Source: a virus
Lineage: Duplodnaviria; Heunggongvirae; Uroviricota; Caudoviricetes
Direction: 5' to 3' (one strand)
IMG/VR virus record: IMGVR_UViG_3300033146_003879
Location: 54,990-118,989 of that record
DNA: 64,000 nt
The translations under genes were made by a program, and so were the position numbers. Under the pieces are notes generated by a model. That model searched no databases and was not told where the DNA came from. It was given only the letters and a program-made list of their open reading frames with translations. Each line of letters starts with the position of its first letter. Positions within the stretch are counted from its first letter, which is position 1. This document shows positions 1-64,000 of this stretch, piece by piece.

Positions 1-385
1 TGTTGAATGAGTGTGTTATTGTCACGGGTGAACCGCCTGTATCATCTACATTGAGTTCAATCCTAACAACAAGCTTACTTCCGCCTATAAATGAAGCATC
101 TACTGATGATGCTCTGAGACGCGGTGCTATATCGCTATAAACAGCACGTAGCGTTTTTAAGGCACTGTCAACATCGCTAGTAACCATAGCGCGGATATTT
201 GCACCCTCTTCTTTCCGAGCAAGCAATCGCTGGATAGCGGAGTCTGACGAGAAGAATACCCGGTAGACAAAGTCATTCATTATGTCCTGTAGTTCAAGGT
301 CTACGTTGCTTCCATCTGTATACTCTATCACAGGGTGTGTTCGGTCGCTTTCGGTATATCGTAAATCAAGCATAGTATCACTCAT
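1..385 (-). CDS. Baseplate wedge/gp25-like protein (runs off the window edge, missed by the ORF track)
   Basis: Hand translation from ATG at 385, preceded by GGAGGGTGTT: MSDTMLDLRYTESDRTHPVIEY...LVVRIELNVDDTGGSPVTITHSF, open to the edge. Size and beta-rich C-terminus fit gp25-like proteins; CTATAAT motif upstream at 410-416. Confidence 0.4.
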   Translation of the reverse strand, partial: MSDTMLDLRYTESDRTHPVIEYTDGSNVDLELQDIMNDFVYRVFFSSDSAIQRLLARKEEGANIRAMVTSDVDSALKTLRAVYSDIAPRLRASSVDASFIGGSKLVVRIELNVDDTGGSPVTITHSFN

Positions 386-418
386 AACACCCTCCTGTAG
401 TACACCATTATTATAGGC

Positions 419-3400
419 TCATTTCTTCTCTCTTGAGTCGTAATTATATGTCCTCTCCATCATGTCTGCTGTAATGTACAAATATGCCATAGGTAGGCCT
501 ATTGTATTTGACCTGTATTTGAGGCCTTTCTGAAGCATTGATGGGGTAAATAGGTTTGCTTTGTCTAGTGCTTTTATCTTCATCCGTATGAATTGGTTTA
601 TTTCAGCGATGTGGTACTTCTCAGACACCCACATGCGAGAATCAGATGATCCGATGTAACTCATGTTGTAGGCTTTGATGAAGGTCTTTGCTGTGAGCTT
701 CCCGCCATAAGTCTTGTCGATATGGAAGCAACTATCTATAAACTCATACAGACCGTTAGTTGCAAGGAGACGCTCCTCCATATTTCCGATCATATCAGGT
801 GTGACAAACATATCTACGCCTTTGTTCTCAATGGATAACCTATTTATGCGAGACGCAGTTATTATTTTATGCCATATACCAGGGCCCTCCTGTGAGACTA
901 TTTTGTCATGGAGATTTGGAACAACATCTTTTGGGTGAACTATATTTGTTAGTTGGCAGTAAAGTACGCGTCTCTTGAACGCAGTAGCTTCTCCGGTCAA
1001 CTGTGGTATTCTGTTTGTGTTGATGATGTGGCTTGATTTTGGGTAGACGTCTTCAGGCTGTCTGTAGAGTACTTTAACCGGGACGGGTTCGCCTGTCACT
1101 AATGTCTTAAATATACTCCCTAGATCTTCGCCTGAAGCGTCTGGTGTTATGTTAACAAGTTTATTATATACATTTGCTCTAGCCTGTGCTCCTTCATTAG
1201 TCTTTGCTGATAGTGAGTTAATATCAGCAACGGTCATTATTTCGTCTTTCCCGAGTAATCTCTCAAACACTCCCGCAAGCACGCTCTTTCCGTTTGACCC
1301 ATCCCCGACGAGGAAAACCGCCCTACTGTCACCAGCTGGATCGTACAACATGTGTGATACGAAATAAGCGATAATCCTCTTGAACTTGTTCTCTCCGTCA
1401 TCCATGAACTCCATAAACTTATTGAGAAGAGGTGTCGGCATCTTCATGTAAGATTGTGTGTGTCTGTCCAATAAGATGAGGTCTTGCTTCTCAGATCCTA
1501 TGGCAACTTGCATAACGGGGTCAGGTTCTGTCGGTAATGTCGCCCCTATATGATTCGCATTCGGCGCATCATAGCAGACATTTGTGTTGCTAAACCTTAT
1601 AAACTTACGTCCTGTACTCTCTTTCACACTGTTAAGTATGGACTTATCGAATCGCATTGTTCTTGGTAAGCTGAAGATACGTAATAAGGCGTCCTCGACA
1701 CTGCTCCCCATGGAGGAGTGTTTGTGTGTAGTCTTCCCGAGGAGCAGCTCGATAGACGCCAAGCCTCGCACTGCCGTAGACAGGCGCTGCTTTACTGTTT
1801 GAGTAATAAGCTTTGCTGGAAAGCCTAACTCAGTTGCACGTTGCCCTATAAATGCATCAATTTCTTCCTTATCGGAGAAACCGACACGAGGGGCCGTTCC
1901 GTAATACTCTGAATACGGGACATGCAGATTATTGTCAATAAGAAACACCTCAGGAACTCCTAGTTGACTTCCTGATGTTCTTATGTGGTAGATTAAACGT
2001 TGTTCTGCGAGTATGCTCTCAGCAAACAACTTTGCTATTGTGTTGTTGCGGCTCGCCTCGTTCTCAAATGAGCCTTTGCGGAAAAAGGGGAAATAGAATG
2101 ATTTAGGAAGGTACTCAACAAGGATTTGTATTGTCACATTTCCGTATTGTTCCTTATTCTTCTCCTTCGCAACAGCTCGTTGTATCGCATATCTGAGAAC
2201 TGCGAAGCTGGACAGAACGAGCTTGTAGTACTCTAGTGCGAATGGGCTTATTGGTTTCTTTCCTCCTTTCTTATCAGACTTCGATGATAGAAATATTGTC
2301 TTGTATTCAACAGGGGCTTGGTCTGCTGAGTGTAGATCGTTCATGTAAGCAATAAAAAAGAGGAAGTATTGGGCTTCATATACCGTTGTTGGTAACGAGG
2401 CGTAGAGCCCCAACCTACGTTTCTCGGAATCCAACAGCCGCATCACAAGAGACCCATAATCTTGGCTGTCTCCTGTTCCCCAATCCTGACATATCATCAT
2501 CTCATCACGCGACCAGAAACTCGGGTTACTATCCCCTTTGCGGGTCGGGCTCTTCATAGTTACAAAACCTTTGTCTGATGTCTGCTCAATAGTTGATATA
2601 TCGTGGTTTAGGAAAAGGAGTATCGACGAAATTGTTATGTGTTTCTTTATGTAAGAGTACATTAATGAGTTCCGCATAATATCAGGCATGCCATTGCGAT
2701 TAACACTGTTATTGTTTTTGTCGCTCATGTCAAGTAGCTCAAGAAGGGATCCTGTGTTTGTTGATGCTGTGGCAGGTGCTGATAAGTCCTTTGTTTGTGC
2801 CCGCACAAGGATATCGGATAAGAATTGGCTAGGCGCCAATAATGTGTTGTAACGTATGATCTCAACGGGTTTCTTCGGGGTTGATTTTGGGTTCTTTGTG
2901 AACGGCATACGGTTGTTCCTGGATATGTTAGAACAAGCCATGTCGTATACCACATGTTTCCCGGCAAACTGCATAACCTCTTGTGCAAACACTTCGTAAT
3001 GTCGTTTGTATGTATCAACACTTTCGGGGAAACTGCCGTCACAAGGGAATAGGTATACAATATGGTATCCGTGCCCTGTATATAGTACCATGTTTGGTTC
3101 CGTCTCATCTTGTACAGTATCGAGATCTACGAGGTGGTTTAGGACGCTTACGATTTCATCGGGAGACGCTTTGCTAACAACCCACTTAGCGAACGCTTCT
3201 CGTGAACCAAGATTCTCTTTCCCTACAGCTGCGGCCGCGGGAGGTGTTGACGCAACGAGTTCGTGTTGATCTTTCAGATCGATATCGATATAAAGCATCG
3301 GCCTGTACGTTATGTCAGTAGCTCGCGCTGATACCCGGCGTAGGTCGCTTGTTTTGGCGTAAGCCTCAAGTATAGCTGATGTGGTCATCTTATTGATCTC

Positions 3401-3697
3401 AACAACACTTGTGCCGTTATCTTCTTGCGCAGCAGAATTCCTAAGAATACGCTGCCTTACCGAATTACAGAACTTATCTGTGTCTGCAAAGGCATACATA
3501 AGACCGTTACTTGAGTACTTATCAATAATGCTAGCGACACGATCGGGGGTGAGGTCTTTTGCCTGCACTACCATTTTTGTCTCATGGGAATAAGTACTGT
3601 CTGAGAAAATTATTACTTGTTCTTTTTGGGAACAACTGCTTACGCAGGTCGAAAACTCTTCGCAAAATCTGCGAATAGGAATTGAAGGGGAAACCAT
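419..3697 (-). CDS. DNA primase-helicase fusion (AEP-type primase + D5-like SF3 helicase)
   Basis: AEP motifs LYIDID, YTGHGYH and NNRMPFTKNPK; Walker A FLVGDGSNGKS; SF3 motifs KLVNITPD, FKTLVTGEPV, IINTNRIP, AFKRR. Confidence 0.88.
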   Translation of the reverse strand: MVSPSIPIRRFCEEFSTCVSSCSQKEQVIIFSDSTYSHETKMVVQAKDLTPDRVASIIDKYSSNGLMYAFADTDKFCNSVRQRILRNSAAQEDNGTSVVEINKMTTSAILEAYAKTSDLRRVSARATDITYRPMLYIDIDLKDQHELVASTPPAAAAVGKENLGSREAFAKWVVSKASPDEIVSVLNHLVDLDTVQDETEPNMVLYTGHGYHIVYLFPCDGSFPESVDTYKRHYEVFAQEVMQFAGKHVVYDMACSNISRNNRMPFTKNPKSTPKKPVEIIRYNTLLAPSQFLSDILVRAQTKDLSAPATASTNTGSLLELLDMSDKNNNSVNRNGMPDIMRNSLMYSYIKKHITISSILLFLNHDISTIEQTSDKGFVTMKSPTRKGDSNPSFWSRDEMMICQDWGTGDSQDYGSLVMRLLDSEKRRLGLYASLPTTVYEAQYFLFFIAYMNDLHSADQAPVEYKTIFLSSKSDKKGGKKPISPFALEYYKLVLSSFAVLRYAIQRAVAKEKNKEQYGNVTIQILVEYLPKSFYFPFFRKGSFENEASRNNTIAKLFAESILAEQRLIYHIRTSGSQLGVPEVFLIDNNLHVPYSEYYGTAPRVGFSDKEEIDAFIGQRATELGFPAKLITQTVKQRLSTAVRGLASIELLLGKTTHKHSSMGSSVEDALLRIFSLPRTMRFDKSILNSVKESTGRKFIRFSNTNVCYDAPNANHIGATLPTEPDPVMQVAIGSEKQDLILLDRHTQSYMKMPTPLLNKFMEFMDDGENKFKRIIAYFVSHMLYDPAGDSRAVFLVGDGSNGKSVLAGVFERLLGKDEIMTVADINSLSAKTNEGAQARANVYNKLVNITPDASGEDLGSIFKTLVTGEPVPVKVLYRQPEDVYPKSSHIINTNRIPQLTGEATAFKRRVLYCQLTNIVHPKDVVPNLHDKIVSQEGPGIWHKIITASRINRLSIENKGVDMFVTPDMIGNMEERLLATNGLYEFIDSCFHIDKTYGGKLTAKTFIKAYNMSYIGSSDSRMWVSEKYHIAEINQFIRMKIKALDKANLFTPSMLQKGLKYRSNTIGLPMAYLYITADMMERTYNYDSREKK

Positions 3698-3738
3698 ACA
3701 AACACTCCATCAGTAAGGAACAGACTACACACAAGAAG

Positions 3739-3767
3739 ATGATAGTGTATGTGAAAATTTAAGTCAA
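3739..3767 (-). promoter_or_regulatory. Sigma70-type promoter of the primase gene
   Basis: Minus strand TTGACT-17 nt-TATCAT. Confidence 0.75.
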
Positions 3768-3818
3768 GGAAATTCTGAAATTATTTAGTGTTTTTTGTAG
3801 AATGGGATTAGGTGGTCG

Positions 3819-4649
3819 TTAGACGAGGGGTGTTCCGTTAAGATAAGCTTTGTATTGAGCCATAAATCCGTTGTCTGACTTACCATAACTCAGATCATTG
3901 ATTATACTGAAGTTAAGTGGGACTTCTTTTGATGCGACGATATTAACGTTTGGCTGGAACTGAGATTGTCCACCCGCTCTCGTTGAATCATTCAGTCCAC
4001 CTTGTAGTCTACAATTCTCATAGTAGGATACAATAACTCCCTCGTTACCTTTTGTGAGTGTGATGCGAAGAATACCGAACTCCATTTCGTAGAACTCAGA
4101 GTGTGCAAAATTCATAAACAAGTCGTCTTTACTCATCGCTACGGGTTTGAATCCAGAAGCGGTATCCGTCCCACCATCACTAATGAAGTGATCAACAAGC
4201 GATCCGTTGTTATACTGGATTATATCATAGTACAGGCGCTTCAGTAGTGTGTACTTTGATGAAGGTGACTCTGAGCTTCCGGTTGTGGCTCCTGTTGATG
4301 ATGTAGGGTCGCCTGACACTAGGCTGTAGGCTCCTAGTCCGATTGACACAGAACCGTGCGTAGATGGTGTAGTGAACGTCTCAGGTGATCCGATTACGGG
4401 GTACTCCCCGCTGCCTGTCCTACTAGTTGTTACAGTGAACGTTGTGGAGAACGACAAAGGTGTTATTACGTGGTTGGTTGATCCTTGGGATGTTGCTACA
4501 TCGTCTAGTCCTAGTTGGTTTGTTCCCAACAAGGCAAATGTAGGTGGTCCGGAAAAGATCATTGTTTTGTCTGCTGTTGTTGAGCGAAAAGAGATATCTA
4601 GTCTATCCTGCTCGCTAATGTCGAAGTATTGTGCTAGTCCTTTTGCCAT
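3819..4649 (-). CDS. Putative tail tube protein
   Basis: Directly follows the sheath gene; beta-rich, 276 aa from MAKGLAQ (GGAGG-6 nt-ATG at 4649). Confidence 0.55.
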   Translation of the reverse strand: MAKGLAQYFDISEQDRLDISFRSTTADKTMIFSGPPTFALLGTNQLGLDDVATSQGSTNHVITPLSFSTTFTVTTSRTGSGEYPVIGSPETFTTPSTHGSVSIGLGAYSLVSGDPTSSTGATTGSSESPSSKYTLLKRLYYDIIQYNNGSLVDHFISDGGTDTASGFKPVAMSKDDLFMNFAHSEFYEMEFGILRITLTKGNEGVIVSYYENCRLQGGLNDSTRAGGQSQFQPNVNIVASKEVPLNFSIINDLSYGKSDNGFMAQYKAYLNGTPLV

Positions 4650-4650
4650 C

Positions 4651-7428
4651 TTATGCCTCCGTTGCAACTACGGCGTCTGTTACAGTCACGTAGTTATCAA
4701 TAGTTATTAGTTGATCCTGCGGCGATACGCCGTATCTGATAACAAGGCCATTTGGTATAATTGTTATCTCTGCAGCTGTTGCTTTTGCAAGAACTGTTCC
4801 GAGGTGTTTGTAGTAGCGGCTCAGATTTCTTCTGCGGAGAGCTTCAAGACGAAGTCTGATCTCCTGAATAACATCTTCAACAACGTTGTTTTTGCCAAGG
4901 AACTGTTTTGTAATGAAATAAATGTCTTTTGCGTACAACGCGACGGGTTTGATTTTGGGTAGCGTCCCATTCAGAGATGTCCCTTGTTTGAGGCCGCAGC
5001 TAGCATCCCGTATGCAGTATGGCTCAGGAATAGCTCCGAGTGTTGATGTGAGTACGTAGTACCCTGCTGACACTAGTTTGGTGAAGCCTTCCCGTGAGAA
5101 TACAGAGGTTGTCCCATTAACGCGCCCATACCCGAACCCTGAGATTACAACAGACGTGAGAGGCTGGTGTGGAGGAGTACTGATAGATGGGGCAAACATG
5201 AGTATTCCGCTAAACATGTTGTCTAAGCTAATCTGCTTTTCTGTATCTGATCCAACAGGTGTGTATTTGTATTCAATAGTTCCTGATAGGATCTTAAATA
5301 ACCACATGTTGTCTGAGTTCTGAGAGTTGTACATGTAGTCTGCTGTCTCTACGGAGTTCATGTGTTTTACAGCAGTTATGTGTGTTACAGGTCTTGCTGT
5401 GAACACTGAGTTTGTTTCTACAAACACAACATAATTCAACCCTATGTCAGATGACACTGTGAGGGGTGGTAGCGCTGCTCCTGTCAGTGGAGTGAGATTA
5501 ACGATCGATCCTGGGATAAGTTTTGCAGCAAGATCTACACCAGTAACACTTGTGGTGAACATGTAGTGATCACCAATTGTCGTGTCTAGTGTTCCGGCCA
5601 TCCCTTCGTTATTGAATATCACATCATCGGTAACTATTTTTGTTGGGTTCATCCCAATTCTGAATCGAGAGTTGTCAGGGTCGGCTTCTTGTTCCAACCA
5701 TGTATCAAATACACCTCGGTAATCATCCACAAGGAGGTATACCTGGAAGATATCAATGTAGTTTGACAGGATCCCTAAGCCGTCGTTTATGCCTTGATCT
5801 GTTGATGTGTCAATTGGCATAACGTACATTCGAGTCGTTCCTATCATATCCATTGATCGTTGACAAGCAAATCCGAGTGGGTTGCGAGGATCAGCGTATC
5901 CTATCTTGCTGAGGATATCACTATCGACGAGAATAGCGTTGTTAAAAATAGTGGGGTCGCGGTTCTCTGCAATATACCCAAGGTAAACATCACCTGTTAT
6001 TAACAAACCATCATCGGCGCCACACCAAGCAGTGTTGCAGAGTTCGTGGTACTGCCCAGACGCGTATCCTCGGATTATCTTCTTGTCGGTGTATGCGTTT
6101 TGCGTACCGTCCAAAGAGGCTTCTGTTGTTGTTGGATTTACAGTTGTGACGAGATCTCTAACGTCATCTGATTCTTCATCATATACAAAAGAGAACTGCG
6201 TTCTAGCGGTAAGACCTGTTGCAAAAGTTGATGTGCTTGAAAAAGGTTTGTCTGTGAGTGTTATAACACCATTAGCTTCGACAGACTTTTTAACTCGGTC
6301 GATTCTAGTTGTAACAAGTGTTCCTCCAGTATCAACCTCTCCTATAGTGGCTGTGGACTCGTTTGTAATGTAGGTGTGCAGAGCGGCTATGTACTCGGTA
6401 TCGCCAGCTTCCGTACTTGCTACATATGATGGTACGTAGGTCGCTGGTGCCACAGTTCCGGTTACAGCGGGAGCATCAAAAGTGTTGTCTGTTGTGGTGA
6501 ATAAGTCGCCGCCATACAGTCCCATAAGAACACTATGCACTTCAACAGAGGATGCACCTAGGATATCACTCGTACTGAGCCCTGTGTAAGCAATCTCGAC
6601 GGTTGATGTTGCGTCCATTATGTCGGTGGCTAATAGCGTTATTGACGCTTTCATATAGCCAGGTCCTACGTAAGGCACAGAGGAACTCATAAGTTCTGCT
6701 GTTGTTGGTGGTGATGTTGGGACGACAGGTGCCACAACTCCTGCAGCTGTCGCTGTGAACAACTGTAGCGTATTATTTGATATGGTTCCTGTGTTTGTTC
6801 CAGGTGCTGTGGTGAGATCGCGATCTGACAGTAAGTAGTGATCTACTGTTCCTCCGGCCTTTGGAGTAATAACAACTACAAATGACCCAGGCACGGCAAA
6901 GGCATCCGGCATCGGGATTGCTATTGTTAGCACGGATCCAGAGGTGTATAACACACCCTCAGATCCAGTAGCAAATGTATTTGGGTCTGGGGTTACGACT
7001 GTTTGTGAGGAGGTGTCTGTTACATCTTTGCTTGTGAGTACGCACGTTGAGTAAGATAGTGGAATAAGCGTGTGTCTATTAGTTGCTGGGATTACACTGG
7101 TGTTCAAAGACCGATACATAGCAAGGAATTGAGTTGATCTATCATACAACGAAACTGTATCTACGTCGACTTCTGAATAATCCCGGAGGTTTGGGTAGGA
7201 GGTTAGCGGGACTGTTATTGAGGTACTCTTGGTAACATCGTACTTTAGGTCTAAGTTTGTATCTGCGTCAGCAGGTACAAAGTGACCGTCGTCCTCGGCA
7301 GAGCCGGGAACAATGTGTAGGTCCTTGCTTTCTCCGAGAATAATACCCGAATAAGTGATTTGGTTGATGGCTACTGAGGCCGGCTTGTACTCTAGGTATA
7401 CTCTCGAGATCGGGATCAAATCATACAT
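4651..7428 (-). CDS. Contractile tail sheath protein
   Basis: 925 aa, T/S/V-rich insert domains, C-terminal sheath-like segment (RNPLGFAC...MYVMPID...FQVYLL...RFRIG); sheath-then-tube gene order; CTATAAT motif upstream. Confidence 0.6.
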   Translation of the reverse strand: MYDLIPISRVYLEYKPASVAINQITYSGIILGESKDLHIVPGSAEDDGHFVPADADTNLDLKYDVTKSTSITVPLTSYPNLRDYSEVDVDTVSLYDRSTQFLAMYRSLNTSVIPATNRHTLIPLSYSTCVLTSKDVTDTSSQTVVTPDPNTFATGSEGVLYTSGSVLTIAIPMPDAFAVPGSFVVVITPKAGGTVDHYLLSDRDLTTAPGTNTGTISNNTLQLFTATAAGVVAPVVPTSPPTTAELMSSSVPYVGPGYMKASITLLATDIMDATSTVEIAYTGLSTSDILGASSVEVHSVLMGLYGGDLFTTTDNTFDAPAVTGTVAPATYVPSYVASTEAGDTEYIAALHTYITNESTATIGEVDTGGTLVTTRIDRVKKSVEANGVITLTDKPFSSTSTFATGLTARTQFSFVYDEESDDVRDLVTTVNPTTTEASLDGTQNAYTDKKIIRGYASGQYHELCNTAWCGADDGLLITGDVYLGYIAENRDPTIFNNAILVDSDILSKIGYADPRNPLGFACQRSMDMIGTTRMYVMPIDTSTDQGINDGLGILSNYIDIFQVYLLVDDYRGVFDTWLEQEADPDNSRFRIGMNPTKIVTDDVIFNNEGMAGTLDTTIGDHYMFTTSVTGVDLAAKLIPGSIVNLTPLTGAALPPLTVSSDIGLNYVVFVETNSVFTARPVTHITAVKHMNSVETADYMYNSQNSDNMWLFKILSGTIEYKYTPVGSDTEKQISLDNMFSGILMFAPSISTPPHQPLTSVVISGFGYGRVNGTTSVFSREGFTKLVSAGYYVLTSTLGAIPEPYCIRDASCGLKQGTSLNGTLPKIKPVALYAKDIYFITKQFLGKNNVVEDVIQEIRLRLEALRRRNLSRYYKHLGTVLAKATAAEITIIPNGLVIRYGVSPQDQLITIDNYVTVTDAVVATEA

Positions 7429-7487
7429 GGCATTCTCCGTTTAATAACTGCTCACAGACCAATTATAGCACAGGAGGCTAAAAGACG

Positions 7488-8126
7488 CTACAGGGAGTAT
7501 TTCTTGTAACCATTGATGTTGGCAGGGTCACTTGTTCCGAAAGAAGATGCAATTTCATTGTATCTTGTTTGAAATACATTTATGATGTTCCTGTAAGCCG
7601 CAGCTGCTGCGTCCGCGTCTGTAACTGTAAGAAAGACGTCAATCCGCATGTTCGACACAAAGAAAGGAGTATCTACTAACACAGGACAAGGTACGGCTGC
7701 TGTAGGACACACAATGGTCACATCTCCCAGTTCTAGATCTTTCGGTGCGATAGGTGTTCCTACTGCAGGATCCGTATTGGCAGAGGTTGGGAAAAACAGC
7801 CTGGGTGTTTTTAACCAAGGCTCCGCTCCAGCGCCAACCAGAGATCCATTATCTGAGAAATCTTCAACAGTAGCAACTCGTCCAGGAACCAAAGAATCCT
7901 CGACGAATTTAGAACTAGCTACTGCACCCCTACTCTCAATAAGGAACAGATTTAACAATGGAGAATCACCAGGATCAGTTGCGTGAATAGGTATCGTAGT
8001 CCCTTTTTCACGAACCTCAGAGATAACTGTTGTAACAAGGTAGTAGTAGCGAGAAGTTGCCCCGGAGCCTAACGTCACACCTTCCCTTCGCTGACTGACT
8101 GTATATTCTATCTCACGCATCACCAT
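7488..8126 (-). CDS. Hypothetical virion-associated protein
   Basis: 212 aa, GGAGG RBS, upstream TTGACC-16-TATCAT promoter (8153-8180); resembles the N-terminal domain of 55203-56618. Confidence 0.45.
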   Translation of the reverse strand: MVMREIEYTVSQRREGVTLGSGATSRYYYLVTTVISEVREKGTTIPIHATDPGDSPLLNLFLIESRGAVASSKFVEDSLVPGRVATVEDFSDNGSLVGAGAEPWLKTPRLFFPTSANTDPAVGTPIAPKDLELGDVTIVCPTAAVPCPVLVDTPFFVSNMRIDVFLTVTDADAAAAAYRNIINVFQTRYNEIASSFGTSDPANINGYKKYSL

Positions 8127-8350
8127 AGCACAACCTCCTGCAGTTCACATAAATGATAGCAAGAGGAAATGTAAGGTCAAGAAAACAACAAAAAATAAGA
8201 CATTCCTAAAAACATCAATAATCCTATGTACGCGGGTGGCGCGGTATTAATTCTTACGCGCGTTCGCGCCGGCGTAACTATTCTCTATATATTTTTTTCT
8301 TTCTTTAAAAAAGTTTTTTTCTGAGAGAAAACTTTTAAAAACGTGATTTT

Positions 8351-8653
8351 AGTCCCCAAAGAAGCTAAGTGTTCGATATTATTACAACCGGTTGGGGACT
8401 ACTCGGGGACTTACTCTAATATTCGGGGACTTATTCCTCTTATTCGGGGACTTACTCCCTTATTTCGGGGACCTCACTTTTGCAAAGTAGCATTAGTTGT
8501 ATACTTTAATTATCACCTTTTACAAAACACTAAGTTTTATTAAGTATACATTTCAAGGAAGTAAACGGAACGTGTGCAGAAAATAGCGTGTTTTACAGAA
8601 CACTCAGTCCCCGATTTTGGTGAGTAAGTCCCCAAATATGAAAGTTACTCCCC
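8351..8653. repeat. Iteron-like array GGGGACT(T)A(C/T)TC; putative replication origin
   Basis: Direct copies start at 8394, 8405, 8425, 8446 and 8467 (last GGGGACC); inverted copies at 8351, 8606, 8627 and ~8647; 20-21 bp spacing; AT-rich tract at 8281-8350; 587-bp non-coding gap. Confidence 0.7.
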
Positions 8654-8713
8654 AAAATCTACACAACAATCCCTAGATTTTTGGCGTATTTCTCTTTATT
8701 TCGTAAAGTATTC

Positions 8714-11158
8714 TTACAGAATTGTGTTTGTATTTATTCTTCTTACGTATATTTTGTTCTTGTTTCCTTTTTCTATTATGGTATCCAGTGCTAGCATTAG
8801 GTCTTTGTACTCTATTTCAGTTTCCGGTGGACTCTGACCGTTAGACATTTCTAGCATTGCTACTCCACGCCTTGTTATGGTTGTCCCTTTACTGTCTTTT
8901 ATTTTAGACAATGCTTCTTTTGCGGACCTCTCCATATTCTCAGCTCTCGCTTCCAGCCTCTTCTTAGCATCGCTCCATTGATCACCTATATTGTCTGCTT
9001 CTTTCTTCACTTGTTGAGCTAATGTGCCGATTTCATCTATCGCGGACAACATGTTTAACATGGTCTTAAGCATGTCTGACCCTCCCAAAAGAAGGACCCC
9101 TCCATACACGTATCTCGTCATGTTATTTTCAGCAAACACTTTATTTATTAATGTCTTAGCTTCTGTAGGATCTCCGTTTATTACACCTGCAACCATACCC
9201 ATCCCAGGCATATCTAACGCGTCCTTCATTCTTTTAAGAAGATCTAATAAATAGTCTTTTAATATGCGGTTTATAAGCGCCCTAACCATCTCTGTGATAG
9301 ACACCACATCCTTTGTTATGTCCATAGCATCGTCTATAATATCTATCGCAAACTCACCTACTGCGTTTATATCATCGACAATCTCGTATATAGTCTTAAC
9401 TACCTTCTTATTCTTACCAAGTAGCTCCTCCATTGTAACAGATGCAAGTGATCCTCCTCTCCAGCGTTTTGCACTGTGGTCGTCCGTCCACATATTGCTT
9501 TCTTCATCAGCCTTTTTGTTGTAACCAGCTACAGGAATAGCATAGTAATTACTTACAGGGGTGTACTCAATCCGATACTTGCTTGCGTAGTTCTCCATAT
9601 AGTCCGTCACGAGTGTTACTATATCATCCTCACTGATCTCATCACCCTTTAATATAATGTCGCTAGGTAAGGCATATTCTTCTGAAGGCACCACATGTAT
9701 AGCAACACTATAGTCGTAGTCTTCCAACTCAAGTTCTTCTTTATCGGTATCTGATAGTTGTATCGAGAATTTAGAAGGTGTGTAGCCTGAAGGGAGTAAG
9801 CCGCCTATAGCGATCTTCTCCTGTATATCACTATACTCGAATGACAACTTGCGTGTGTAGTATGAGGCGTTAACGTCACTGGGGTTAGACCCCATTTCCA
9901 ACAGTGTTAACCACGCTTTTGTTTGACTAAATGTAGTTATTGCCAACATATGCATTATCTCTTCTATATACTCATCAGCGAGTTCTGCATCAACCTCCAT
10001 ACTCGCTGCTCCTAACTGCGTCGTTATTCTACTAAGGTAGTACCCTCTCTCATCAAACGTAAGGTTTTCTGTCGTTGCTACCGCTAGGTCAACAGGAGGA
10101 AGTATCGCCATAATGTCATGTTGCATATTTCTATATAATACTATCTTCTTCGTCTTACTAGAGTCTTCCTTTCCTACCCCTACGAGTGTTATTGCCGTTA
10201 TTGTAACTTTAGTATTATCCGGCAACACCAATGTCACATCAAATGTGTTCGAGGAAGCCACATACTCAGCTTGTTTCTTAAGCGCATTAACAGATACATT
10301 ATCAACAACACCGCCGTCTGCACCGACCTTTATTGCACTTCTATTCTTATAAGACAACAAAACAGATTCCCCAACATCAGCGTCATTTTCTCGCACAGTA
10401 TCTATGGTGGTAGATGCGTATGTTCCTGTCTTAACGCTATCAACCAGTACTTCAGCCATCTTAGCGATAGCATCTTTCCTTTCCGCAGCTAAACGCTTCT
10501 GTTCGTTACGCAATCTTGACCTATCCTCTTCGGTTAACGCACCTTCTAATTCAGTATACGTCTCCTTTAATCTAGCACTGTGTTTCTTTAACATTTTAGA
10601 TATTTTAGCTATGTCATTTGTTACCATATTTGAAGCATCGTCAATGGCATCCATTAAAGCATCCGTGCTAAATGCCGGGAGATACAGTGGAAAAAATACA
10701 AAACCCCACACCCTATCGCCGGATGGTTTATTCTGCCACTCGGTAAGAACCTCCTCTAGGCGAGGATCAAATCCCCTAGCCATAGGTATGCCCCACCGGT
10801 TCTTCTCTGCAACGAATGCAGTAACCTTTATCTCTCCTCCTGCCTTTATGCTCATAAACATAGCAACTGCTTTATTCATGATTGCTAGCACTGTTTGTAT
10901 TGTTGTTTTTGCAAGGAGTAAGGCAGGGTCCGAGTACGCCGTTATAGCATCCTCTACCATTAACAACGCTGCATTAGCTTCGTCAATACCTAACATGAGC
11001 ACGTCGATTGCTTCCGGCGCCTTGTCAATAAGTATTGTCAAGGGACCCAACAAACCCTTCTTCACAGCTTCATTCAAGATTTTTCCAGCGGGGTCAAAAG
11101 ACACCCACTCAGAGAAAGACTCAAGATTACCTTTACTTAATTGATCTCCGATTCCCAT
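8714..11158 (-). CDS. Large hypothetical structural (baseplate-region) protein
   Basis: 814-aa ORF, GGAGG RBS, lies in the baseplate operon; helical N- and C-terminal regions resemble each other. Confidence 0.4.
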   Translation of the reverse strand: MGIGDQLSKGNLESFSEWVSFDPAGKILNEAVKKGLLGPLTILIDKAPEAIDVLMLGIDEANAALLMVEDAITAYSDPALLLAKTTIQTVLAIMNKAVAMFMSIKAGGEIKVTAFVAEKNRWGIPMARGFDPRLEEVLTEWQNKPSGDRVWGFVFFPLYLPAFSTDALMDAIDDASNMVTNDIAKISKMLKKHSARLKETYTELEGALTEEDRSRLRNEQKRLAAERKDAIAKMAEVLVDSVKTGTYASTTIDTVRENDADVGESVLLSYKNRSAIKVGADGGVVDNVSVNALKKQAEYVASSNTFDVTLVLPDNTKVTITAITLVGVGKEDSSKTKKIVLYRNMQHDIMAILPPVDLAVATTENLTFDERGYYLSRITTQLGAASMEVDAELADEYIEEIMHMLAITTFSQTKAWLTLLEMGSNPSDVNASYYTRKLSFEYSDIQEKIAIGGLLPSGYTPSKFSIQLSDTDKEELELEDYDYSVAIHVVPSEEYALPSDIILKGDEISEDDIVTLVTDYMENYASKYRIEYTPVSNYYAIPVAGYNKKADEESNMWTDDHSAKRWRGGSLASVTMEELLGKNKKVVKTIYEIVDDINAVGEFAIDIIDDAMDITKDVVSITEMVRALINRILKDYLLDLLKRMKDALDMPGMGMVAGVINGDPTEAKTLINKVFAENNMTRYVYGGVLLLGGSDMLKTMLNMLSAIDEIGTLAQQVKKEADNIGDQWSDAKKRLEARAENMERSAKEALSKIKDSKGTTITRRGVAMLEMSNGQSPPETEIEYKDLMLALDTIIEKGNKNKIYVRRINTNTIL

Positions 11159-11166
11159 ATCGCCTC

Positions 11167-12420
11167 CTAAGGCAGTGATCCGTTAGGTACAAATGAAGGT
11201 AGTTCGATGTAACTATTAACAACAAACGGAGCATTCGCATTGTAGTTTATAAGGAGTGTTTTTAGTGGGTCTAACGCTGACAGTGGGGCGCAGAGAGGAT
11301 TCTTTGATGCCGCACTTATCGCAGTAAGCATAGCGTCGACTGTTTTATATAATGAGTCGAGTGATTTCTGCGTCGCATCACCATTGGCAACATGCTCACC
11401 CTTACCAAGCAGCTCCATACTCATACCTTTAACTTTAACAGACCCATCCATCCCTTTGAATGACATCCCACTTAACATACCCGCCTTCATATTAATATCA
11501 CCACCACTCCCGTTATTACCTTTTGCATTTATAGCTATGTTCTGGCCATCAAGCCTAAGGAGTACGGTTCCCATAAGGGACATCGTCTGCCCGGTTAGTG
11601 AAAATACCTTCATCGCCGACATTATAATACTCTGACCAGATAACGCAGCCTCCCCACCCACCATAACAGTAAGCCCCTCCTTAATATCAATAACAGCTTT
11701 CACAAGTTGTGATCTAAGTGATTTAGCCAGATTGACCGCTATGCTATCGTCTGCTATACTGTGGTTAAACACTTCATGCCCAAACATTGATGCTACTATA
11801 CCGCTCTTTGTAACCGTTAGTGATATCATCTCGCTATCCAACGCTATCTTAAGCATGGAATTCGTATCACTGGAGAACTCTAACTTACCTATCTTCATCT
11901 TTACCACAGGAGTAGTATTCCTATCACTCAATACCGACACATCAATAGAGTCTCCATCAAGTATTCTCATCTTGCGAGCAAACAGAGTAACCGCATCTGC
12001 TGTACCATCGAAGAGTATTCTACTAAAAAGGGACGCTCCGATAATACTCTTAAACCCTCGTAGTAGATACATGAACCCTGTTCCTGGTCGCTGGAACAAT
12101 TCATCACCTTCCCGCACAGCGGCAGACTGCCTATTATCATACACAACAGGGGCAACGCTTGCTTTTGCTCCTGGAACAAAGTCCTCACCGAGACAATTGC
12201 GTTCGTACGCAATAACAGCTGTCACAATCCTATCCTTCGGATCGTACGCAACAACACAGTCTTTTGTAACCCCTTGCACATTTATAGGTACCGTAAGATT
12301 AGCTACCTGTGTTCCTGAGCTAGTATCAACAATCGTTACCATACGACTCTTAACTTCTGAGTAAAGTACTATTCCAATCATGTAACGTACCCTCGATGTA
12401 CCGTTGTATTTGCCTCCCAT
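11167..12420 (-). CDS. Putative baseplate spike/gp5-like (gpV-like) protein
   Basis: N-terminal OB-like beta region followed by repetitive beta-helix-like segments (SIIMSAMKVFSLTGQTMSLMG...INAKG...INMKAG); tail/baseplate context. Confidence 0.45.
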   Translation of the reverse strand: MGGKYNGTSRVRYMIGIVLYSEVKSRMVTIVDTSSGTQVANLTVPINVQGVTKDCVVAYDPKDRIVTAVIAYERNCLGEDFVPGAKASVAPVVYDNRQSAAVREGDELFQRPGTGFMYLLRGFKSIIGASLFSRILFDGTADAVTLFARKMRILDGDSIDVSVLSDRNTTPVVKMKIGKLEFSSDTNSMLKIALDSEMISLTVTKSGIVASMFGHEVFNHSIADDSIAVNLAKSLRSQLVKAVIDIKEGLTVMVGGEAALSGQSIIMSAMKVFSLTGQTMSLMGTVLLRLDGQNIAINAKGNNGSGGDINMKAGMLSGMSFKGMDGSVKVKGMSMELLGKGEHVANGDATQKSLDSLYKTVDAMLTAISAASKNPLCAPLSALDPLKTLLINYNANAPFVVNSYIELPSFVPNGSLP

Positions 12421-13205
12421 AACGGAGCATAACCACTATACACAGAATTAACAAGGAACTCAACTATATCATCCCTAACTTGATCTACATCACCTTTTGA
12501 ATGGGACATAAGGAACTGTTCTGCTAAGAGATCTTCAGGCAATGCTCTCCATATAGGAATGCTAACCGCAGGCATCCCAAACTCCCCAGGATACATGAAC
12601 AAAGACTTCTCTACCAAGTAGTCTTCAAGCATACGCGCTGAGCACCCATTCTTATATATATAATTACGCGCGCGCGCTTTATATATAGAGAGTACATTTA
12701 ACATTGCGAAGAATCCATAATATCTAAGATCGCCGGTATTTGGTGAAATGAAGGATCCGTCTACCATATTAAGCAGGTAGTTATTTGCGTCTAAACCCCC
12801 TTCAATGAGGTCCTTCACGGCCGGAGTAGCACCATTGTTTCCGTACGTATAATACCGAATAGAGCGCTCTTGATTCTTGTACATAGGCTCTTTCTCTGTT
12901 ACTATATAGTTCATACTACCAAGCACAAGGAGACGCATTGTGGTGTCTCCTCTGTAGATAGGGAACACCGAACTACTGCTGATAGGAGAGGGACCACGAT
13001 AATCAACATGGTTTGCATACATAGGTACCGACACCCCCGCACCAAAGGGCGGCCTTACATCTACAATCCTACATACACCGTGGGAGTACACATTGTTTGA
13101 TTTGCTTGCGTAGGGATAAAATAAAGACACCCGTATAATCATCTCGCCTTCGGGGTGCTCAGAGCTCCCACGATACACGCCCTCTCTATATACATTAACC
13201 ATCAC
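12378..13205 (-). CDS. Hypothetical baseplate-region protein
   Basis: 275-aa ORF coupled to its neighbours in the structural operon. Confidence 0.4.
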   Translation of the reverse strand: MMVNVYREGVYRGSSEHPEGEMIIRVSLFYPYASKSNNVYSHGVCRIVDVRPPFGAGVSVPMYANHVDYRGPSPISSSSVFPIYRGDTTMRLLVLGSMNYIVTEKEPMYKNQERSIRYYTYGNNGATPAVKDLIEGGLDANNYLLNMVDGSFISPNTGDLRYYGFFAMLNVLSIYKARARNYIYKNGCSARMLEDYLVEKSLFMYPGEFGMPAVSIPIWRALPEDLLAEQFLMSHSKGDVDQVRDDIVEFLVNSVYSGYAPLWEANTTVHRGYVT

Positions 13206-13212
13206 TGCCTCA

Positions 13213-14190
13213 CTATTTTACTATATCACTCAATTCAGTGTTTTCGCTGGTATACACGATCGAGAATGTTTCAACATCTTTATGGTTATTGGTAAGACGC
13301 GGAACAGACTGCAGCACCATATCCTTAAACACATAGTCCCCAATAACAATATCTACAGGAGGATTACCAAATGAGTACCAGGTATCAAAAAAAGAGGTGT
13401 ATATATCAAGCCACTGTGTGTCGTATGTATTAAATGCGAGGTTATCTGTCAGTATGAGGGATGGGTTTGTCCTTCCTCTTGTTACTTGCAGTAACCGAGC
13501 ATGGCTCAGTGGGTGCATAGATGACGCAGTCCTCGGTGGGTTAAACTGCACAGCTCTTGGGTACAATTTAATATAAATACGAGAGTCGTCGCGGTTGTTT
13601 CTATCCGTGTTTCCTAGGTCCTTGCTGGGATCCGGCTTGTAGAACCCCCCATCAATTGTACTATCCCGTAGTTTCTTAACCCCGCTCTCATACACGCGGG
13701 ACACCACACCACTGCGAACCAATGCTGTCATTATGGCACTTCCCGATGTAATAGGAGCTTCGTTATGTATCATCCTAGCAGACTTCTTAGTATCTATGCG
13801 AGAGTGTTGGTAAATAAACATAGATGATTGTGATGCCACATTACTATAGGTTTGCATCAAGCTATCTAACTCACTTATTTGAGCATCTGACAACTGACTA
13901 CCGGACAGCATGAGAGTTACACCGCTCTGATTATTCTTCTTTAATATCATAGGCTTAACAAACTTTGTTATTTGAGCAAGCGCTCGAGAACTAGTGAGAT
14001 CAACACCATCGCCTGAGGAATCACCATCACCCCACAAGTAGCTTGCATAATCTTTCTGAAAAGCAACCACCCTGTTTGCAGAGTTAAGGGTTAACTTCTT
14101 AATAGTTGTACCTGTTTTACTATCGGCACCGACGCTATCAAGCAGCGGTGAACCTGTTGTAGTCGCCACCCTCGGATACAGTATATGCAT
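13213..14190 (-). CDS. Putative tail tube initiator/baseplate protein
   Basis: 325 aa, first gene after the CTATAAT motif (14232-14238); tube-fold-like C-terminus (DIVIGDYVFKDMVLQS...FSIVY). Confidence 0.35.
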   Translation of the reverse strand: MHILYPRVATTTGSPLLDSVGADSKTGTTIKKLTLNSANRVVAFQKDYASYLWGDGDSSGDGVDLTSSRALAQITKFVKPMILKKNNQSGVTLMLSGSQLSDAQISELDSLMQTYSNVASQSSMFIYQHSRIDTKKSARMIHNEAPITSGSAIMTALVRSGVVSRVYESGVKKLRDSTIDGGFYKPDPSKDLGNTDRNNRDDSRIYIKLYPRAVQFNPPRTASSMHPLSHARLLQVTRGRTNPSLILTDNLAFNTYDTQWLDIYTSFFDTWYSFGNPPVDIVIGDYVFKDMVLQSVPRLTNNHKDVETFSIVYTSENTELSDIVK

Positions 14191-14242
14191 TTCTCACCTC
14201 GAAAAAATAAAGGACCTCGATTGCTGCTTTAATTATAGAGTA

Positions 14243-14265
14243 AGCCCCCTGCATTGCAAGGGGCT
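14243..14265 (-). terminator. Hairpin ending the Ubl module
   Basis: AGCCCCUUGC-AAU-GCAGGGGGCU 10-bp stem just after the ThiF stop; weak U-tract. Confidence 0.5.
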
Positions 14266-14271
14266 AAACTC

Positions 14272-15876
14272 TTAAGACGCTTCTTTGATCTTCTTTTTCT
14301 TCTTGGCGGTCTTAGCAGTAGCAGCCTTCGCCGTCACTACTTTTGCCCTCTTTTCCTTGTCTTTATTCGCCTGTTCACGTGCTCGTTCTTCTGCAGCTTC
14401 CCGAGCAAGTGCCGCTGCCAGCGTATTTCTCATACGAGCATACCCCGTTGCCCCTTGCGCAATGACTTTTGAGTGTATGCTCGATCCGTGGATAGATATA
14501 CCATCAGTAACAGCTTCAACAACAGGATCGAGGTCCCAGAAGGTTGCCATATCATCCTCTGTTGTTCCAGCTTCTGCTGCAAAGAATTCCACCATGTTAA
14601 TAGAGGCATCCACATCAAACTCAGTAGTTTGATCATGTTCAGCTGCTAGCTTCCCAGCCAGATCTATTACCTGCTCGTCGGTAACATCTCCATCAGGTAT
14701 CGTGAGAAGTACTTTCCTGATAGCACCGCGCGTCCTTCCTAGTTTTCTTTCAGGTATGGCGGGAAGGCCGTGATTTCTCAGGGTATAAATCCCAGAGATA
14801 GAACTTCCTGTTTCATCTCTGAGCTCGTTAATGCGTGATATATTAGTACCCATTGCCGCTAGAATAGTTTCACGATGAACTCCTTTAGCAGTACTCACGC
14901 CACCTAGCTCTGCAATATTCCACAATTTCGCAATCCATCCAGCAACAACCCCGGTGAGGTGTGTGGCCGCCATCATATTCATGGTAGCTGTCTGTGGAAC
15001 CGGCGCTGTCTCTTCCGTGACAGCACAACTATGTAGCGCATCAGGTACAGTCAAGTCGGCGTTATACACATGCGTATAGTCAACAAGGGGTGTATTAACA
15101 GCGCCATTTATAGCAAAGTCAACATCATCATTACCAGCATCGATGTATGCGTAAGATGCGCTAGCGCCACCTCGACCAGCATTCGACAATAGTACTTTAA
15201 GCCCTTCTACAGGAAACAATCCAGACGCGTTTATATTGCCGTCGGAATATCTTGTAACCGCCCTGACGTGAGAGGCCTCCTCGTCATCTATGAAATAAAC
15301 TGCGGTGCGAGCGTCAAAATCTTTTTCCGCCACCGCTTCGATTATCTCTTTGACAGGTTCGATAGATTCAGCAAACCTATCAAATGCAAATTCTCGAGTT
15401 TTGCTTACATGTTTATGATAGTGCTTCTCAAGGGTCTTCCTTGTTAGGTTGTTGTCTACACACATTACAGTTATCGCGGCAGCAACTTGCTCGGGGAATA
15501 ACATCTCCTTAAGGTCCTCGTCAAGATCCCCGTCCGCATTCTCCAACACCAATCTCTCGACCGCCTCTATCCTAATTGCGGGCATATAACCATTCCCAGT
15601 ATTGAGGTGAGGGTCTGTTTGCACTACCGCGGCTGCGAGTATGCGTTCGAGCTTCATGCGCAGATAATCAACCTTCGTCATGCCTATGGATTCCATACCA
15701 AGAAAATGCTGCCGCACCAGGTTGCGTAACTCAATACGATCGTTGTCTATCAAGTTGATAAGCACGGCGCGATCCTCATCTTCGTGGCGCATCCCAATAA
15801 CAGCTCTCAGTATTTGTTCTGAGAACCAGGCGCCGGTACCCCCAGCGCCTATGATGTTTATAGTAATCGCGTTCAT
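14272..15876 (-). CDS. ThiF/E1-like ubiquitin-activating family adenylyltransferase
   Basis: IIGAGGTG, IDNDRIELRNLVRQHF, KVD, CVDNNLTR, YIDAGN and a candidate catalytic Cys in HSCA...PQT. Confidence 0.9.
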   Translation of the reverse strand: MNAITINIIGAGGTGAWFSEQILRAVIGMRHEDEDRAVLINLIDNDRIELRNLVRQHFLGMESIGMTKVDYLRMKLERILAAAVVQTDPHLNTGNGYMPAIRIEAVERLVLENADGDLDEDLKEMLFPEQVAAAITVMCVDNNLTRKTLEKHYHKHVSKTREFAFDRFAESIEPVKEIIEAVAEKDFDARTAVYFIDDEEASHVRAVTRYSDGNINASGLFPVEGLKVLLSNAGRGGASASYAYIDAGNDDVDFAINGAVNTPLVDYTHVYNADLTVPDALHSCAVTEETAPVPQTATMNMMAATHLTGVVAGWIAKLWNIAELGGVSTAKGVHRETILAAMGTNISRINELRDETGSSISGIYTLRNHGLPAIPERKLGRTRGAIRKVLLTIPDGDVTDEQVIDLAGKLAAEHDQTTEFDVDASINMVEFFAAEAGTTEDDMATFWDLDPVVEAVTDGISIHGSSIHSKVIAQGATGYARMRNTLAAALAREAAEERAREQANKDKEKRAKVVTAKAATAKTAKKKKKIKEAS

Positions 15877-18521
15877 TACTCCGCTTCCTCCGTTTTAGAT
15901 TGTCCTTTCTCAGCCACTCCCTGAGCAAGAACTGTGTTCTTGTCAAACAGCACCTGCAGTCTGTCCTTCCAACCAACAAGTGCTCCTCTAGCACTCACAT
16001 CATGAGCTGCGGTGTCTAACAACCTACAGATGATTGCAACAGTAAGGAGTATATTTGCTGCATACATCGCGTCAGCTATAGTATGTATTTCCAACTCGTC
16101 AGCAAACTCCTCAATAAGTGGTCTCGGAATAGGCTTAACCAGGTTAGTTGTGAGTGCGGGTGGTGCAATAACTGCTTCCGAATCCGTCGAATAATGTGTA
16201 TACAGCATACCAGCAACCTTAAGCATATTATCATTCATGACTTTTTCGACAGCACTCCAAGGACGTAAGTATTGAGTTTGCTTAATAAGAGCCTCAACTC
16301 CTGGGTGGATTGCATAATGCATAGCGAGGTTGTACACGGTTCCGTAAGAAACAACTTTAGGGTCGATACCCTCTGCACCTACACTATACTTCTCGTATAT
16401 GTCAACCTCCATCAAATTCGCTTCATACATTGCAACCAGTTCAGCATACACTTCTGTAGGGATATCTTTCGCTGCCCACGAATTCTGTGCCATAACACCA
16501 GCAACCGCTTCAATAAAGAGGATATCTATAGCTACAGCATGCACTTGCTCTGTGGCATCAAACTCAGGAACGGCATATCTTTCAATAGCGTCATCAACAA
16601 CACTCAGCGATACAGGGTAGAACTGCGCGGTGTAATCCTCAACAGGTTTTGCTTCGCCTGTTGCTGGCATAATATCTGCCATCTCCTCTATGTACTCTTC
16701 GACAAAGCTCGCTTCTATCTCAAACAGTGTTTCCATGTGTTCCTCAGCAGCGTCAAGTGTCAGTTTGTCTATAGAAAGCTTTTCGTCATTAACACACGAC
16801 TCTGCTATACCTATGAGGTTAGCAACAACAGAATCTATCGCATCGCCGTCAACGTGAGATTTCACAACGCTCTTAATCGGTTCCAGTTCTGCAATTTTAG
16901 GAGCTGGTGTAGTAGCAGTTCTTAACGCAGGTGCCGTGGTGTGAGGCGAGGTTCTTCCAGCGCCGATAGAATCGAACATATCGACTCCTGCATATTGCTC
17001 CCACGCGGTTCGATAACCACGATAGTTATTCTGGTAGTTTCCGGTGTATCCTGTGTACCTTGGTGCGTGGAAAAGCTTGTACCCCTTATCTTCAAGTGGG
17101 GACTGCTTCAAGAACGCTCTGTGCGCTCCATTTACATTACGAAACAGTGTAGTGTGATCAATCCGCAGGTTTTTGTCGAGATATTTTGATGTTCCAGGAA
17201 TAAGCGTATATGCAGAGAACGTTGACGCCATGATATCGATGTACAATGTAAGCTCTACCTTTCGCTCAAGTTCGTCTCTCTCCATAAGTGCCAAGCCAAT
17301 AGGTGCGGTCTCTCCTGACATCTCAAGCTTACTGTCTCCTTTGTGAATATGAACGAGAATCTTAACACCATTGACTACAAGAATCTTTCGTACAGCTGTG
17401 AGGAGTTCAACCCCCGCGTTACCAAATCTCGATAAACCCATTTCGGCTTCCAGCTTGGTACGAAGCTCCATAACGTCGAGTGAGTTTGGGACAAAAGCGC
17501 AGTCGACAACATCAACATCATTACGGAAGAAGAATCTACCATCGCTACCTTCAATCGCTTCTGCGTAGGATTTAACAACAGCAGCCTTAGGCTTTATCGC
17601 ATTAGCCGTGTACCCTCCTGTAGCAGGGACCAACAAGGCATTAGTTGGCTGCTTAAAGGACTTGCGTTTATACTTCTTCTTGTGCCCGCCAATAATTCTG
17701 TGTAACCACGATCCGCCTGTTCTCTTCAACGCAGCTTGCTCAGCGGCGACGCGTGCGTCTTTTACTTCTTTGTGGCGCTCTATAACAGTATTTATATGCT
17801 CAAGAGTAAGCTCATCCAGTGCTTCCTCTGCTGTCTCGGTGAGACGCCAATGCATGTCTGGAACACCGTTTGTAAATGCATCTTTCGGATCAAGAAATTT
17901 CTTAACTCCAGACAATCTTACATTCACACCACCAAACTCGTTGCTACTAGGAGAAAACGTAATGTTACCGTAGTAGCGTCCATTCATCTTCTCTGTTGAG
18001 GCCTGATCGGGACCGGAAAACATTCCGGGGGCAACACCGAACGGGTGGCTGTGAAATTCTCCAACAATTACTGCATTTGGATAATGCATAAACATGCGCT
18101 TAATTGCGGGTATCTCAACCGTATAAAATGCGCCTTGTAGATCTTGATATTCAGGACACACAACAAAGTACTCCCCAGAGTCATTGTCTCGCATAACAAA
18201 TGCGCACGCCTCTGTGCCGAGCTCGGCAGAGATTTTACCAATAACTTGACGTACTTGAATGAGCACTTCTGTAGGAAGCTTTTCTTTTATCCATGTCTTG
18301 ACCGGAACCTGAGCTTCTTCTGGAACTTTATACCACTCACCGTCGTGCGGTATAATTTCACTATAGTTGCGATCTGCCTCAATCATGTTAAGTAGCGACA
18401 CTCCTTCTTCAGAAGTATCAAGCACAACTTGCGGCGTTGACTCAAGAGTGTCTGCTACAGGATACTCTGATATTGCGAGCTCTGATACGCAGGTTACTGC
18501 GATGTTTTTCTTTTTTAGCAT
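15876..18521 (-). CDS. JAB/MPN+ metallopeptidase with long acidic C-terminal extension
   Basis: TEAC...EFHSHPFGVAPGMFSGPD matches E-xn-H-S-H-x(7-8)-S-x2-D; start taken at MLKKKN behind GGAGGAAATCCCT; stop overlaps the ThiF start (TAATG). Confidence 0.85.
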   Translation of the reverse strand: MLKKKNIAVTCVSELAISEYPVADTLESTPQVVLDTSEEGVSLLNMIEADRNYSEIIPHDGEWYKVPEEAQVPVKTWIKEKLPTEVLIQVRQVIGKISAELGTEACAFVMRDNDSGEYFVVCPEYQDLQGAFYTVEIPAIKRMFMHYPNAVIVGEFHSHPFGVAPGMFSGPDQASTEKMNGRYYGNITFSPSSNEFGGVNVRLSGVKKFLDPKDAFTNGVPDMHWRLTETAEEALDELTLEHINTVIERHKEVKDARVAAEQAALKRTGGSWLHRIIGGHKKKYKRKSFKQPTNALLVPATGGYTANAIKPKAAVVKSYAEAIEGSDGRFFFRNDVDVVDCAFVPNSLDVMELRTKLEAEMGLSRFGNAGVELLTAVRKILVVNGVKILVHIHKGDSKLEMSGETAPIGLALMERDELERKVELTLYIDIMASTFSAYTLIPGTSKYLDKNLRIDHTTLFRNVNGAHRAFLKQSPLEDKGYKLFHAPRYTGYTGNYQNNYRGYRTAWEQYAGVDMFDSIGAGRTSPHTTAPALRTATTPAPKIAELEPIKSVVKSHVDGDAIDSVVANLIGIAESCVNDEKLSIDKLTLDAAEEHMETLFEIEASFVEEYIEEMADIMPATGEAKPVEDYTAQFYPVSLSVVDDAIERYAVPEFDATEQVHAVAIDILFIEAVAGVMAQNSWAAKDIPTEVYAELVAMYEANLMEVDIYEKYSVGAEGIDPKVVSYGTVYNLAMHYAIHPGVEALIKQTQYLRPWSAVEKVMNDNMLKVAGMLYTHYSTDSEAVIAPPALTTNLVKPIPRPLIEEFADELEIHTIADAMYAANILLTVAIICRLLDTAAHDVSARGALVGWKDRLQVLFDKNTVLAQGVAEKGQSKTEEAE

Positions 18522-18571
18522 AGGGATTTCCTCCAATATTTACAAATGTATTTCCAAAAAATAAGCGAGGA

Positions 18572-18611
18572 GGAGCCCGTTTATATCCGCCAGCAGATAT
18601 AAACAGGCTCA
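18572..18611 (-). terminator. Stem-loop between Ubl and JAB genes
   Basis: Inverted repeat GAGCC-C-GTTTATATC / GATATAAAC-A-GGCTC on the plus strand; may be an attenuator or mRNA stabiliser. Confidence 0.45.
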
Positions 18612-18620
18612 CTCGTTAAG

Positions 18621-18923
18621 TTACGCGACGGCGCCGGAAGCCTTAGACTTCACGGCCGTACTTGCTACAATCTCCTCTTCATAGGTACGATCTTGTGCAC
18701 CGTATGATTGCTGAACAACAGGGCTTGACTCCCCTGCGCTGTCGGGAACGTTGTTCGCAAACTCGCGAACCTCCCTCAAGTTCATGCCGTCAAGATCGGG
18801 TGGCATCTGGTCGCCTCTGGATTTTGCAGCAGCAAAAGCTGCAACAAACTTTGATGTAAAGTTAGACCCTACACCTTCAACAGTCACAGTACGAGATCCG
18901 AAACGGAGCTGGTAAGTTTTCAT
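18621..18923 (-). CDS. Ubiquitin-like (beta-grasp) protein candidate
   Basis: 100 aa from MKTYQLRFGSRTVTVEG (beta-hairpin then helix), ending KSKASG-AVA; directly upstream of JAB and E1. Confidence 0.55.
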   Translation of the reverse strand: MKTYQLRFGSRTVTVEGVGSNFTSKFVAAFAAAKSRGDQMPPDLDGMNLREVREFANNVPDSAGESSPVVQQSYGAQDRTYEEEIVASTAVKSKASGAVA

Positions 18924-19016
18924 TGGGATTTCCTCCAAGTTATGTACATAAATGGGACAATGCGCCCCTACCATATTCTTATACCACATCAGGTGCTTCA
19001 TTTTGCATTATGGTAC

Positions 19017-19916
19017 CTATCGTCTTGTGTGAATGATTACATTAATGCACGCCATTACAAGACTCATTGACGTATTGTTGTAAATGGTATACTGGCTAAA
19101 ACTACTATCATGTATCTTAATATCGTTCAGTATTGGTATGGAGTTTCCGCTAAACTGATACTCTTTCTCATTGAATGCACGACTCAGCATAGCGCGTATA
19201 TTATCGCGTGTCTCAGTCAGGATTCTCCCTGTCGCCCGAGCCTCCATAGCCCCATTTTGAGAAGAGATGTCCGCAGAGGCTGCGCCAAAGGACAGAATAG
19301 CACCGGCAATAGCAAACGCTATCTTAAAGTACGTCTCATCATTCTCCTCGAGAAGCTCAAACTTCTTGTTGTCTTCTCCTTGGCTATAGTATGTGCCTGC
19401 TAGCCATTTATGTATGTCTCTCTGGGCATGTCGAAGGAACTCTCCTGGAGGAGCATCGAACGATATCACATGGGTCTCGGCAACTCGACGAACGAGAGTA
19501 TCAACAGGAGGGATGAAGCCCCTGTTACCTTTATAGACAGTGACATCCGCAACAGGCAAGACAAGAGCCAAGCCCGTCTTACTTTCATACACTTCGTGCC
19601 ACAACTTTGCAAGCGTCTCAGGCGCAAGATTGCGCTCTTGCGTGCGGTATCGCACCTCTGCAGCGTCAAACTCTGCTAGTTTGTTAATATCACACACTTC
19701 TCTCCCTTGCGTAAAATTAACGCATAGGCCATTCCTGTATATAATGTCTGGCCTGAACGGGCTTGCGATAACATCGCTGAGTATCTGAACATCGGAGGAG
19801 AGGTCCGCAAGCGAGCTCATGATATCTTTCATATCCTTCTCTAACCTTGCCTGAGCCTCTCGCATCGCTTTTATATTAGCGCGTAGGTTTTTCTTCCTTT
19901 CTTTTCGGTCATTCAT
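19017..19916 (-). CDS. Hypothetical protein of the Ubl module (N-terminal coiled coil)
   Basis: ORF from MNDRKE with GGAGG RBS; no recognised domain. Confidence 0.6.
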   Translation of the reverse strand: MNDRKERKKNLRANIKAMREAQARLEKDMKDIMSSLADLSSDVQILSDVIASPFRPDIIYRNGLCVNFTQGREVCDINKLAEFDAAEVRYRTQERNLAPETLAKLWHEVYESKTGLALVLPVADVTVYKGNRGFIPPVDTLVRRVAETHVISFDAPPGEFLRHAQRDIHKWLAGTYYSQGEDNKKFELLEENDETYFKIAFAIAGAILSFGAASADISSQNGAMEARATGRILTETRDNIRAMLSRAFNEKEYQFSGNSIPILNDIKIHDSSFSQYTIYNNTSMSLVMACINVIIHTRR

Positions 19917-19957
19917 AGTATCCTCCGGTAACCGGGCAGCGTTAGCCACCCGGATAT

Positions 19958-22645
19958 TTAAATAAACATCTGCGCCGCAGACTCAGCGACTGCTTTCTCC
20001 ATAGAAATCGGGGTAACGTGCACCAATGCACTCATAAGCAGCGCCAACAACCTGTCGGAGCCATCTGATTCTATCTTAGCAACAACCTGATCAAATATAA
20101 CAGGATTAAACACGCTTAACACCTCGTCGACACCATTATCAATATATGGAAGCGCATCATCTTCAAGGGCAGCATTGAGTTCGTGAACTGTCTTCCCAGC
20201 CAGTGTGATATATGGAAGCGCATCATCATCTTCAAGGGCAGCATTGAGTTCGTGAACTGTCTTCCCAGCCAGTGTGTCAGGTATGCCTCTAAACAAGCTT
20301 GCGTTGTACGGGTCTTCAAAATAGAGGCCTGTGTCACGCAGTACTGTCGCCGTGGCAGTCGGAAGCATTGCGGCGAACAGAAAGTCTATGGGTCGAATAT
20401 AACTCGACATTGACGACACAGCTTCGATAATATTTTCCTTACTCTCTGGAGAGAACGCGATGCACTCACGTATTGTCCGTGCGTACATGTCCGTCATCAC
20501 ATAACGCAAGAACGTAATATATGAGAATACTACAAGTGTGACTTTCTTTGTGTGAGACAACGCCTTCTCTTCATCAGTGACAAATAATTCGTCGGCGTGT
20601 TTCTTCACAATCCTATCAAACAAGATATATGCAGGAGTGTCTCGTTTCTTCAACTGCCGCCACCCGTTGCTTGAATAACTCAGATTTCTCTCCATGTGCT
20701 CAGCAACATCAATGAGAGAGTAGTGCTCCGGAACAGACAGGGAAGCATCGAGCGTATTCTCATCAGTTCTTCCCTGGTAGTTTGATTGGCGTAGGTGGTG
20801 CGAAGGCCCAGTGGAACGAGTAACCCACCAAGAATCCATATCATGTAGCGTAACTTTATTAGCACCATCATCCTGCATTGTTATCTTTGTCTTTGTACGG
20901 ACTTCGCCAGTAAGCAACTCCCGAAGCCTTGCTATAGGAAACAACTCATACTCGATCACTACGTTTGAAATGCGGGCATGCGTACCCTCCGCCGCATACG
21001 CAGTAATGTCATTGTAATCTAATGGTGATACGTAGCGTTTATACCACCCTTCAGTGCGGCTCCTGATAGCTTCGAAGTTATAGTTACTTGGTATTACATC
21101 ATATCCATCGTTGGGTATGTCGTCGTACCCAAATGCGAGTGCGAGCAGATTTGATAAAGTAGAATTACCTTGCTCATTATCACCTAATTCGTTAATCAAA
21201 GGAGCACATACGAGACCATATGCACCTCCGTAAGAATCATATGTTATGTGGCGTAAACTTGTGCCGAGGTCTGCGTTCCATTGTTCAATCTCACTCTCCA
21301 GAACCTCCCGAGCCCGAATGGTATTTGCGTTACCTGTACAGATGCTCCGTTGTGCCGCGGGCGCGTGGAAATCATTCGCAGCATTCGTGTTTGCTCTGCC
21401 TACAACCGAAATGGTACGTGCTCTCGTGTACCCACGCAGTGTACCTGTACTGTATCGGTTTATGGTATCTATCACGCTACTGCTGATTCCGCCATGAATA
21501 TTACCCATGATCGGCTGAAAGTCAGTAGGTGTTATATATCCCCACGCGGTTAGGGTACCAGACCCCGTTATAAGGCCGTCCTGCGAATCATATGCGCTTG
21601 GAAGATCCGACAACGTTACCGACTTTGAGATAAAGACGTGTCCTTTTATTGAAACATATCCACCATCGGAATTGGTGTAGGAGTTACCGCGAACACCTTG
21701 ATCATTACCTTCAAGTAGGTGGTGTGACATGGCAAAGTGATTACGTATATCGGTGAGGTTAAACGGTGTTACTATATTCTCTTGGACACACATACGCCTA
21801 AGCGGCCTAGCGCAAACTGAAGCTCGCTTCATTATCAGGTGAAGGCCTTGCCCATAACTTGAAAGAACATTCTGATATCTACTTGAGCTTACTATCACCG
21901 TATTTTCTTGTACATATCTTGAATCGACACCGAGTTCAACCTCCTCGGACGATACACCGATAAGAGACCCAGACAAACCGAGTGATGTACGCAGAGCATT
22001 TCTATGCTCCTCGTTCTCTTCTCCGAGGAAATACTTCTCGAAGGAATTATCTCCAGGTAGAGGGTTAGCCATAGGTTCTCCGAATACAACAGCTCTCCAG
22101 AAAGCAACAACATTAGGATCAAAATCAACTGACCTCAACGATAACTTAAGAGAATCTCTTACACCACCTTGTAAACGCAGATACTCAGGAAACATAGCGA
22201 TAGGGTATGCGCCAAGTTGATACTCAGCTTCGCGCTGCGTGAGCGCTTTATCTGACATTGATGCTATGGTATTTGCTATCACATCGCCTTTGAGAACGAT
22301 GTTACTGTCATGCACTCTATCAAGCTTTTGATAAAGCTTAATAATAAGTGCTCCATTAAGCGGTCTACTCTCACGCCGCTCTCCGTCCCTGGCCTCTTCG
22401 GCAATAAACCCAGCACCACGAATAGCGTCAATTGCTGGTTCTCCAGTGAATGCTTGCTTCAAGTAATCAGGGATATCCTCTGAGTCAAGGAATTGTGCAA
22501 CTTCGGTAGGCATAACAAATACATCCGGATCTACTTCTTCTTCAACAACACCGTTTGCTCGCGTGACTCTCAAAGCTCCTCTAATCACATCTAACGGAAC
22601 GCCGTGCGCGTATACACCACGTACTTGTACATTAATTCTTGGCAT
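19958..22645 (-). CDS. Large hypothetical protein heading the Ubl module (possible divergent E2-like domain)
   Basis: 895 aa from MPRINV; FHAPAAQRSICTGN weakly resembles the prokaryotic E2 family D Cys motif. Confidence 0.35.
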   Translation of the reverse strand: MPRINVQVRGVYAHGVPLDVIRGALRVTRANGVVEEEVDPDVFVMPTEVAQFLDSEDIPDYLKQAFTGEPAIDAIRGAGFIAEEARDGERRESRPLNGALIIKLYQKLDRVHDSNIVLKGDVIANTIASMSDKALTQREAEYQLGAYPIAMFPEYLRLQGGVRDSLKLSLRSVDFDPNVVAFWRAVVFGEPMANPLPGDNSFEKYFLGEENEEHRNALRTSLGLSGSLIGVSSEEVELGVDSRYVQENTVIVSSSRYQNVLSSYGQGLHLIMKRASVCARPLRRMCVQENIVTPFNLTDIRNHFAMSHHLLEGNDQGVRGNSYTNSDGGYVSIKGHVFISKSVTLSDLPSAYDSQDGLITGSGTLTAWGYITPTDFQPIMGNIHGGISSSVIDTINRYSTGTLRGYTRARTISVVGRANTNAANDFHAPAAQRSICTGNANTIRAREVLESEIEQWNADLGTSLRHITYDSYGGAYGLVCAPLINELGDNEQGNSTLSNLLALAFGYDDIPNDGYDVIPSNYNFEAIRSRTEGWYKRYVSPLDYNDITAYAAEGTHARISNVVIEYELFPIARLRELLTGEVRTKTKITMQDDGANKVTLHDMDSWWVTRSTGPSHHLRQSNYQGRTDENTLDASLSVPEHYSLIDVAEHMERNLSYSSNGWRQLKKRDTPAYILFDRIVKKHADELFVTDEEKALSHTKKVTLVVFSYITFLRYVMTDMYARTIRECIAFSPESKENIIEAVSSMSSYIRPIDFLFAAMLPTATATVLRDTGLYFEDPYNASLFRGIPDTLAGKTVHELNAALEDDDALPYITLAGKTVHELNAALEDDALPYIDNGVDEVLSVFNPVIFDQVVAKIESDGSDRLLALLMSALVHVTPISMEKAVAESAAQMFI
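20142..20276. repeat. In-frame tandem duplication (66 + 69 bp)
   Basis: TLAGKTVHELNAALEDD(D)ALPYI twice; the nucleotide copies are identical except for one extra codon. Confidence 0.9.
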
Positions 22646-22810
22646 GGGATTTCCTCCAGGTAATAAAAAAGTTTCCATCTACTTATACCATAAAGTTGAC
22701 ATTAAAATAACGCGAGGTGTACGCCTTGTTGTTTGCTCTATAATTAGTATGTTCATCCGATTGAGTTGTATTCAGTTCGGAGTTGTTATGTAATTACTGG
22801 AGGTGTTACC

Positions 22811-23668
22811 ATGGTTGGTATGCGTGAATTAGAGCAGTTATTGTCAGGATTGAGCCCAAAACAGTTAACAGCGCTGCTTGCAGCTGTTGGTGCTGGTGGA
22901 GCGGCGTTAGGCGCAGGCGGAATTGCCGGGTATAACGCAATGCAGCCAGAGCCATCCGTGTTAGATAGCCTCACCGGTGGAATATCCGATGCTTATAACA
23001 ATACAACTGATTATCTCGGTGGCGTATTTGGTACGGAAGAGCCATCAATGTGGGATAACTTCGCTGATACTGTTGGTGATGTCTATGACAACGCAACAAA
23101 TGGACTAAGTAATTTGTTTGGCGGCAATGGAGATGCGGAAGCAATGGAAGCATTTAAAATTGCTGCAATTCAACAAGACTTTATCAAGCAAGCCGCTCTC
23201 GAAGTAGAACTCAGAAAGGTGGCTGACGAAGCGATGCTTGAATATGCTATATTAAAGGAGGCTGGGTTAGCTTCGACGCTGAAGTCAGGCCTTAAGGCAG
23301 GCGCAGAAGCGGTAAAAGATAAAGTAATACCTACAATCAAGGACACTGCCAAAAAAGTAGCAGATAGTCCGTATGTGAAAGAAACTATTGCCGACGCTAA
23401 GGTGCAGGGCAAGAAGCTATACGATGCAACAAAGCTTACCGGTGAAGTAGTTGGTGATAAGGTGCAGGAAGTTGCTGGAAGAGCCCTTTCTCCAGAAGTA
23501 AAGCAGACACTTAGTAGATATAAAGATCTATTGCAAGGCAACACCGCAAAATCTCTTGCCTCCGGAGGAAGCCCTGAAGCACTTAAAAAAGAGCTTGCGA
23601 AAGTATACGGAACAAGAGCAGCAACGGCTGCTGGTGTTGGTGGATTAGCATACGCAACTCGTGACTAA
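22811..23668 (+). CDS. Glycine-zipper, K-x-A motif protein (putative internal head protein)
   Basis: GAGGAALGAGG and AGVGGLAY segments; FIKQAA and LKEAG; follows CTATAAT at 22738. Confidence 0.55.
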   Translation: MVGMRELEQLLSGLSPKQLTALLAAVGAGGAALGAGGIAGYNAMQPEPSVLDSLTGGISDAYNNTTDYLGGVFGTEEPSMWDNFADTVGDVYDNATNGLSNLFGGNGDAEAMEAFKIAAIQQDFIKQAALEVELRKVADEAMLEYAILKEAGLASTLKSGLKAGAEAVKDKVIPTIKDTAKKVADSPYVKETIADAKVQGKKLYDATKLTGEVVGDKVQEVAGRALSPEVKQTLSRYKDLLQGNTAKSLASGGSPEALKKELAKVYGTRAATAAGVGGLAYATRD

Positions 23669-23684
23669 TTACGGAGACAGGACG

Positions 23685-24317
23685 ATGGCAACAACTATGC
23701 TTACATACACCTTAGAGATGCTATCCAGGAAACTACAGAAGAAAGCTGCAGGGATGGGCCTGTTGGACGATGGGCTACGCTACATCAGTGCAACAGCACA
23801 TGGTATGTCTGGTGGAGGGTTTGCCCGGAACGCTAAGAAAGCAGTATCGCACATACCCGTTAAGCAAGTTGCATTAAGTGCAGATGAAATAGCATTACGT
23901 AACGCTTTGCATTCCGCTAATAAACAAACGAGAGCCAGCATAGCCGGAAGGATCGGTGAAATGATACCAACACCTCCTAAATCAAGAGCCCTTGTTTCAG
24001 TCAAAGTGTTACCCGCACCTGCAGATTCACCTACAGCAATGCGCATAATGCAAGCTGCCGGACTAATAGGTGGTGGCTACGGGTTATCTCGTATCCTGTC
24101 CGGAACACCGCGTGAACGTGATAATTTTGACAGAATGCGTGATATGTACGAAGATACAACGGATTACATGTCAGAATTGTTCACCCCGAGGCAAAGAACA
24201 CCGATGGAGTACATAGAGAATCTGTTTACTCCAAACAAAGATATATTTGATAGATCGCGAGATGTGTACGAAGATACAGCAGATTACGTATCTGATCTTT
24301 TCTCGCGAAATGAGTAA
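23685..24317 (+). CDS. K-x-A motif protein with internal repeat
   Basis: QKKAAG; D.YEDT.DY.S.LF occurs twice, 120 bp apart. Confidence 0.55.
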   Translation: MATTMLTYTLEMLSRKLQKKAAGMGLLDDGLRYISATAHGMSGGGFARNAKKAVSHIPVKQVALSADEIALRNALHSANKQTRASIAGRIGEMIPTPPKSRALVSVKVLPAPADSPTAMRIMQAAGLIGGGYGLSRILSGTPRERDNFDRMRDMYEDTTDYMSELFTPRQRTPMEYIENLFTPNKDIFDRSRDVYEDTADYVSDLFSRNE

Positions 24318-24357
24318 CGTATAATGTAATAACCAATATACCTTGGAGGGTATCATT

Positions 24358-25182
24358 ATGAACGAAAGAACAATGCTCAAAAGAGCAATCATGGAAGAGT
24401 TGTACATGAATGACTTAGTTAAGGAGGCAGCTGCAAAGCAGGAGTTGCTTAAGAAACAAGCCGCAGCTATTGAGCTTGATGCTCTCCTTAAGCATGCTGC
24501 ATCAGAACCAGGATACGGCGATTACGCACAGGCTGGGGCTGCTCTGGGCGGCGGGGGCACAGCACTTGCAAGTGCTCTTATAGGAGCCGGTGTGGGCCAC
24601 GGACTGAAACAAAGAGCGCTGTTCTCACTTATGGGAGGACTCGGAGGAGGTGCCATCGGTGGTGGTTTCGGTGCCCTATCTGGGCTTGCGCAGAAGAAAG
24701 TTAACAATTGGATTGACAGCGGAGATAAGAGCCTCTTCCTGAATAGGAGTCGCCTAATGGATGCTGCTGCTCAAAAATTCTCCGCATCAGATATTGACAT
24801 GCTTATTAAGCAGGCCGCTATCGAAGAAGCAATCTTGCAGCAAGCAAATATTACACAAGACAACATGGCTGACGCTAATGCAGCTGCCATGCAAGCTCTT
24901 GTACAACTTGCTGGCGGAGGCGAGAGCCTTCAGCAAGAAGCTGCAGAAGGTGAGATTCCACCAGAATTATTGCAGCAGATAATGGCAGAACAAGGCGGCG
25001 CTCAAGGAGCACCTCAAGGCGGAGAGCAGATTCCACCTGAGATTCTTGCCCAACTTGCTGCAGCACAGCAGCAAGAGCAAGCTGCTCCAGCACAAGCTGC
25101 TCCAGCACAAGCTGCTCCAGCACAAGAAGAGCAAATTGAGCAGAAAGTAGCAAGCGCTTACTTTGATATCCTCAATTATTAA
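24358..25182 (+). CDS. Glycine-zipper, K-x-A motif protein with Q/A/P-rich tail
   Basis: VKEAA, KKQAA, LKHAA, IKQAA, QKVAS; long GxxxG segment. Confidence 0.55.
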   Translation: MNERTMLKRAIMEELYMNDLVKEAAAKQELLKKQAAAIELDALLKHAASEPGYGDYAQAGAALGGGGTALASALIGAGVGHGLKQRALFSLMGGLGGGAIGGGFGALSGLAQKKVNNWIDSGDKSLFLNRSRLMDAAAQKFSASDIDMLIKQAAIEEAILQQANITQDNMADANAAAMQALVQLAGGGESLQQEAAEGEIPPELLQQIMAEQGGAQGAPQGGEQIPPEILAQLAAAQQQEQAAPAQAAPAQAAPAQEEQIEQKVASAYFDILNY

Positions 25183-25242
25183 GAAGGTGGTGGTATAAAG
25201 GTGGCTGCTTCGGTGGCCACCGATTACTCTAGGGGGTACGAA

Positions 25243-25623
25243 ATGTCAGAACGTAAGACATACAATAATCTCAAGGATATGACTACAGATTTACTTATGA
25301 CAAAGAAGGCATTCTACAACCCACTACCGATGCTCACACACACACTTGGGGGAGCCGGAATAGGTGCGGTGGCAGGAGGCCTTGCAGGCGGAACAAAAGC
25401 TCTTCTTAATGGACGAGATGCTGCAGACGGCGCAGCTCGCGGAATGCGCATAGGCGGAGTTCTTGGAGGCATTGGTGGATTTGGTCATGGTTATGGGTAC
25501 GCGAAGATGACAGATCCCAAACGTATCGCAGAGATGGTTAAAAAGAATCCCGGCGCTGTATCAAAATGGCTTAGTAGATTAGGTAACAATGGAAAACAGA
25601 CACTCCAGACATTGCGCCCATAG
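25243..25623 (+). CDS. Glycine-zipper protein
   Basis: TKKAF followed by LGGAGIGAVAGGLAGG and GGVLGGIGGFG. Confidence 0.55.
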   Translation: MSERKTYNNLKDMTTDLLMTKKAFYNPLPMLTHTLGGAGIGAVAGGLAGGTKALLNGRDAADGAARGMRIGGVLGGIGGFGHGYGYAKMTDPKRIAEMVKKNPGAVSKWLSRLGNNGKQTLQTLRP

Positions 25624-25624
25624 G

Positions 25625-26077
25625 GTGCATAAATATGCACTCGGCGTGCTCGATGTAGTAACTACGTCAAGTATTCATGACAAGTACTCAGATAGAGGTA
25701 CGTGGCAAGAGGCCGCAGGAGGTGCGCTTGGCGGAGGGACACTCGGTGCTATTGCTGCTGAGTTGCTTGGCAGGGACGAGGATAGGAGCTACTTTGCATC
25801 AAGAGGAGCAGTAGTCGGAGGAGCACTAGGGCTTACAGGTGCCTTAACAGACCCGGAGAAAGCAGTTAATATGGCTACGGGTGGAGCTGTTGGCGGCGGA
25901 GTTAGTTTATTAGCAGCACACCTTGCGGCTAACCTGCTTAACAAAGACGCTGACACCACGAAAGAGTGGGCTCAGCTAGCAGGTGGTGCGGGACTTATAT
26001 CAGGTGTGATTGCTGGAAAGAGCGGTATGTTTGATATAAAGGACTTATTTAACTCAATAATGAATAAGGAGATTTAA
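25625..26077 (+). CDS. Glycine-zipper protein
   Basis: Probable GTG start coupled to the upstream TAG, giving MHKYAL like the MLNKYA and MDMKKYA starts; several GxxxG helices. Confidence 0.5.
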   Translation: MHKYALGVLDVVTTSSIHDKYSDRGTWQEAAGGALGGGTLGAIAAELLGRDEDRSYFASRGAVVGGALGLTGALTDPEKAVNMATGGAVGGGVSLLAAHLAANLLNKDADTTKEWAQLAGGAGLISGVIAGKSGMFDIKDLFNSIMNKEI

Positions 26078-26078
26078 C

Positions 26079-27764
26079 ATGGCACCTACAGGAAGGCTTC
26101 GGCAGTATCTTGCAAGAAGAAGTGCTAATGCGATAAGTAGATCTGTTAATAAGATGTATCGAGCCGCTGGTGGAACCCACACAGGGACAAGTGACTTCAA
26201 GGATATGTTACGGGATTACCTCGAGAGCGTTCCTAAATTACATGATCCTAAAGGTCTCTTTAACGTGTTATCCGGACGTGAGCTTTCTTCTGTTAACAAA
26301 GCAGCAGCTTCTGAGTTGTTTAACGGAGTAGCTCCCCTCGGACGAAATGTTATTGATTCGATAATAGATCACTCCGCAAACAGACAACTTATGACGAGAG
26401 CGGCTACGGGATTATTCGGAGCAGGAGTACTTGGCGGTACAGGTATGTATGCAAACAGTAAGTTTTCCGCTTCCGGATCTGATTTCGAGAAAGAGATAAA
26501 GAAAGACATGGATGAAGTGCAGACTACAGGTAAGCCGAAAGTACCAAGCAAAGCTCCAGAAGTTCTTGCTAACGGAAGTAGTTTCGTTTCCCCCGAACTT
26601 ATTAATAAGAAATCATTTGAGAATGCGTACACAGCATACGCAGCAAAGGAGAACGCTATGAATAATGACCTACTGGAAATTGTAAAAGAAGCAACACTTG
26701 AATACAACATGCTTAAAGAGGCCGGGCTCGCGTCAGGACTAAAGCGCTATAAGAATCTGTTGACTGGAGGAATTAAGCACGACGCCAAGGTAGCAGCAAC
26801 AAAACTGAGTAGTGCGCTCAAAGCAAAAGGGATTGAGAATGCAGGTTTAATACCAGGATATAAAGCACAAGCAAAAGATTTAGTTGAGTTGTACACAAAG
26901 AATGATATAATCCCTGCGAACTTGACACCTAGCTATTTAGATGATCTTATTAAGAAGACGGAGGATCTTATTCAGTCGGGTAACATTGACGGCTCTGACT
27001 CGAACGTAATAACAGCACTGGATACTATGCGGAATAATCATGGATACCGCGAAGCATTCCTAGGAGCAGATAATGTGCTTGATGCTAATCTAGCTGGGAT
27101 CGATGAAATGGTGAGGCAGGCAAATGCTAAAGCAGCAAAACTAGCATCAGAATCAAGTCTTGCTAATAAAGCATACAACAAAGCGGTACGAGACACACTA
27201 ATTACCCGTTTAGGTACAGGGGCTGCTGGACTAGGGGCGCTTGGCGCAGGTGGGTATGCCCTTGGAAAAGATGCCGCTATCGGAGCTAATATGCTTAAAA
27301 AGGCCGGGTGGCATGAAGATCGGTTCCCAGCCATGGCTGCTATGAAAGCTGATAATGATTACTTTCTTTCAGGAAGATACGCAGCGGATAGATTGGCTGA
27401 GAGAAAAGTCGCTCGAGAAGCGCAGCAAGAAGAAGCAGCCCTTCACAGACAAGCAGTAATGGATGCTATAACCAACAACGTTCTCCCACAGAAAATAGAT
27501 CCAGCTCTCATACAGAGCGCAATTGACGCTACACCACACAGCGACATAACACCAAACAGCGTAATTACAGGAGCCTTATTAGGAGGCCTCGCAGGGGGAG
27601 CTGGAGGAGCATTACACGGTTACGGAGTACCTTCACTCAATCCTTTCCACGATAGAGGCGAGGATACTAAACAAGCACTTATTGAAGCCGCTATCGGATC
27701 CATCCTTGGAGCCGGAGCAGGTGGCACAGCAGGATACGGACTAAGTAAACTAATTGGCGATTAA
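26079..27764 (+). CDS. Glycine-zipper, K-x-A motif protein
   Basis: LEYNMLKEAGLAS is paralogous to LEYAILKEAGLAS in the 22811 gene; three Gly-rich segments. Confidence 0.55.
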   Translation: MAPTGRLRQYLARRSANAISRSVNKMYRAAGGTHTGTSDFKDMLRDYLESVPKLHDPKGLFNVLSGRELSSVNKAAASELFNGVAPLGRNVIDSIIDHSANRQLMTRAATGLFGAGVLGGTGMYANSKFSASGSDFEKEIKKDMDEVQTTGKPKVPSKAPEVLANGSSFVSPELINKKSFENAYTAYAAKENAMNNDLLEIVKEATLEYNMLKEAGLASGLKRYKNLLTGGIKHDAKVAATKLSSALKAKGIENAGLIPGYKAQAKDLVELYTKNDIIPANLTPSYLDDLIKKTEDLIQSGNIDGSDSNVITALDTMRNNHGYREAFLGADNVLDANLAGIDEMVRQANAKAAKLASESSLANKAYNKAVRDTLITRLGTGAAGLGALGAGGYALGKDAAIGANMLKKAGWHEDRFPAMAAMKADNDYFLSGRYAADRLAERKVAREAQQEEAALHRQAVMDAITNNVLPQKIDPALIQSAIDATPHSDITPNSVITGALLGGLAGGAGGALHGYGVPSLNPFHDRGEDTKQALIEAAIGSILGAGAGGTAGYGLSKLIGD

Positions 27765-27789
27765 CAACAACAAGCATAAGGGGAAGACA

Positions 27790-28221
27790 ATGTTAAACAA
27801 GTACGCACAGGCTATCGCAGTAGAAAGACTTATTAAAGACGCAGCAACACAAGCGAACCTGCTTAAGCAAGCAGCCATCGAACAAGAAATGTACGTCGAA
27901 GCTCTTATCAAGCAGGCTGGATTTGACTTTGGTGATGCGATGGACAGCATCGCAGAATCAGATCTTGTCCAGAATCTCAAAGAGAAGTACGGGGAACATG
28001 GTAAGACAATCCTCAATGACGCCCTTGCAGGAACACTTGCTGGAGCCGGGATTGGCGGAATGGCTTCTCTCATGGGAGACGGAAGTTTGTTGAGCGGCCT
28101 CGGAAGAGGAGCTATGCTCGGTGGAACCGGTGGAGCTATTCTTGGCGGACTAACCGCTGCAAATAAAGAATACGCAGATTCAGACATGAGAGATCAACTT
28201 CTTGAGTTGCTCAAGAGATAA
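27790..28221 (+). CDS. Glycine-zipper, K-x-A motif protein
   Basis: MLNKYAQ, IKDAA, LKQAA, IKQAG; C-terminal domain paralogous to the end of 28239-29519. Confidence 0.55.
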   Translation: MLNKYAQAIAVERLIKDAATQANLLKQAAIEQEMYVEALIKQAGFDFGDAMDSIAESDLVQNLKEKYGEHGKTILNDALAGTLAGAGIGGMASLMGDGSLLSGLGRGAMLGGTGGAILGGLTAANKEYADSDMRDQLLELLKR

Positions 28222-28238
28222 TCGAAGGAGAAGCAATT

Positions 28239-29519
28239 ATGAATACTTACATGAACAATCTGCAGAAACGAGCCAGCTCAATAGCAGCAGCATTAAGTAA
28301 GATTACAAACGGTGAAGATTTAACAAGAGCTGACTACCTTGAGCAGAAAAGAAGAGAGGGAAAGATCGCATCGTTTAAATACGACATGCTATTGAAAGAG
28401 GCCGCAAAGAAAGAACAAGACGATAAACTCATAGCTGCCGCAACAAAGTACATAAAGTCTCACCCAGAAAAAGGAGGCTTGCGCGTTGGCAGTGATGCTA
28501 AACGCATCGCTCTTGCTAAAGATAAGATCGTCAATAAAGATGCGCGCGCTGCAAAGAAAGCAAAAGACATTGCTGATTTCAAGAAGAAGTATGTTGCAGG
28601 TGCAAGAGATCCTAAGACAGGTTTGGCTAGGATGGTTCGTAGAAAAGTTGCAGCATCAGGCATTGACAGTCTTCTCAAGCAGGCAGGGCTTCTAGGAGAC
28701 CCGCGGAGATCATTAGACAGAGCATGGGTAGATTACACACAGGGTCTCGGCACTGGCGGAATGATGCTAACACACCCTATCACGGGCCCGACAGTAATAG
28801 CAAATGTACTCAAAAACCTACGAATTGAAGATTTAACAGAACCACGGATCCTAGCATACCTGGCGGGAGTGGCAACCCCAGCCGCCGCCGCTGGTTACGG
28901 TGCATACAAAGGCGGGGAAGCTTTACTTAATAGTGACTTCGTTCAAGATAAGCTTGCAGCAAACGTACTTGACATGCTTCGTAAGCAAGCTGAGGGGGAA
29001 GTGCTTCCTGTAGAAGAACCTGTTGTTGAAACCCAGGAGATGGTAACCGTACCTAAGGCCGATATGATTAAGCTTCTTCGGACATTATCAAACCTCAGCG
29101 CAGGCCGTCAGTACAAGCAGACCGGACCTCAAGATGGTAGTGGACCTGGTGTTTATGCTGCGGAGAAAGCAGCTGCCAATACACTTGACATGCTTCGCAA
29201 GGAAGCAGAGAAAAATGCATTCACTGACGCCTACAATGATTTCATGGGAAGCGACTTCGTAGATACTATAAAAGATAAGTACAGTAAATACGGAGAAGAG
29301 ATCGGTAAAGATGCTCTCGCAGGATCTCTTATTGGTGCTGGAGTAGGAGGTCTAAACTCTCTGCTGAGTGGTAATGGAACACTTCTTGGCGGGGTAGCTA
29401 ACGGTGCTCTTGCGGGAGGAACCGGAGGCGCTATCTTAGGCGGATTGTATGCCGCGAAAGATGATCCTACGGTTACTGATTTTAGAAATAAGCTTGCTGG
29501 AATGATTTCAACTAAGTAG
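28239..29519 (+). CDS. Glycine-zipper, K-x-A motif protein
   Basis: QKRAS, LKEAA, RKVAA, LKQAG, DKLAA, RKQAE, RKEAE. Confidence 0.55.
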   Translation: MNTYMNNLQKRASSIAAALSKITNGEDLTRADYLEQKRREGKIASFKYDMLLKEAAKKEQDDKLIAAATKYIKSHPEKGGLRVGSDAKRIALAKDKIVNKDARAAKKAKDIADFKKKYVAGARDPKTGLARMVRRKVAASGIDSLLKQAGLLGDPRRSLDRAWVDYTQGLGTGGMMLTHPITGPTVIANVLKNLRIEDLTEPRILAYLAGVATPAAAAGYGAYKGGEALLNSDFVQDKLAANVLDMLRKQAEGEVLPVEEPVVETQEMVTVPKADMIKLLRTLSNLSAGRQYKQTGPQDGSGPGVYAAEKAAANTLDMLRKEAEKNAFTDAYNDFMGSDFVDTIKDKYSKYGEEIGKDALAGSLIGAGVGGLNSLLSGNGTLLGGVANGALAGGTGGAILGGLYAAKDDPTVTDFRNKLAGMISTK

Positions 29520-29542
29520 GGCGTTCCAATAATGCTGTGATA

Positions 29543-31048
29543 TCACTTCTTCAACTTCAAATAACTCCTAAACATCATATCTTTCAAGTTGCCTTTAGTC
29601 TTAACAATATACTGTACTCGCTTCTCAACGGAATCTCCTGAAGCGACGTAGTATTTGATGAAGACAGGGAGCTCCTGTCCTTTACGGTATATTCTTCCAT
29701 TCGCCTGTTCAACAAGAGCGAAGTCAGGTGTCAGTTCGTACCAGAAAATATATTGTGTGTTTCCTGCAAATAGGTTGAGGCCTGTTCCGAGAGTCTTCGG
29801 GTGAGCAATTATATACATGATATCACCCTTTGCGTAAGCTTCTAATATCTTTCTACGTTTCTTTAGTGTTGTCTTTCCTGTTATAACAGAGAACTTGTCT
29901 TTTAGAGTTTGTGATCGTTCAAGAACTGATGCGACACGCTCTGCAGTTTTTGTGAAATTTATCCACACAAGTGCACGTTGGTGCACAGCTTCAAGATTCT
30001 CGAGGTCGTGTACGAGGAGCTCTTCTTTTTGTATAGGCGTGTCCGCATCTTCCCTTAAGTCAAGTTCGATCTGCACTCTAACTTCATCGTCTCTCATAAC
30101 AACAGGGAGACCTGTATCGAGATCCACCTCATCCCCTTCGGACACTTCCTTAATGTTCATACTTGCAAACCCACTGCACATCTGCTGCATGAGCAACATT
30201 CTAATTGCAGGACTCTCAACTTCAACTTGTTCTTCTTCGTCCTCCGCCTCGTTCAATGCGTAACCCTCTGCTTTCAGTATATCTATTGCACCAACCTGCT
30301 TAGGTGACAATGCATACCTTGAAGTGGTCTCTGTTATAGGAGGGAGCTCTATTGCATCGACAGCTTTCTTGAATGAGGCGTACCGCCTCACCATGTTGCG
30401 TAAAACAGGGAGCATATCTTTCTGCGGCAGGTACGTGTGTGCCCCCGCATACTTGAGCTTTTCAAATGTTATTCGGAAGTCCCGAAGTGAGGAAGCAAGG
30501 TACCCGGGCTTTATAACCATGAACTGCGAGAAGAAGTCCTCCACACCTGAAGGTATCGGCGTACCGCTTAGTAACAACACTTTATCCGTTGATCGCACCA
30601 TCTTAACTATTGCACGCAGTGCTTTCGAGTCGGGATTCTTTACATTATGGCTCTCATCGAGGATATACATGTCAGGACGGGGGTATGTTCTCGCTCGAAA
30701 CAGAGTGTATGTTGTTATTATTATTCTCGGTTGCGGGTGATCTACGAGATATTTATCAACATGCTCTTGCATAACTCCTGCACGAATAACTAACATGTCT
30801 TCCCACGACGTAAATCCAAGCTTTGTCATATCATCTTCCCACATATCAATAATGATTGCAGGAACTAATATAAGAACTGTTGTTAGCTTCTTAGCTCGGA
30901 ACAGCATCTTCGTTGCGTGTTGAGATAAGTATGATTTTCCAAGCCCGGGCTCAAAAAAAATACCGCCTCTGTACCCGTTCTTCCGCCATTTAGTGAGCGC
31001 TGCTTTCTGGAAGTGGTAAAACACTTGCTTCTCTTCTGGTACTGTCAC
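29543..31048 (-). CDS. SNF2-family (SF2) helicase/ATPase
   Basis: FEPGLGKS, LDESH, LLSGTP, HPKTLGTGLNL, QANGRIYRKGQ. Confidence 0.92.
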   Translation of the reverse strand: MTVPEEKQVFYHFQKAALTKWRKNGYRGGIFFEPGLGKSYLSQHATKMLFRAKKLTTVLILVPAIIIDMWEDDMTKLGFTSWEDMLVIRAGVMQEHVDKYLVDHPQPRIIITTYTLFRARTYPRPDMYILDESHNVKNPDSKALRAIVKMVRSTDKVLLLSGTPIPSGVEDFFSQFMVIKPGYLASSLRDFRITFEKLKYAGAHTYLPQKDMLPVLRNMVRRYASFKKAVDAIELPPITETTSRYALSPKQVGAIDILKAEGYALNEAEDEEEQVEVESPAIRMLLMQQMCSGFASMNIKEVSEGDEVDLDTGLPVVMRDDEVRVQIELDLREDADTPIQKEELLVHDLENLEAVHQRALVWINFTKTAERVASVLERSQTLKDKFSVITGKTTLKKRRKILEAYAKGDIMYIIAHPKTLGTGLNLFAGNTQYIFWYELTPDFALVEQANGRIYRKGQELPVFIKYYVASGDSVEKRVQYIVKTKGNLKDMMFRSYLKLKK

Positions 31049-31079
31049 CTGATACCTCTATGTCCCGTTTCGGTGGTGA

Positions 31080-31108
31080 ATACTATACTATTCGCAAAGC
31101 TAAGTCAA
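31080..31108 (-). promoter_or_regulatory. Sigma70-type promoter of SNF2
   Basis: TTGACT-17 nt-TAGTAT. Confidence 0.6.
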
Positions 31109-31362
31109 AAAATAAAATCCCTTAGAGGGAAGACTAGCAGTAGATCGCAACCAAGGGACACCAAACCCCTCGGTCACAATCCTGCGCATTCTCATACGAC
31201 TTCCCTTTTTGGGCATCTCTCCGCCTTCTTTCCACAGAAGGTCGTCCTCATTTTCTAACCCGGCAATCCGCAATGAGGAGCAGATAAGCCAAGCCTCGCA
31301 CTACAAGCACGAGGTTTCCTGTGCTGGTACACAGGTTAGCACATAATCACTATGTGCTCATT
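31105..31362 (-). ncRNA. Highly structured ~250-nt ncRNA candidate
   Basis: Own TGaTATAAG motif (31369-31377), six contiguous stem-loops with G-U pairs favouring the minus strand, then a terminator hairpin and U-tract (31105-31130); no credible ORF. Confidence 0.7.
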
Positions 31363-31392
31363 CATATTCTTATATCACATAATCAGAAAAAA

Positions 31393-31414
31393 GCAGGGGG
31401 TTTTGGGCCCCTGC
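31393..31414 (-). terminator. Intrinsic terminator
   Basis: GCAGGGG-CCCAAAAC-CCCCUGC followed by U6. Confidence 0.8.
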
Positions 31415-31418
31415 ATTA

Positions 31419-31943
31419 TCACATAACTAAATTAAACAGGTACTTCCCAGATACCACAACAAGAACAACCGCCACCGCGACGACTAAGATACCTATATTC
31501 AGCGATATGAATACTAATACAGAGTTTAGGATGAGAGACTTACCTCTGGACAGAACGCAACAGAGTCTAGGGTCGCGTTGATATAAGATGCTGTGTCGAC
31601 AACTACGTGCTGATAAATATAATAGCAATACTGCATATACTATCCAATAAACAAATAACGGAATCAACCACATGCTACGATATAGATACAATCTAACAAA
31701 CTCTTTATATGTTTGTGAAAATAATGGTAGTAGTAGTAGTATCTCAGGAACGACGAACGCCCCTAAATACACTACTCTCTGCATAAACCTTGTCACACCT
31801 AATGCTTGGTCACTAGTGCTAATAGGCAAGCCCTTCTCGGAGGCATACTTGTTGATTATGACGGTATCCTTTGATAACAGAGGGTGCTGCCTCAACATCT
31901 CCTCATTAACCCCGTATTTTTCGTTGCTATTAGAACAAAACAT
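31419..31943 (-). CDS. Membrane protein
   Basis: AAAGGAGG RBS; three hydrophobic segments. Confidence 0.6.
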   Translation of the reverse strand: MFCSNSNEKYGVNEEMLRQHPLLSKDTVIINKYASEKGLPISTSDQALGVTRFMQRVVYLGAFVVPEILLLLPLFSQTYKEFVRLYLYRSMWLIPLFVYWIVYAVLLLYLSARSCRHSILYQRDPRLCCVLSRGKSLILNSVLVFISLNIGILVVAVAVVLVVVSGKYLFNLVM

Positions 31944-31959
31944 AAGTAGCCTCCTTTTG

Positions 31960-32865
31960 CTAATCTATCTGTGGGCCACTAAGAACCCACAACATAAATA
32001 TGATTAAACCAATCTCACTTCCCCATAACTTAAGAAGGCTTATAGACCCCCTCTGGTACACTTCACTCCCCTTGCTACAAAACGCACTTACTAGCGCAAC
32101 AGCTGTAGCTGCGACCCCGTAAGCAGCGACAATCAACACCCCTATATGAAGTAGTAGTGCGTATATTCCGGCATCGTAGTTTGGACCAAGTACAGCTTCC
32201 TCTGCTATACGATTCAGTATATATGTTGTTGCTGCTGTGAATGTTGTTGCCAGAAACAGTAAGTCTGAGTCGTCTATTTTGCAGGGAGCCTCAACGTGAT
32301 GTGTAGGAATCTTCTTAATGTAACCATCGAGCATTCCTTTTATCACCAAGTGCAGTAGAGGATCTCTGCTGTACACATTCTGTAAATACTCTGTTGCTTC
32401 TCTTGGCTGCAGTACCGGAAGTATGCGCGCGGTGATGTCGCTAGCGCACGCGATGATACCAAATATATGAGCGAACGAACCTTCGTTGTCGTACCACCTA
32501 TCCGTTCTTTCTATCGAACATATCTTTAATGACTGCACTAATATCGACTGTACGGTGTTGTTCTTCTCGTCTCGAAATTCGATATCAGTAAATGAATTAA
32601 ACACACGGCTACTTTTGTGTAATTCTGCATTAATGTACTCTACCACATCGTCGTAGTACGTAGGGTTATCTTCGTATACGTCAAAGTAGGACTGCTCTGA
32701 CCGCGAGTGCCCCAGTGTTCTCCACGGGGATGTCCACTTTCTGTCTATGTTCTCTGTAAGTGCGATGTCCCTGCACTCCGTTAGGTGAGGTGCGTCTGGA
32801 CAGAAACTACCGTGACCTGCTATCTTTATAACCACCGCTTTATATGTTAACATATCGACCTCCAT
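31960..32865 (-). CDS. Hypothetical protein with C-terminal hydrophobic segments
   Basis: 301-aa ORF, GGAGG RBS. Confidence 0.6.
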   Translation of the reverse strand: MEVDMLTYKAVVIKIAGHGSFCPDAPHLTECRDIALTENIDRKWTSPWRTLGHSRSEQSYFDVYEDNPTYYDDVVEYINAELHKSSRVFNSFTDIEFRDEKNNTVQSILVQSLKICSIERTDRWYDNEGSFAHIFGIIACASDITARILPVLQPREATEYLQNVYSRDPLLHLVIKGMLDGYIKKIPTHHVEAPCKIDDSDLLFLATTFTAATTYILNRIAEEAVLGPNYDAGIYALLLHIGVLIVAAYGVAATAVALVSAFCSKGSEVYQRGSISLLKLWGSEIGLIIFMLWVLSGPQID

Positions 32866-32879
32866 AAATTAAAAAACAA

Positions 32880-32904
32880 CCCCAGCCGCATAACGCGGCC
32901 GGGG
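32880..32904 (-). terminator. Intrinsic terminator after the RT operon
   Basis: CCCCGGCCGC-GUUAU-GCGGCUGGGG followed by UUGUUUUUU. Confidence 0.8.
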
Positions 32905-32914
32905 ATAAAGTAGA

Positions 32915-33070
32915 TTACTCCACTTCCGCGCTAATGTTCTCTGATGCCACTTTTGTAGCAACTAGATCAATTAGTTTCTTTGGTTCTTGCTTAGACATGT
33001 AATCTGCTAGTGCCTTTGTAGCACCAATCGCAATCACAATGCCAAGCTCTCTTAAGAGAATTCTTAACAT
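32915..33070 (-). CDS. Small 51-aa protein downstream of the RT (missed by the ORF track)
   Basis: GGAGAGG RBS; MLRILLRELGIVIAIGATKALADYMSKQEPKKLIDLVATKVASENISAEVE. Confidence 0.65.
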   Translation of the reverse strand: MLRILLRELGIVIAIGATKALADYMSKQEPKKLIDLVATKVASENISAEVE

Positions 33071-33135
33071 AACACACCTCTCCAGCTGAAGTTGAAATAA
33101 ATAGTAAGGGGGTGTGCGTCTTTCGCTTAGGACTT

Positions 33136-35364
33136 CTAAACGGATTTCTTAATGAGTTTCGGCTGCCGCGCCTTTTTGTCAGGCATGAACATCGTTTGGG
33201 AATACCCTTCACGCCCTACAGTCTTATTCCACTCAAGTAGCCCCGTAAGGCGTCTCTTGTCTTTCGCACTGTACGTTTGCCCTTTATAGTCTATTGGCCT
33301 ACCGCCAGACTTATGCAGAGCTAGGAGTATCTGATTTGTCTCGTACACTCTCTTTCGTGGCACTCTTATGTTACCGTTTTTGTCGAGGAGTAGGCCGAGT
33401 AATTTCTTATCGTCTCCAGATTGAAGGGTTGTCTTGTCAGGATTGATCTTAAGTTTAAGTTCTGTAACGGAGTCGCTTATAACTTGCATAACCTGGCTCT
33501 CAGCAATACTTAGCCCGGTTTCATACAGGAGCGCACGCCTTCGTGTCGGGTCAGCAGATCTATCCACTACATCGAATAACGCATACACGTTATCGCTGTA
33601 AATTATGGTGCGTAAGTTCTCGTAGTGTAGTACAGAACCACTACTCTCCATTTCTTTGTATCCTTTCTCAATGCGCTCAAGGAATGTGTTAGCCACCATG
33701 TTTGCAAGGAACGGGCTTGTAAGAGCGCCTTGCGGAAGCCCGTACGCAAATCTTGTTTTCACGGACTCCTTCTCATGCCGTGTCATTATTTGAGTTAACT
33801 CAATATACTCACCGAGACCGAGGCGCTTTGCTCTTATGTCAACTCCAAACAGTATCCCCTGTATCATGTTTATACTAACATTACTGTGCGCTCCTACCCA
33901 GTCACTGAGTATCTTGGTAGCTTTCTCTAAGTCCTCGTCTTCGTGCAGCAGCATATTACGAAGGACATGGCGGATACTGCGGTCACTACTTAACTCCGCT
34001 TTGTCGTACTGCTCATAGTTTAACAGTATTAGTGACGAAGTAAATGTCCGCATAACATCTTTATATAGATACACAATAGGGCTGAACACATGAGCCAGGT
34101 CATGAAGTCTCTTGCGTTCTAAACTTAGTATGTCAGACCCGTACCAATGCACAAGGTTATCTACATTACTTTCTCCTGCTTCCCGTAAAACGACGAGAGG
34201 CCCCTTCCATCCATAGCTATTCTTGCTGGAGGAGCTATGCATTGTCGCACGCATTGCCTGGGCATGCAGGAGTGTCTGCGGCGAGGAAACAGCTGACACA
34301 TGAGTTTCCAGGTTAGCCTGGGTGTTGAGCACTGTGAGCAACATGTCTATGGCACGTAGTTCCATAGAGCTCAAGTACTCTTCCAAGTGATACTTATTCC
34401 GCATGCGCTCAGAAGTACTCGGGATATCCTTCATTCGCTCAATCTCTACTCCGATAACACCTGCAACAGCCTCGTTCATTAGATATACAGCGTCATTAGA
34501 ATGACTGACAAGTACAAGATCAGTAGCAACCTGCAGTGTCCTTATAGCACTCTTCCAACTCTCCCCTTCTTGATAGTCTCGAGCTCCACCACTGGGGACT
34601 TTTGTAGCAACCATTGATGCTACAGTTTTCTGCGCAAGCTCAAGCAGCTTTGCAACGAACTCTGTAGAGTTGAATGCTGTGTTCTTCAGAGAGTTCACGA
34701 GAGAGAGTTCCCGCTTACTACCGTGGATCTGGTGATAGTAGTTTTTGAGGTCAACGCTTAGCATATGCTCTTGCGTTAACTTCATATCGCGGATTGCTTT
34801 CACAAACCCCTTTCCGGGAACATACGCAATGTTATCTCTGTGCGTAGCTTCAGCCCCTGTGTTGTCGTACAGTTTGTTGAGTATTGCTTTTTGCATGATG
34901 CGCATATCTTCGCTCGGTGCATGAACCATGCGTACTCCACCACTCTTCTTCGGAATGAGATGCATAGTGTACATGTGGGTTGCTGGCACTCCAGGTGAGA
35001 CACGTATTGCAATGTTACCTGCTCCTACAGTCTCCCGGAAGGCACTCGATGAACAACGCTTCTCGTTAACGCTGACTCTTCCACAGTCTGTATTAAGGAA
35101 TAAGGGAGGGATGTCGGTCGAATCGCTCCGGTCTGCACCTACAGGAACATTAGCCCACCATAGTAAATAATCCACAAGGGTTGTTGCGATAAGATCGAGT
35201 TGATCTATGCGCTCGTTGTTTGTTTTTGACGACTTCTTAGAGAGAACTCTAATGTTTGTGTACCTCCGACCGCGGCCCCTCTTGTACGTAGTAGATTGAG
35301 GCTGTAGTGCTGCAAGTATGCCGCTCCTAACTGTACGAAACTCTTTCTTCAATCTTCTTTTCAT
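33136..35364 (-). CDS. Atypical bacterial-type reverse transcriptase (retron/UG-like, YSDN active site, large insertion)
   Basis: IPKKSGGVRMVHAP, MQKAIL, AYVPGKG, SVDLKNYYHQI, GLPQGALTSPFLAN, IIYSDN, LKINPDKT, LLGL; start taken at ATG 35364 behind GGAG (ORF track start is 35388). Confidence 0.9.
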   Translation of the reverse strand: MKRRLKKEFRTVRSGILAALQPQSTTYKRGRGRRYTNIRVLSKKSSKTNNERIDQLDLIATTLVDYLLWWANVPVGADRSDSTDIPPLFLNTDCGRVSVNEKRCSSSAFRETVGAGNIAIRVSPGVPATHMYTMHLIPKKSGGVRMVHAPSEDMRIMQKAILNKLYDNTGAEATHRDNIAYVPGKGFVKAIRDMKLTQEHMLSVDLKNYYHQIHGSKRELSLVNSLKNTAFNSTEFVAKLLELAQKTVASMVATKVPSGGARDYQEGESWKSAIRTLQVATDLVLVSHSNDAVYLMNEAVAGVIGVEIERMKDIPSTSERMRNKYHLEEYLSSMELRAIDMLLTVLNTQANLETHVSAVSSPQTLLHAQAMRATMHSSSSKNSYGWKGPLVVLREAGESNVDNLVHWYGSDILSLERKRLHDLAHVFSPIVYLYKDVMRTFTSSLILLNYEQYDKAELSSDRSIRHVLRNMLLHEDEDLEKATKILSDWVGAHSNVSINMIQGILFGVDIRAKRLGLGEYIELTQIMTRHEKESVKTRFAYGLPQGALTSPFLANMVANTFLERIEKGYKEMESSGSVLHYENLRTIIYSDNVYALFDVVDRSADPTRRRALLYETGLSIAESQVMQVISDSVTELKLKINPDKTTLQSGDDKKLLGLLLDKNGNIRVPRKRVYETNQILLALHKSGGRPIDYKGQTYSAKDKRRLTGLLEWNKTVGREGYSQTMFMPDKKARQPKLIKKSV

Positions 35365-36250
35365 TTGCATCTCCGTTTTTCGGCTCATGTTTCAGGATAT
35401 ATATCCCACAAAATTCTCTGTAACTGCAGCTTGAGCAATGTGCTCCAACTACTGTCTTTCCGGTTTTCGTTAAGTCTTCTCTTAGGCTTTTTGGGAACGA
35501 TTTGTGCGCGGAGTAAATAAAGCTCCGGAACTTTGTATCATACCACAGATCTCTCTCTGCCTTCGCTCTTGGTATGTGCAGCAGTTCTTCTGATGCTGAC
35601 CAGTATGATGGTATTACCATGTCTTGCGTCTCGTTAATAGCAAGTATCATTCCGATTGTAACCTGCTTGTCAGGATACTGCTGCAAGTTACTTAGCATCG
35701 ATATGTAGAATTCTTTCTCAATCCGTGTTATGTCACTCCGTCCTGACCTAACAAGAAATACGAACACTTCGTCGGAACCCTCTATAACGAGGTTGTTCAT
35801 GGTTCGTAGAAGGATGTTACCTTGGCTATCTCTAACATTCACCGGAACATTATAATACGTTGTTGCCTCTCCTGTCCTATCTCGCACTTCTTTCTGTATA
35901 TGTTCGATGTGTTGAACAATGAGTTTAAGTGTCTCTACCTGTACAATATTCCCAAGCTCTTGTACAATACTCTCAAGTATATAGTCATCAACCGGTAACG
36001 ATAACTTCTGCAACACATGTACAAGTGTTCCCCAGTGAGAGGCCTTTCTCTCAACCTGGTCCTTTGGAGCCCCTGACACTTCAAGAGCCGCGGCTACTCC
36101 GCAAGGATTCAGTATCGACGACAGGCGTCTTCCTCGGTAATTATCGATACATCTGTTGACTGTTTCTGTGTTCTTTTGTGCTTGTCCATGCTTTTTTAAC
36201 ATGTGGATAAACTCCGCCGTTACGGAGAACACTTCTTTATTCTGGCTCAT
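35327..36250 (-). CDS. Cas4/AddB-like Fe-S protein, apparently catalytically inactive
   Basis: N-terminal Cys, GTLVH and C-terminal CSSCSYREFC present; the expected D...DxK positions read N...LVR. Confidence 0.65.
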   Translation of the reverse strand: MSQNKEVFSVTAEFIHMLKKHGQAQKNTETVNRCIDNYRGRRLSSILNPCGVAAALEVSGAPKDQVERKASHWGTLVHVLQKLSLPVDDYILESIVQELGNIVQVETLKLIVQHIEHIQKEVRDRTGEATTYYNVPVNVRDSQGNILLRTMNNLVIEGSDEVFVFLVRSGRSDITRIEKEFYISMLSNLQQYPDKQVTIGMILAINETQDMVIPSYWSASEELLHIPRAKAERDLWYDTKFRSFIYSAHKSFPKSLREDLTKTGKTVVGAHCSSCSYREFCGIYILKHEPKNGDANEKKIEERVSYS

Positions 36251-37316
36251 CCACTTCTTCCTCCGTTTCAACTGGTGGTTCAATTACTGCTGTATAATAG
36301 GGGCATCTCGTGTTGTAGTCACACGACCCACATCCGTACTTACTCTTTGCGACAGGAGCAATATTATTGTCAAGCATAACTCTCGCCATGTCAAGTTCTG
36401 CACCATACTGCGCATCTACGATAGGAGATGACTCAAACTCTTTTGTGTAAAGAGTTATCACAGGCTTACTAACTAGTACATCCTTGAGTGTTGTTTTCTT
36501 GTTGGCTTTATTAAGAGCTTTCTTGATGTCCGCTTTGTCAATAGTAATAAGCACAAGTCTGGTTACCACCTTCTCAATGGATGGTACGAAATACTTAATG
36601 TTCTCAAGAACAAGTTTCTCATAGATCCAGAACTGGAGTGTGGGAACCTTTATTTTCTTCCATGTATCAACCGATGCCGATGTCCACGCTGTCTTGTAGT
36701 CATCAATGTACACAGTCTTCAGGTCAGTAGATACTTTTATAGAATCACTGAATCCAAGAAACGGTAGGTTCTTCCCGAGGATTCCGCGCAACTCGGCTTC
36801 CTGCATAATTGGGAACTTCCCATCAATAGCAGCTTTCTCGGCAAGGTCCATCGTAATGAATCCTGCAAGATGGAATGCTATCTTCTCAAATAAATCCATG
36901 TCACCGATCTGGTCCTTAATCTTGTCTGCAACAGTAGGTAATAGCTCAGTCCCTGTGAGCACTGCTGTGCGGGTATCATTAACAAGATTTTTTGTAACAG
37001 CGTACTTCATCTTCTCGAATGACTCCCGTGTAAACACAGGAGCATCTATCTTATTCTGCATAAAGTAGAGCTTCCGCGCACCATACTGCTCAAGTACGCC
37101 GTGGAATATTTGTCCTAACTTTGCATATATGCTGTAGAATCGATACTGCTTTCTAAGGGATAGTTTATGGGAACATTCAGCAAGGTCGTAGATACTGCTC
37201 GCAGACAAATGCTCGATACCCCGCTGCATTCCTGAATACTTCGAGGTGATCTCCGAAAACGCCTTCCCAGCTTCTGCGATGTGTAGTGGTAGATCACCTT
37301 TCTTAAGTATTATCAT
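36237..37316 (-). CDS. Cas4/AddB-like PD-(D/E)XK nuclease with Fe-S staple
   Basis: AECS, GQIFH, QEAEL, GFSD, IDDYKT, QFWIY, CGSCDYNTRC. Confidence 0.85.
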   Translation of the reverse strand: MIILKKGDLPLHIAEAGKAFSEITSKYSGMQRGIEHLSASSIYDLAECSHKLSLRKQYRFYSIYAKLGQIFHGVLEQYGARKLYFMQNKIDAPVFTRESFEKMKYAVTKNLVNDTRTAVLTGTELLPTVADKIKDQIGDMDLFEKIAFHLAGFITMDLAEKAAIDGKFPIMQEAELRGILGKNLPFLGFSDSIKVSTDLKTVYIDDYKTAWTSASVDTWKKIKVPTLQFWIYEKLVLENIKYFVPSIEKVVTRLVLITIDKADIKKALNKANKKTTLKDVLVSKPVITLYTKEFESSPIVDAQYGAELDMARVMLDNNIAPVAKSKYGCGSCDYNTRCPYYTAVIEPPVETEEEVDEPE

Positions 37317-38008
37317 CTCTTTCGTCTTGCTGGAGCAGCAGCGCGGTTTATCGGATCAACAGGAACTTTTTCAAGCGTGAGTGCCGGGACGTACTCACGA
37401 TCAGCAATGTACAGCTCTGACACTTTTCCTTCAAGGATGTCTTTGTACTCATGCCTAACTCCATCTTCACCAATAAGGACGTAGTTGTCAACACCTCTTA
37501 TTGCTTTTGTTTTTGGTGCAGACCCATCTCTACTCTTTGGCACAAACTCCATATGAGCAATGAGTTTGTTTGTTACTTGATAGACGACCTTCACTTTCTT
37601 GATGTCTACTTTCCGTATCGCTTCGTCAAGCGTCGTGAATGTTGACATCGGTCCTTCTTGCTTTTTTTCTTTGACAATAAACATGTTTGCCTCCGCAATA
37701 TGAATAACCAACGTACGCTTCGGATATTTATCCGCAAGCTCGCACACCCTATTGTATTTACAATAGTGTGCTGACGCATTACACCAACTCAGCGCGTGCG
37801 TCCTCAGAGGACAGTATCCGCTCTTTGCTACTCGCCTCCCTTTTTCCGGGATTTCCGTTACATCAGGTGGGAAGCTCGCTTTGAGTAATTTTATCTTAGC
37901 GTTACAGAATGTACGCTCACACGCAAGACATACGTGTGTTGGGACTTTTACTTCGGCGACCTCACTCCCATGTACTTCGGGGTACTTACATACGACCCAT
38001 TGTGACAT
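37313..38008 (-). CDS. Cys-rich hypothetical protein
   Basis: CKY..HVCLACERTFC and YCPLR..WC..HYCKYNRVC; ATGA overlap with the nuclease gene. Confidence 0.6.
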   Translation of the reverse strand: MSQWVVCKYPEVHGSEVAEVKVPTHVCLACERTFCNAKIKLLKASFPPDVTEIPEKGRRVAKSGYCPLRTHALSWCNASAHYCKYNRVCELADKYPKRTLVIHIAEANMFIVKEKKQEGPMSTFTTLDEAIRKVDIKKVKVVYQVTNKLIAHMEFVPKSRDGSAPKTKAIRGVDNYVLIGEDGVRHEYKDILEGKVSELYIADREYVPALTLEKVPVDPINRAAAPARRKR

Positions 38009-38044
38009 CTTGTTTCCCCCTGTCAAAATACAATAAAAACAAAA

Positions 38045-38064
38045 GGGCGGACCGAAGCCCGCCC
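38045..38064 (-). terminator. Intrinsic terminator after the SSB-like gene
   Basis: GGGCGGGC-UUCG-GUCCGCCC followed by UUUUGUUUUU. Confidence 0.8.
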
Positions 38065-38088
38065 AACCATAGTTCCTAGATGATTCCC

Positions 38089-38997
38089 TTAGAAGGGGAG
38101 ATCATCATCTTCTTCCGGCATGGCATCCGCAGGTGCGGGTGTAGTGTCAGGTGGCATAGGGGCTGGTTCGGCAGCGACCTCTGGGTCTGACGGTACTGCT
38201 GGAGAAGGAGTCGTCTGCGCTCCTTCAACCTTAGCTTTCTCGATAGCCATACTCAGTGCACGCTTCTCTGCGTATTCGAGTTTTGACTTAACAGCAGCCT
38301 TCTCAAATGCAAGGAAATCGACGTGCAGCGCCTTTACTGCATCTACTTCTTCAGGCGTTAGAGCTCGAACGAACTCAATCGCTTTGAAATCCATAATCGG
38401 CAACTTGATAGACTTTTTCCATGCGGCCGGAACAGCTGCTACATGAAAATCGAACACAGCAAACGCAAGCGTCGTAATACCATGTGCGTGAAGGTTTCTC
38501 CTTAGTGTGTTCAATGATCCCGAAACGTCCTTAATTGTTGCGTAGGACGCTTTGTAGGATGCTAGCTGGAACGGGTCATCGCTACCTGCTTCTCTAATAA
38601 GCAGATAAATCTTTTTACTGTACCCGCGCTTGTACACATCTTTGTCTTTGTAACTACATTCGCTACGACAAAGTAGGCCTTTCATTGAATACCCGTCGGT
38701 GTTCGTTGAATAGCACACATTCTCATCGTCACTAATGCGTTTTGCGCTACAAGACACAATCTTAGATTGGTGAAAGAAAATTACTTCTAGTCCACCCTTC
38801 TTCAATAGTTGTGTAGTTCCGTCTCCCATACGCAGAGATGCTTGATCTTGCGTTTCTCTCGAGATCTTCAGAGAAGGGATCTCGAGTGATGCGTAGGAGT
38901 TTTCCTCTAGTTCATCCGCCGGAATCACGAATTCCGATAGAGAAGGGATAAGGAGTTTTGAAGCTTTCGCTTCAGCAGTTTTCTTCGGTGTCGCCAT
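38089..38997 (-). CDS. Putative single-stranded DNA-binding protein
   Basis: Beta-rich core, P/A-rich linker and acidic tail EEDDDLPF typical of SSB C-termini. Confidence 0.6.
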   Translation of the reverse strand: MATPKKTAEAKASKLLIPSLSEFVIPADELEENSYASLEIPSLKISRETQDQASLRMGDGTTQLLKKGGLEVIFFHQSKIVSCSAKRISDDENVCYSTNTDGYSMKGLLCRSECSYKDKDVYKRGYSKKIYLLIREAGSDDPFQLASYKASYATIKDVSGSLNTLRRNLHAHGITTLAFAVFDFHVAAVPAAWKKSIKLPIMDFKAIEFVRALTPEEVDAVKALHVDFLAFEKAAVKSKLEYAEKRALSMAIEKAKVEGAQTTPSPAVPSDPEVAAEPAPMPPDTTPAPADAMPEEDDDLPF

Positions 38998-39103
38998 TTT
39001 GGCCTCCATTCAGGTTTGTTACTTACTTACCGTGGAGAGAAAGCTGTGTGATCGGTTTTTGCATCACAACAAACTCGTACCTTCATATACTTATACCACA
39101 TTC

Positions 39104-39247
39104 CTATTCCACCTTCTTAATCTCAACTGCGATCTCAGAGGCATCTTTAATTGCCACGAGTGCGTGGTAGCGGTACAGGTTGTAGTACTTAAAAAAAAGG
39201 GCATCTCTCCGTGTTCCTCTCTTTGGGGGTTCAGGGTGTGTTTCCAT
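39104..39247 (-). CDS. Possible 47-aa protein
   Basis: METHPEPPKRGTRRDALFFKYYNLYRYHALVAIKDASEIAVEIKKVE; no clear RBS. Confidence 0.3.
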   Translation of the reverse strand: METHPEPPKRGTRRDALFFKYYNLYRYHALVAIKDASEIAVEIKKVE

Positions 39248-39279
39248 ATATAAGTGAGCCCGATACACACCGTACGGGT

Positions 39280-40050
39280 CTAGGAGAAAAAAGTGTTAGA
39301 CATCGAATCGAATTCATTATCAACCATCGGAGCAAAGTAGTTTATGATCTTTGCTGCATACATACCATCAGTCATAGCTGTAAATATATCAATATCGATT
39401 CTGTCCATAAATTCATCATCCTCGTACCCACCGTGAATTAAACGGGTAGTTGCATACGACAATATAAGGCTAATGTCTGCAGTTGTCGTTTGATAATCAA
39501 TAAAGGCAGCGGCAAGTATGCTTATCCTACGTGCGTTCTCATCAGACGGAAGAAACACAATGTTTCCTGAGGAACATTTCGGAGCTTCTATAACAACAAA
39601 CTCAGTCTCCCCCTCCATCAGCCTATCAAAATATTCTGTCATAGCACGCGGTTTGACAACGGCGAATCCATTCATGCAAGTATTGAATTCCTCTAGTCCT
39701 TTTATGGAGTCGAAGTCCTTCTTGCAAATAATGGTGTCGACTGATTTTGAAGTTTCTTTCAACAAAGTATCAATTATTTGCACGTACGTGTTAGTATACT
39801 TCGTTACTCGTGACTGATGCATGGCGGAAAGACGCTTCACAACTTTCTTTACAAGATCCTCCGTCAACTTCTCGCCAGTAACGGCCTCCTCTTTTAAAGC
39901 ACTCTCGAAGAGCGCCCCGAGAATAGCTGTATAGGGGATATGAGCAGGCTTGTCAGCAACGATAATAAGAAGATCAGATGTAGTTATAGTGACTACGCTC
40001 TTAATCTTTTCAATGTCCTCAAGGGTGTACTCTTTCTTTTTCTTTGCCAT
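39280..40050 (-). CDS. Hypothetical protein
   Basis: ORF from MAKKKKEY; upstream TTGACA-17-TATTAT promoter (40084-40112). Confidence 0.6.
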   Translation of the reverse strand: MAKKKKEYTLEDIEKIKSVVTITTSDLLIIVADKPAHIPYTAILGALFESALKEEAVTGEKLTEDLVKKVVKRLSAMHQSRVTKYTNTYVQIIDTLLKETSKSVDTIICKKDFDSIKGLEEFNTCMNGFAVVKPRAMTEYFDRLMEGETEFVVIEAPKCSSGNIVFLPSDENARRISILAAAFIDYQTTTADISLILSYATTRLIHGGYEDDEFMDRIDIDIFTAMTDGMYAAKIINYFAPMVDNEFDSMSNTFFS

Positions 40051-40119
40051 GAGCGATCTCCATGATACGGTTAATGGTAAGCAATAATACAACTATCAAG
40101 CAAGCATGTCAACAAAAAA

Positions 40120-40141
40120 GAGACGCCTTTCGGCGCCTCTC
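40120..40141 (-). terminator. Intrinsic terminator
   Basis: GAGAGGCGCC-GAAA-GGCGUCUC followed by a U-tract. Confidence 0.75.
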
Positions 40142-40279
40142 CCTTAAAGAGTGCAATACTATTATTATAAGTTTTTGCATTTTTTATAGGTAGCAGTAAT
40201 AGTCCATACAGGTACTTTATCGGCATCTTGTTATAGGGAAGCGCGCGTTCAGCTTCCCCACTCTTCATCTCATCGATGA

Positions 40280-40696
40280 CTACTTGCATTTTACTTCCTC
40301 CATAAACTGCTTTAGGTTTTCCGATAGTAACTTGAACTCAGCAATAACTCGCTCAGCTCCTTTTGCAACTGCCACAATTTCTCCGCCAACTTCAGAGGAT
40401 ACGTCATCCTCGGTGTTTCTTTCACCGAGGGTAATGCCGTCTTCCTGCAACACATCTATCATGTTGCCTCGTGAAGCTATGAGTACTTGTCCGCTCTTTG
40501 TAATAAGAGCGACCTCCCCGTCTCGGAGATGGACTTTATCAACAGCCGTAACTAAGGTTCCTCCAGGGAGCCTATAGTTTCCGGTCATGTCTTCTTTAAT
40601 AGGGACATACGTTCTTTCGCAATCCCGCTCTTTGCCGAGGCGCGCAAGGCGTGTAGTGATGTACTGATACATGTTCTTGAATCCGTAGTTAATCAT
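40280..40696 (-). CDS. Hypothetical protein
   Basis: 138-aa ORF coupled to the upstream gene. Confidence 0.6.
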   Translation of the reverse strand: MINYGFKNMYQYITTRLARLGKERDCERTYVPIKEDMTGNYRLPGGTLVTAVDKVHLRDGEVALITKSGQVLIASRGNMIDVLQEDGITLGERNTEDDVSSEVGGEIVAVAKGAERVIAEFKLLSENLKQFMEEVKCK

Positions 40697-42282
40697 CGAT
40701 TACCTCCTTCTTTATTTTTCTCTTCCGTATACGGAAAGAAAGGATCGAGGTAGCGGTTCGCTGCCTCTATATCAGCAAACACTCTTTCTTCAGCCTTCGT
40801 GTCTTTGGGTGTCCTTGTTCGTACCGTCACCTCACCGGTGTCGGAAACAAGCATGACAAATGCCATTCCATTGTTTGGGTTGAAAAACGCCCATCTCGGT
40901 ACCTTCGGATCGTATGTGACACCGGTGTTCAAGTCGGTACGCTCAATATACTCCCCTTCGCGCAGCCCTGGGAACTTCTTCGCAAGACTATGGTAGTACA
41001 CCTGATCTCCGTTAATAAGCACAGTTGTATTTGATCTGCGGTCGTCCTTGGGGACACTCTTAACTTTCAGGACATCAAGTGTTACAGGGTGGATGAAGAT
41101 CTTATTAGCAATACGGAGCTGCCTACCTCTCTTCTTAGGCAACGCCTTCTCAACCCCGAGTAGACTACACACCAGCGTCGCAGCTGACTCAGAGTCGCTC
41201 AGTGTTGTGTAGATTGCATTGTCATCTCCCTCTCTCTTGTACGAGATATCAATGACGTTTGATCCTGGAACAGGAGCAACTTGCGTGCGGACAACAACAC
41301 CGGCATCTGTATGGAACGCGTGGCGCCCCTCACCGAGAAGTTCTGCGGAGACTGAGTACATATCATCAGGGTTTTCGAGAATCATCTCAAAATCATTTAT
41401 CATTGACTCAACTTCATGTGCCGACGCGCCTATGTGCTCTTCATCTTTAAGCACAGTGTATCGGGCCAGGTTTGTGTGTGACCGAGATACGACGACGACA
41501 TCGCACTTATCTGAGATGTACACACCATACTTAGGTCGAACGGACCGTATTGTCTTTGGGGGAGCCTTCGTAACCTTCTTTATGGTGCCGGGGCTGACCC
41601 ACAACAATCGACCTTGCTTCACCTCCTCTCGGAACTTATTACGAGAAACCCGTACCTCCTTTCCTCCAGTCACTGACAACGTTACCCAATTCTGGCGAGT
41701 GCTTTCAGGCATTCCGTCATTCACATAGGGCGTGTATACGCAGGTGTTTCCTGCAAGATCTCTATAGACGCCGTAGTTAGCACGTGTCACACGCTCACCT
41801 TTTGGTTTCGGAGTAGGCATAACTGTAATATCAGTAGCTTCCCTGTCTTTCTCGAGCAGATCTTCAGATACACTGATATGAGAAACGGGACCACCCTCTC
41901 CCTCAAACACAGAGGAGTCTGTAGTGTCTGCCTTAGCGTTGTACCTCTTAATGAGTGTGGTATACTTCAGCATAGTCTCCGTCTTTTCCTTATGGAGCTT
42001 TTCATATCGCCCCGGATGCTCCTCTCTGCCTCCTTCCGTAATAAACGCAAGTAGAGCATACATAGCCTTTGCAGCATCAGATTTCGCTACAATCACATCG
42101 AACTCCATGTTTACGAGTTCTTTTATCTGATCGGCATCAGAAGATTGTACTAACTCAACCTTCTCATCTACAGCTTGTTCTGGAAACTTCTCCGACACAA
42201 TTACCAAGAATTCAGCGAGGATGTTACCTACCGCTGTCCCAAATTGATTTGCTGCATCCTTGAATCTACTCTTTCTGCTCAT
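40693..42282 (-). CDS. Hypothetical protein
   Basis: ORF from MSRKSRF with GGAGG RBS. Confidence 0.65.
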   Translation of the reverse strand: MSRKSRFKDAANQFGTAVGNILAEFLVIVSEKFPEQAVDEKVELVQSSDADQIKELVNMEFDVIVAKSDAAKAMYALLAFITEGGREEHPGRYEKLHKEKTETMLKYTTLIKRYNAKADTTDSSVFEGEGGPVSHISVSEDLLEKDREATDITVMPTPKPKGERVTRANYGVYRDLAGNTCVYTPYVNDGMPESTRQNWVTLSVTGGKEVRVSRNKFREEVKQGRLLWVSPGTIKKVTKAPPKTIRSVRPKYGVYISDKCDVVVVSRSHTNLARYTVLKDEEHIGASAHEVESMINDFEMILENPDDMYSVSAELLGEGRHAFHTDAGVVVRTQVAPVPGSNVIDISYKREGDDNAIYTTLSDSESAATLVCSLLGVEKALPKKRGRQLRIANKIFIHPVTLDVLKVKSVPKDDRRSNTTVLINGDQVYYHSLAKKFPGLREGEYIERTDLNTGVTYDPKVPRWAFFNPNNGMAFVMLVSDTGEVTVRTRTPKDTKAEERVFADIEAANRYLDPFFPYTEEKNKEGGNR

Positions 42283-43030
42283 CGTCTCCTCCGACAGTAA
42301 CATTAGTTTCGCTTTCCTCTTTCGTTCCAGGCATCAATATACGCAGCGTGTTTATCGCATCCTTCAAGTTAGGGTGCACTGACACTACCGGCCTATATTT
42401 CATCTCTCCCTTCTCATTGTTACGCATACATGGATAGTATGCAATTACCTGCACGTGTTCATCCTTATCAGCAAACTTAAACACATGTATGAGTAAATCT
42501 TCACCTGAGTTAAAGAATGTAACGATCTCGTCTCCAGCAGCATATCTCTCTATATCTATAGAGTCAGCTCGAAACTCATCGATATTTATATACAACGGGG
42601 CGGATCCTTCCGGTCTAAGAACACACCCGCCCGGATTCTTCTCATACTCCTCGCGTTCTTCCTTTTGCTCAGGTGTCTCGAACCTGAGCGGGACACGCTC
42701 ATTTGCAAACTCCTTATCAAACTCTACGCCAGCATTCCCGTAGTGAATAGCATCTAATAAGCCCGTGTAGAATACAATATCACGCATTGTTTCAAACAAG
42801 GAATCAGTCAGTGTTGTGACCTTCTTATCAATAGTAAAATCAATACTCGGGATATACCCGTCTTCTCCTTCAGATTGCACGATCTTAAGAGGGTCAGAGG
42901 CAACCAATATAGCTATTCGTCGCTTGTCCTCTTCGAGTGCTTCGTTAAGCTGGTCTATGTGCTCTCTTAGTTCATACTCTCCAGCAGAGCCTCCAGTAAG
43001 TTCTCTTTCTACTCGATATGAAACATACAT
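42266..43030 (-). CDS. Hypothetical protein
   Basis: 254-aa ORF, AAGGAGG RBS. Confidence 0.65.
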   Translation of the reverse strand: MYVSYRVERELTGGSAGEYELREHIDQLNEALEEDKRRIAILVASDPLKIVQSEGEDGYIPSIDFTIDKKVTTLTDSLFETMRDIVFYTGLLDAIHYGNAGVEFDKEFANERVPLRFETPEQKEEREEYEKNPGGCVLRPEGSAPLYINIDEFRADSIDIERYAAGDEIVTFFNSGEDLLIHVFKFADKDEHVQVIAYYPCMRNNEKGEMKYRPVVSVHPNLKDAINTLRILMPGTKEESETNVTVGGDDEQKE

Positions 43031-43034
43031 CTAG

Positions 43035-43311
43035 CAACCTCCTTATTGCTTTACGTTAAATTGCCTCGCCGCTTTAGTTTAGTTTTTCAATAGAAATAAA
43101 CGACTTGCATCGCGCCGTGAATAGGCTAGATATACACGGCGAGGACTTGGGACAAGATGCTCTACCGCGGCCGGGGGAAGGCCGCGGGGCAGAGCAAAAG
43201 GAACACTTTCTTCTGATGGTGTATTCAAGGGCTTATCGGCAAGCATATAACCCAGCACGATACTCCCTACTAGAATACCGGCCTATCCAAATCAAAACTG
43301 CAGTAACCGTA
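43035..43311 (-). ncRNA. Structured intergenic RNA/leader candidate
   Basis: 280-bp ORF-less gap with GC-rich stems (43159-43195, 43114-43140) and an alternative 8-bp pairing (43064-43071 with 43137-43144). Confidence 0.45.
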
Positions 43312-43530
43312 TCACCCCCTTAGTGCCCATATTAGTACAGATACAACCGCAGCAGCTACAATGCTCGTTACAATAATCCGAGGTATGCACTCCAGCGGGT
43401 CTGTGAGGCAGCACCACACATCCTGTTTTCCGAGCCCTAAGTTAGCTACAAAAGTACCACCAACAACCCCGGTAACAATAAACGCTACAACGAGTAGCAT
43501 GTCTTGCACGAATGTTATTATGTGTGTCAT
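43312..43530 (-). CDS. Small membrane protein
   Basis: 72 aa with two hydrophobic segments. Confidence 0.55.
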   Translation of the reverse strand: MTHIITFVQDMLLVVAFIVTGVVGGTFVANLGLGKQDVWCCLTDPLECIPRIIVTSIVAAAVVSVLIWALRG

Positions 43531-43531
43531 T

Positions 43532-43749
43532 TTACCATCCCCCGTCTTTGTATAGGTGCCGGGAAGCGCATGCTCTGCATTGTTGTGTCCGTCCGCTTAC
43601 AAGCTCGTACTGGGACACATTGCGTGTTGTTCCACACTCGCACCTGCAGACCCATTTGTCCTTTGAGTCAGCAAACTTCTTCGGACTGCGGCGCAACACT
43701 TTCCATTTTCCTGCCCCTCAAGGTTAAGGGGTGCTTTCTTAACTGCCAT
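43532..43749 (-). pseudogene. Frameshifted zinc-ribbon protein (HNH/AP2-associated DLxGxxxGxW..WxCxCxCG type)
   Basis: MAVKKAPLNLEG in one frame continues as GKWKVL...WVCRCECGTTRNVSQYELVSGRTQQCRAC in the -1 frame; span of 218 nt is not a multiple of 3. Confidence 0.6.
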
Positions 43750-43776
43750 GCTAGTACTACCCTCCGTTAGAGTTTA

Positions 43777-44118
43777 CTAGTTCCTAGTAAGGTACCTTAC
43801 TTTCTCAATGTAGTTCTTGTCTTCTGCATACGGTTTATTCACACCGGGTACATTCCTCAGTGCATTGTAAAATCCTTTCGTATCGGTTGGGAAGTCAAAC
43901 TCTCTCAAGTAGGTAATGCGGTTAGCTACCAAGGCTTCCATATTGCTACTAGATTTAGTTGTGAACCAACCTGTTTCGAGGATCAAGATGGATACAACAA
44001 TGTTAGAAACATCTTTGTATTCAGTCTTATCAACCTCGTAGGATGCATCAGCAACTCCCTCACCGGATAACGATAGAATTGCAAACAGTATGATTGCAGC
44101 AGCAATAAAATTCTTCAT
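43777..44118 (-). CDS. Signal-peptide-bearing compact GH73/glucosaminidase-like protein
   Basis: MKNFIAAAIILFAILSLS signal, ILILETGW and YAEDKNYIEKV motifs; 113 aa. Confidence 0.5.
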   Translation of the reverse strand: MKNFIAAAIILFAILSLSGEGVADASYEVDKTEYKDVSNIVVSILILETGWFTTKSSSNMEALVANRITYLREFDFPTDTKGFYNALRNVPGVNKPYAEDKNYIEKVRYLTRN

Positions 44119-44131
44119 TTGCCCTCCTCTC

Positions 44132-44569
44132 CTAGTAATCTCCATCTGCGACTTGGACACAAGTCTTACCAATGTCCCTCCACATTTTACAAACTCCTGC
44201 TCGATCCTCGAACACAAGTTCAACATCATCAGCGAAGTCTTTGCATAGCTCTTCTTTGATGATATAATCTTTCCTGAAGTCTCTGTCTTTCCTCATATAG
44301 AGATCTTCGCTGTCTGCGTACATAGCATTAGCTGATAGCCATGCGAGTGTGTCCATACGAGTTCTCTCAGGTCTCCCTGTAACAAACACAATCTTCCAAC
44401 CAGATCTACGTAAAGCCCACAGAATACTGCGAATAGGCTCGTTAACCCTATCTTCTCTGACTCTTGCGTAGAAGCTGTCATAATCTTTTCGGCTTCCAGA
44501 TAGGCATTGAAGACGGTCACCCACAACGGCTAGCGTACCATCAATGTCGAATATTGCGAGGTGTGGCAT
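44132..44569 (-). CDS. HAD-family phosphatase (PNKP 3'-phosphatase-like)
   Basis: FDIDGTLA, VTGR, K.D.RKDYIIKEE, VFEDR, TCVQVADGDY. Confidence 0.92.
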   Translation of the reverse strand: MPHLAIFDIDGTLAVVGDRLQCLSGSRKDYDSFYARVREDRVNEPIRSILWALRRSGWKIVFVTGRPERTRMDTLAWLSANAMYADSEDLYMRKDRDFRKDYIIKEELCKDFADDVELVFEDRAGVCKMWRDIGKTCVQVADGDY

Positions 44570-44883
44570 TATTCTCTCCTTGGTTTTTTTAGGTCGTAAC
44601 TCATAAGGTGGCCTGCACTGTTCTCCTCTATCAGCTGACCCGCCTCTTTTGCGATTATGTAAGCAACGTCCCGGTCGACGAATCTGCCGGCGCTTGTCAG
44701 GAAACCATTATCCATTTCCGATCGAACATAACGCGCGTGCTCTTCTTCTGTATCACAACGGTCAGCATTGAGGATGTCGTTCATTATGTTTGCGTGGGCT
44801 CTACCGGTGAATATCTCACCATCAGCACTCCCATCTAACACTCTAATTGCGGCGGTCTCAATGGTTTCCTTGTCAGGCTTCAT
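44569..44883 (-). CDS. Hypothetical phage protein
   Basis: ORF from MKPDKE containing GFLTSAGRFVDR..AY.IAKEAGQ. Confidence 0.6.
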   Translation of the reverse strand: MKPDKETIETAAIRVLDGSADGEIFTGRAHANIMNDILNADRCDTEEEHARYVRSEMDNGFLTSAGRFVDRDVAYIIAKEAGQLIEENSAGHLMSYDLKKPRRE

Positions 44884-45415
44884 TGCTCCCTCCTTTCCCT
44901 GGGAAGATAGTGTACCCATCTGATCCACCGGTATCTCCCGATTCTTCATCCGAACCTGCAGTTTCCTCCTCGTTATCATCAGGATTAGCCCCTATTCGCT
45001 TAAGCAACGCACTGAAGCTTCGTGCTACAGACTCTTTTGCTATATCCGCAATCGACTTTTCTTCTTGTACCTCAAGCAGTGTGTGTATGCGCACTACAGA
45101 TTCTGCCGCAAATGCGATATAGTCCTCGAGATTATCTGCGCCTGGCATATCTGATGTAGCACTCCGTATTGCATCTGGTATGTTTTTCCAGTCGAAGCAA
45201 AGCTGTAATACTTCTGACGCCTCTAATTGTCCATACCCGTGTTGATACAACATGGATGCGTTGTCATCCTGCATAAGCATTATTACGACTGTTTTAACAA
45301 TAATCCGTTCTTTCGCATCCCTATTACCAGGTAAAGCATCTATGCCATTAAACAGGTTGCGCAATGCTGCGAACATACTGTTATACGTCTCTTTCTGTTC
45401 CTTCATCCGTACCAT
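44873..45415 (-). CDS. Hypothetical protein
   Basis: 180-aa ORF with RBS. Confidence 0.6.
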   Translation of the reverse strand: MVRMKEQKETYNSMFAALRNLFNGIDALPGNRDAKERIIVKTVVIMLMQDDNASMLYQHGYGQLEASEVLQLCFDWKNIPDAIRSATSDMPGADNLEDYIAFAAESVVRIHTLLEVQEEKSIADIAKESVARSFSALLKRIGANPDDNEEETAGSDEESGDTGGSDGYTIFPGKGGSNEA

Positions 45416-45647
45416 TGTTTTTCTCCTCTAGTTGTTCGTAGTGTTCATTTGTCATCACCCACACTTTTCCGGTGAGCCTCCCTAGTTCTTCTTTGAGAGC
45501 GTGCACTTGTGCTTGTATCGAGGCGCATACGAATTTCTGCCGGTAAAGGCAACTGCTTGTCGAGTAGGACGCACTTGGGTTAAAGTTGCACTCGTCAGGA
45601 TTGCTTCCGTGTTCGCACAAGTATCCGATGTGAATGTCTTTAGACAT
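45381..45647 (-). CDS. Hypothetical protein
   Basis: TGATG-coupled to the upstream gene. Confidence 0.5.
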   Translation of the reverse strand: MSKDIHIGYLCEHGSNPDECNFNPSASYSTSSCLYRQKFVCASIQAQVHALKEELGRLTGKVWVMTNEHYEQLEEKNNGTDEGTERDV

Positions 45648-46138
45648 CAGCGTCTCCTTGCCTTCACAGGCTGTACCGGGTTACCAAACAACTTGAAGCG
45701 TGATGAGTAATGCTTTGCAATATTACGCGCGACTTTGTCAACTTTCTTTTTGTCTACCCCTTCAGTGAAGGATGCAGCTTCCGGGTCATCTCCACAATCG
45801 ATGATACCCGCTATGTACAAAGCTCCATCAGGCCTCTCTAGTACAACTAACTCTTTCCCTTGCGGGTGTAAACATAGACGGTTTAGTTCTTGCAGCACCC
45901 CATCTTTGATGAGCGCTTCTATGGTTAAAAAATCATAACCGCTCGATTCCGCAACAGGGTCGTGTATTGTCGGTTCAGGCACAGGTTGCATTACTCGCCG
46001 AGGGCTACCCTTCCGATCTGCTCTCTTAGCCTTCGCCTCCTCCTTTTTCCTTCTTCTATTCTGCCTAACAAAGTCACGCGCAAACTCATTCTGTATCTGC
46101 GTCATCATTTTGTCGAGCATTGACTTACGTGGTGCCAT
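45647..46138 (-). CDS. Hypothetical basic protein
   Basis: GGAGG RBS; TGGTATAAG motif upstream (46175-46183). Confidence 0.6.
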   Translation of the reverse strand: MAPRKSMLDKMMTQIQNEFARDFVRQNRRRKKEEAKAKRADRKGSPRRVMQPVPEPTIHDPVAESSGYDFLTIEALIKDGVLQELNRLCLHPQGKELVVLERPDGALYIAGIIDCGDDPEAASFTEGVDKKKVDKVARNIAKHYSSRFKLFGNPVQPVKARRR

Positions 46139-46199
46139 AGCATGTGTCCTCCTGTAGGTAGTTTATAACATAGTCTTATACCATAAATCAAGAAAAATT

Positions 46200-46308
46200 A
46201 CTACGAATTGTTTGAGGCAGGCCGGCTGGTCGCCACCGAAAGGAGGTAGCAGACGATCGCGCCAGCGTGGGCCTTAAGGTCATCATTGGAGATCATGATG
46301 AGAATCAC
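46200..46308 (-). ncRNA. Small RNA/leader with anti-Shine-Dalgarno loop
   Basis: Upstream TTGACA-17-TATCAT promoter (46313-46341); stem 46219-46274 whose apex carries ACCUCCUUUC (46238-46247). Confidence 0.55.
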
Positions 46309-46348
46309 TCATATGATATTATATTACGTTGTTTGTGTCAAGTAGAAA

Positions 46349-46379
46349 CCCCCTGCCTCTTAGAAAAAAGACAGGGGGG
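46349..46379 (-). terminator. Hairpin terminator after the capsid gene
   Basis: CCCCCUGUCU...AGAGGCAGGGGG followed by UUUCU. Confidence 0.65.
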
Positions 46380-46408
46380 AGGAATGATGAGCTATGTGCC
46401 CGGTAAGT

Positions 46409-47590
46409 TTACAGGTACCATACATCCATGGCTGTTACACAATAAACATTGTGTGAGAGGTAGGCGAGGTCTTCGAGTGACTTGATCATAACGAAGCCGT
46501 TCTCATAACGGACGCTTGTTCTCAAGTCGGGATCATCGAGGAACATTTTTCCTGTGTAAGGTTCCGGTGCGTACACGAGGATACGTTTGAACTTACAGTT
46601 GGTCAGTGGTGTGGTTGCTGTTCCGCCACCTGTACCATCCCATGCGGTTCCATATACTGCGGCGTCGAATCCGTAGTCTGCCGGTGGTCTTGTAGTATCG
46701 TAGCCGAAGCGTGCGATATCTGCAGTTGTTCCACCTGGGAAGTGAGAATCGCCACTGTTTGCTCCATCATAAGTCAAGTATCTATCGTCGTCAAAACGAA
46801 GAGTACGAGCCTTAAATACTTCACTTGTAGCTTTGTCGCCAAAGCCGTTGTCCAAACCATCACGAGAGATGCCGTTTACAACATCTTGGTCGATGGTTAG
46901 GATATCCATCCACAAGTAATCCGGGAACACAATAAGAGCACGTGGCTGACGGTTACGTCTTGCTGCTCCGTGCAACTTGAAAAGATTTTTGATGTAGATG
47001 TGAGGCTCTGCTTCGTACAGGTCAGAAGGCACAGCGAGGATGCCTGTTCCTACAGCGAGGTTTTCCTGTGATGCGAGCAAGTAGTAATCCTTGAGGTAGC
47101 CAGCGACGTCTTCTTTGTCGAGAACTTCCTTTACGGAGTTTTCTTGAATAAGGCCGAGCAAATCGTAACCGTAAGTTCCGATCTCTTTTACCTTTTTAAT
47201 AATCTCTTTACTCTCGATGTGAGAGAACGTACCTTCAACAACGCGACCATTTACTCTTTTGAAGTAAGGTGATCCCCATGTCTGCATGATGCCTGCGGGG
47301 TTTGCGTGTTTCAAGAAATCCGGTTGCAAATACATTCTCATGAAAACTTTTTCATTCTCATGGTCGAACATTCTGCGAGGATCATCTGGTTTTACAACTT
47401 CAATGGTCTCTCTTCCGGTAAGTTCTGTATAGATCTGGCGTTGCTGACCGGCTACGTAAGCATAAGTCTTCAGCATCAAATCAGCTTTCTCAGCGATCTT
47501 GTGGAATCGGCTGATATCGTGGTTGCTTAGAGATGTAACGATGTTCTTGTTAATCTCATTGTAAGCAGCGGCATATTTCTTCATATCCAT
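46409..47590 (-). CDS. Putative major capsid protein
   Basis: 393 aa, last gene of the scaffold-decoration-capsid block, followed by a terminator; HK97-like layout inferred, not confirmed. Confidence 0.55.
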   Translation of the reverse strand: MDMKKYAAAYNEINKNIVTSLSNHDISRFHKIAEKADLMLKTYAYVAGQQRQIYTELTGRETIEVVKPDDPRRMFDHENEKVFMRMYLQPDFLKHANPAGIMQTWGSPYFKRVNGRVVEGTFSHIESKEIIKKVKEIGTYGYDLLGLIQENSVKEVLDKEDVAGYLKDYYLLASQENLAVGTGILAVPSDLYEAEPHIYIKNLFKLHGAARRNRQPRALIVFPDYLWMDILTIDQDVVNGISRDGLDNGFGDKATSEVFKARTLRFDDDRYLTYDGANSGDSHFPGGTTADIARFGYDTTRPPADYGFDAAVYGTAWDGTGGGTATTPLTNCKFKRILVYAPEPYTGKMFLDDPDLRTSVRYENGFVMIKSLEDLAYLSHNVYCVTAMDVWYL

Positions 47591-47618
47591 AATGCTTCTC
47601 CTTCGGTTGTTTGTTTAA

Positions 47619-48230
47619 TTAACATACCAATGTAACAAGGGTTGAGCCAGTCACGCTGGTAGTATCTACGCCTGTAATGATTCCCACAATGTGGTCTCCA
47701 GCTGCAGGTGCTGCGCTTGTAGCGACAGTCACTGCAAATGGGGTTGTTGCTGCCTGAATTACGACCAAAGACTTGCCGATATCTGCAGCAGTGATTGCTG
47801 TTCCACCCATCAGGTCTGCGATGAGGCGAGTTGCGTCAAATGTGATGGCTGCATCACGGAGACGCACATAAAGGTTCTCAGGGACCATGAGTCTGTCGAG
47901 TTGTGCCACAGCAACGCCATCGGTAAGATCAGGCTTGTTGTATGGTTCTTCTGCGCCTTGGTAAGTGATGTACAGGTTTCCACTCTCAATTGTTGAGAAG
48001 ATAGCAGGGATATCTGCAGTAGCAACGACGTTGGTGTCGTTGATGAGTTTCAACGGTTCCATAGCGCCTACACTATATTCCGAAGGTGTCCCTGAGCTTT
48101 TTGTGTTAATGAAAGTGAACTCATTTGCATAAGTTGTGTGTCCAGGTTTCCAATTCAAGGAAAGAGCTGAAGCTTCTGGTCTTGGAAAATACACGCCGCG
48201 GTGAATTTCAATCTTATTGTTAATGTTCAT
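47619..48230 (-). CDS. Putative head decoration/cement protein
   Basis: 203 aa, beta/A/T-rich, directly upstream of the capsid gene. Confidence 0.45.
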   Translation of the reverse strand: MNINNKIEIHRGVYFPRPEASALSLNWKPGHTTYANEFTFINTKSSGTPSEYSVGAMEPLKLINDTNVVATADIPAIFSTIESGNLYITYQGAEEPYNKPDLTDGVAVAQLDRLMVPENLYVRLRDAAITFDATRLIADLMGGTAITAADIGKSLVVIQAATTPFAVTVATSAAPAAGDHIVGIITGVDTTSVTGSTLVTLVC

Positions 48231-48249
48231 AACAATCCTCCATTAGTGT

Positions 48250-48774
48250 TTATATTGTCTGCATGGACTCAAGTTGAGCCATCAGCCTGTCTTCGTGGGT
48301 AACTGTTCTGGATGCACTTTTGTTCATGCGACCAGGTGTCAGTGTTCCAAACGTATCGGTCTGGTTAGCGCCGATCGTCTTAAAGACATCGAGCACCATT
48401 CCAGCTAGCTTCTCACCGCTGATAACTTCAGCAGCGTCAACAGCTTCTGCAAGTGTATCACCTGCTTCACTATCGATTCTTGATACAGCATCAACAAGGG
48501 CGTTCTTAGCGGCGTCGGATACAGCATCAGTCTCTGCCGGAGTGACGGCTGCGCTAGCACCTTTTTTAACTGCAGCAACAGCTTTCTGAACTGCTTCTTC
48601 AGATGCTGCTTTTGTTTCTTCTGTTTCTTTCTTTGCTGTTTCTACTTCTTCTTTCATTCCGTCCATTTCTTTTTCAAGCTCTGCGTACTTCTCAAGAAGC
48701 ATCTTGTACTGCTCTGTTCTCACAGCGTACTTCTTAAGCGTTGTATCAGAAGTGTTTGTTTTAGTCTTTGTCAT
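48250..48774 (-). CDS. Putative scaffold-like protein
   Basis: Acidic coiled coil with KKYA, EKYA, EKLA and NKSA; CTATAAT motif upstream. Confidence 0.45.
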   Translation of the reverse strand: MTKTKTNTSDTTLKKYAVRTEQYKMLLEKYAELEKEMDGMKEEVETAKKETEETKAASEEAVQKAVAAVKKGASAAVTPAETDAVSDAAKNALVDAVSRIDSEAGDTLAEAVDAAEVISGEKLAGMVLDVFKTIGANQTDTFGTLTPGRMNKSASRTVTHEDRLMAQLESMQTI

Positions 48775-48834
48775 TGCATCTACCTCTCAATAAGGTCATT
48801 AAAAAAATCCCTACCCCATTATTATAGATAACAC

Positions 48835-49875
48835 TTATGCATCATCTAAAATGGAGCGAACTGTGTCAACCAATGTCATGGATTCCGCTCCACCTGTACT
48901 TGGTTTAACACCCCTTAACTTATAATTTAAATACTGGTTAACTGCATCAGTGGGGTCGTCTTCCTTCTTTGCTGTTTCCCCTTCCTCTTTTCTATAACGC
49001 GCCTCTTTCTTTGTAAGCTTGCCGAGGGTTAGTACATCAATCAAGTCGGCGGCTTTTCGTGACCCGGGCAACATATCCTGAACAAAGGACAAATCAAGCT
49101 GCTTACCACTATCTATGCTTCTCTCATTCCTGTGTTGTATGTTATTTATACGTTGTGCTGCTTGTTGTGCTCTCATGAGTGCTCCTTGTGCTACTTGTGC
49201 CGCTGTTGTTTCTCGGTTGATAACACCACGCATCGATCTAACATCTTTCCTAGCAGGTGTCATACTCCACTTATGGAACATAGACATACTTCTACCTTTG
49301 TCAGCGGCAGCACGCTCTATGTTTGCATTCATTCGCTCTTGCACATCGGTAGGAAGTGAGTGGAAGTCTACGCCACCTCTCTCCATCTCTTTCTTAAAAT
49401 CCTTGCTGTAGGTGTACCTAGGAGCAAGCTTTTTGTAGGTAGCTAGGTTGTTTGACATACGCTGAGCAGCACTACTGTGGGATTGCATGTTTCCTGATAT
49501 CTGGCCAAGGATGTTCTGAGCGCTCCTCAATGTCTGTGCTTTCTGTTGATTAAGTTTGTCAGAGTTAGACATATTACGAACACTGCGCATGACTTCACTT
49601 ATAAATGGGGAGCTTTGAGCAGCAAGTGCCAATGCCTTTGGGTTGTTTGCAGACATCTGCATAGTTTGATTAAACAAAGGCGTGTTCTTCATGTCTTCAT
49701 ATAGAAGTTTATTAAACCCTGTGGTTCCGAGGGTGCGAGCAACAAAACGCTGATCTATCTCACCGTTTTTGTATGCATTTAGTAGCATAGGTGCCTGTGT
49801 CATCAATGATTGCATTGCATCAGGTTTCCCCGGTTCCGGCGACTTCAGTGCTTGTTGTGCATATTTAAGAAACAT
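48835..49875 (-). CDS. Hypothetical head-associated protein (K-x-A motif)
   Basis: Starts MFLKYAQ; CTATAAT motif upstream at 49911-49917. Confidence 0.45.
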   Translation of the reverse strand: MFLKYAQQALKSPEPGKPDAMQSLMTQAPMLLNAYKNGEIDQRFVARTLGTTGFNKLLYEDMKNTPLFNQTMQMSANNPKALALAAQSSPFISEVMRSVRNMSNSDKLNQQKAQTLRSAQNILGQISGNMQSHSSAAQRMSNNLATYKKLAPRYTYSKDFKKEMERGGVDFHSLPTDVQERMNANIERAAADKGRSMSMFHKWSMTPARKDVRSMRGVINRETTAAQVAQGALMRAQQAAQRINNIQHRNERSIDSGKQLDLSFVQDMLPGSRKAADLIDVLTLGKLTKKEARYRKEEGETAKKEDDPTDAVNQYLNYKLRGVKPSTGGAESMTLVDTVRSILDDA

Positions 49876-49926
49876 ACGTCACCCTCAACGAAAAAAATAA
49901 ACTCATAATTATTATAGCGTGTATAA

Positions 49927-49959
49927 ACTGAGGGGGCAGTGGGCTGCCGCCCCCTCAGT
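49927..49959 (-). terminator. Hairpin terminator
   Basis: Inverted repeat ACTGAGGGGGC / GCCCCCTCAGT (11 bp). Confidence 0.65.
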
Positions 49960-49969
49960 GATTTAGGAA

Positions 49970-51007
49970 TTAACCGTTAACCTTTGGAGGTCTTCCGGTT
50001 CTCTTCTTTTTTGGTTTTTCTTTAGTTTCTGCGGCAGGTGACTTGTTGTCATCTACTTTAGTAAGGAGTGCATCCATCGCTTCAGAAAGCTTAACAACAA
50101 CACTGGCAAGTGCGTCTATTCTGGCATCATTAGAAGTAGGTGCAGCAGCAACAGGTGCAGCTTTGTGTTCACGATTGAACATTTTGCCAAACAGTCCGCC
50201 GCCTCCGTTTCCGCCGCGATTTCTCATCATAAGGAAAGGCATCATGCCGCCGTTTCCGCCGCCGTTTCCGCCGCCGAACAGTCCGCCGCCCTCACCCTGA
50301 TTCATCAGCAGCATCATCATCATGGGATCCATATCTGCGTCGCGCATGAGCATGAGAGGCATAAGTTGTTGCATTCCGCCTTCACTATCGTTTCCGTTGA
50401 ATCCACCGCTCATCATGGCAAGCATGAGAGGATCGATTCCGCCAAGGCGGCTTCCTGGGCGTCCAGCGTCACCACTTTGCATTCCACCCATCATCAACAT
50501 GGCCTTGAGACCCTGAAGACTTGGATCAGTGTTCTGCATTGCAGCAAGCAGGAAGATGTCGTCGTTTGCAAAACGCTCTGCCACGCTCACGATGTCAAAC
50601 AGTGAGATCACTGCAGAAACATACATGAAGTCACCGGTAAGTGAACGTTTCGGAAGAACGCTCTGTACCTGACCTTCCGGGGTAACGCCTTGGAACGGAG
50701 AAACACCGTTGACTTTCACAACAGCAGTGTCAGATCCGTAGATAAACAATGGCTTATCGTCATCTGTGAGGATAACATCACCATTGCGCAGGCTTGCAGG
50801 GTTAACAGGAAGAATGAAGGTGTCAATACCATCAAATTTCATTGAGGATACATCTGAAAGACCGTTAGGTCCAAAAGATACAAAGCTACCTCCAGCATTA
50901 AGAACAGCCAGGTTTCCGTCTACATCAACACCATACAAGCCGAGAGACTTGTCTGATTTTCCGAATTCAACATTTCCAAACAATTCTTTAAGTCCAAAAT
51001 TCATCAT
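49970..51007 (-). CDS. Met/Gly-rich hypothetical phage protein
   Basis: ORF from MMNFG; own TGGTATAAG motif (51099-51107) and terminator. Confidence 0.6.
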   Translation of the reverse strand: MMNFGLKELFGNVEFGKSDKSLGLYGVDVDGNLAVLNAGGSFVSFGPNGLSDVSSMKFDGIDTFILPVNPASLRNGDVILTDDDKPLFIYGSDTAVVKVNGVSPFQGVTPEGQVQSVLPKRSLTGDFMYVSAVISLFDIVSVAERFANDDIFLLAAMQNTDPSLQGLKAMLMMGGMQSGDAGRPGSRLGGIDPLMLAMMSGGFNGNDSEGGMQQLMPLMLMRDADMDPMMMMLLMNQGEGGGLFGGGNGGGNGGMMPFLMMRNRGGNGGGGLFGKMFNREHKAAPVAAAPTSNDARIDALASVVVKLSEAMDALLTKVDDNKSPAAETKEKPKKKRTGRPPKVNG

Positions 51008-51123
51008 TTCTTCTTCTCCTTCTTTAGGTTTGTTAATCATTAACATATTTGTATACAAGGAATAAAGACAGTCGCCCTAACAATCTTTGTTCCATAATCT
51101 TATACCAGATTAGATAGTGTGAT

Positions 51124-52188
51124 TTACAGAGGTAGCGCTACGCCGTTAAAAAACCGTATGTTGAGTATAAGCCGGTACTCATAACTGTCAAAGTCTGTTA
51201 CGAAGTTTACGGGAGGCTCTTCTCCTTCAGGTGTGTATTTAAATATAAGCTTCTCGTTTGATGACGATGTTAAGTCGTAGTGAGATAGAACGACTCCATC
51301 GAGCCCATCCTTCTTCCCGAACACAAGCTTAATATGGCCAAATAAAGGAAATACGTTTATTCCTGTTACAATAACCGTATCTTCTGTATAGGTAACTTCT
51401 GTTATTTGTACATCGAAATCACCAATGTCATATCTGTAGAAGGGGTCGTTAAGATCAAGCCTTGAGAACTGTGTCATCTGAGTCGCGGTCTTAACTGCAA
51501 CCATGCTATCAACATTTGAATTCGTGCAGATAAAACGGTAACCAAGATCGGGTATAACGAGGTAATCTTTAGGGAACACTTTTACGATTGTGGGAATAAC
51601 TAAACGTACGTGGTCGTACGATGTCGGTATGGGTGCATTTGCTACAGACTGATCAATCTGCTCGTCGTGGATTTTAACCCGTGTTGGTATGGGAGAGTAG
51701 TACCCTCCTACAAATCCGGTACCGTTACATATTGGGCAATCGGGGTTTGTAGGTGCGCGTAGCTCTCTTTGAAAACACTTACATTCGATACCTGAGTAAC
51801 GGGGCTTAACAATGAACGCGTCGTAAGACCAGCTCTTATTGCGCAACACGATCCGTGCAGCATACAACAAGTGGTTCCTCGTGTGATCGATTATCGGACG
51901 GTCGTTCTTTACGTTGTCCGGTATAATAAGCGTATCGACAATAGTGTCTGCAGCGTCGAGTGCAGTGAGTCGGTAGTACCTCTCCTCAAAGAATCGCTCG
52001 TTCTTCCTGCTCATGTAATCACTCATGAATGTATTGGTGGTTGTGCCTATAAGATTCCACTCAGCATCATCCAAAGGTGTATGGTATGATAACTCCAGCG
52101 TGAAGTGCGTAGACGCTGTTGGGAAACTTGACCAAGACAGAAACATCGATCCTGTGCTAGGGTCTCTATATGCAGTATCTATCTTCAT
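51124..52188 (-). CDS. Putative head closure/neck protein with zinc-binding motif
   Basis: CKC...CPICNGTGFVGGY; head operon context. Confidence 0.5.
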   Translation of the reverse strand: MKIDTAYRDPSTGSMFLSWSSFPTASTHFTLELSYHTPLDDAEWNLIGTTTNTFMSDYMSRKNERFFEERYYRLTALDAADTIVDTLIIPDNVKNDRPIIDHTRNHLLYAARIVLRNKSWSYDAFIVKPRYSGIECKCFQRELRAPTNPDCPICNGTGFVGGYYSPIPTRVKIHDEQIDQSVANAPIPTSYDHVRLVIPTIVKVFPKDYLVIPDLGYRFICTNSNVDSMVAVKTATQMTQFSRLDLNDPFYRYDIGDFDVQITEVTYTEDTVIVTGINVFPLFGHIKLVFGKKDGLDGVVLSHYDLTSSSNEKLIFKYTPEGEEPPVNFVTDFDSYEYRLILNIRFFNGVALPL

Positions 52189-52189
52189 G

Positions 52190-52663
52190 TTACCTCAGAT
52201 TGTATACTCCGGAGCTAGGTCTGTTTGGTCGATTAAGTCCTGTATCGCGAAACCACGAGCTTCCTGCGTTGCGCGTTGTCATAGCCGACAGGGTGTTAGC
52301 TGCAACCTTGTCCGTCTTAACCTCTGCTGCAAATCTCTGAAGGTAGAAGTTCGATAAGTTCTGGTACAGTTGTGCTTCCTCCCCAACGGGTACATGTAAC
52401 CCATTTTCGTAAATTCCCGGATTGTAGTTTATTACCGCATTTATGTACTTTTGCTCGAACAGAATCCCTATTGCTCCGTACCTTATGATATAGTCAGGAG
52501 ATTGGCTTGACGTACCTAGTGGAGGCATTTGATTCGCTCGCTCCCGAGCATCGGTAATAGCAGACGCAATATTTTCGTCAGAAAAGAACTTATCATTGTA
52601 TTTCAAGTTGCTTATAGGGTTGTCGTGCATGTACTTGCGTACATCCTCTACTGTTAGCGTCAT
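52190..52663 (-). CDS. Putative head-tail adaptor
   Basis: 157-aa helical protein (LTVEDVRKYMHD...FSDENIASAI) between portal and neck genes. Confidence 0.5.
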   Translation of the reverse strand: MTLTVEDVRKYMHDNPISNLKYNDKFFSDENIASAITDARERANQMPPLGTSSQSPDYIIRYGAIGILFEQKYINAVINYNPGIYENGLHVPVGEEAQLYQNLSNFYLQRFAAEVKTDKVAANTLSAMTTRNAGSSWFRDTGLNRPNRPSSGVYNLR

Positions 52664-52680
52664 AATACCCTCCTAAGTGC

Positions 52681-53352
52681 TTACTTCTTTTTTGAAGAAG
52701 CTTTAGTCTTTGGCTTCTTTGCTGCTTTCTCTTTAGCTTCCTTATCAGCAGCTTCTTTATCAGCCTTAGCTTTCTTGTCAGCAGCTTCCTTGTCAGCCTT
52801 AGCTTTCTTATCAGCAGCTTCCTTGTCAGCAGCTTCTTTATCGGTCTCAGCTTTCTTATCAGCAGCTTCCTTGTCAGCCTTAGCTTTCTTATCAGCAGCT
52901 TCCTTGTCAGCCTTAGCTTTCTTATCAGCAGCTTCCTTGTCAGCCTTAGCTTTCTTATCAGCAGCTTCTTTATCAGCCTTAGCTTTCTTATCAGCAGCTT
53001 CTTTATCAGCCTTAGCTTTCTTGTCGGCAGCAGTATTATCCTCGTTAGACTCAGGGGCATCCTCAAGATAATCATACCATGCCGTGAGTGTCTTTCTAAT
53101 CTTAATTCCGACACTCTTAAGTACCTTGTGTGCGTCGATTGCTTCTGCTTCTGTCTTGAATAACGCGATGTCGCCTTTGCGTAGATAGCGTCTCAGTAGT
53201 GATGAGTCAGGTAGTCCACGAGCAACGCGCGCTAGACTCTTTGGACGCGCAACGGATCCGCTGAGGCTTAATGTGTGTGATGTGTGATTTAAAAAAAAGG
53301 CTACGTTTCTGAATTTCCCGCCCTGTGATCTGGGTCTTAAACTTAATACCAT
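52681..53352 (-). CDS. Lys/Ala-rich protein with DKEAADKKAKA repeats
   Basis: About 8 copies of a 33-bp unit within 52735-53030. Confidence 0.65.
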   Translation of the reverse strand: MVLSLRPRSQGGKFRNVAFFLNHTSHTLSLSGSVARPKSLARVARGLPDSSLLRRYLRKGDIALFKTEAEAIDAHKVLKSVGIKIRKTLTAWYDYLEDAPESNEDNTAADKKAKADKEAADKKAKADKEAADKKAKADKEAADKKAKADKEAADKKAKADKEAADKKAETDKEAADKEAADKKAKADKEAADKKAKADKEAADKEAKEKAAKKPKTKASSKKK

Positions 53353-53362
53353 TGTACTCTCC

Positions 53363-55198
53363 TTATTGTTGTTGTTCTTGCTCTTTCATGTGTTTCTGAT
53401 ACTGCTCCCACATCTTGGTAACAGTTGCGTATAGTGCGTAATTCTGCTTACTGAGTTGATCAAATAACGACTTACGATCTCCCTCCTGCATCTCAGGTAA
53501 TTGTTGTTCGACTATTCCTTGTGCTTCCTTCTCTATTTCGTTTGATGCTGAAGTGAGATCAATTTGACCGTACTGAGACATAAGGTCTTGCTGCGCTACT
53601 TGGTCTGCCCTATCAGCACGCATCATTGCAGATTGCTCCACTCTATCCTGAGTACGCTTAATAAGATGCTCTTCCGTAATCTGCTTAAGTATTGCTTCAT
53701 AACTTCCCTCAAAACCAGCCTCACGATACATACGTGCTACAGGAGCCGCTCCATTCTGAGCAAGCTGCGCATAGGTTTGTGAGTTGTATGAGCCAGGAAT
53801 CTCGCGTATTGATTCCATAGTAAGGTGTCCTTTTCCTTCTGTTAGGTGCGTCTTTAGCTTCCCGTGCAGTGACTTAGCTACATTCTCCACGAGTGGTAGA
53901 AAGCTATTAGAGAAGTTGTTAAATACTCCAGTAAGGACCTCAAGTGACATTGGATCGGAAGCTACTCCAGCTTGACCTGCAAGTATGTTAGGGTTAATAC
54001 CAAGTCCTCCTAGGGAGTTATTAACAAACGCAGTCACTTCATTCAGCGTGAGAAACCTCCTCCCATCACCATATAGTGAATCTGCGCGGACCGGCATAGG
54101 CGAATACACAACACGGCCTAAGTCACCTTCCGCATGAGCACGCGTTTGCTCTAGTATGAATTCCTTATAAATATTCTCGTTTACCGTATCAAACCTACTC
54201 TGATCATGTCCTGGAGCAGCTTCTATGGGGGATATGATGTACAAAGGGTCTACCTTTGATGACGCCACTGCTTCATTACCTCTCTTGAGAACAGACACGG
54301 TCATAAGGTCATCCATGAGGGATATTATTGGAGGGACATCTACTTTATTTTTTGTGCCTATGATGGATTCGTATCTGAATACTGCAACTTTGTTCCGCTG
54401 TATCGTAGCTGCGATCTTCCCTCTGGTAGCATACGCGGTTACCAGCGCCCAGTGGACGCCTTCAATATCACTTGTTGTCATATCTGTGTCGAGAGCAATC
54501 GCCCCTTCGTAAGAAACAGGCTCAAACCTAACAGTATCAATCCCCGCGTCGTTTGTAGTTATTATGGTATATGCTGGTTCCAGAACCTTTAATATTCCTG
54601 AGGCGTTACTTTTCGTTGCCTTGCGAACAGGAACCACTTCAACTTTTTTCCCGCATGCCCCGCACGTGTACTTAACGCGTAAGTCTGGAACAGGTGAGAC
54701 ATGCGCGGTTCTGACTTTATGTGAACGGGCAAGCTTCTCTTTTTCCGTAGTCTTAAATGTACGTTCATGTTGTGTGAGCTGGAAAGTACCTTGGTACGTA
54801 TCATTAAGCTGTGTTTTTGCTTGACATTTCGGGCAATCGCAAGACACTGTCTCGGCTGGCATGTGAGCACACGCAATGCGTGGATAGATAAACATAGCTA
54901 CAATTATCTGACGAGATATCTCATTTACATGAAGATCGTCAACAAGAGTATTGAGAGCATCAACTACATTCGTATCACTTGTGTCTACCTGTATTGGTCT
55001 TGCGAGCAAGGCTGACAGCCTTGATACTGCTCCTCGTAGAGGACCATTAGACACATAGTTTCTGAGAAGGAAAGCGTAGTACTTCTCCTTATCATGCCAA
55101 GGCACAAGCGATCTGAAGTAGGAATCAAAGAAGTCGACGTAACTCCGCACCTTGTACGACAGGTCTAGTCTTCCTTGTGTTGATATAGTATCACTCAT
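53363..55198 (-). CDS. Putative portal protein with zinc-ribbon insert
   Basis: 611 aa, N-terminal helix YVSNGPLRGAVSRLS, CPKC...CGAC insert, head operon position. Confidence 0.5.
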   Translation of the reverse strand: MSDTISTQGRLDLSYKVRSYVDFFDSYFRSLVPWHDKEKYYAFLLRNYVSNGPLRGAVSRLSALLARPIQVDTSDTNVVDALNTLVDDLHVNEISRQIIVAMFIYPRIACAHMPAETVSCDCPKCQAKTQLNDTYQGTFQLTQHERTFKTTEKEKLARSHKVRTAHVSPVPDLRVKYTCGACGKKVEVVPVRKATKSNASGILKVLEPAYTIITTNDAGIDTVRFEPVSYEGAIALDTDMTTSDIEGVHWALVTAYATRGKIAATIQRNKVAVFRYESIIGTKNKVDVPPIISLMDDLMTVSVLKRGNEAVASSKVDPLYIISPIEAAPGHDQSRFDTVNENIYKEFILEQTRAHAEGDLGRVVYSPMPVRADSLYGDGRRFLTLNEVTAFVNNSLGGLGINPNILAGQAGVASDPMSLEVLTGVFNNFSNSFLPLVENVAKSLHGKLKTHLTEGKGHLTMESIREIPGSYNSQTYAQLAQNGAAPVARMYREAGFEGSYEAILKQITEEHLIKRTQDRVEQSAMMRADRADQVAQQDLMSQYGQIDLTSASNEIEKEAQGIVEQQLPEMQEGDRKSLFDQLSKQNYALYATVTKMWEQYQKHMKEQEQQQ

Positions 55199-55202
55199 TT
55201 AT

Positions 55203-56618
55203 CTAAACTCCTGTTTCTTGTGGGCAAGACCCACTGACTTCAATATTAACTACCCATCTGTAGAAAGGTTGCTCTGGATTGAAGTTGGGTGCGTATTGTT
55301 GAATCTGTATTATGTAATTTGAGATATGTTCTGCGTACCCGCCCGTACCATCAGCATCAACTATAAGTTGATCCCGCTTCGTCTGTGCTGCGTCCATCGC
55401 TGCTTGAATCCTTCTCGATGAGGCAGACGTTGTCTGGATTACCCCGGCTAGTACTTTTATCATAGGTACAATCTGAGCCAGCATAGACTGCACGCCAAGT
55501 ATACCTGTTGCAGCTTTGTCTTTGTCAGCCTCGTAGTTACCTCGCATGGTTAAATGAGCAGGAGTCCCTAGTGAGAAATTTATCTGAGGTATATCTACTG
55601 TCTTTAGCGTTACAATCTCGTGGTTAGATGCACCTAAAGCAAACTCGATGCTCTCAAGTGCTGTGTCAACTGATGCGACATACGCCTGCATACGACTCTT
55701 GGGGGCGCCTGATGTGAGGTCAATCATTTCTTTACCGGAGGCGGCCAGCGTACTTCTCACCGTACTTGTCGTTGTAGTAGCGGTCTCTAATGCGGAATCT
55801 GTTGCTGTAACAGCGGACTCTATGCTTGGATTTATTTCGTGCGTCGCCTTATATGATGCGTCAAGCCTGTCCAGTGTTTCGCCGAACGTTTTAAAAAATG
55901 CTTGCGATTGTGCAAGTTGATCTGGTGTTCCTATCTCGTTAAGTGCGACGTTAACGAGCTTCAGATTATCCTCAGCTGTCTTTACTCTTGTATATACTTT
56001 ACCAAGAACCGCTATCTCTGCTTCGTAAGCAAGAATCATTGCTTTTGTTTGTAGATAAGCAGCTTTTGACTCGAGTAGTTTTTTAACGACCTCATCGAGG
56101 CTGCTATTAATGTCAGTAGGGATAACTACTGACTCATCGACCATGGCTTCTGTGGCTCTGTTAATAGTAGCGACGTTAGTGTATAAGGCATACAAGCTAC
56201 GTATAATAGTATCCCTTGCTACTTGAAGCTCTTGTATGTCATCAAACACCTTTGTGTAGTTGTTAGACCTATACCGGGTACCTGCTTCTCCATTTGATTC
56301 GGCAGGAAGGACTTCCATATCCCCTAGCACCATAACTTTTATAAATTTATCTGCGTCTTCACCTGCCTGTACTTCGTATATAAAGCAATACTCGGGGTAC
56401 ATCCCCTCGTAATAACCAGAGTACCCAGTAGGGTTCTTCGATGTGACTGATAGTATGTAACCGGAGCTTATATACTCCATGCGTACTTCAGCTGTTATGG
56501 TAGGTTGTGCTCTATTGTCTTCGTCTCCTGATATAGTTGGTATGAGTCGATCGTAGTCAACGAGCTGCAATACGGATGCTGGGACATCCAGTAATGATGA
56601 TCTACGTGTATTTGCCAT
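55203..56618 (-). CDS. Hypothetical virion protein (coiled-coil fibre-like)
   Basis: 471 aa with long heptad region; CTATAAT motif upstream. Confidence 0.45.
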   Translation of the reverse strand: MANTRRSSLLDVPASVLQLVDYDRLIPTISGDEDNRAQPTITAEVRMEYISSGYILSVTSKNPTGYSGYYEGMYPEYCFIYEVQAGEDADKFIKVMVLGDMEVLPAESNGEAGTRYRSNNYTKVFDDIQELQVARDTIIRSLYALYTNVATINRATEAMVDESVVIPTDINSSLDEVVKKLLESKAAYLQTKAMILAYEAEIAVLGKVYTRVKTAEDNLKLVNVALNEIGTPDQLAQSQAFFKTFGETLDRLDASYKATHEINPSIESAVTATDSALETATTTTSTVRSTLAASGKEMIDLTSGAPKSRMQAYVASVDTALESIEFALGASNHEIVTLKTVDIPQINFSLGTPAHLTMRGNYEADKDKAATGILGVQSMLAQIVPMIKVLAGVIQTTSASSRRIQAAMDAAQTKRDQLIVDADGTGGYAEHISNYIIQIQQYAPNFNPEQPFYRWVVNIEVSGSCPQETGV

Positions 56619-56659
56619 AGTACTACCTCGTAACGCGAACCTTCGCTTAAATTATAGAG

Positions 56660-57223
56660 TTACTTCTTTTTCGTATGCCTTTTCGTCTTCTTTGTGGAAG
56701 ATTTAGTAGGGTCAGACTTTGTAGGATCCTCCCAGGATATACGCTCCTTATACTTGTTCTTAAGATCTTCTTTCGTGGCTGGGAAGTATTTATTAAGGAT
56801 ATTGAACCCCATAACAGCTGGTATTGTTACCAATAAAGTCTCTCTGATTAGAGATTCCAAAAGGATGGCTGGATCTATAGTGGTGTACTCAACGATTCTT
56901 TTGTACCGAACTTCCTTTGTATGCTCGCCTTCTCCAGTATACTCAATAACTTTCTCAAACGGGGTCTCTTCCGTAATGTTGTAAGCTACACCATTCTTTA
57001 TGCGAAGGTACTCATCGATTGTTTCTTGTTCTTCCATATCCATTAAATATAACTTGTGTACCTGGGATTCTTTTATAATCTTTGACATAGCCTCGCGCAT
57101 GATGTGGCTTCCGCCATCATCCTTCACTTTGTGCTTCTTATCTTCATTAGCGGATGCTGTGCCCATCATTCCGAACAGTGAACTTCTCTCCGGATCAACT
57201 GCTATTTGTTTAATGTCACTCAT
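56660..57223 (-). CDS. Hypothetical protein
   Basis: 187-aa ORF with GGAGGG RBS. Confidence 0.6.
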   Translation of the reverse strand: MSDIKQIAVDPERSSLFGMMGTASANEDKKHKVKDDGGSHIMREAMSKIIKESQVHKLYLMDMEEQETIDEYLRIKNGVAYNITEETPFEKVIEYTGEGEHTKEVRYKRIVEYTTIDPAILLESLIRETLLVTIPAVMGFNILNKYFPATKEDLKNKYKERISWEDPTKSDPTKSSTKKTKRHTKKK

Positions 57224-57282
57224 TGAGGGTCCCTCCAGTGTCTCTAGTGTTCACATAAGAATAGACATATCGGCTATCCATG

Positions 57283-58086
57283 TCAACTATTTTCGTTATA
57301 GGATGTAGGTATTAGGGATTGCCTTCTGTTGCCTTTTGTTTTGAGTACCTCTTTCATGTCTTCGGTATCTGCAATGATGCCTGCATAGTCAGGGTCTTCC
57401 TTAGCCTTACCGGAAGCTATTTTTCCAACATGATCAGGGATCATGCCTGTAACAGGGCTGTGGTAAGCATCTAGGTCCTTTGTGTTGGCGTCGACATTCT
57501 GCTCAAAATCAAACAGAAGCTGATCGACTTTGTTATCAGAAGTATCCTTTGGAAATAACTTAGCGCCGTCACGTACAACGCTCAATAACTCCTTCATCAT
57601 ATTGGTAGACATGGTACGTTTCACCTCGTCCCCTGTCATTGTGAGAGCTTGCATCTCAGAAAGTTTCGTGCGGACTTCTCCGAGCGCATACATAGTTGCT
57701 CTGGTGTATGCTTCCTTTGCTACGTCTTCTATAACAATATTTCTGCCTCTATTGAGTATGAGGTCGAGAGCCTCCCACCCTTCGTCAAAAACGCGAGTCT
57801 TAACCGCTCTATCGTTTCCTGGTGGAAGACCTTGTAGGTAATTATAATAGTGTATTCGTGATACAAATGGACCTCGGTCAAAGAAGAAAGGTCCGTAGCC
57901 ATCTGCTTCCTCATAGGATATGGAGAATAGGTCGTCATATAGCTTTGCGGGAGCCCTGTTTCCATCAAGAATAAGTGCCTCTAATACGACCCTAAGGAAT
58001 GGATCTTTATATATCTCGACTAAGCTTAATGGAGCTTCCTTGAGCCCTTTTTCAACATTACGGTAGAGTAGTTCTTCCGTCAGCAT
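57283..58086 (-). CDS. Hypothetical head-morphogenesis-region protein
   Basis: 267-aa ORF within the head operon. Confidence 0.55.
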   Translation of the reverse strand: MLTEELLYRNVEKGLKEAPLSLVEIYKDPFLRVVLEALILDGNRAPAKLYDDLFSISYEEADGYGPFFFDRGPFVSRIHYYNYLQGLPPGNDRAVKTRVFDEGWEALDLILNRGRNIVIEDVAKEAYTRATMYALGEVRTKLSEMQALTMTGDEVKRTMSTNMMKELLSVVRDGAKLFPKDTSDNKVDQLLFDFEQNVDANTKDLDAYHSPVTGMIPDHVGKIASGKAKEDPDYAGIIADTEDMKEVLKTKGNRRQSLIPTSYNENS

Positions 58087-58105
58087 ACAATGCGTTCCCC
58101 ATCAG

Positions 58106-61100
58106 TTAGTCAAGCATATACAGCTTAAGGACGAGGTCACCGAAGTCTGAATAAAGTGATTGCACACTATCGATAAGATCTGCGTAGGCGTCTGCCCCGA
58201 GCTGCTTCTCGTATTTCGCTGCCTGGAACTCGATAGAGAATAACATCTCTCCGAGTACTGTCAGCATGTCCTTAAATGTTCCTGCGTGTCGTTTAAGTGT
58301 AGCTGTAGCTTTAACTCTCGGTATAATATCAAGCAGTGAAGCCGCACTCTGCACGGTTACATTGTTTTTTATTTCAGTAGGTAGCTGAGCTACTGCCTCT
58401 GTAGTTGGCATCATTCCCTGCTGCTGTTGCTGTGGGCCGCCCATATTCTGTACAGCATCCGCTGCCTGTCCTTGAGACATACTGTTGTATGTATCTATGA
58501 GTGTCTGTACGAATGAAGGATCCTCTCCGCCTTGCTCTACAGCAGATCTCGGATCATTCAGAATCTGTTGTACGTACTGCAGTTGCTGCGGGTCTATTCC
58601 GTTCTGCTGCGCTACGGATGGGTCAAACAGTGCTTGCACAAGGATCTTTGCCATTTGGGTAGGATCTTGTTGGGGCTGCTCTGCGGCTGCCGGTTGCTGT
58701 GGTTGTCCTGGCTGCGTAGGTTGCTCAGGTCCCGGCACCGCTTGTCCCGGTTGCTGCGGTGGAACAGGTTCACCTCCCTGAGGAAGGCTCTGACCTGCTT
58801 GCATAATCATATCAACGTCAGCCGGTGTAATGCCTAACTGCTGCATCGCTTGCTGGTCACCTTGTATAGCAGCTTGCATCATTGGCATTGTTTGCTCGTC
58901 AAGGCCTGCTGCCTGCGCTTGTGAAGGATCGGCTAACGCTGCCGCAATGGTTTGCGCAGTAGCCATGTCAAGTGTAGGTGCTCCGCCTTCTGATGGCGCT
59001 CCGCCTTCTGCTGGCGCTCCGCCTTCTGCTGGCGCTCCGCCTTCTGCGGGCGCTCCGCCTTCTGCGGGCGGCATTGCAGCTTCCTGTGCTTGCTGAGTTT
59101 GTTCTGTCATCTGTGTGAGCATGTTCTTAACATCCTCAAGCTGAGTACCCATAGCTTCTACTGTGGATGATATCTCTGATATCTCTTTGTCCTTATCCAT
59201 AGTTACTTCTTTAACAGTCAACTCAAGCTGCTGTTTTAAGAGGTCGTTTTGTGTCTTCATATTATCTTGTACTTCACCTATCTCTTGTTTGATATAGGTG
59301 AATAGTTGCATTATCTCTGATCCCAGTTGGCTCTTGTCCTGCACAGGAGAAGGCGCTAGAGGTGCAGCTTGCTCTTGCTGCGGAGCAGCCGGCGAAACTG
59401 CCATACTCACAGGATCTGCACTACTTGCGACTTTCGTAAGGATAAGATTCGCTTGTTTTGTTGTCATTCCTATTGCGTGAAGGATGCTTGGTAAGTATCC
59501 TCCTTTAGCGCGTATTGAGTCACCGATAACTTGATTCCCACTGTGATTCGGAGTCATGTACATAACTTCAATCTCACCTTGAGTGATAGGTATAGTCTTA
59601 TCTACTCTTGTTACGACAACTGTGGGGCCTGATTCATGCGCTACGTAAGCGCTGACGTCAAACGCGCCGAGTGTGTGATACACTCTATCAACGGATTGTG
59701 ATATTCCGTAAAGCATGTCGCGAATCCAATCTGTGTGATCTCTACTCGATGGAGATGCTATCTGATAAAGGGCTACTTTTACGCTTCCGAGTGATGATTT
59801 AAACGAATATGTTATCGCTTCTCTCCCTTCTTCTTCGATACGGGCGGCTCCTATCTCTTCCTCGCTATTATTAATGCCTCTACTGGTTGTATACAGCGTG
59901 TCTCCGTTTGAGACCCACCTTCCAGTAGATCCATCCGAAAGGGTTACAACAAACTTCGTTACTTTTGTATCCTTCCCGCTCTTGTAGTAACAAGAGAAAA
60001 TGGGTACGTCAACACGACCTTTATAGTGCGTATTAGCGGTCGGTTTGTAAGTGAGGGTATACTTCATGCTCCCGTTTCCGAGGTCAACAATGGACTCCCC
60101 GACGGTAAAGGCATCGGTACTTTCGCGGCTGTCAATCTTTACAGTTTCATCGTAGTACTCATTCGCCGACGAGATGTCCCGTAGCTGGCTTATGCTTAAT
60201 CCTGAATACAGACGCTCCCCATCGAATAATACATAGAGGGGGCGCTTTGCTTCTCTATAGCTCGCTGCTCTTTTTTGCATGTACTCAACATCTGTCTTTA
60301 TGATTCTGCGCACAGCATCATAGGTGAGTTTCTCTGGGAACAGCTTCTTAAGTACAAGGCGGGAGCTCGCTCTTCCGGCAGTGCTGTATAGCAACAAGTC
60401 TGGAGTAAGGTCGTCGTCGTGCACGGACATACCGTTGCGAATAGCGTCAACATTGTTTGTCATACTTGCTTGAGACTCACTCCCATGACGAAGTGGCGAC
60501 TTAACAATGCTACGTGCAACAAGTTGAGCAAAAGGATCTCTCCCTGAGCGGAACGCACAACCATGTCCACCACTTACTTTTGTAGCTTTCTGAGGGTCTG
60601 TGTCTACGTTTGACAACACTTTGTTGTACATCTCAATACGTTCGTTGCCGGTGAGTACCTGCATAGGTAGCATTGAACCGGTAAGTAACGACACTGACTC
60701 ATTAGACCCGCCGCGTATTGTCGCTACACTTATTTTACCCGGACGGATTGAACCTGCGATAATTCCCAAAACGTCTTGGGGTGTACCGAGATCCATACCG
60801 TTCGAGAATGACATTGAATTAACGTCGGTAATGTCAGAGGTCTGCGTAATGTTATACTGTTCATTCGTGAATATCCCCGCCGAGGAATACTTACGAAGAT
60901 TGTAGGCGATAGTCTTGCTGTTTGACCCGGCGAGTTTAAGAAACTCTTTCGGAATAGCGGGGTATTGCTTACTCGTAATGTAGGGGTTCGGTGTAACACG
61001 TTCTGCTGTCTTTAAGAACGTATTGACTAGGTGAGCGTTCGCAGTTTTCTTGAGCCCTGAACCGTACACAGCTGCTCTTGCTGCAGAATTTATACGGCTC

Positions 61101-61744
61101 AAATTATGAGCACTGTTGAATGCAGGCAGCAAATGAAGTAGTTCTGTGTTTGATGCAGCGACCTTCATCAACTTCTTTGTGTAGTTCTTTGAAGTGGATG
61201 CGGCGATGTCTCTGATTGCACGTGTCATGTCAGCGGCACTTGCATAATTCCTGATTGAAGGACTAGACGACTCCCCATCAACGGTAAATAAATCTCGATT
61301 TGCAATGCCATCAGAACTATTATCAATCTTATTGCGTGTCGCACTAGACTCAGCCTCTGTATCGGTGAGGGTTGCGAACGTATCGTCTCCGGCTTCTCCT
61401 CTAGTGGAGATAGTATCGAAGTACTCTTTTGTGAACGGGAGCCACAGCTTGTTCTTTGCTGAGTAGAACCCTGGAACCGGTAGGATCTCACCGTCGTTGT
61501 ACACAATTGGGGCCTCAAGCGTTGTGTTGCCCGCCTGTATCGATATTATACCGACAGCGAAGCGTCGCTCTCTATCAATGTACTTGTCTATCCACTGTAC
61601 ATCTGAAATGCTGTCTCCAACCCAGTCATACCTTGAGCTGATATACTGCATAACACTCTCTGTTAAGTTCGACTTAAATGTCGGCTGATCAATCCCTGCT
61701 GTGTTCTCTGCAATCTTTTTCATCATAGCTACCCTTTCTGACAT
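58106..61744 (-). CDS. Large head-associated protein with K-x-A sites and Q/P/A/G-rich repeats
   Basis: 1212 aa; KKIA, MKVAA, KKTAN, LKTAE, LKLAG, QKRAA; AEGGAP x4-5; CTATAAT motif upstream. Confidence 0.5.
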   Translation of the reverse strand: MSERVAMMKKIAENTAGIDQPTFKSNLTESVMQYISSRYDWVGDSISDVQWIDKYIDRERRFAVGIISIQAGNTTLEAPIVYNDGEILPVPGFYSAKNKLWLPFTKEYFDTISTRGEAGDDTFATLTDTEAESSATRNKIDNSSDGIANRDLFTVDGESSSPSIRNYASAADMTRAIRDIAASTSKNYTKKLMKVAASNTELLHLLPAFNSAHNLSRINSAARAAVYGSGLKKTANAHLVNTFLKTAERVTPNPYITSKQYPAIPKEFLKLAGSNSKTIAYNLRKYSSAGIFTNEQYNITQTSDITDVNSMSFSNGMDLGTPQDVLGIIAGSIRPGKISVATIRGGSNESVSLLTGSMLPMQVLTGNERIEMYNKVLSNVDTDPQKATKVSGGHGCAFRSGRDPFAQLVARSIVKSPLRHGSESQASMTNNVDAIRNGMSVHDDDLTPDLLLYSTAGRASSRLVLKKLFPEKLTYDAVRRIIKTDVEYMQKRAASYREAKRPLYVLFDGERLYSGLSISQLRDISSANEYYDETVKIDSRESTDAFTVGESIVDLGNGSMKYTLTYKPTANTHYKGRVDVPIFSCYYKSGKDTKVTKFVVTLSDGSTGRWVSNGDTLYTTSRGINNSEEEIGAARIEEEGREAITYSFKSSLGSVKVALYQIASPSSRDHTDWIRDMLYGISQSVDRVYHTLGAFDVSAYVAHESGPTVVVTRVDKTIPITQGEIEVMYMTPNHSGNQVIGDSIRAKGGYLPSILHAIGMTTKQANLILTKVASSADPVSMAVSPAAPQQEQAAPLAPSPVQDKSQLGSEIMQLFTYIKQEIGEVQDNMKTQNDLLKQQLELTVKEVTMDKDKEISEISSTVEAMGTQLEDVKNMLTQMTEQTQQAQEAAMPPAEGGAPAEGGAPAEGGAPAEGGAPSEGGAPTLDMATAQTIAAALADPSQAQAAGLDEQTMPMMQAAIQGDQQAMQQLGITPADVDMIMQAGQSLPQGGEPVPPQQPGQAVPGPEQPTQPGQPQQPAAAEQPQQDPTQMAKILVQALFDPSVAQQNGIDPQQLQYVQQILNDPRSAVEQGGEDPSFVQTLIDTYNSMSQGQAADAVQNMGGPQQQQQGMMPTTEAVAQLPTEIKNNVTVQSAASLLDIIPRVKATATLKRHAGTFKDMLTVLGEMLFSIEFQAAKYEKQLGADAYADLIDSVQSLYSDFGDLVLKLYMLD

Positions 61745-61840
61745 TAGTACGCCACCATCAATACAATGCTATTATAGAGGGAACGTTGCGTATTTCAACA
61801 AACCGTCTATAATTCAGTTGAATACAACGGAGGGACAACC

Positions 61841-64000
61841 ATGCTATATTCGGATGTAAGGCTAGTAATCTTTGGGAAAGAAGTCGAGTATGTGTCGCTG
61901 GATTACTCCGCAACAAGGCTCGATATTATACTAGAGCAAGACAACGCAAGGCTACACAAACTAACTGACATATTACATCACGAGGATCTTCCGGTGCAGG
62001 TGCTCGTTATAAACCCAAGGGCGGCTGCCCCAGAAGATATTAAAGATTACATTGTTCAGTTTGACGGATTCATACCTAAAGCATCTATAAATTCATCTCA
62101 CCTATCCTCGAGCTCACTCATACGACTGTATGCTACAGCGACACTAAAACAAACACTCTCGTCAATAAAGTACAACTACATATCATCAGGGTCATTATTT
62201 GCAGGAACTCAAGCTAGTATGTTAGAGAAGGCTCGAACACGCGCTGTTGTAGCAAGTAGCACAAACACAGCAATGGTAACGGTACCAGAAGTTCAGTCTA
62301 TGGCATACAAGATATTCATGCTTAAGAAAGTCGGTATAAACCCTCAGTCCGCTCGTCGTCCGAGCGACTTCTACGAGAATATGCTAAATGCAATGATGAT
62401 GCCTCTAAATGACACGCTCGCAGATCGAACAGAAAGGGCAACCGTGGCGTTTGACGCTCTTGTACCAGACACAGGGAACAGCAATGTTCTTCTTACTTCC
62501 TCTGCAGTAACGGCGCTAAACTCTATAATACAAAATAACAAAGAAAAGGACGATAGCGCATATGAAGATTCTCAAGGGATAGCGTTTACAGAGCAGTCCG
62601 TGTACACTATGTTCCAGGTAATAAGCCAGCAAGCGTACAATGGTATAAACGCGAGCGTTAAGAACGCGACAGATGTGTACAAGAGGCTCGCTGCCAACAG
62701 CCCCCCTATCAGAAAAGGCCTTCTTGCAAGTCACTACCTAGGTCTTAATGGTTCCACATCAGGCGGCGGTGTATTTAAGCACGTGCTTAAGAAAAATCCA
62801 AACAAACAAGTGTCTGACTTTGTAATGTCGATTGTTAATGCATTTGATATACTCCTTAAACAACTGACAGTGCTTGCGCTGTCAACTGCAGGTGTAGCCG
62901 TATTCCCATATTCCGTAGACTTAACTTTCCGCACGGTAAAACCCATACGAGGAACGCTGAGTGAGTATATGATGTCTTTATATAAAGGGTCTGCTCCAAA
63001 ACAATTCTCACTGACACCGGTTGTCGATGTTCCTGTTGGAAGGATACTACGGGAAGCAGAGCTTGCCGCTCTAGCTATAACGGAAAGGCATATGACAATG
63101 GTCTTAACAAATACAGGAGCTACTTACGGAAATAACTCTCCTAGTGAGATTGCTTCTGGAATTATGCATCTCATTTTTGATAAGATCCTAAGTGAGATAT
63201 TTAATATTGAGATATATAATGCTGACGACGTCCTTAACTTTAATGAAAGTACTGCCAAGAAGATAATCGTAAGTGGAGCATTGCAGTTAAAGAAGAAAGA
63301 AATGGAAGAAGAGGGCAAGAAGAAAGGTAAGGTAGATGATGGTCCTAACAAGAAAGGCGGAGATACTGCGGATGAAGTGTCTGTCCCTACCGATAAGGGA
63401 CCGCTCGGTATGGCTCCTCCAGATCTCGTCGGGTTAAGGGAGGCAACGGATAAGGTAGCAAAGAGTGTAAGGACATCTGATGTTGCGGTGAAGCTGCTGC
63501 ACGGAAACATAGCTTCTACTGACGGACCCACTGATGAAAAGTTCTCTGTAGCGGTACTGCATGATGAAGATGCGGAAGCTAAGAGAGCTGAAGCTAATAA
63601 GCTTAGTGAAGCGGAAGCCAAGAAGATGGCGGAGAAGAGCAGAAGCGACTTGGTTAAGAATCCAGCAGATTACTCCAATATGATAAATTGGCAATACCTA
63701 GGCGGAGATACTGACACCATACACAGTATGATGAAGGATTCGTACACAAATGCACTAACCGTACAGGCGAATACACACAAAGAGACCCCACTTGTTCTTA
63801 ACTCTAGTAACTTCGATGATTGGGCAGTGAAGATAAGGTGCGCAAAAGGTGTGTCTATTGACGCTATGTTGGCATTGACGAAGTCAAAGACTATTAAAGA
63901 TATAAGCATCTATCCTACCGTAGCCCTTATTATAAAAGCTTTACAGGATAACGTTTCTGGAGAGGGTGTAGAGGGAGCTGATGCTGGAGAGAGCCCGAAA
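61841..64000 (+). CDS. Large hypothetical protein, likely structural (runs off the window edge, missed by the ORF track)
   Basis: Hand translation from ATG 61841 (GGAGGG RBS, CTATAAT at 61807): MLYSDVRLVIFGKEVEYVSLD..., open for 720 codons to the edge. Confidence 0.7.
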   Translation, partial: MLYSDVRLVIFGKEVEYVSLDYSATRLDIILEQDNARLHKLTDILHHEDLPVQVLVINPRAAAPEDIKDYIVQFDGFIPKASINSSHLSSSSLIRLYATATLKQTLSSIKYNYISSGSLFAGTQASMLEKARTRAVVASSTNTAMVTVPEVQSMAYKIFMLKKVGINPQSARRPSDFYENMLNAMMMPLNDTLADRTERATVAFDALVPDTGNSNVLLTSSAVTALNSIIQNNKEKDDSAYEDSQGIAFTEQSVYTMFQVISQQAYNGINASVKNATDVYKRLAANSPPIRKGLLASHYLGLNGSTSGGGVFKHVLKKNPNKQVSDFVMSIVNAFDILLKQLTVLALSTAGVAVFPYSVDLTFRTVKPIRGTLSEYMMSLYKGSAPKQFSLTPVVDVPVGRILREAELAALAITERHMTMVLTNTGATYGNNSPSEIASGIMHLIFDKILSEIFNIEIYNADDVLNFNESTAKKIIVSGALQLKKKEMEEEGKKKGKVDDGPNKKGGDTADEVSVPTDKGPLGMAPPDLVGLREATDKVAKSVRTSDVAVKLLHGNIASTDGPTDEKFSVAVLHDEDAEAKRAEANKLSEAEAKKMAEKSRSDLVKNPADYSNMINWQYLGGDTDTIHSMMKDSYTNALTVQANTHKETPLVLNSSNFDDWAVKIRCAKGVSIDAMLALTKSKTIKDISIYPTVALIIKALQDNVSGEGVEGADAGESPK

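Follow-up and report, generated by a model that had tools for sequence, protein, structure and literature searches.

A three-gene phage unit of an E1-like enzyme, a JAB peptidase and a conserved small protein resembles a tagging kit without a transfer enzyme

Do phages carry protein-tagging systems of their own, and what would such a system consist of? The question is raised by a locus in a 64,000-nucleotide stretch of DNA (the window) from a large uncultured phage with a 183-kb, 88%-complete genome. An earlier note had described five co-oriented genes there as a ubiquitin-like conjugation module, and ORFs of the sizes it gave (895, 299, 100, 881 and 534 aa) are indeed present, all on the minus strand. 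Neighbourhoods of the E1-JAB lineage were compared at four loci outside the window (L002-L005). In the phage record an E1-like enzyme is indeed translationally coupled, and evolutionarily linked, to a JAMM/JAB peptidase; the boundaries of the module and the nature of its small protein have to be revised.

The 534-aa protein (14272..15876, minus strand) is an E1-like adenylating enzyme of the ThiF superfamily, as had been recognized: its ThiF match (E 4.9e-10, 39.4 bits) passes the Pfam cut-off of 28.1. The core consists of residues 1-145 and ~245-325, with a lineage-specific insertion (145-245) between them and a C-terminal extension (330-534). The E1 alignment A7 keeps the G10xGGxG15 motif, D44, D46, N52, R55, Q56 and K68 without exception, and D141, Y267, Y271 and C284 are invariant in alignment A1 and matched in the minimal 268-aa form from L004. 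Judged by sequence, the assignment is genuine, with nucleotide-binding and catalytic residues intact. Foldseek matches of the structural model are all E1s (Cap2, UBA5, ThiF, BubCD, MccB and TcdA, PaaA included), all at E 7e-5 to 1e-3, values that do not separate the E1 classes; by sequence, the E1 profile comes closest, among solved structures, to TcdA and PaaA, both non-Ubl E1-like enzymes. The model (mean pLDDT 50.7) is poor past residue 150, so Cys284 is placed only putatively in the crossover loop.

The 881-aa protein (15876..18521, minus strand) is a JAB/JAMM metallopeptidase, with the JAB domain at about residues 80-250 and 80 N-terminal and 630 C-terminal residues outside it. Its match to Prok-JAB (E 0.0019, 18.5 bits) lies under the Pfam cut-off of 25, but all 13 diverged family members share the JAMM residues E104, H157, S158, H159, S169 and D172 unchanged; seven of the 13 match Prok-JAB, and the best solved match of the family profile is Rpn11, across the HSHP...S..D motif. 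We regard the earlier JAB assignment as genuine on the strength of this motif. In the window the stop codon of JAB runs into the start codon of E1 as TAATG, the coupling reported before; in L002 the two genes are tightly coupled as TAAATG. The two genes are adjacent in the window and in two close relatives (L002 among them), and a distant phage lineage (L004 and L005) keeps the pair in reversed gene order, with JABs ~28-31% identical; this persistence argues that E1 and JAB are the conserved core.

What else belongs to the unit? The promoter-like motif TGGTATAAG occurs five times in the window, against 0.55 expected, a count reached in 0 of 100 shuffles. One copy (22682..22690, minus strand) precedes the 895-aa gene and had been noted before as a boundary of the five-gene module; a second (18978..18986, minus strand), 55 nt before the gene for the 100-aa protein (18621..18923, minus strand), had been overlooked. 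In L003 the motif at 295 lies between the upstream stop (279) and the small-gene start (339), so that the small gene stands behind the same motif, in the same relative position, in both loci. The second copy appears to be the start of a unit composed of small gene, hairpin, JAB and E1. Its other end is marked by the terminal hairpin of the earlier description (14237..14272, minus strand; -24.5 kcal/mol, z -4.6), which overlaps the E1 stop codon; beyond it comes a CTATAAT element belonging to the following gene. The small gene is separated from the JAB gene by a strong hairpin (18555..18615, minus strand; -30.6 kcal/mol, z -5.25, with equally good folds in 0 of 200 shuffles) with a U-run 11 nt downstream; in L003 and L002 the corresponding position has a weaker one of unrelated sequence (z -2.1, equalled by 5 of 200 shuffles). 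The strong hairpin probably acts as an attenuating terminator, or else in processing or stabilisation of the transcript. In all three readable loci of the close clade, JAB comes immediately after the small gene, with a hairpin in between. The functional unit, from promoter to terminator, is thus three genes rather than five.

The two upstream genes had been counted as module members of unknown function, which now looks doubtful, since neither has a homologue at any related locus; both are at most candidate members of the cassette. The 895-aa protein (19958..22645, minus strand) has no match in Pfam, PHROG, PADLOC, NCBIfam, PDB or GenBank-phage and no homologue in L002-L005, and its ESM Atlas model has a pLDDT of 0.29. 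A 24-aa tandem duplication is seen near its C-terminus. For the 299-aa protein (19017..19916, minus strand), a search of 5.8 billion proteins found no relative, no family matched, and hhalign against the Prok-E2_D profile gave a probability of 0.1%; in L003 a gene unrelated to it precedes the small gene. Both genes are neighbours that may be co-transcribed with the unit. The annotatable neighbours are only a DNA primase-helicase and an SNF2 helicase, which points to DNA metabolism and not to the baseplate and head operons between which the locus had been placed.

The 100-aa protein, a candidate substrate or modifier, is to all appearances a real gene product, with relatives 71% (P0023) and 51% (L003 and L002) identical. 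In an AF2 model built on only two sequences, residues 1-60 form a β-hairpin and two helices (pLDDT 80-90), and residues 61-100 are a disordered tail, as conserved as the folded part. The tail ends in K-x-S-G97-A98 plus 0-2 variable residues; Gly97-Ala98 is invariant among the relatives, and the variable ends are VA, H and RG. With its invariant Gly and short variable extension, the tail resembles that of a Ubl or modifier precursor. The model has a β-grasp match neither in the PDB nor in BFVD, and no homologue is detected beside the E1-JAB pair in L004 and L005; for these two reasons the protein is perhaps an adaptor or regulator, not a substrate. Of the proposed Ubl there remains a conserved small gene with a precursor-like tail at the expected place; the β-grasp fold, whose lack the earlier note had named as evidence against a Ubl, is not predicted, at least in a model from two sequences.

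We also searched the whole 183-kb genome for partner genes. E2, ThiS/MoaD, Prok_Ub, CD-NTase and sulfur-relay genes were not found in it, so the absence of ThiS/MoaD biosynthetic genes, noted before for the vicinity, holds genome-wide. The best Prok-E2_D score in the lineage of the window was E 0.5, with hhalign at <= 0.5%, and rhodanese, cysteine desulfurase, PP-loop thiolase and the ThiS/MoaD family gave nothing at E <= 1 in this 88%-complete genome. Membership in PRTRC, Bil or CBASS, suggested earlier, fails because neither an E2 nor a CD-NTase is present among the genes detected. The three-gene unit looks like a stripped-down ubiquitin-style tagging kit without the transfer enzyme; the 630-residue C-terminal part of the JAB protein and the 200-residue extension of the E1 could hold a transfer domain invisible to profiles.

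The reading that we tentatively prefer, at a little short of an even chance, is an E2-independent tagging system in which the small protein is trimmed and its C-terminus activated. The small protein would be made in excess, because the hairpin 3' of its gene would damp read-through into the enzyme genes. The JAB peptidase would then trim the variable residues beyond Gly97 or Ala98 of the disordered tail, as suggested by the tail pattern and by two precedents: in type II BilA a universally conserved Gly is followed by non-conserved residues (PMC10557695), and the JAB of BubCD trims the Bub pre-Ubl (PMC11601596). The E1, whose enzyme class is clear, would bind the tail as its presumed substrate and adenylate the new C-terminus with ATP. 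From the acyl-adenylate, the tag may pass to a conserved E1 residue in the putative crossover region, either Cys284 or, as in Bub E1s, Tyr267/Tyr271, and from there straight to a lysine on a protein of phage or host without an E2, as in the archaeal SAMP/UbaA system, for which we know of no E2. Attachment of SAMPs to lysines depends on UbaA, which is E1-like, and a JAMM protease undoes it (PMC4443979); the phage JAB may likewise reverse the linkage. Given the neighbouring DNA-metabolism genes, the targets might be replication or recombination proteins.

The same enzymes may instead act on the C-terminus of another protein, as Cap2/Cap3 do on the CD-NTase, with the small protein as adaptor, regulator or inhibitor. 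We hold this unlikely. The retention of E1 and JAB alone in L004 and L005 would fit, as would genome-encoded proteins ending in ...G[ED]L (six by strict pattern); however, the last two residues of these proteins are conserved, which suggests recognition and not trimming, and their motif is not that of the small protein's tail. Moreover, within the close clade the small gene stays with the enzymes under a common promoter, and its tail looks like that of a precursor. Much the same parts could also make a sulfur carrier, the E1-adenylated small protein becoming a thiocarboxylate from which a metabolite, tRNA or DNA base receives sulfur. JAB-matured carriers such as CysO/Mec+ and QbsE/QbsD are precedents. 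An E1, a JAMM peptidase and a small C-terminally trimmed carrier without E2 are the classical arrangement (Iyer et al. 2006, PMC1779556), and a place among DNA-metabolism genes is compatible with it; yet the sulfur-relay searches were negative (a host could still supply these enzymes), the E1 has no rhodanese domain, no β-grasp is predicted for the carrier and no sulfur-acceptor enzyme was identified, which makes this role improbable.

Maturation of a RiPP-like peptide or peptide-nucleotide, in which the E1-like enzyme modifies the precursor tail (as MccB does MccA, and PaaA does PaaP) and JAB releases the product, strikes us as a long shot as well. A precursor gene, a hairpin and enzyme genes are the typical layout of RiPP operons, which the unit shares; the substrate tail is predicted to be disordered, and PaaA and TcdA lead the sequence matches of the E1, with MccB and PaaA among those of Foldseek, which, however, fails to separate the E1 classes. 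MccB-type chemistry requires a fixed terminal residue, whereas the extreme C-terminus varies here, and export or immunity genes were not recognised. Finally, since bacterial E1/E2/JAB systems serve anti-phage defence (PMC10557695, PMC11601596) and the module belongs to the phage and is long established in its lineage, JAB might free phage or host proteins of the host's Bil- or CBASS-type conjugates while the E1 diverts or sequesters host modifiers. This, too, we rate low: a deconjugase alone would suffice, yet an intact E1 is always kept beside JAB, which has no similarity to the Cap3 or BilC models in PADLOC. An anti-defence role is pure speculation.

How does the proposed E2-independent tagging unit relate to known systems? 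In the TAPI (Ubl)/TAPK (JAB plus NlpC/P60) pair of phages lambda and T1 (PMC1779556), a phage JAB likewise adjoins its proposed substrate, a small protein whose C-terminal Gly is conserved; that pair, however, lies among tail genes, lacks an E1 and has NlpC/P60 in TAPK, whereas here the E1 is always beside JAB, the neighbours are replication genes and Pfam finds no NlpC/P60 domain in the cassette genes. Type I/II BilABCD (PMC10557695) shares E1, JAB and a small protein whose conserved Gly precedes non-conserved residues removed by JAB, and crystallised BilA ends Gly97-Ala98-end, the same order as in the phage protein. Bil requires the E2 BilB and its BilA is a β-grasp protein, neither of which was found in the phage cassette, and the phage E1 has a single adenylation domain with two Cys only and no CxxC pair.

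The nearest E1 relatives found outside the tight family (hmmsearch E 1e-17 to 1e-9) come from Prok-E2_D - Prok-JAB - ThiF operons, which occur in cyanobacteria, Chloroflexota and some large phages (L006, L049-L051) and are related to the Bil/class 6 operons of Iyer et al. 2006. In these operons, too, JAB precedes E1, and some are carried by phages (L049-L051, IMG/VR contigs of 125-325 kb), but their E1s are minimal (230-300 aa versus 534 aa), their JABs, one marginal match excepted, go undetected by the JAB-family profile of the window, and Prok-E2_D adjoins the JAB-E1 pair in 37 of the 46 operon loci and in none of the window's lineage. Type I Bub (6E.1; PMC11601596) consists of BubAB (Ubl-E2), BubCD (a JAB-E1 fusion) and BubE. 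The JAB-then-E1 order is the same, fused in BubCD and translationally coupled in the phage; the phage E1 model has BubCD structures among its best Foldseek matches, and Tyr is conserved near the putative crossover region (Y267 and Y271 in the phage). Bub differs in having an E2 (BubB), a β-grasp Ubl and a DUF6527 serine protease, whereas no E2 or Ubl fold was found in the cassette and Pfam scans of its five genes show no DUF6527; the Bub E1 crossover loop lacks a Cys, in contrast to the invariant Cys284.

Conjugation without an E2 has precedents: to our knowledge no E2 or E3 gene is involved in SAMP attachment, a further case being TtuB/TtuC of Thermus, again with a JAMM peptidase. SAMPs and TtuB are β-grasp proteins ending in Gly-Gly, unlike the phage partner with its predicted β-hairpin, two helices and 40-residue tail ending Ser-Gly-Ala-x; UbaA is a MoeB-like E1 that serves sulfur transfer too, whereas the phage E1 and JAB are very divergent and large (534 and 881 aa), and SAMP/UbaA is archaeal and the cassette phage-owned. 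The archaeal SAMP/UbaA/HvJAMM1 system (PMC4443979) nevertheless combines, as the phage unit does, an E1-like enzyme, a JAMM peptidase and a small protein whose C-terminal Gly region is reactive, or in the phage putatively so, and its conjugation is E1-dependent with the JAMM enzyme trimming or reversing, as is proposed here.

We conclude from sequence comparisons that the conserved core of the cassette is an E1-like enzyme together with a JAB protein. The E1 (534 aa, 14272-15876, minus strand) has the nucleotide-binding features of the E1-like (ThiF/MoeB/UBA) superfamily and is assigned to it: the Pfam ThiF model, named as a check in the earlier note, is matched above its cut-off (E = 4.9e-10, 39.4 bits against 28.1), G10xGGxG15, D44, D46, N52, R55, Q56 and K68 are invariant in an alignment of six E1 sequences (A7), and the catalytic Asp, D141, is invariant in another alignment (A1). 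Curated models cover only the first ~87 residues. The solved structures that best match the E1 family profile by sequence are TcdA and PaaA (E ~4e-4). The AF2 model (mean pLDDT 50.7) is confident for residues 1-150 only and too poor past that point for its extra domains to be interpreted. Among the Foldseek matches listed for this model, all 43 with E <= 1e-3 are E1-like enzymes; matches to Cap2, UBA5, ThiF, BubCD, MccB, TcdA and PaaA fall between 7e-5 and 1e-3, a range that does not separate the classes. At its C-terminus the E1 has a Lys-rich tail, ...KTAKKKKKIKEAS (14272-14340, minus strand), preceded by a long predicted helix; this tail, which may contact nucleic acid or membrane, is missing in all three of the relatives P0006-P0008.

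The 881-aa protein (15876-18521, minus strand) belongs to the JAB/JAMM (MPN+) metallopeptidase family, as judged by its E...H-x-H-x(n)-S-x-x-D motif. Taken alone it scores below the Prok-JAB gathering score (E = 0.0019, 18.5 bits against 25), and the JAB assignment proposed earlier is carried by the family: E104, H157, S158, H159, S169 and D172 do not vary among the 13 sequences, seven of the 13 members match Prok-JAB (best E 7e-5), and the family profile aligns with Rpn11 across the JAMM motif. Only 12 relatives came out of 1.84 billion representative proteins searched exhaustively, and similarity within the family is limited to the first ~250 residues; no domain is assigned to the other ~630.

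The five co-oriented genes are all found on the minus strand with the sizes claimed: upstream of the two enzymes lie genes for an 895-aa protein (19958-22645), a 299-aa protein (19017-19916) and a small protein of 100 aa (18621-18923). The coupling of JAB to E1 described in the earlier note is seen as an overlap of stop and start (TAATG), and the boundaries that it gave can be confirmed as well, a promoter-like TGGTATAAG motif 5' of the 895-aa gene (22682-22690; the window has five copies where 0.55 are expected, a count reached in 0 of 100 shuffles) and a hairpin at the E1 stop (-24.5 kcal/mol, z -4.6). Two signals had been overlooked, namely, a second copy of TGGTATAAG at 18978-18986, 55 nt 5' of the small gene, and a very strong hairpin (-30.6 kcal/mol, z -5.25) that separates the small gene from the JAB gene and is followed 11 nt later by a U-run. 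We conclude that the unit in this clade runs from a promoter through the small gene, a hairpin, JAB and E1 to a second hairpin.

Membership of the 895-aa and 299-aa genes in the cassette is unproven, because neither has homologues in the related loci or in database searches; no terminator lies between them and the second promoter, so that read-through transcription is possible. No usable model of either protein came from the ESM Atlas. Near its C-terminus the 895-aa protein has a near-perfect 24-residue tandem duplication, LAGKTVHELNAALEDD(D)ALPYI, and it also contains hydrophobic stretches at approximately residues 700-760 and a weak match to DUF3796 (E = 0.03). Among the five cassette genes only E1 had PHROG matches, to two weak families of unknown function; megablast and tblastn against GenBank phages gave no match when queried with the region, with E1, with the JAB protein or with the 895-aa protein, and scans of IMG/VR for close relatives, using E1 and the JAB protein, alignments of each, and a reverse transcriptase (RT) anchor, found nothing.

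A word-indexed search recovered three E1 relatives (39-56% identity) and one small-protein relative (71%), all on short ENA contigs, and a metagenome scan with the JAB alignment found four loci (L002-L005). Two of these, L002 and L003, have the gene order of the window, small gene (51% identity), hairpin, JAB (55%) and E1 (53%), with L003 stopping within its JAB gene. In L003 the TGGTATAAG motif occupies the corresponding place, after the stop of an upstream, unrelated gene and before the small gene; in L002 the E1 start abuts the JAB stop (TAAATG); and in both a hairpin follows the small gene, weaker (z -2.1) and unrelated in sequence to that of the window. The JAB proteins of L004 and L005, from a distant phage lineage, are only 28-31% identical, and the gene directly upstream of JAB encodes a minimal E1 of 268 aa, reversing the order seen in the window. 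This short E1 is related to the window E1 family (hhalign probability 98.6%, E = 1.2e-15) and keeps the D-Y, V-Y, L-S-C and VPQT motifs. L004 also has homologues of the 925-aa (4651-7428) and 282-aa (3819-4667) window genes, and is therefore a distant relative within the same phage group; the E1-JAB pair is of long standing in that genome region.

The resemblance by eye of a 214-aa protein upstream of the L004 E1 to the small-protein domain did not survive hhalign (probability 0.2%). The TnpB/IS605 OrfB-type gene of L004 and L005 (L004:2197-3354, minus strand) has a close homologue (E = 4e-64) outside the window, at genome positions 149334-150497, so a mobile element is common to these two distant phage lineages.

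The small gene is real and constrained, judging from three distinct sequences that agree over their full length, low-complexity second half included. The tails of these three read ...KASGAVA, ...KSSGAH and ...KASGARG, with Gly97-Ala98 invariant and zero to two variable residues after it; the C-terminal glycine expected of ubiquitin-like modifiers is present in each, as a single Gly, not Gly-Gly. Type II BilA has the same tail pattern, a conserved Gly followed by non-conserved residues (PMC10557695). A C-terminal tag of the form N-h-x3-G-[ED]-L was also considered for this tail, and the motif does not fit. Six ORFs elsewhere in the genome, at positions 21300-50014 outside the window, carry the strict pattern N-h-x3-G-[ED]-[LIVM] at their C-termini; their Gly, two residues short of the terminus, makes them candidate JAB/E1 substrates.

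The fold is another matter. From a two-sequence alignment, AF2 predicts strands at residues 2-8 and 11-17 and helices at 20-36 and 49-58 (pLDDT 80-90), with disorder from residue 61 on. Ubiquitin, ThiS and MoaD chains were absent from the matches in Foldseek against PDB (best E 1.5), exhaustive VIA (best Z 4.4) and BFVD (best E 0.27); no Pfam Ubl family was matched; and the L003 protein has a five-residue deletion exactly at the site that a fifth strand would need. Because of the predicted fold, the empty fold searches and this deletion, the beta-grasp on which the earlier note staked its ubiquitin-like candidate is not supported: the alignment is shallow, and this amounts to strong doubt, not proof.

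The cassette had been placed between baseplate and head-protein operons. The neighbours that could be annotated are of a different kind: the 1092-aa protein at 419-3697 (minus strand) is a DNA primase-helicase (DUF5906, E = 1e-10; PHROG DNA primase, E = 3e-26), from which it follows that the block is one of replication, not tail or baseplate; 29543-31048 encodes an SNF2 helicase, and 36237-37316 an exonuclease. No annotation was obtained for the remaining neighbours, and 18 of 20 other window genes had no match in PHROGs. An atypical phage RT is encoded ~14 kb from the cassette (33136-35388, minus strand), and an RT also adjoins the cassette of phage contig L049; phmmer detected no homology between the two at E <= 1e-3, and a functional link of RT to the E1-JAB cassette is a loose lead.

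When the E1 alignment was used to scan GTDB genomes and IMG/VR, 43 bacterial loci were found, chiefly in filamentous cyanobacteria and Chloroflexota, together with three phage contigs (125-325 kb); the E1s of all these match the window lineage mainly in the nucleotide-binding motifs. A Prok-E2_D gene lies near the E1 in 37 of these 46 loci, in the order E2_D - JAB - ThiF where checked with Pfam (L006, L049). No such E2 could be detected in the window lineage. UQ_con, Prok-E2_A and Prok-E2_B had no match in genome-wide searches of the 183-kb record (88% complete, E <= 1), nor had Prok-E2_C and Prok-E2_E in an hmmscan of the five cassette proteins. A profile of the 37 E2_D proteins, run with speed filters off, had no match in the window's genome or L002-L005 (best E 0.5, an antisense ORF). 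By hhalign against every unassigned cassette protein or domain, the same profile gave probabilities of at most 0.5%, with no sign of a hidden Prok-E2_D in the 299-aa or 895-aa protein, the N- or C-terminal parts of the JAB protein, or the insertion and extension of the E1. Because these searches were empty, the window lineage seems to be a derivative or cousin, lacking an E2, of the Prok-E2_D - JAB - ThiF operons.

The arrangement Prok-E2_D - JAB - minimal ThiF at L006:6585-8804 is conserved in ~35 further genome loci (L007-L048), in the filamentous cyanobacteria Microcoleus, Planktothrix and Tychonema and in Chloroflexota MAGs; the next gene in L006 encodes a 1154-aa protein with no Pfam match. 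Two IMG/VR phage contigs of 125-190 kb, L049 (6233-11769) and L050, which match each other in these genes, have a complete Prok-E2_D - Prok-JAB - ThiF operon directly followed by genes for a reverse transcriptase (RVT_1) and a PrkA kinase; in a 325 kb phage contig (L051:7962-8642) only the E1-like gene was seen. These three contigs have essentially only E1 in common with the window's phage.

The observation in the earlier note is confirmed, and its reading as a conjugation module is supported in part. What stands on evidence is the two enzyme classes with intact active sites, their linkage and the pattern of the tail; the substrate, where it is trimmed, the residue that carries it, the transfer and the target are inferred. 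We favour E2-independent, ubiquitin-like activation of the small protein, at slightly less than even chances. Read-through damped by the hairpin would leave the small protein in excess over the enzymes; the JAB would trim its variable tail end, and the E1 would adenylate the exposed carboxylate of Gly97 or Ala98. The carrier of the acyl group might then be a conserved Cys284 or, as in Bub E1s (PMC11601596), a conserved tyrosine (Tyr267/Tyr271), and the group would be transferred directly onto lysine, as in SAMP/UbaA with HvJAMM1 (PMC4443979). C284, Y267 and Y271 are kept from the window E1 to the 268-aa L004 form; their placement in the E1 crossover loop is inferred from a region modelled below pLDDT 50.

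The same enzymes might instead act on other C-termini. The retention of the E1-JAB pair in the distant lineage would fit this, and the linkage of the small gene in L002 and L003, with its invariant Gly97-Ala98, points back to the small protein; we regard this alternative as unlikely. A sulfur carrier would agree with the layout of E1, JAMM protein and small protein without an E2, and is improbable: systems such as ThiS/ThiF, MoaD/MoeB and CysO/Mec+ require a sulfur donor or acceptor enzyme, and rhodanese, cysteine desulfurase (Aminotran_5) and PP-loop ATPase (ATP_bind_3) are absent from the 88%-complete phage genome at E <= 1, although host enzymes could serve. The ThiS/MoaD and Prok_Ub families are likewise absent genome-wide at that threshold, which extends the earlier remark that no thiS or moaD lies nearby. 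RiPP-like chemistry on the tail would fit the E1 matches to TcdA, PaaA and MccB, but the extreme end of the tail varies and Foldseek leaves the E1 classes unseparated; it seems a long shot. Deconjugation as counter-defence has the intact E1 kept beside the JAB against it, and is no likelier.

If E2-independent activation of the small protein is right, a large-phage lineage may have its own E2-free tagging, in which the tag is a domain of two strands and two helices, without the ubiquitin fold, that continues into a long disordered tail with a JAB-exposed Gly and is used on host or viral, perhaps replication, proteins; this broader picture is tentative and rather doubtful. Were it true, E1-activated modifiers would gain a new structural class. 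Retention of the E1-JAB pair by a virus across deep divergence would mean that phages, too, use ATP-driven C-terminal activation, and a system truly without E2 and with a non-beta-grasp partner would be a minimal, three-component one for studying E1 substrate needs and direct E1-to-lysine transfer. Its targets, once found, could reveal a new layer of regulation, phage-host or phage-internal. With a small cassette, clear catalytic residues and a small partner that can be tagged, the question is directly testable in a laboratory strain.

Prokaryotic E1 and JAB proteins have been described in sulfur metabolism or in bacterial anti-phage defence (CBASS type II, Bil and probably Bub), and the window cassette differs in its components from each of these defence systems and from PRTRC. 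In Bil (BilABCD) the E2 is a protein of its own, BilB, which has a catalytic Cys; E2 searches of the genome and the cassette were empty. Type II CBASS (Cap2/Cap3) combines a CD-NTase with an E1-fused E2; the window's genome has no SMODS CD-NTase (E <= 1), PADLOC CBASS E1-E2 models (profile positions 177-447) align only with the Rossmann segment of the E1, residues 2-87, leaving the E2 part without a match, and the JAB protein matches no PADLOC model. PRTRC is defined by a ThiF above the TIGR03736 cut-off with proteins A-F and ParB; this model, PRTRC_ThiF, is the best NCBIfam match of the window E1, at 32.8 bits against 144.75, and other PRTRC models match none of the five cassette proteins. 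Type I Bub (6E.1) has a Ubl-E2 fusion, a JAB-E1 fusion and a DUF6527 serine protease; here JAB and E1 are unfused, although their genes are coupled, no E2 was found, and a Pfam scan of the five cassette proteins gave no DUF6527. In Iyer et al. 2006 (PMC1779556), the mobile E1/JAB operon classes 6a-6d each have an E2-like domain, and the phage TAPI/TAPK pair occurs without an E1. We found no published phage E1-JAB pair in the literature. The window cassette is distinctive in lacking an E2, in having enzymes of unusual size and divergence, and in a partner that probably has no beta-grasp fold.
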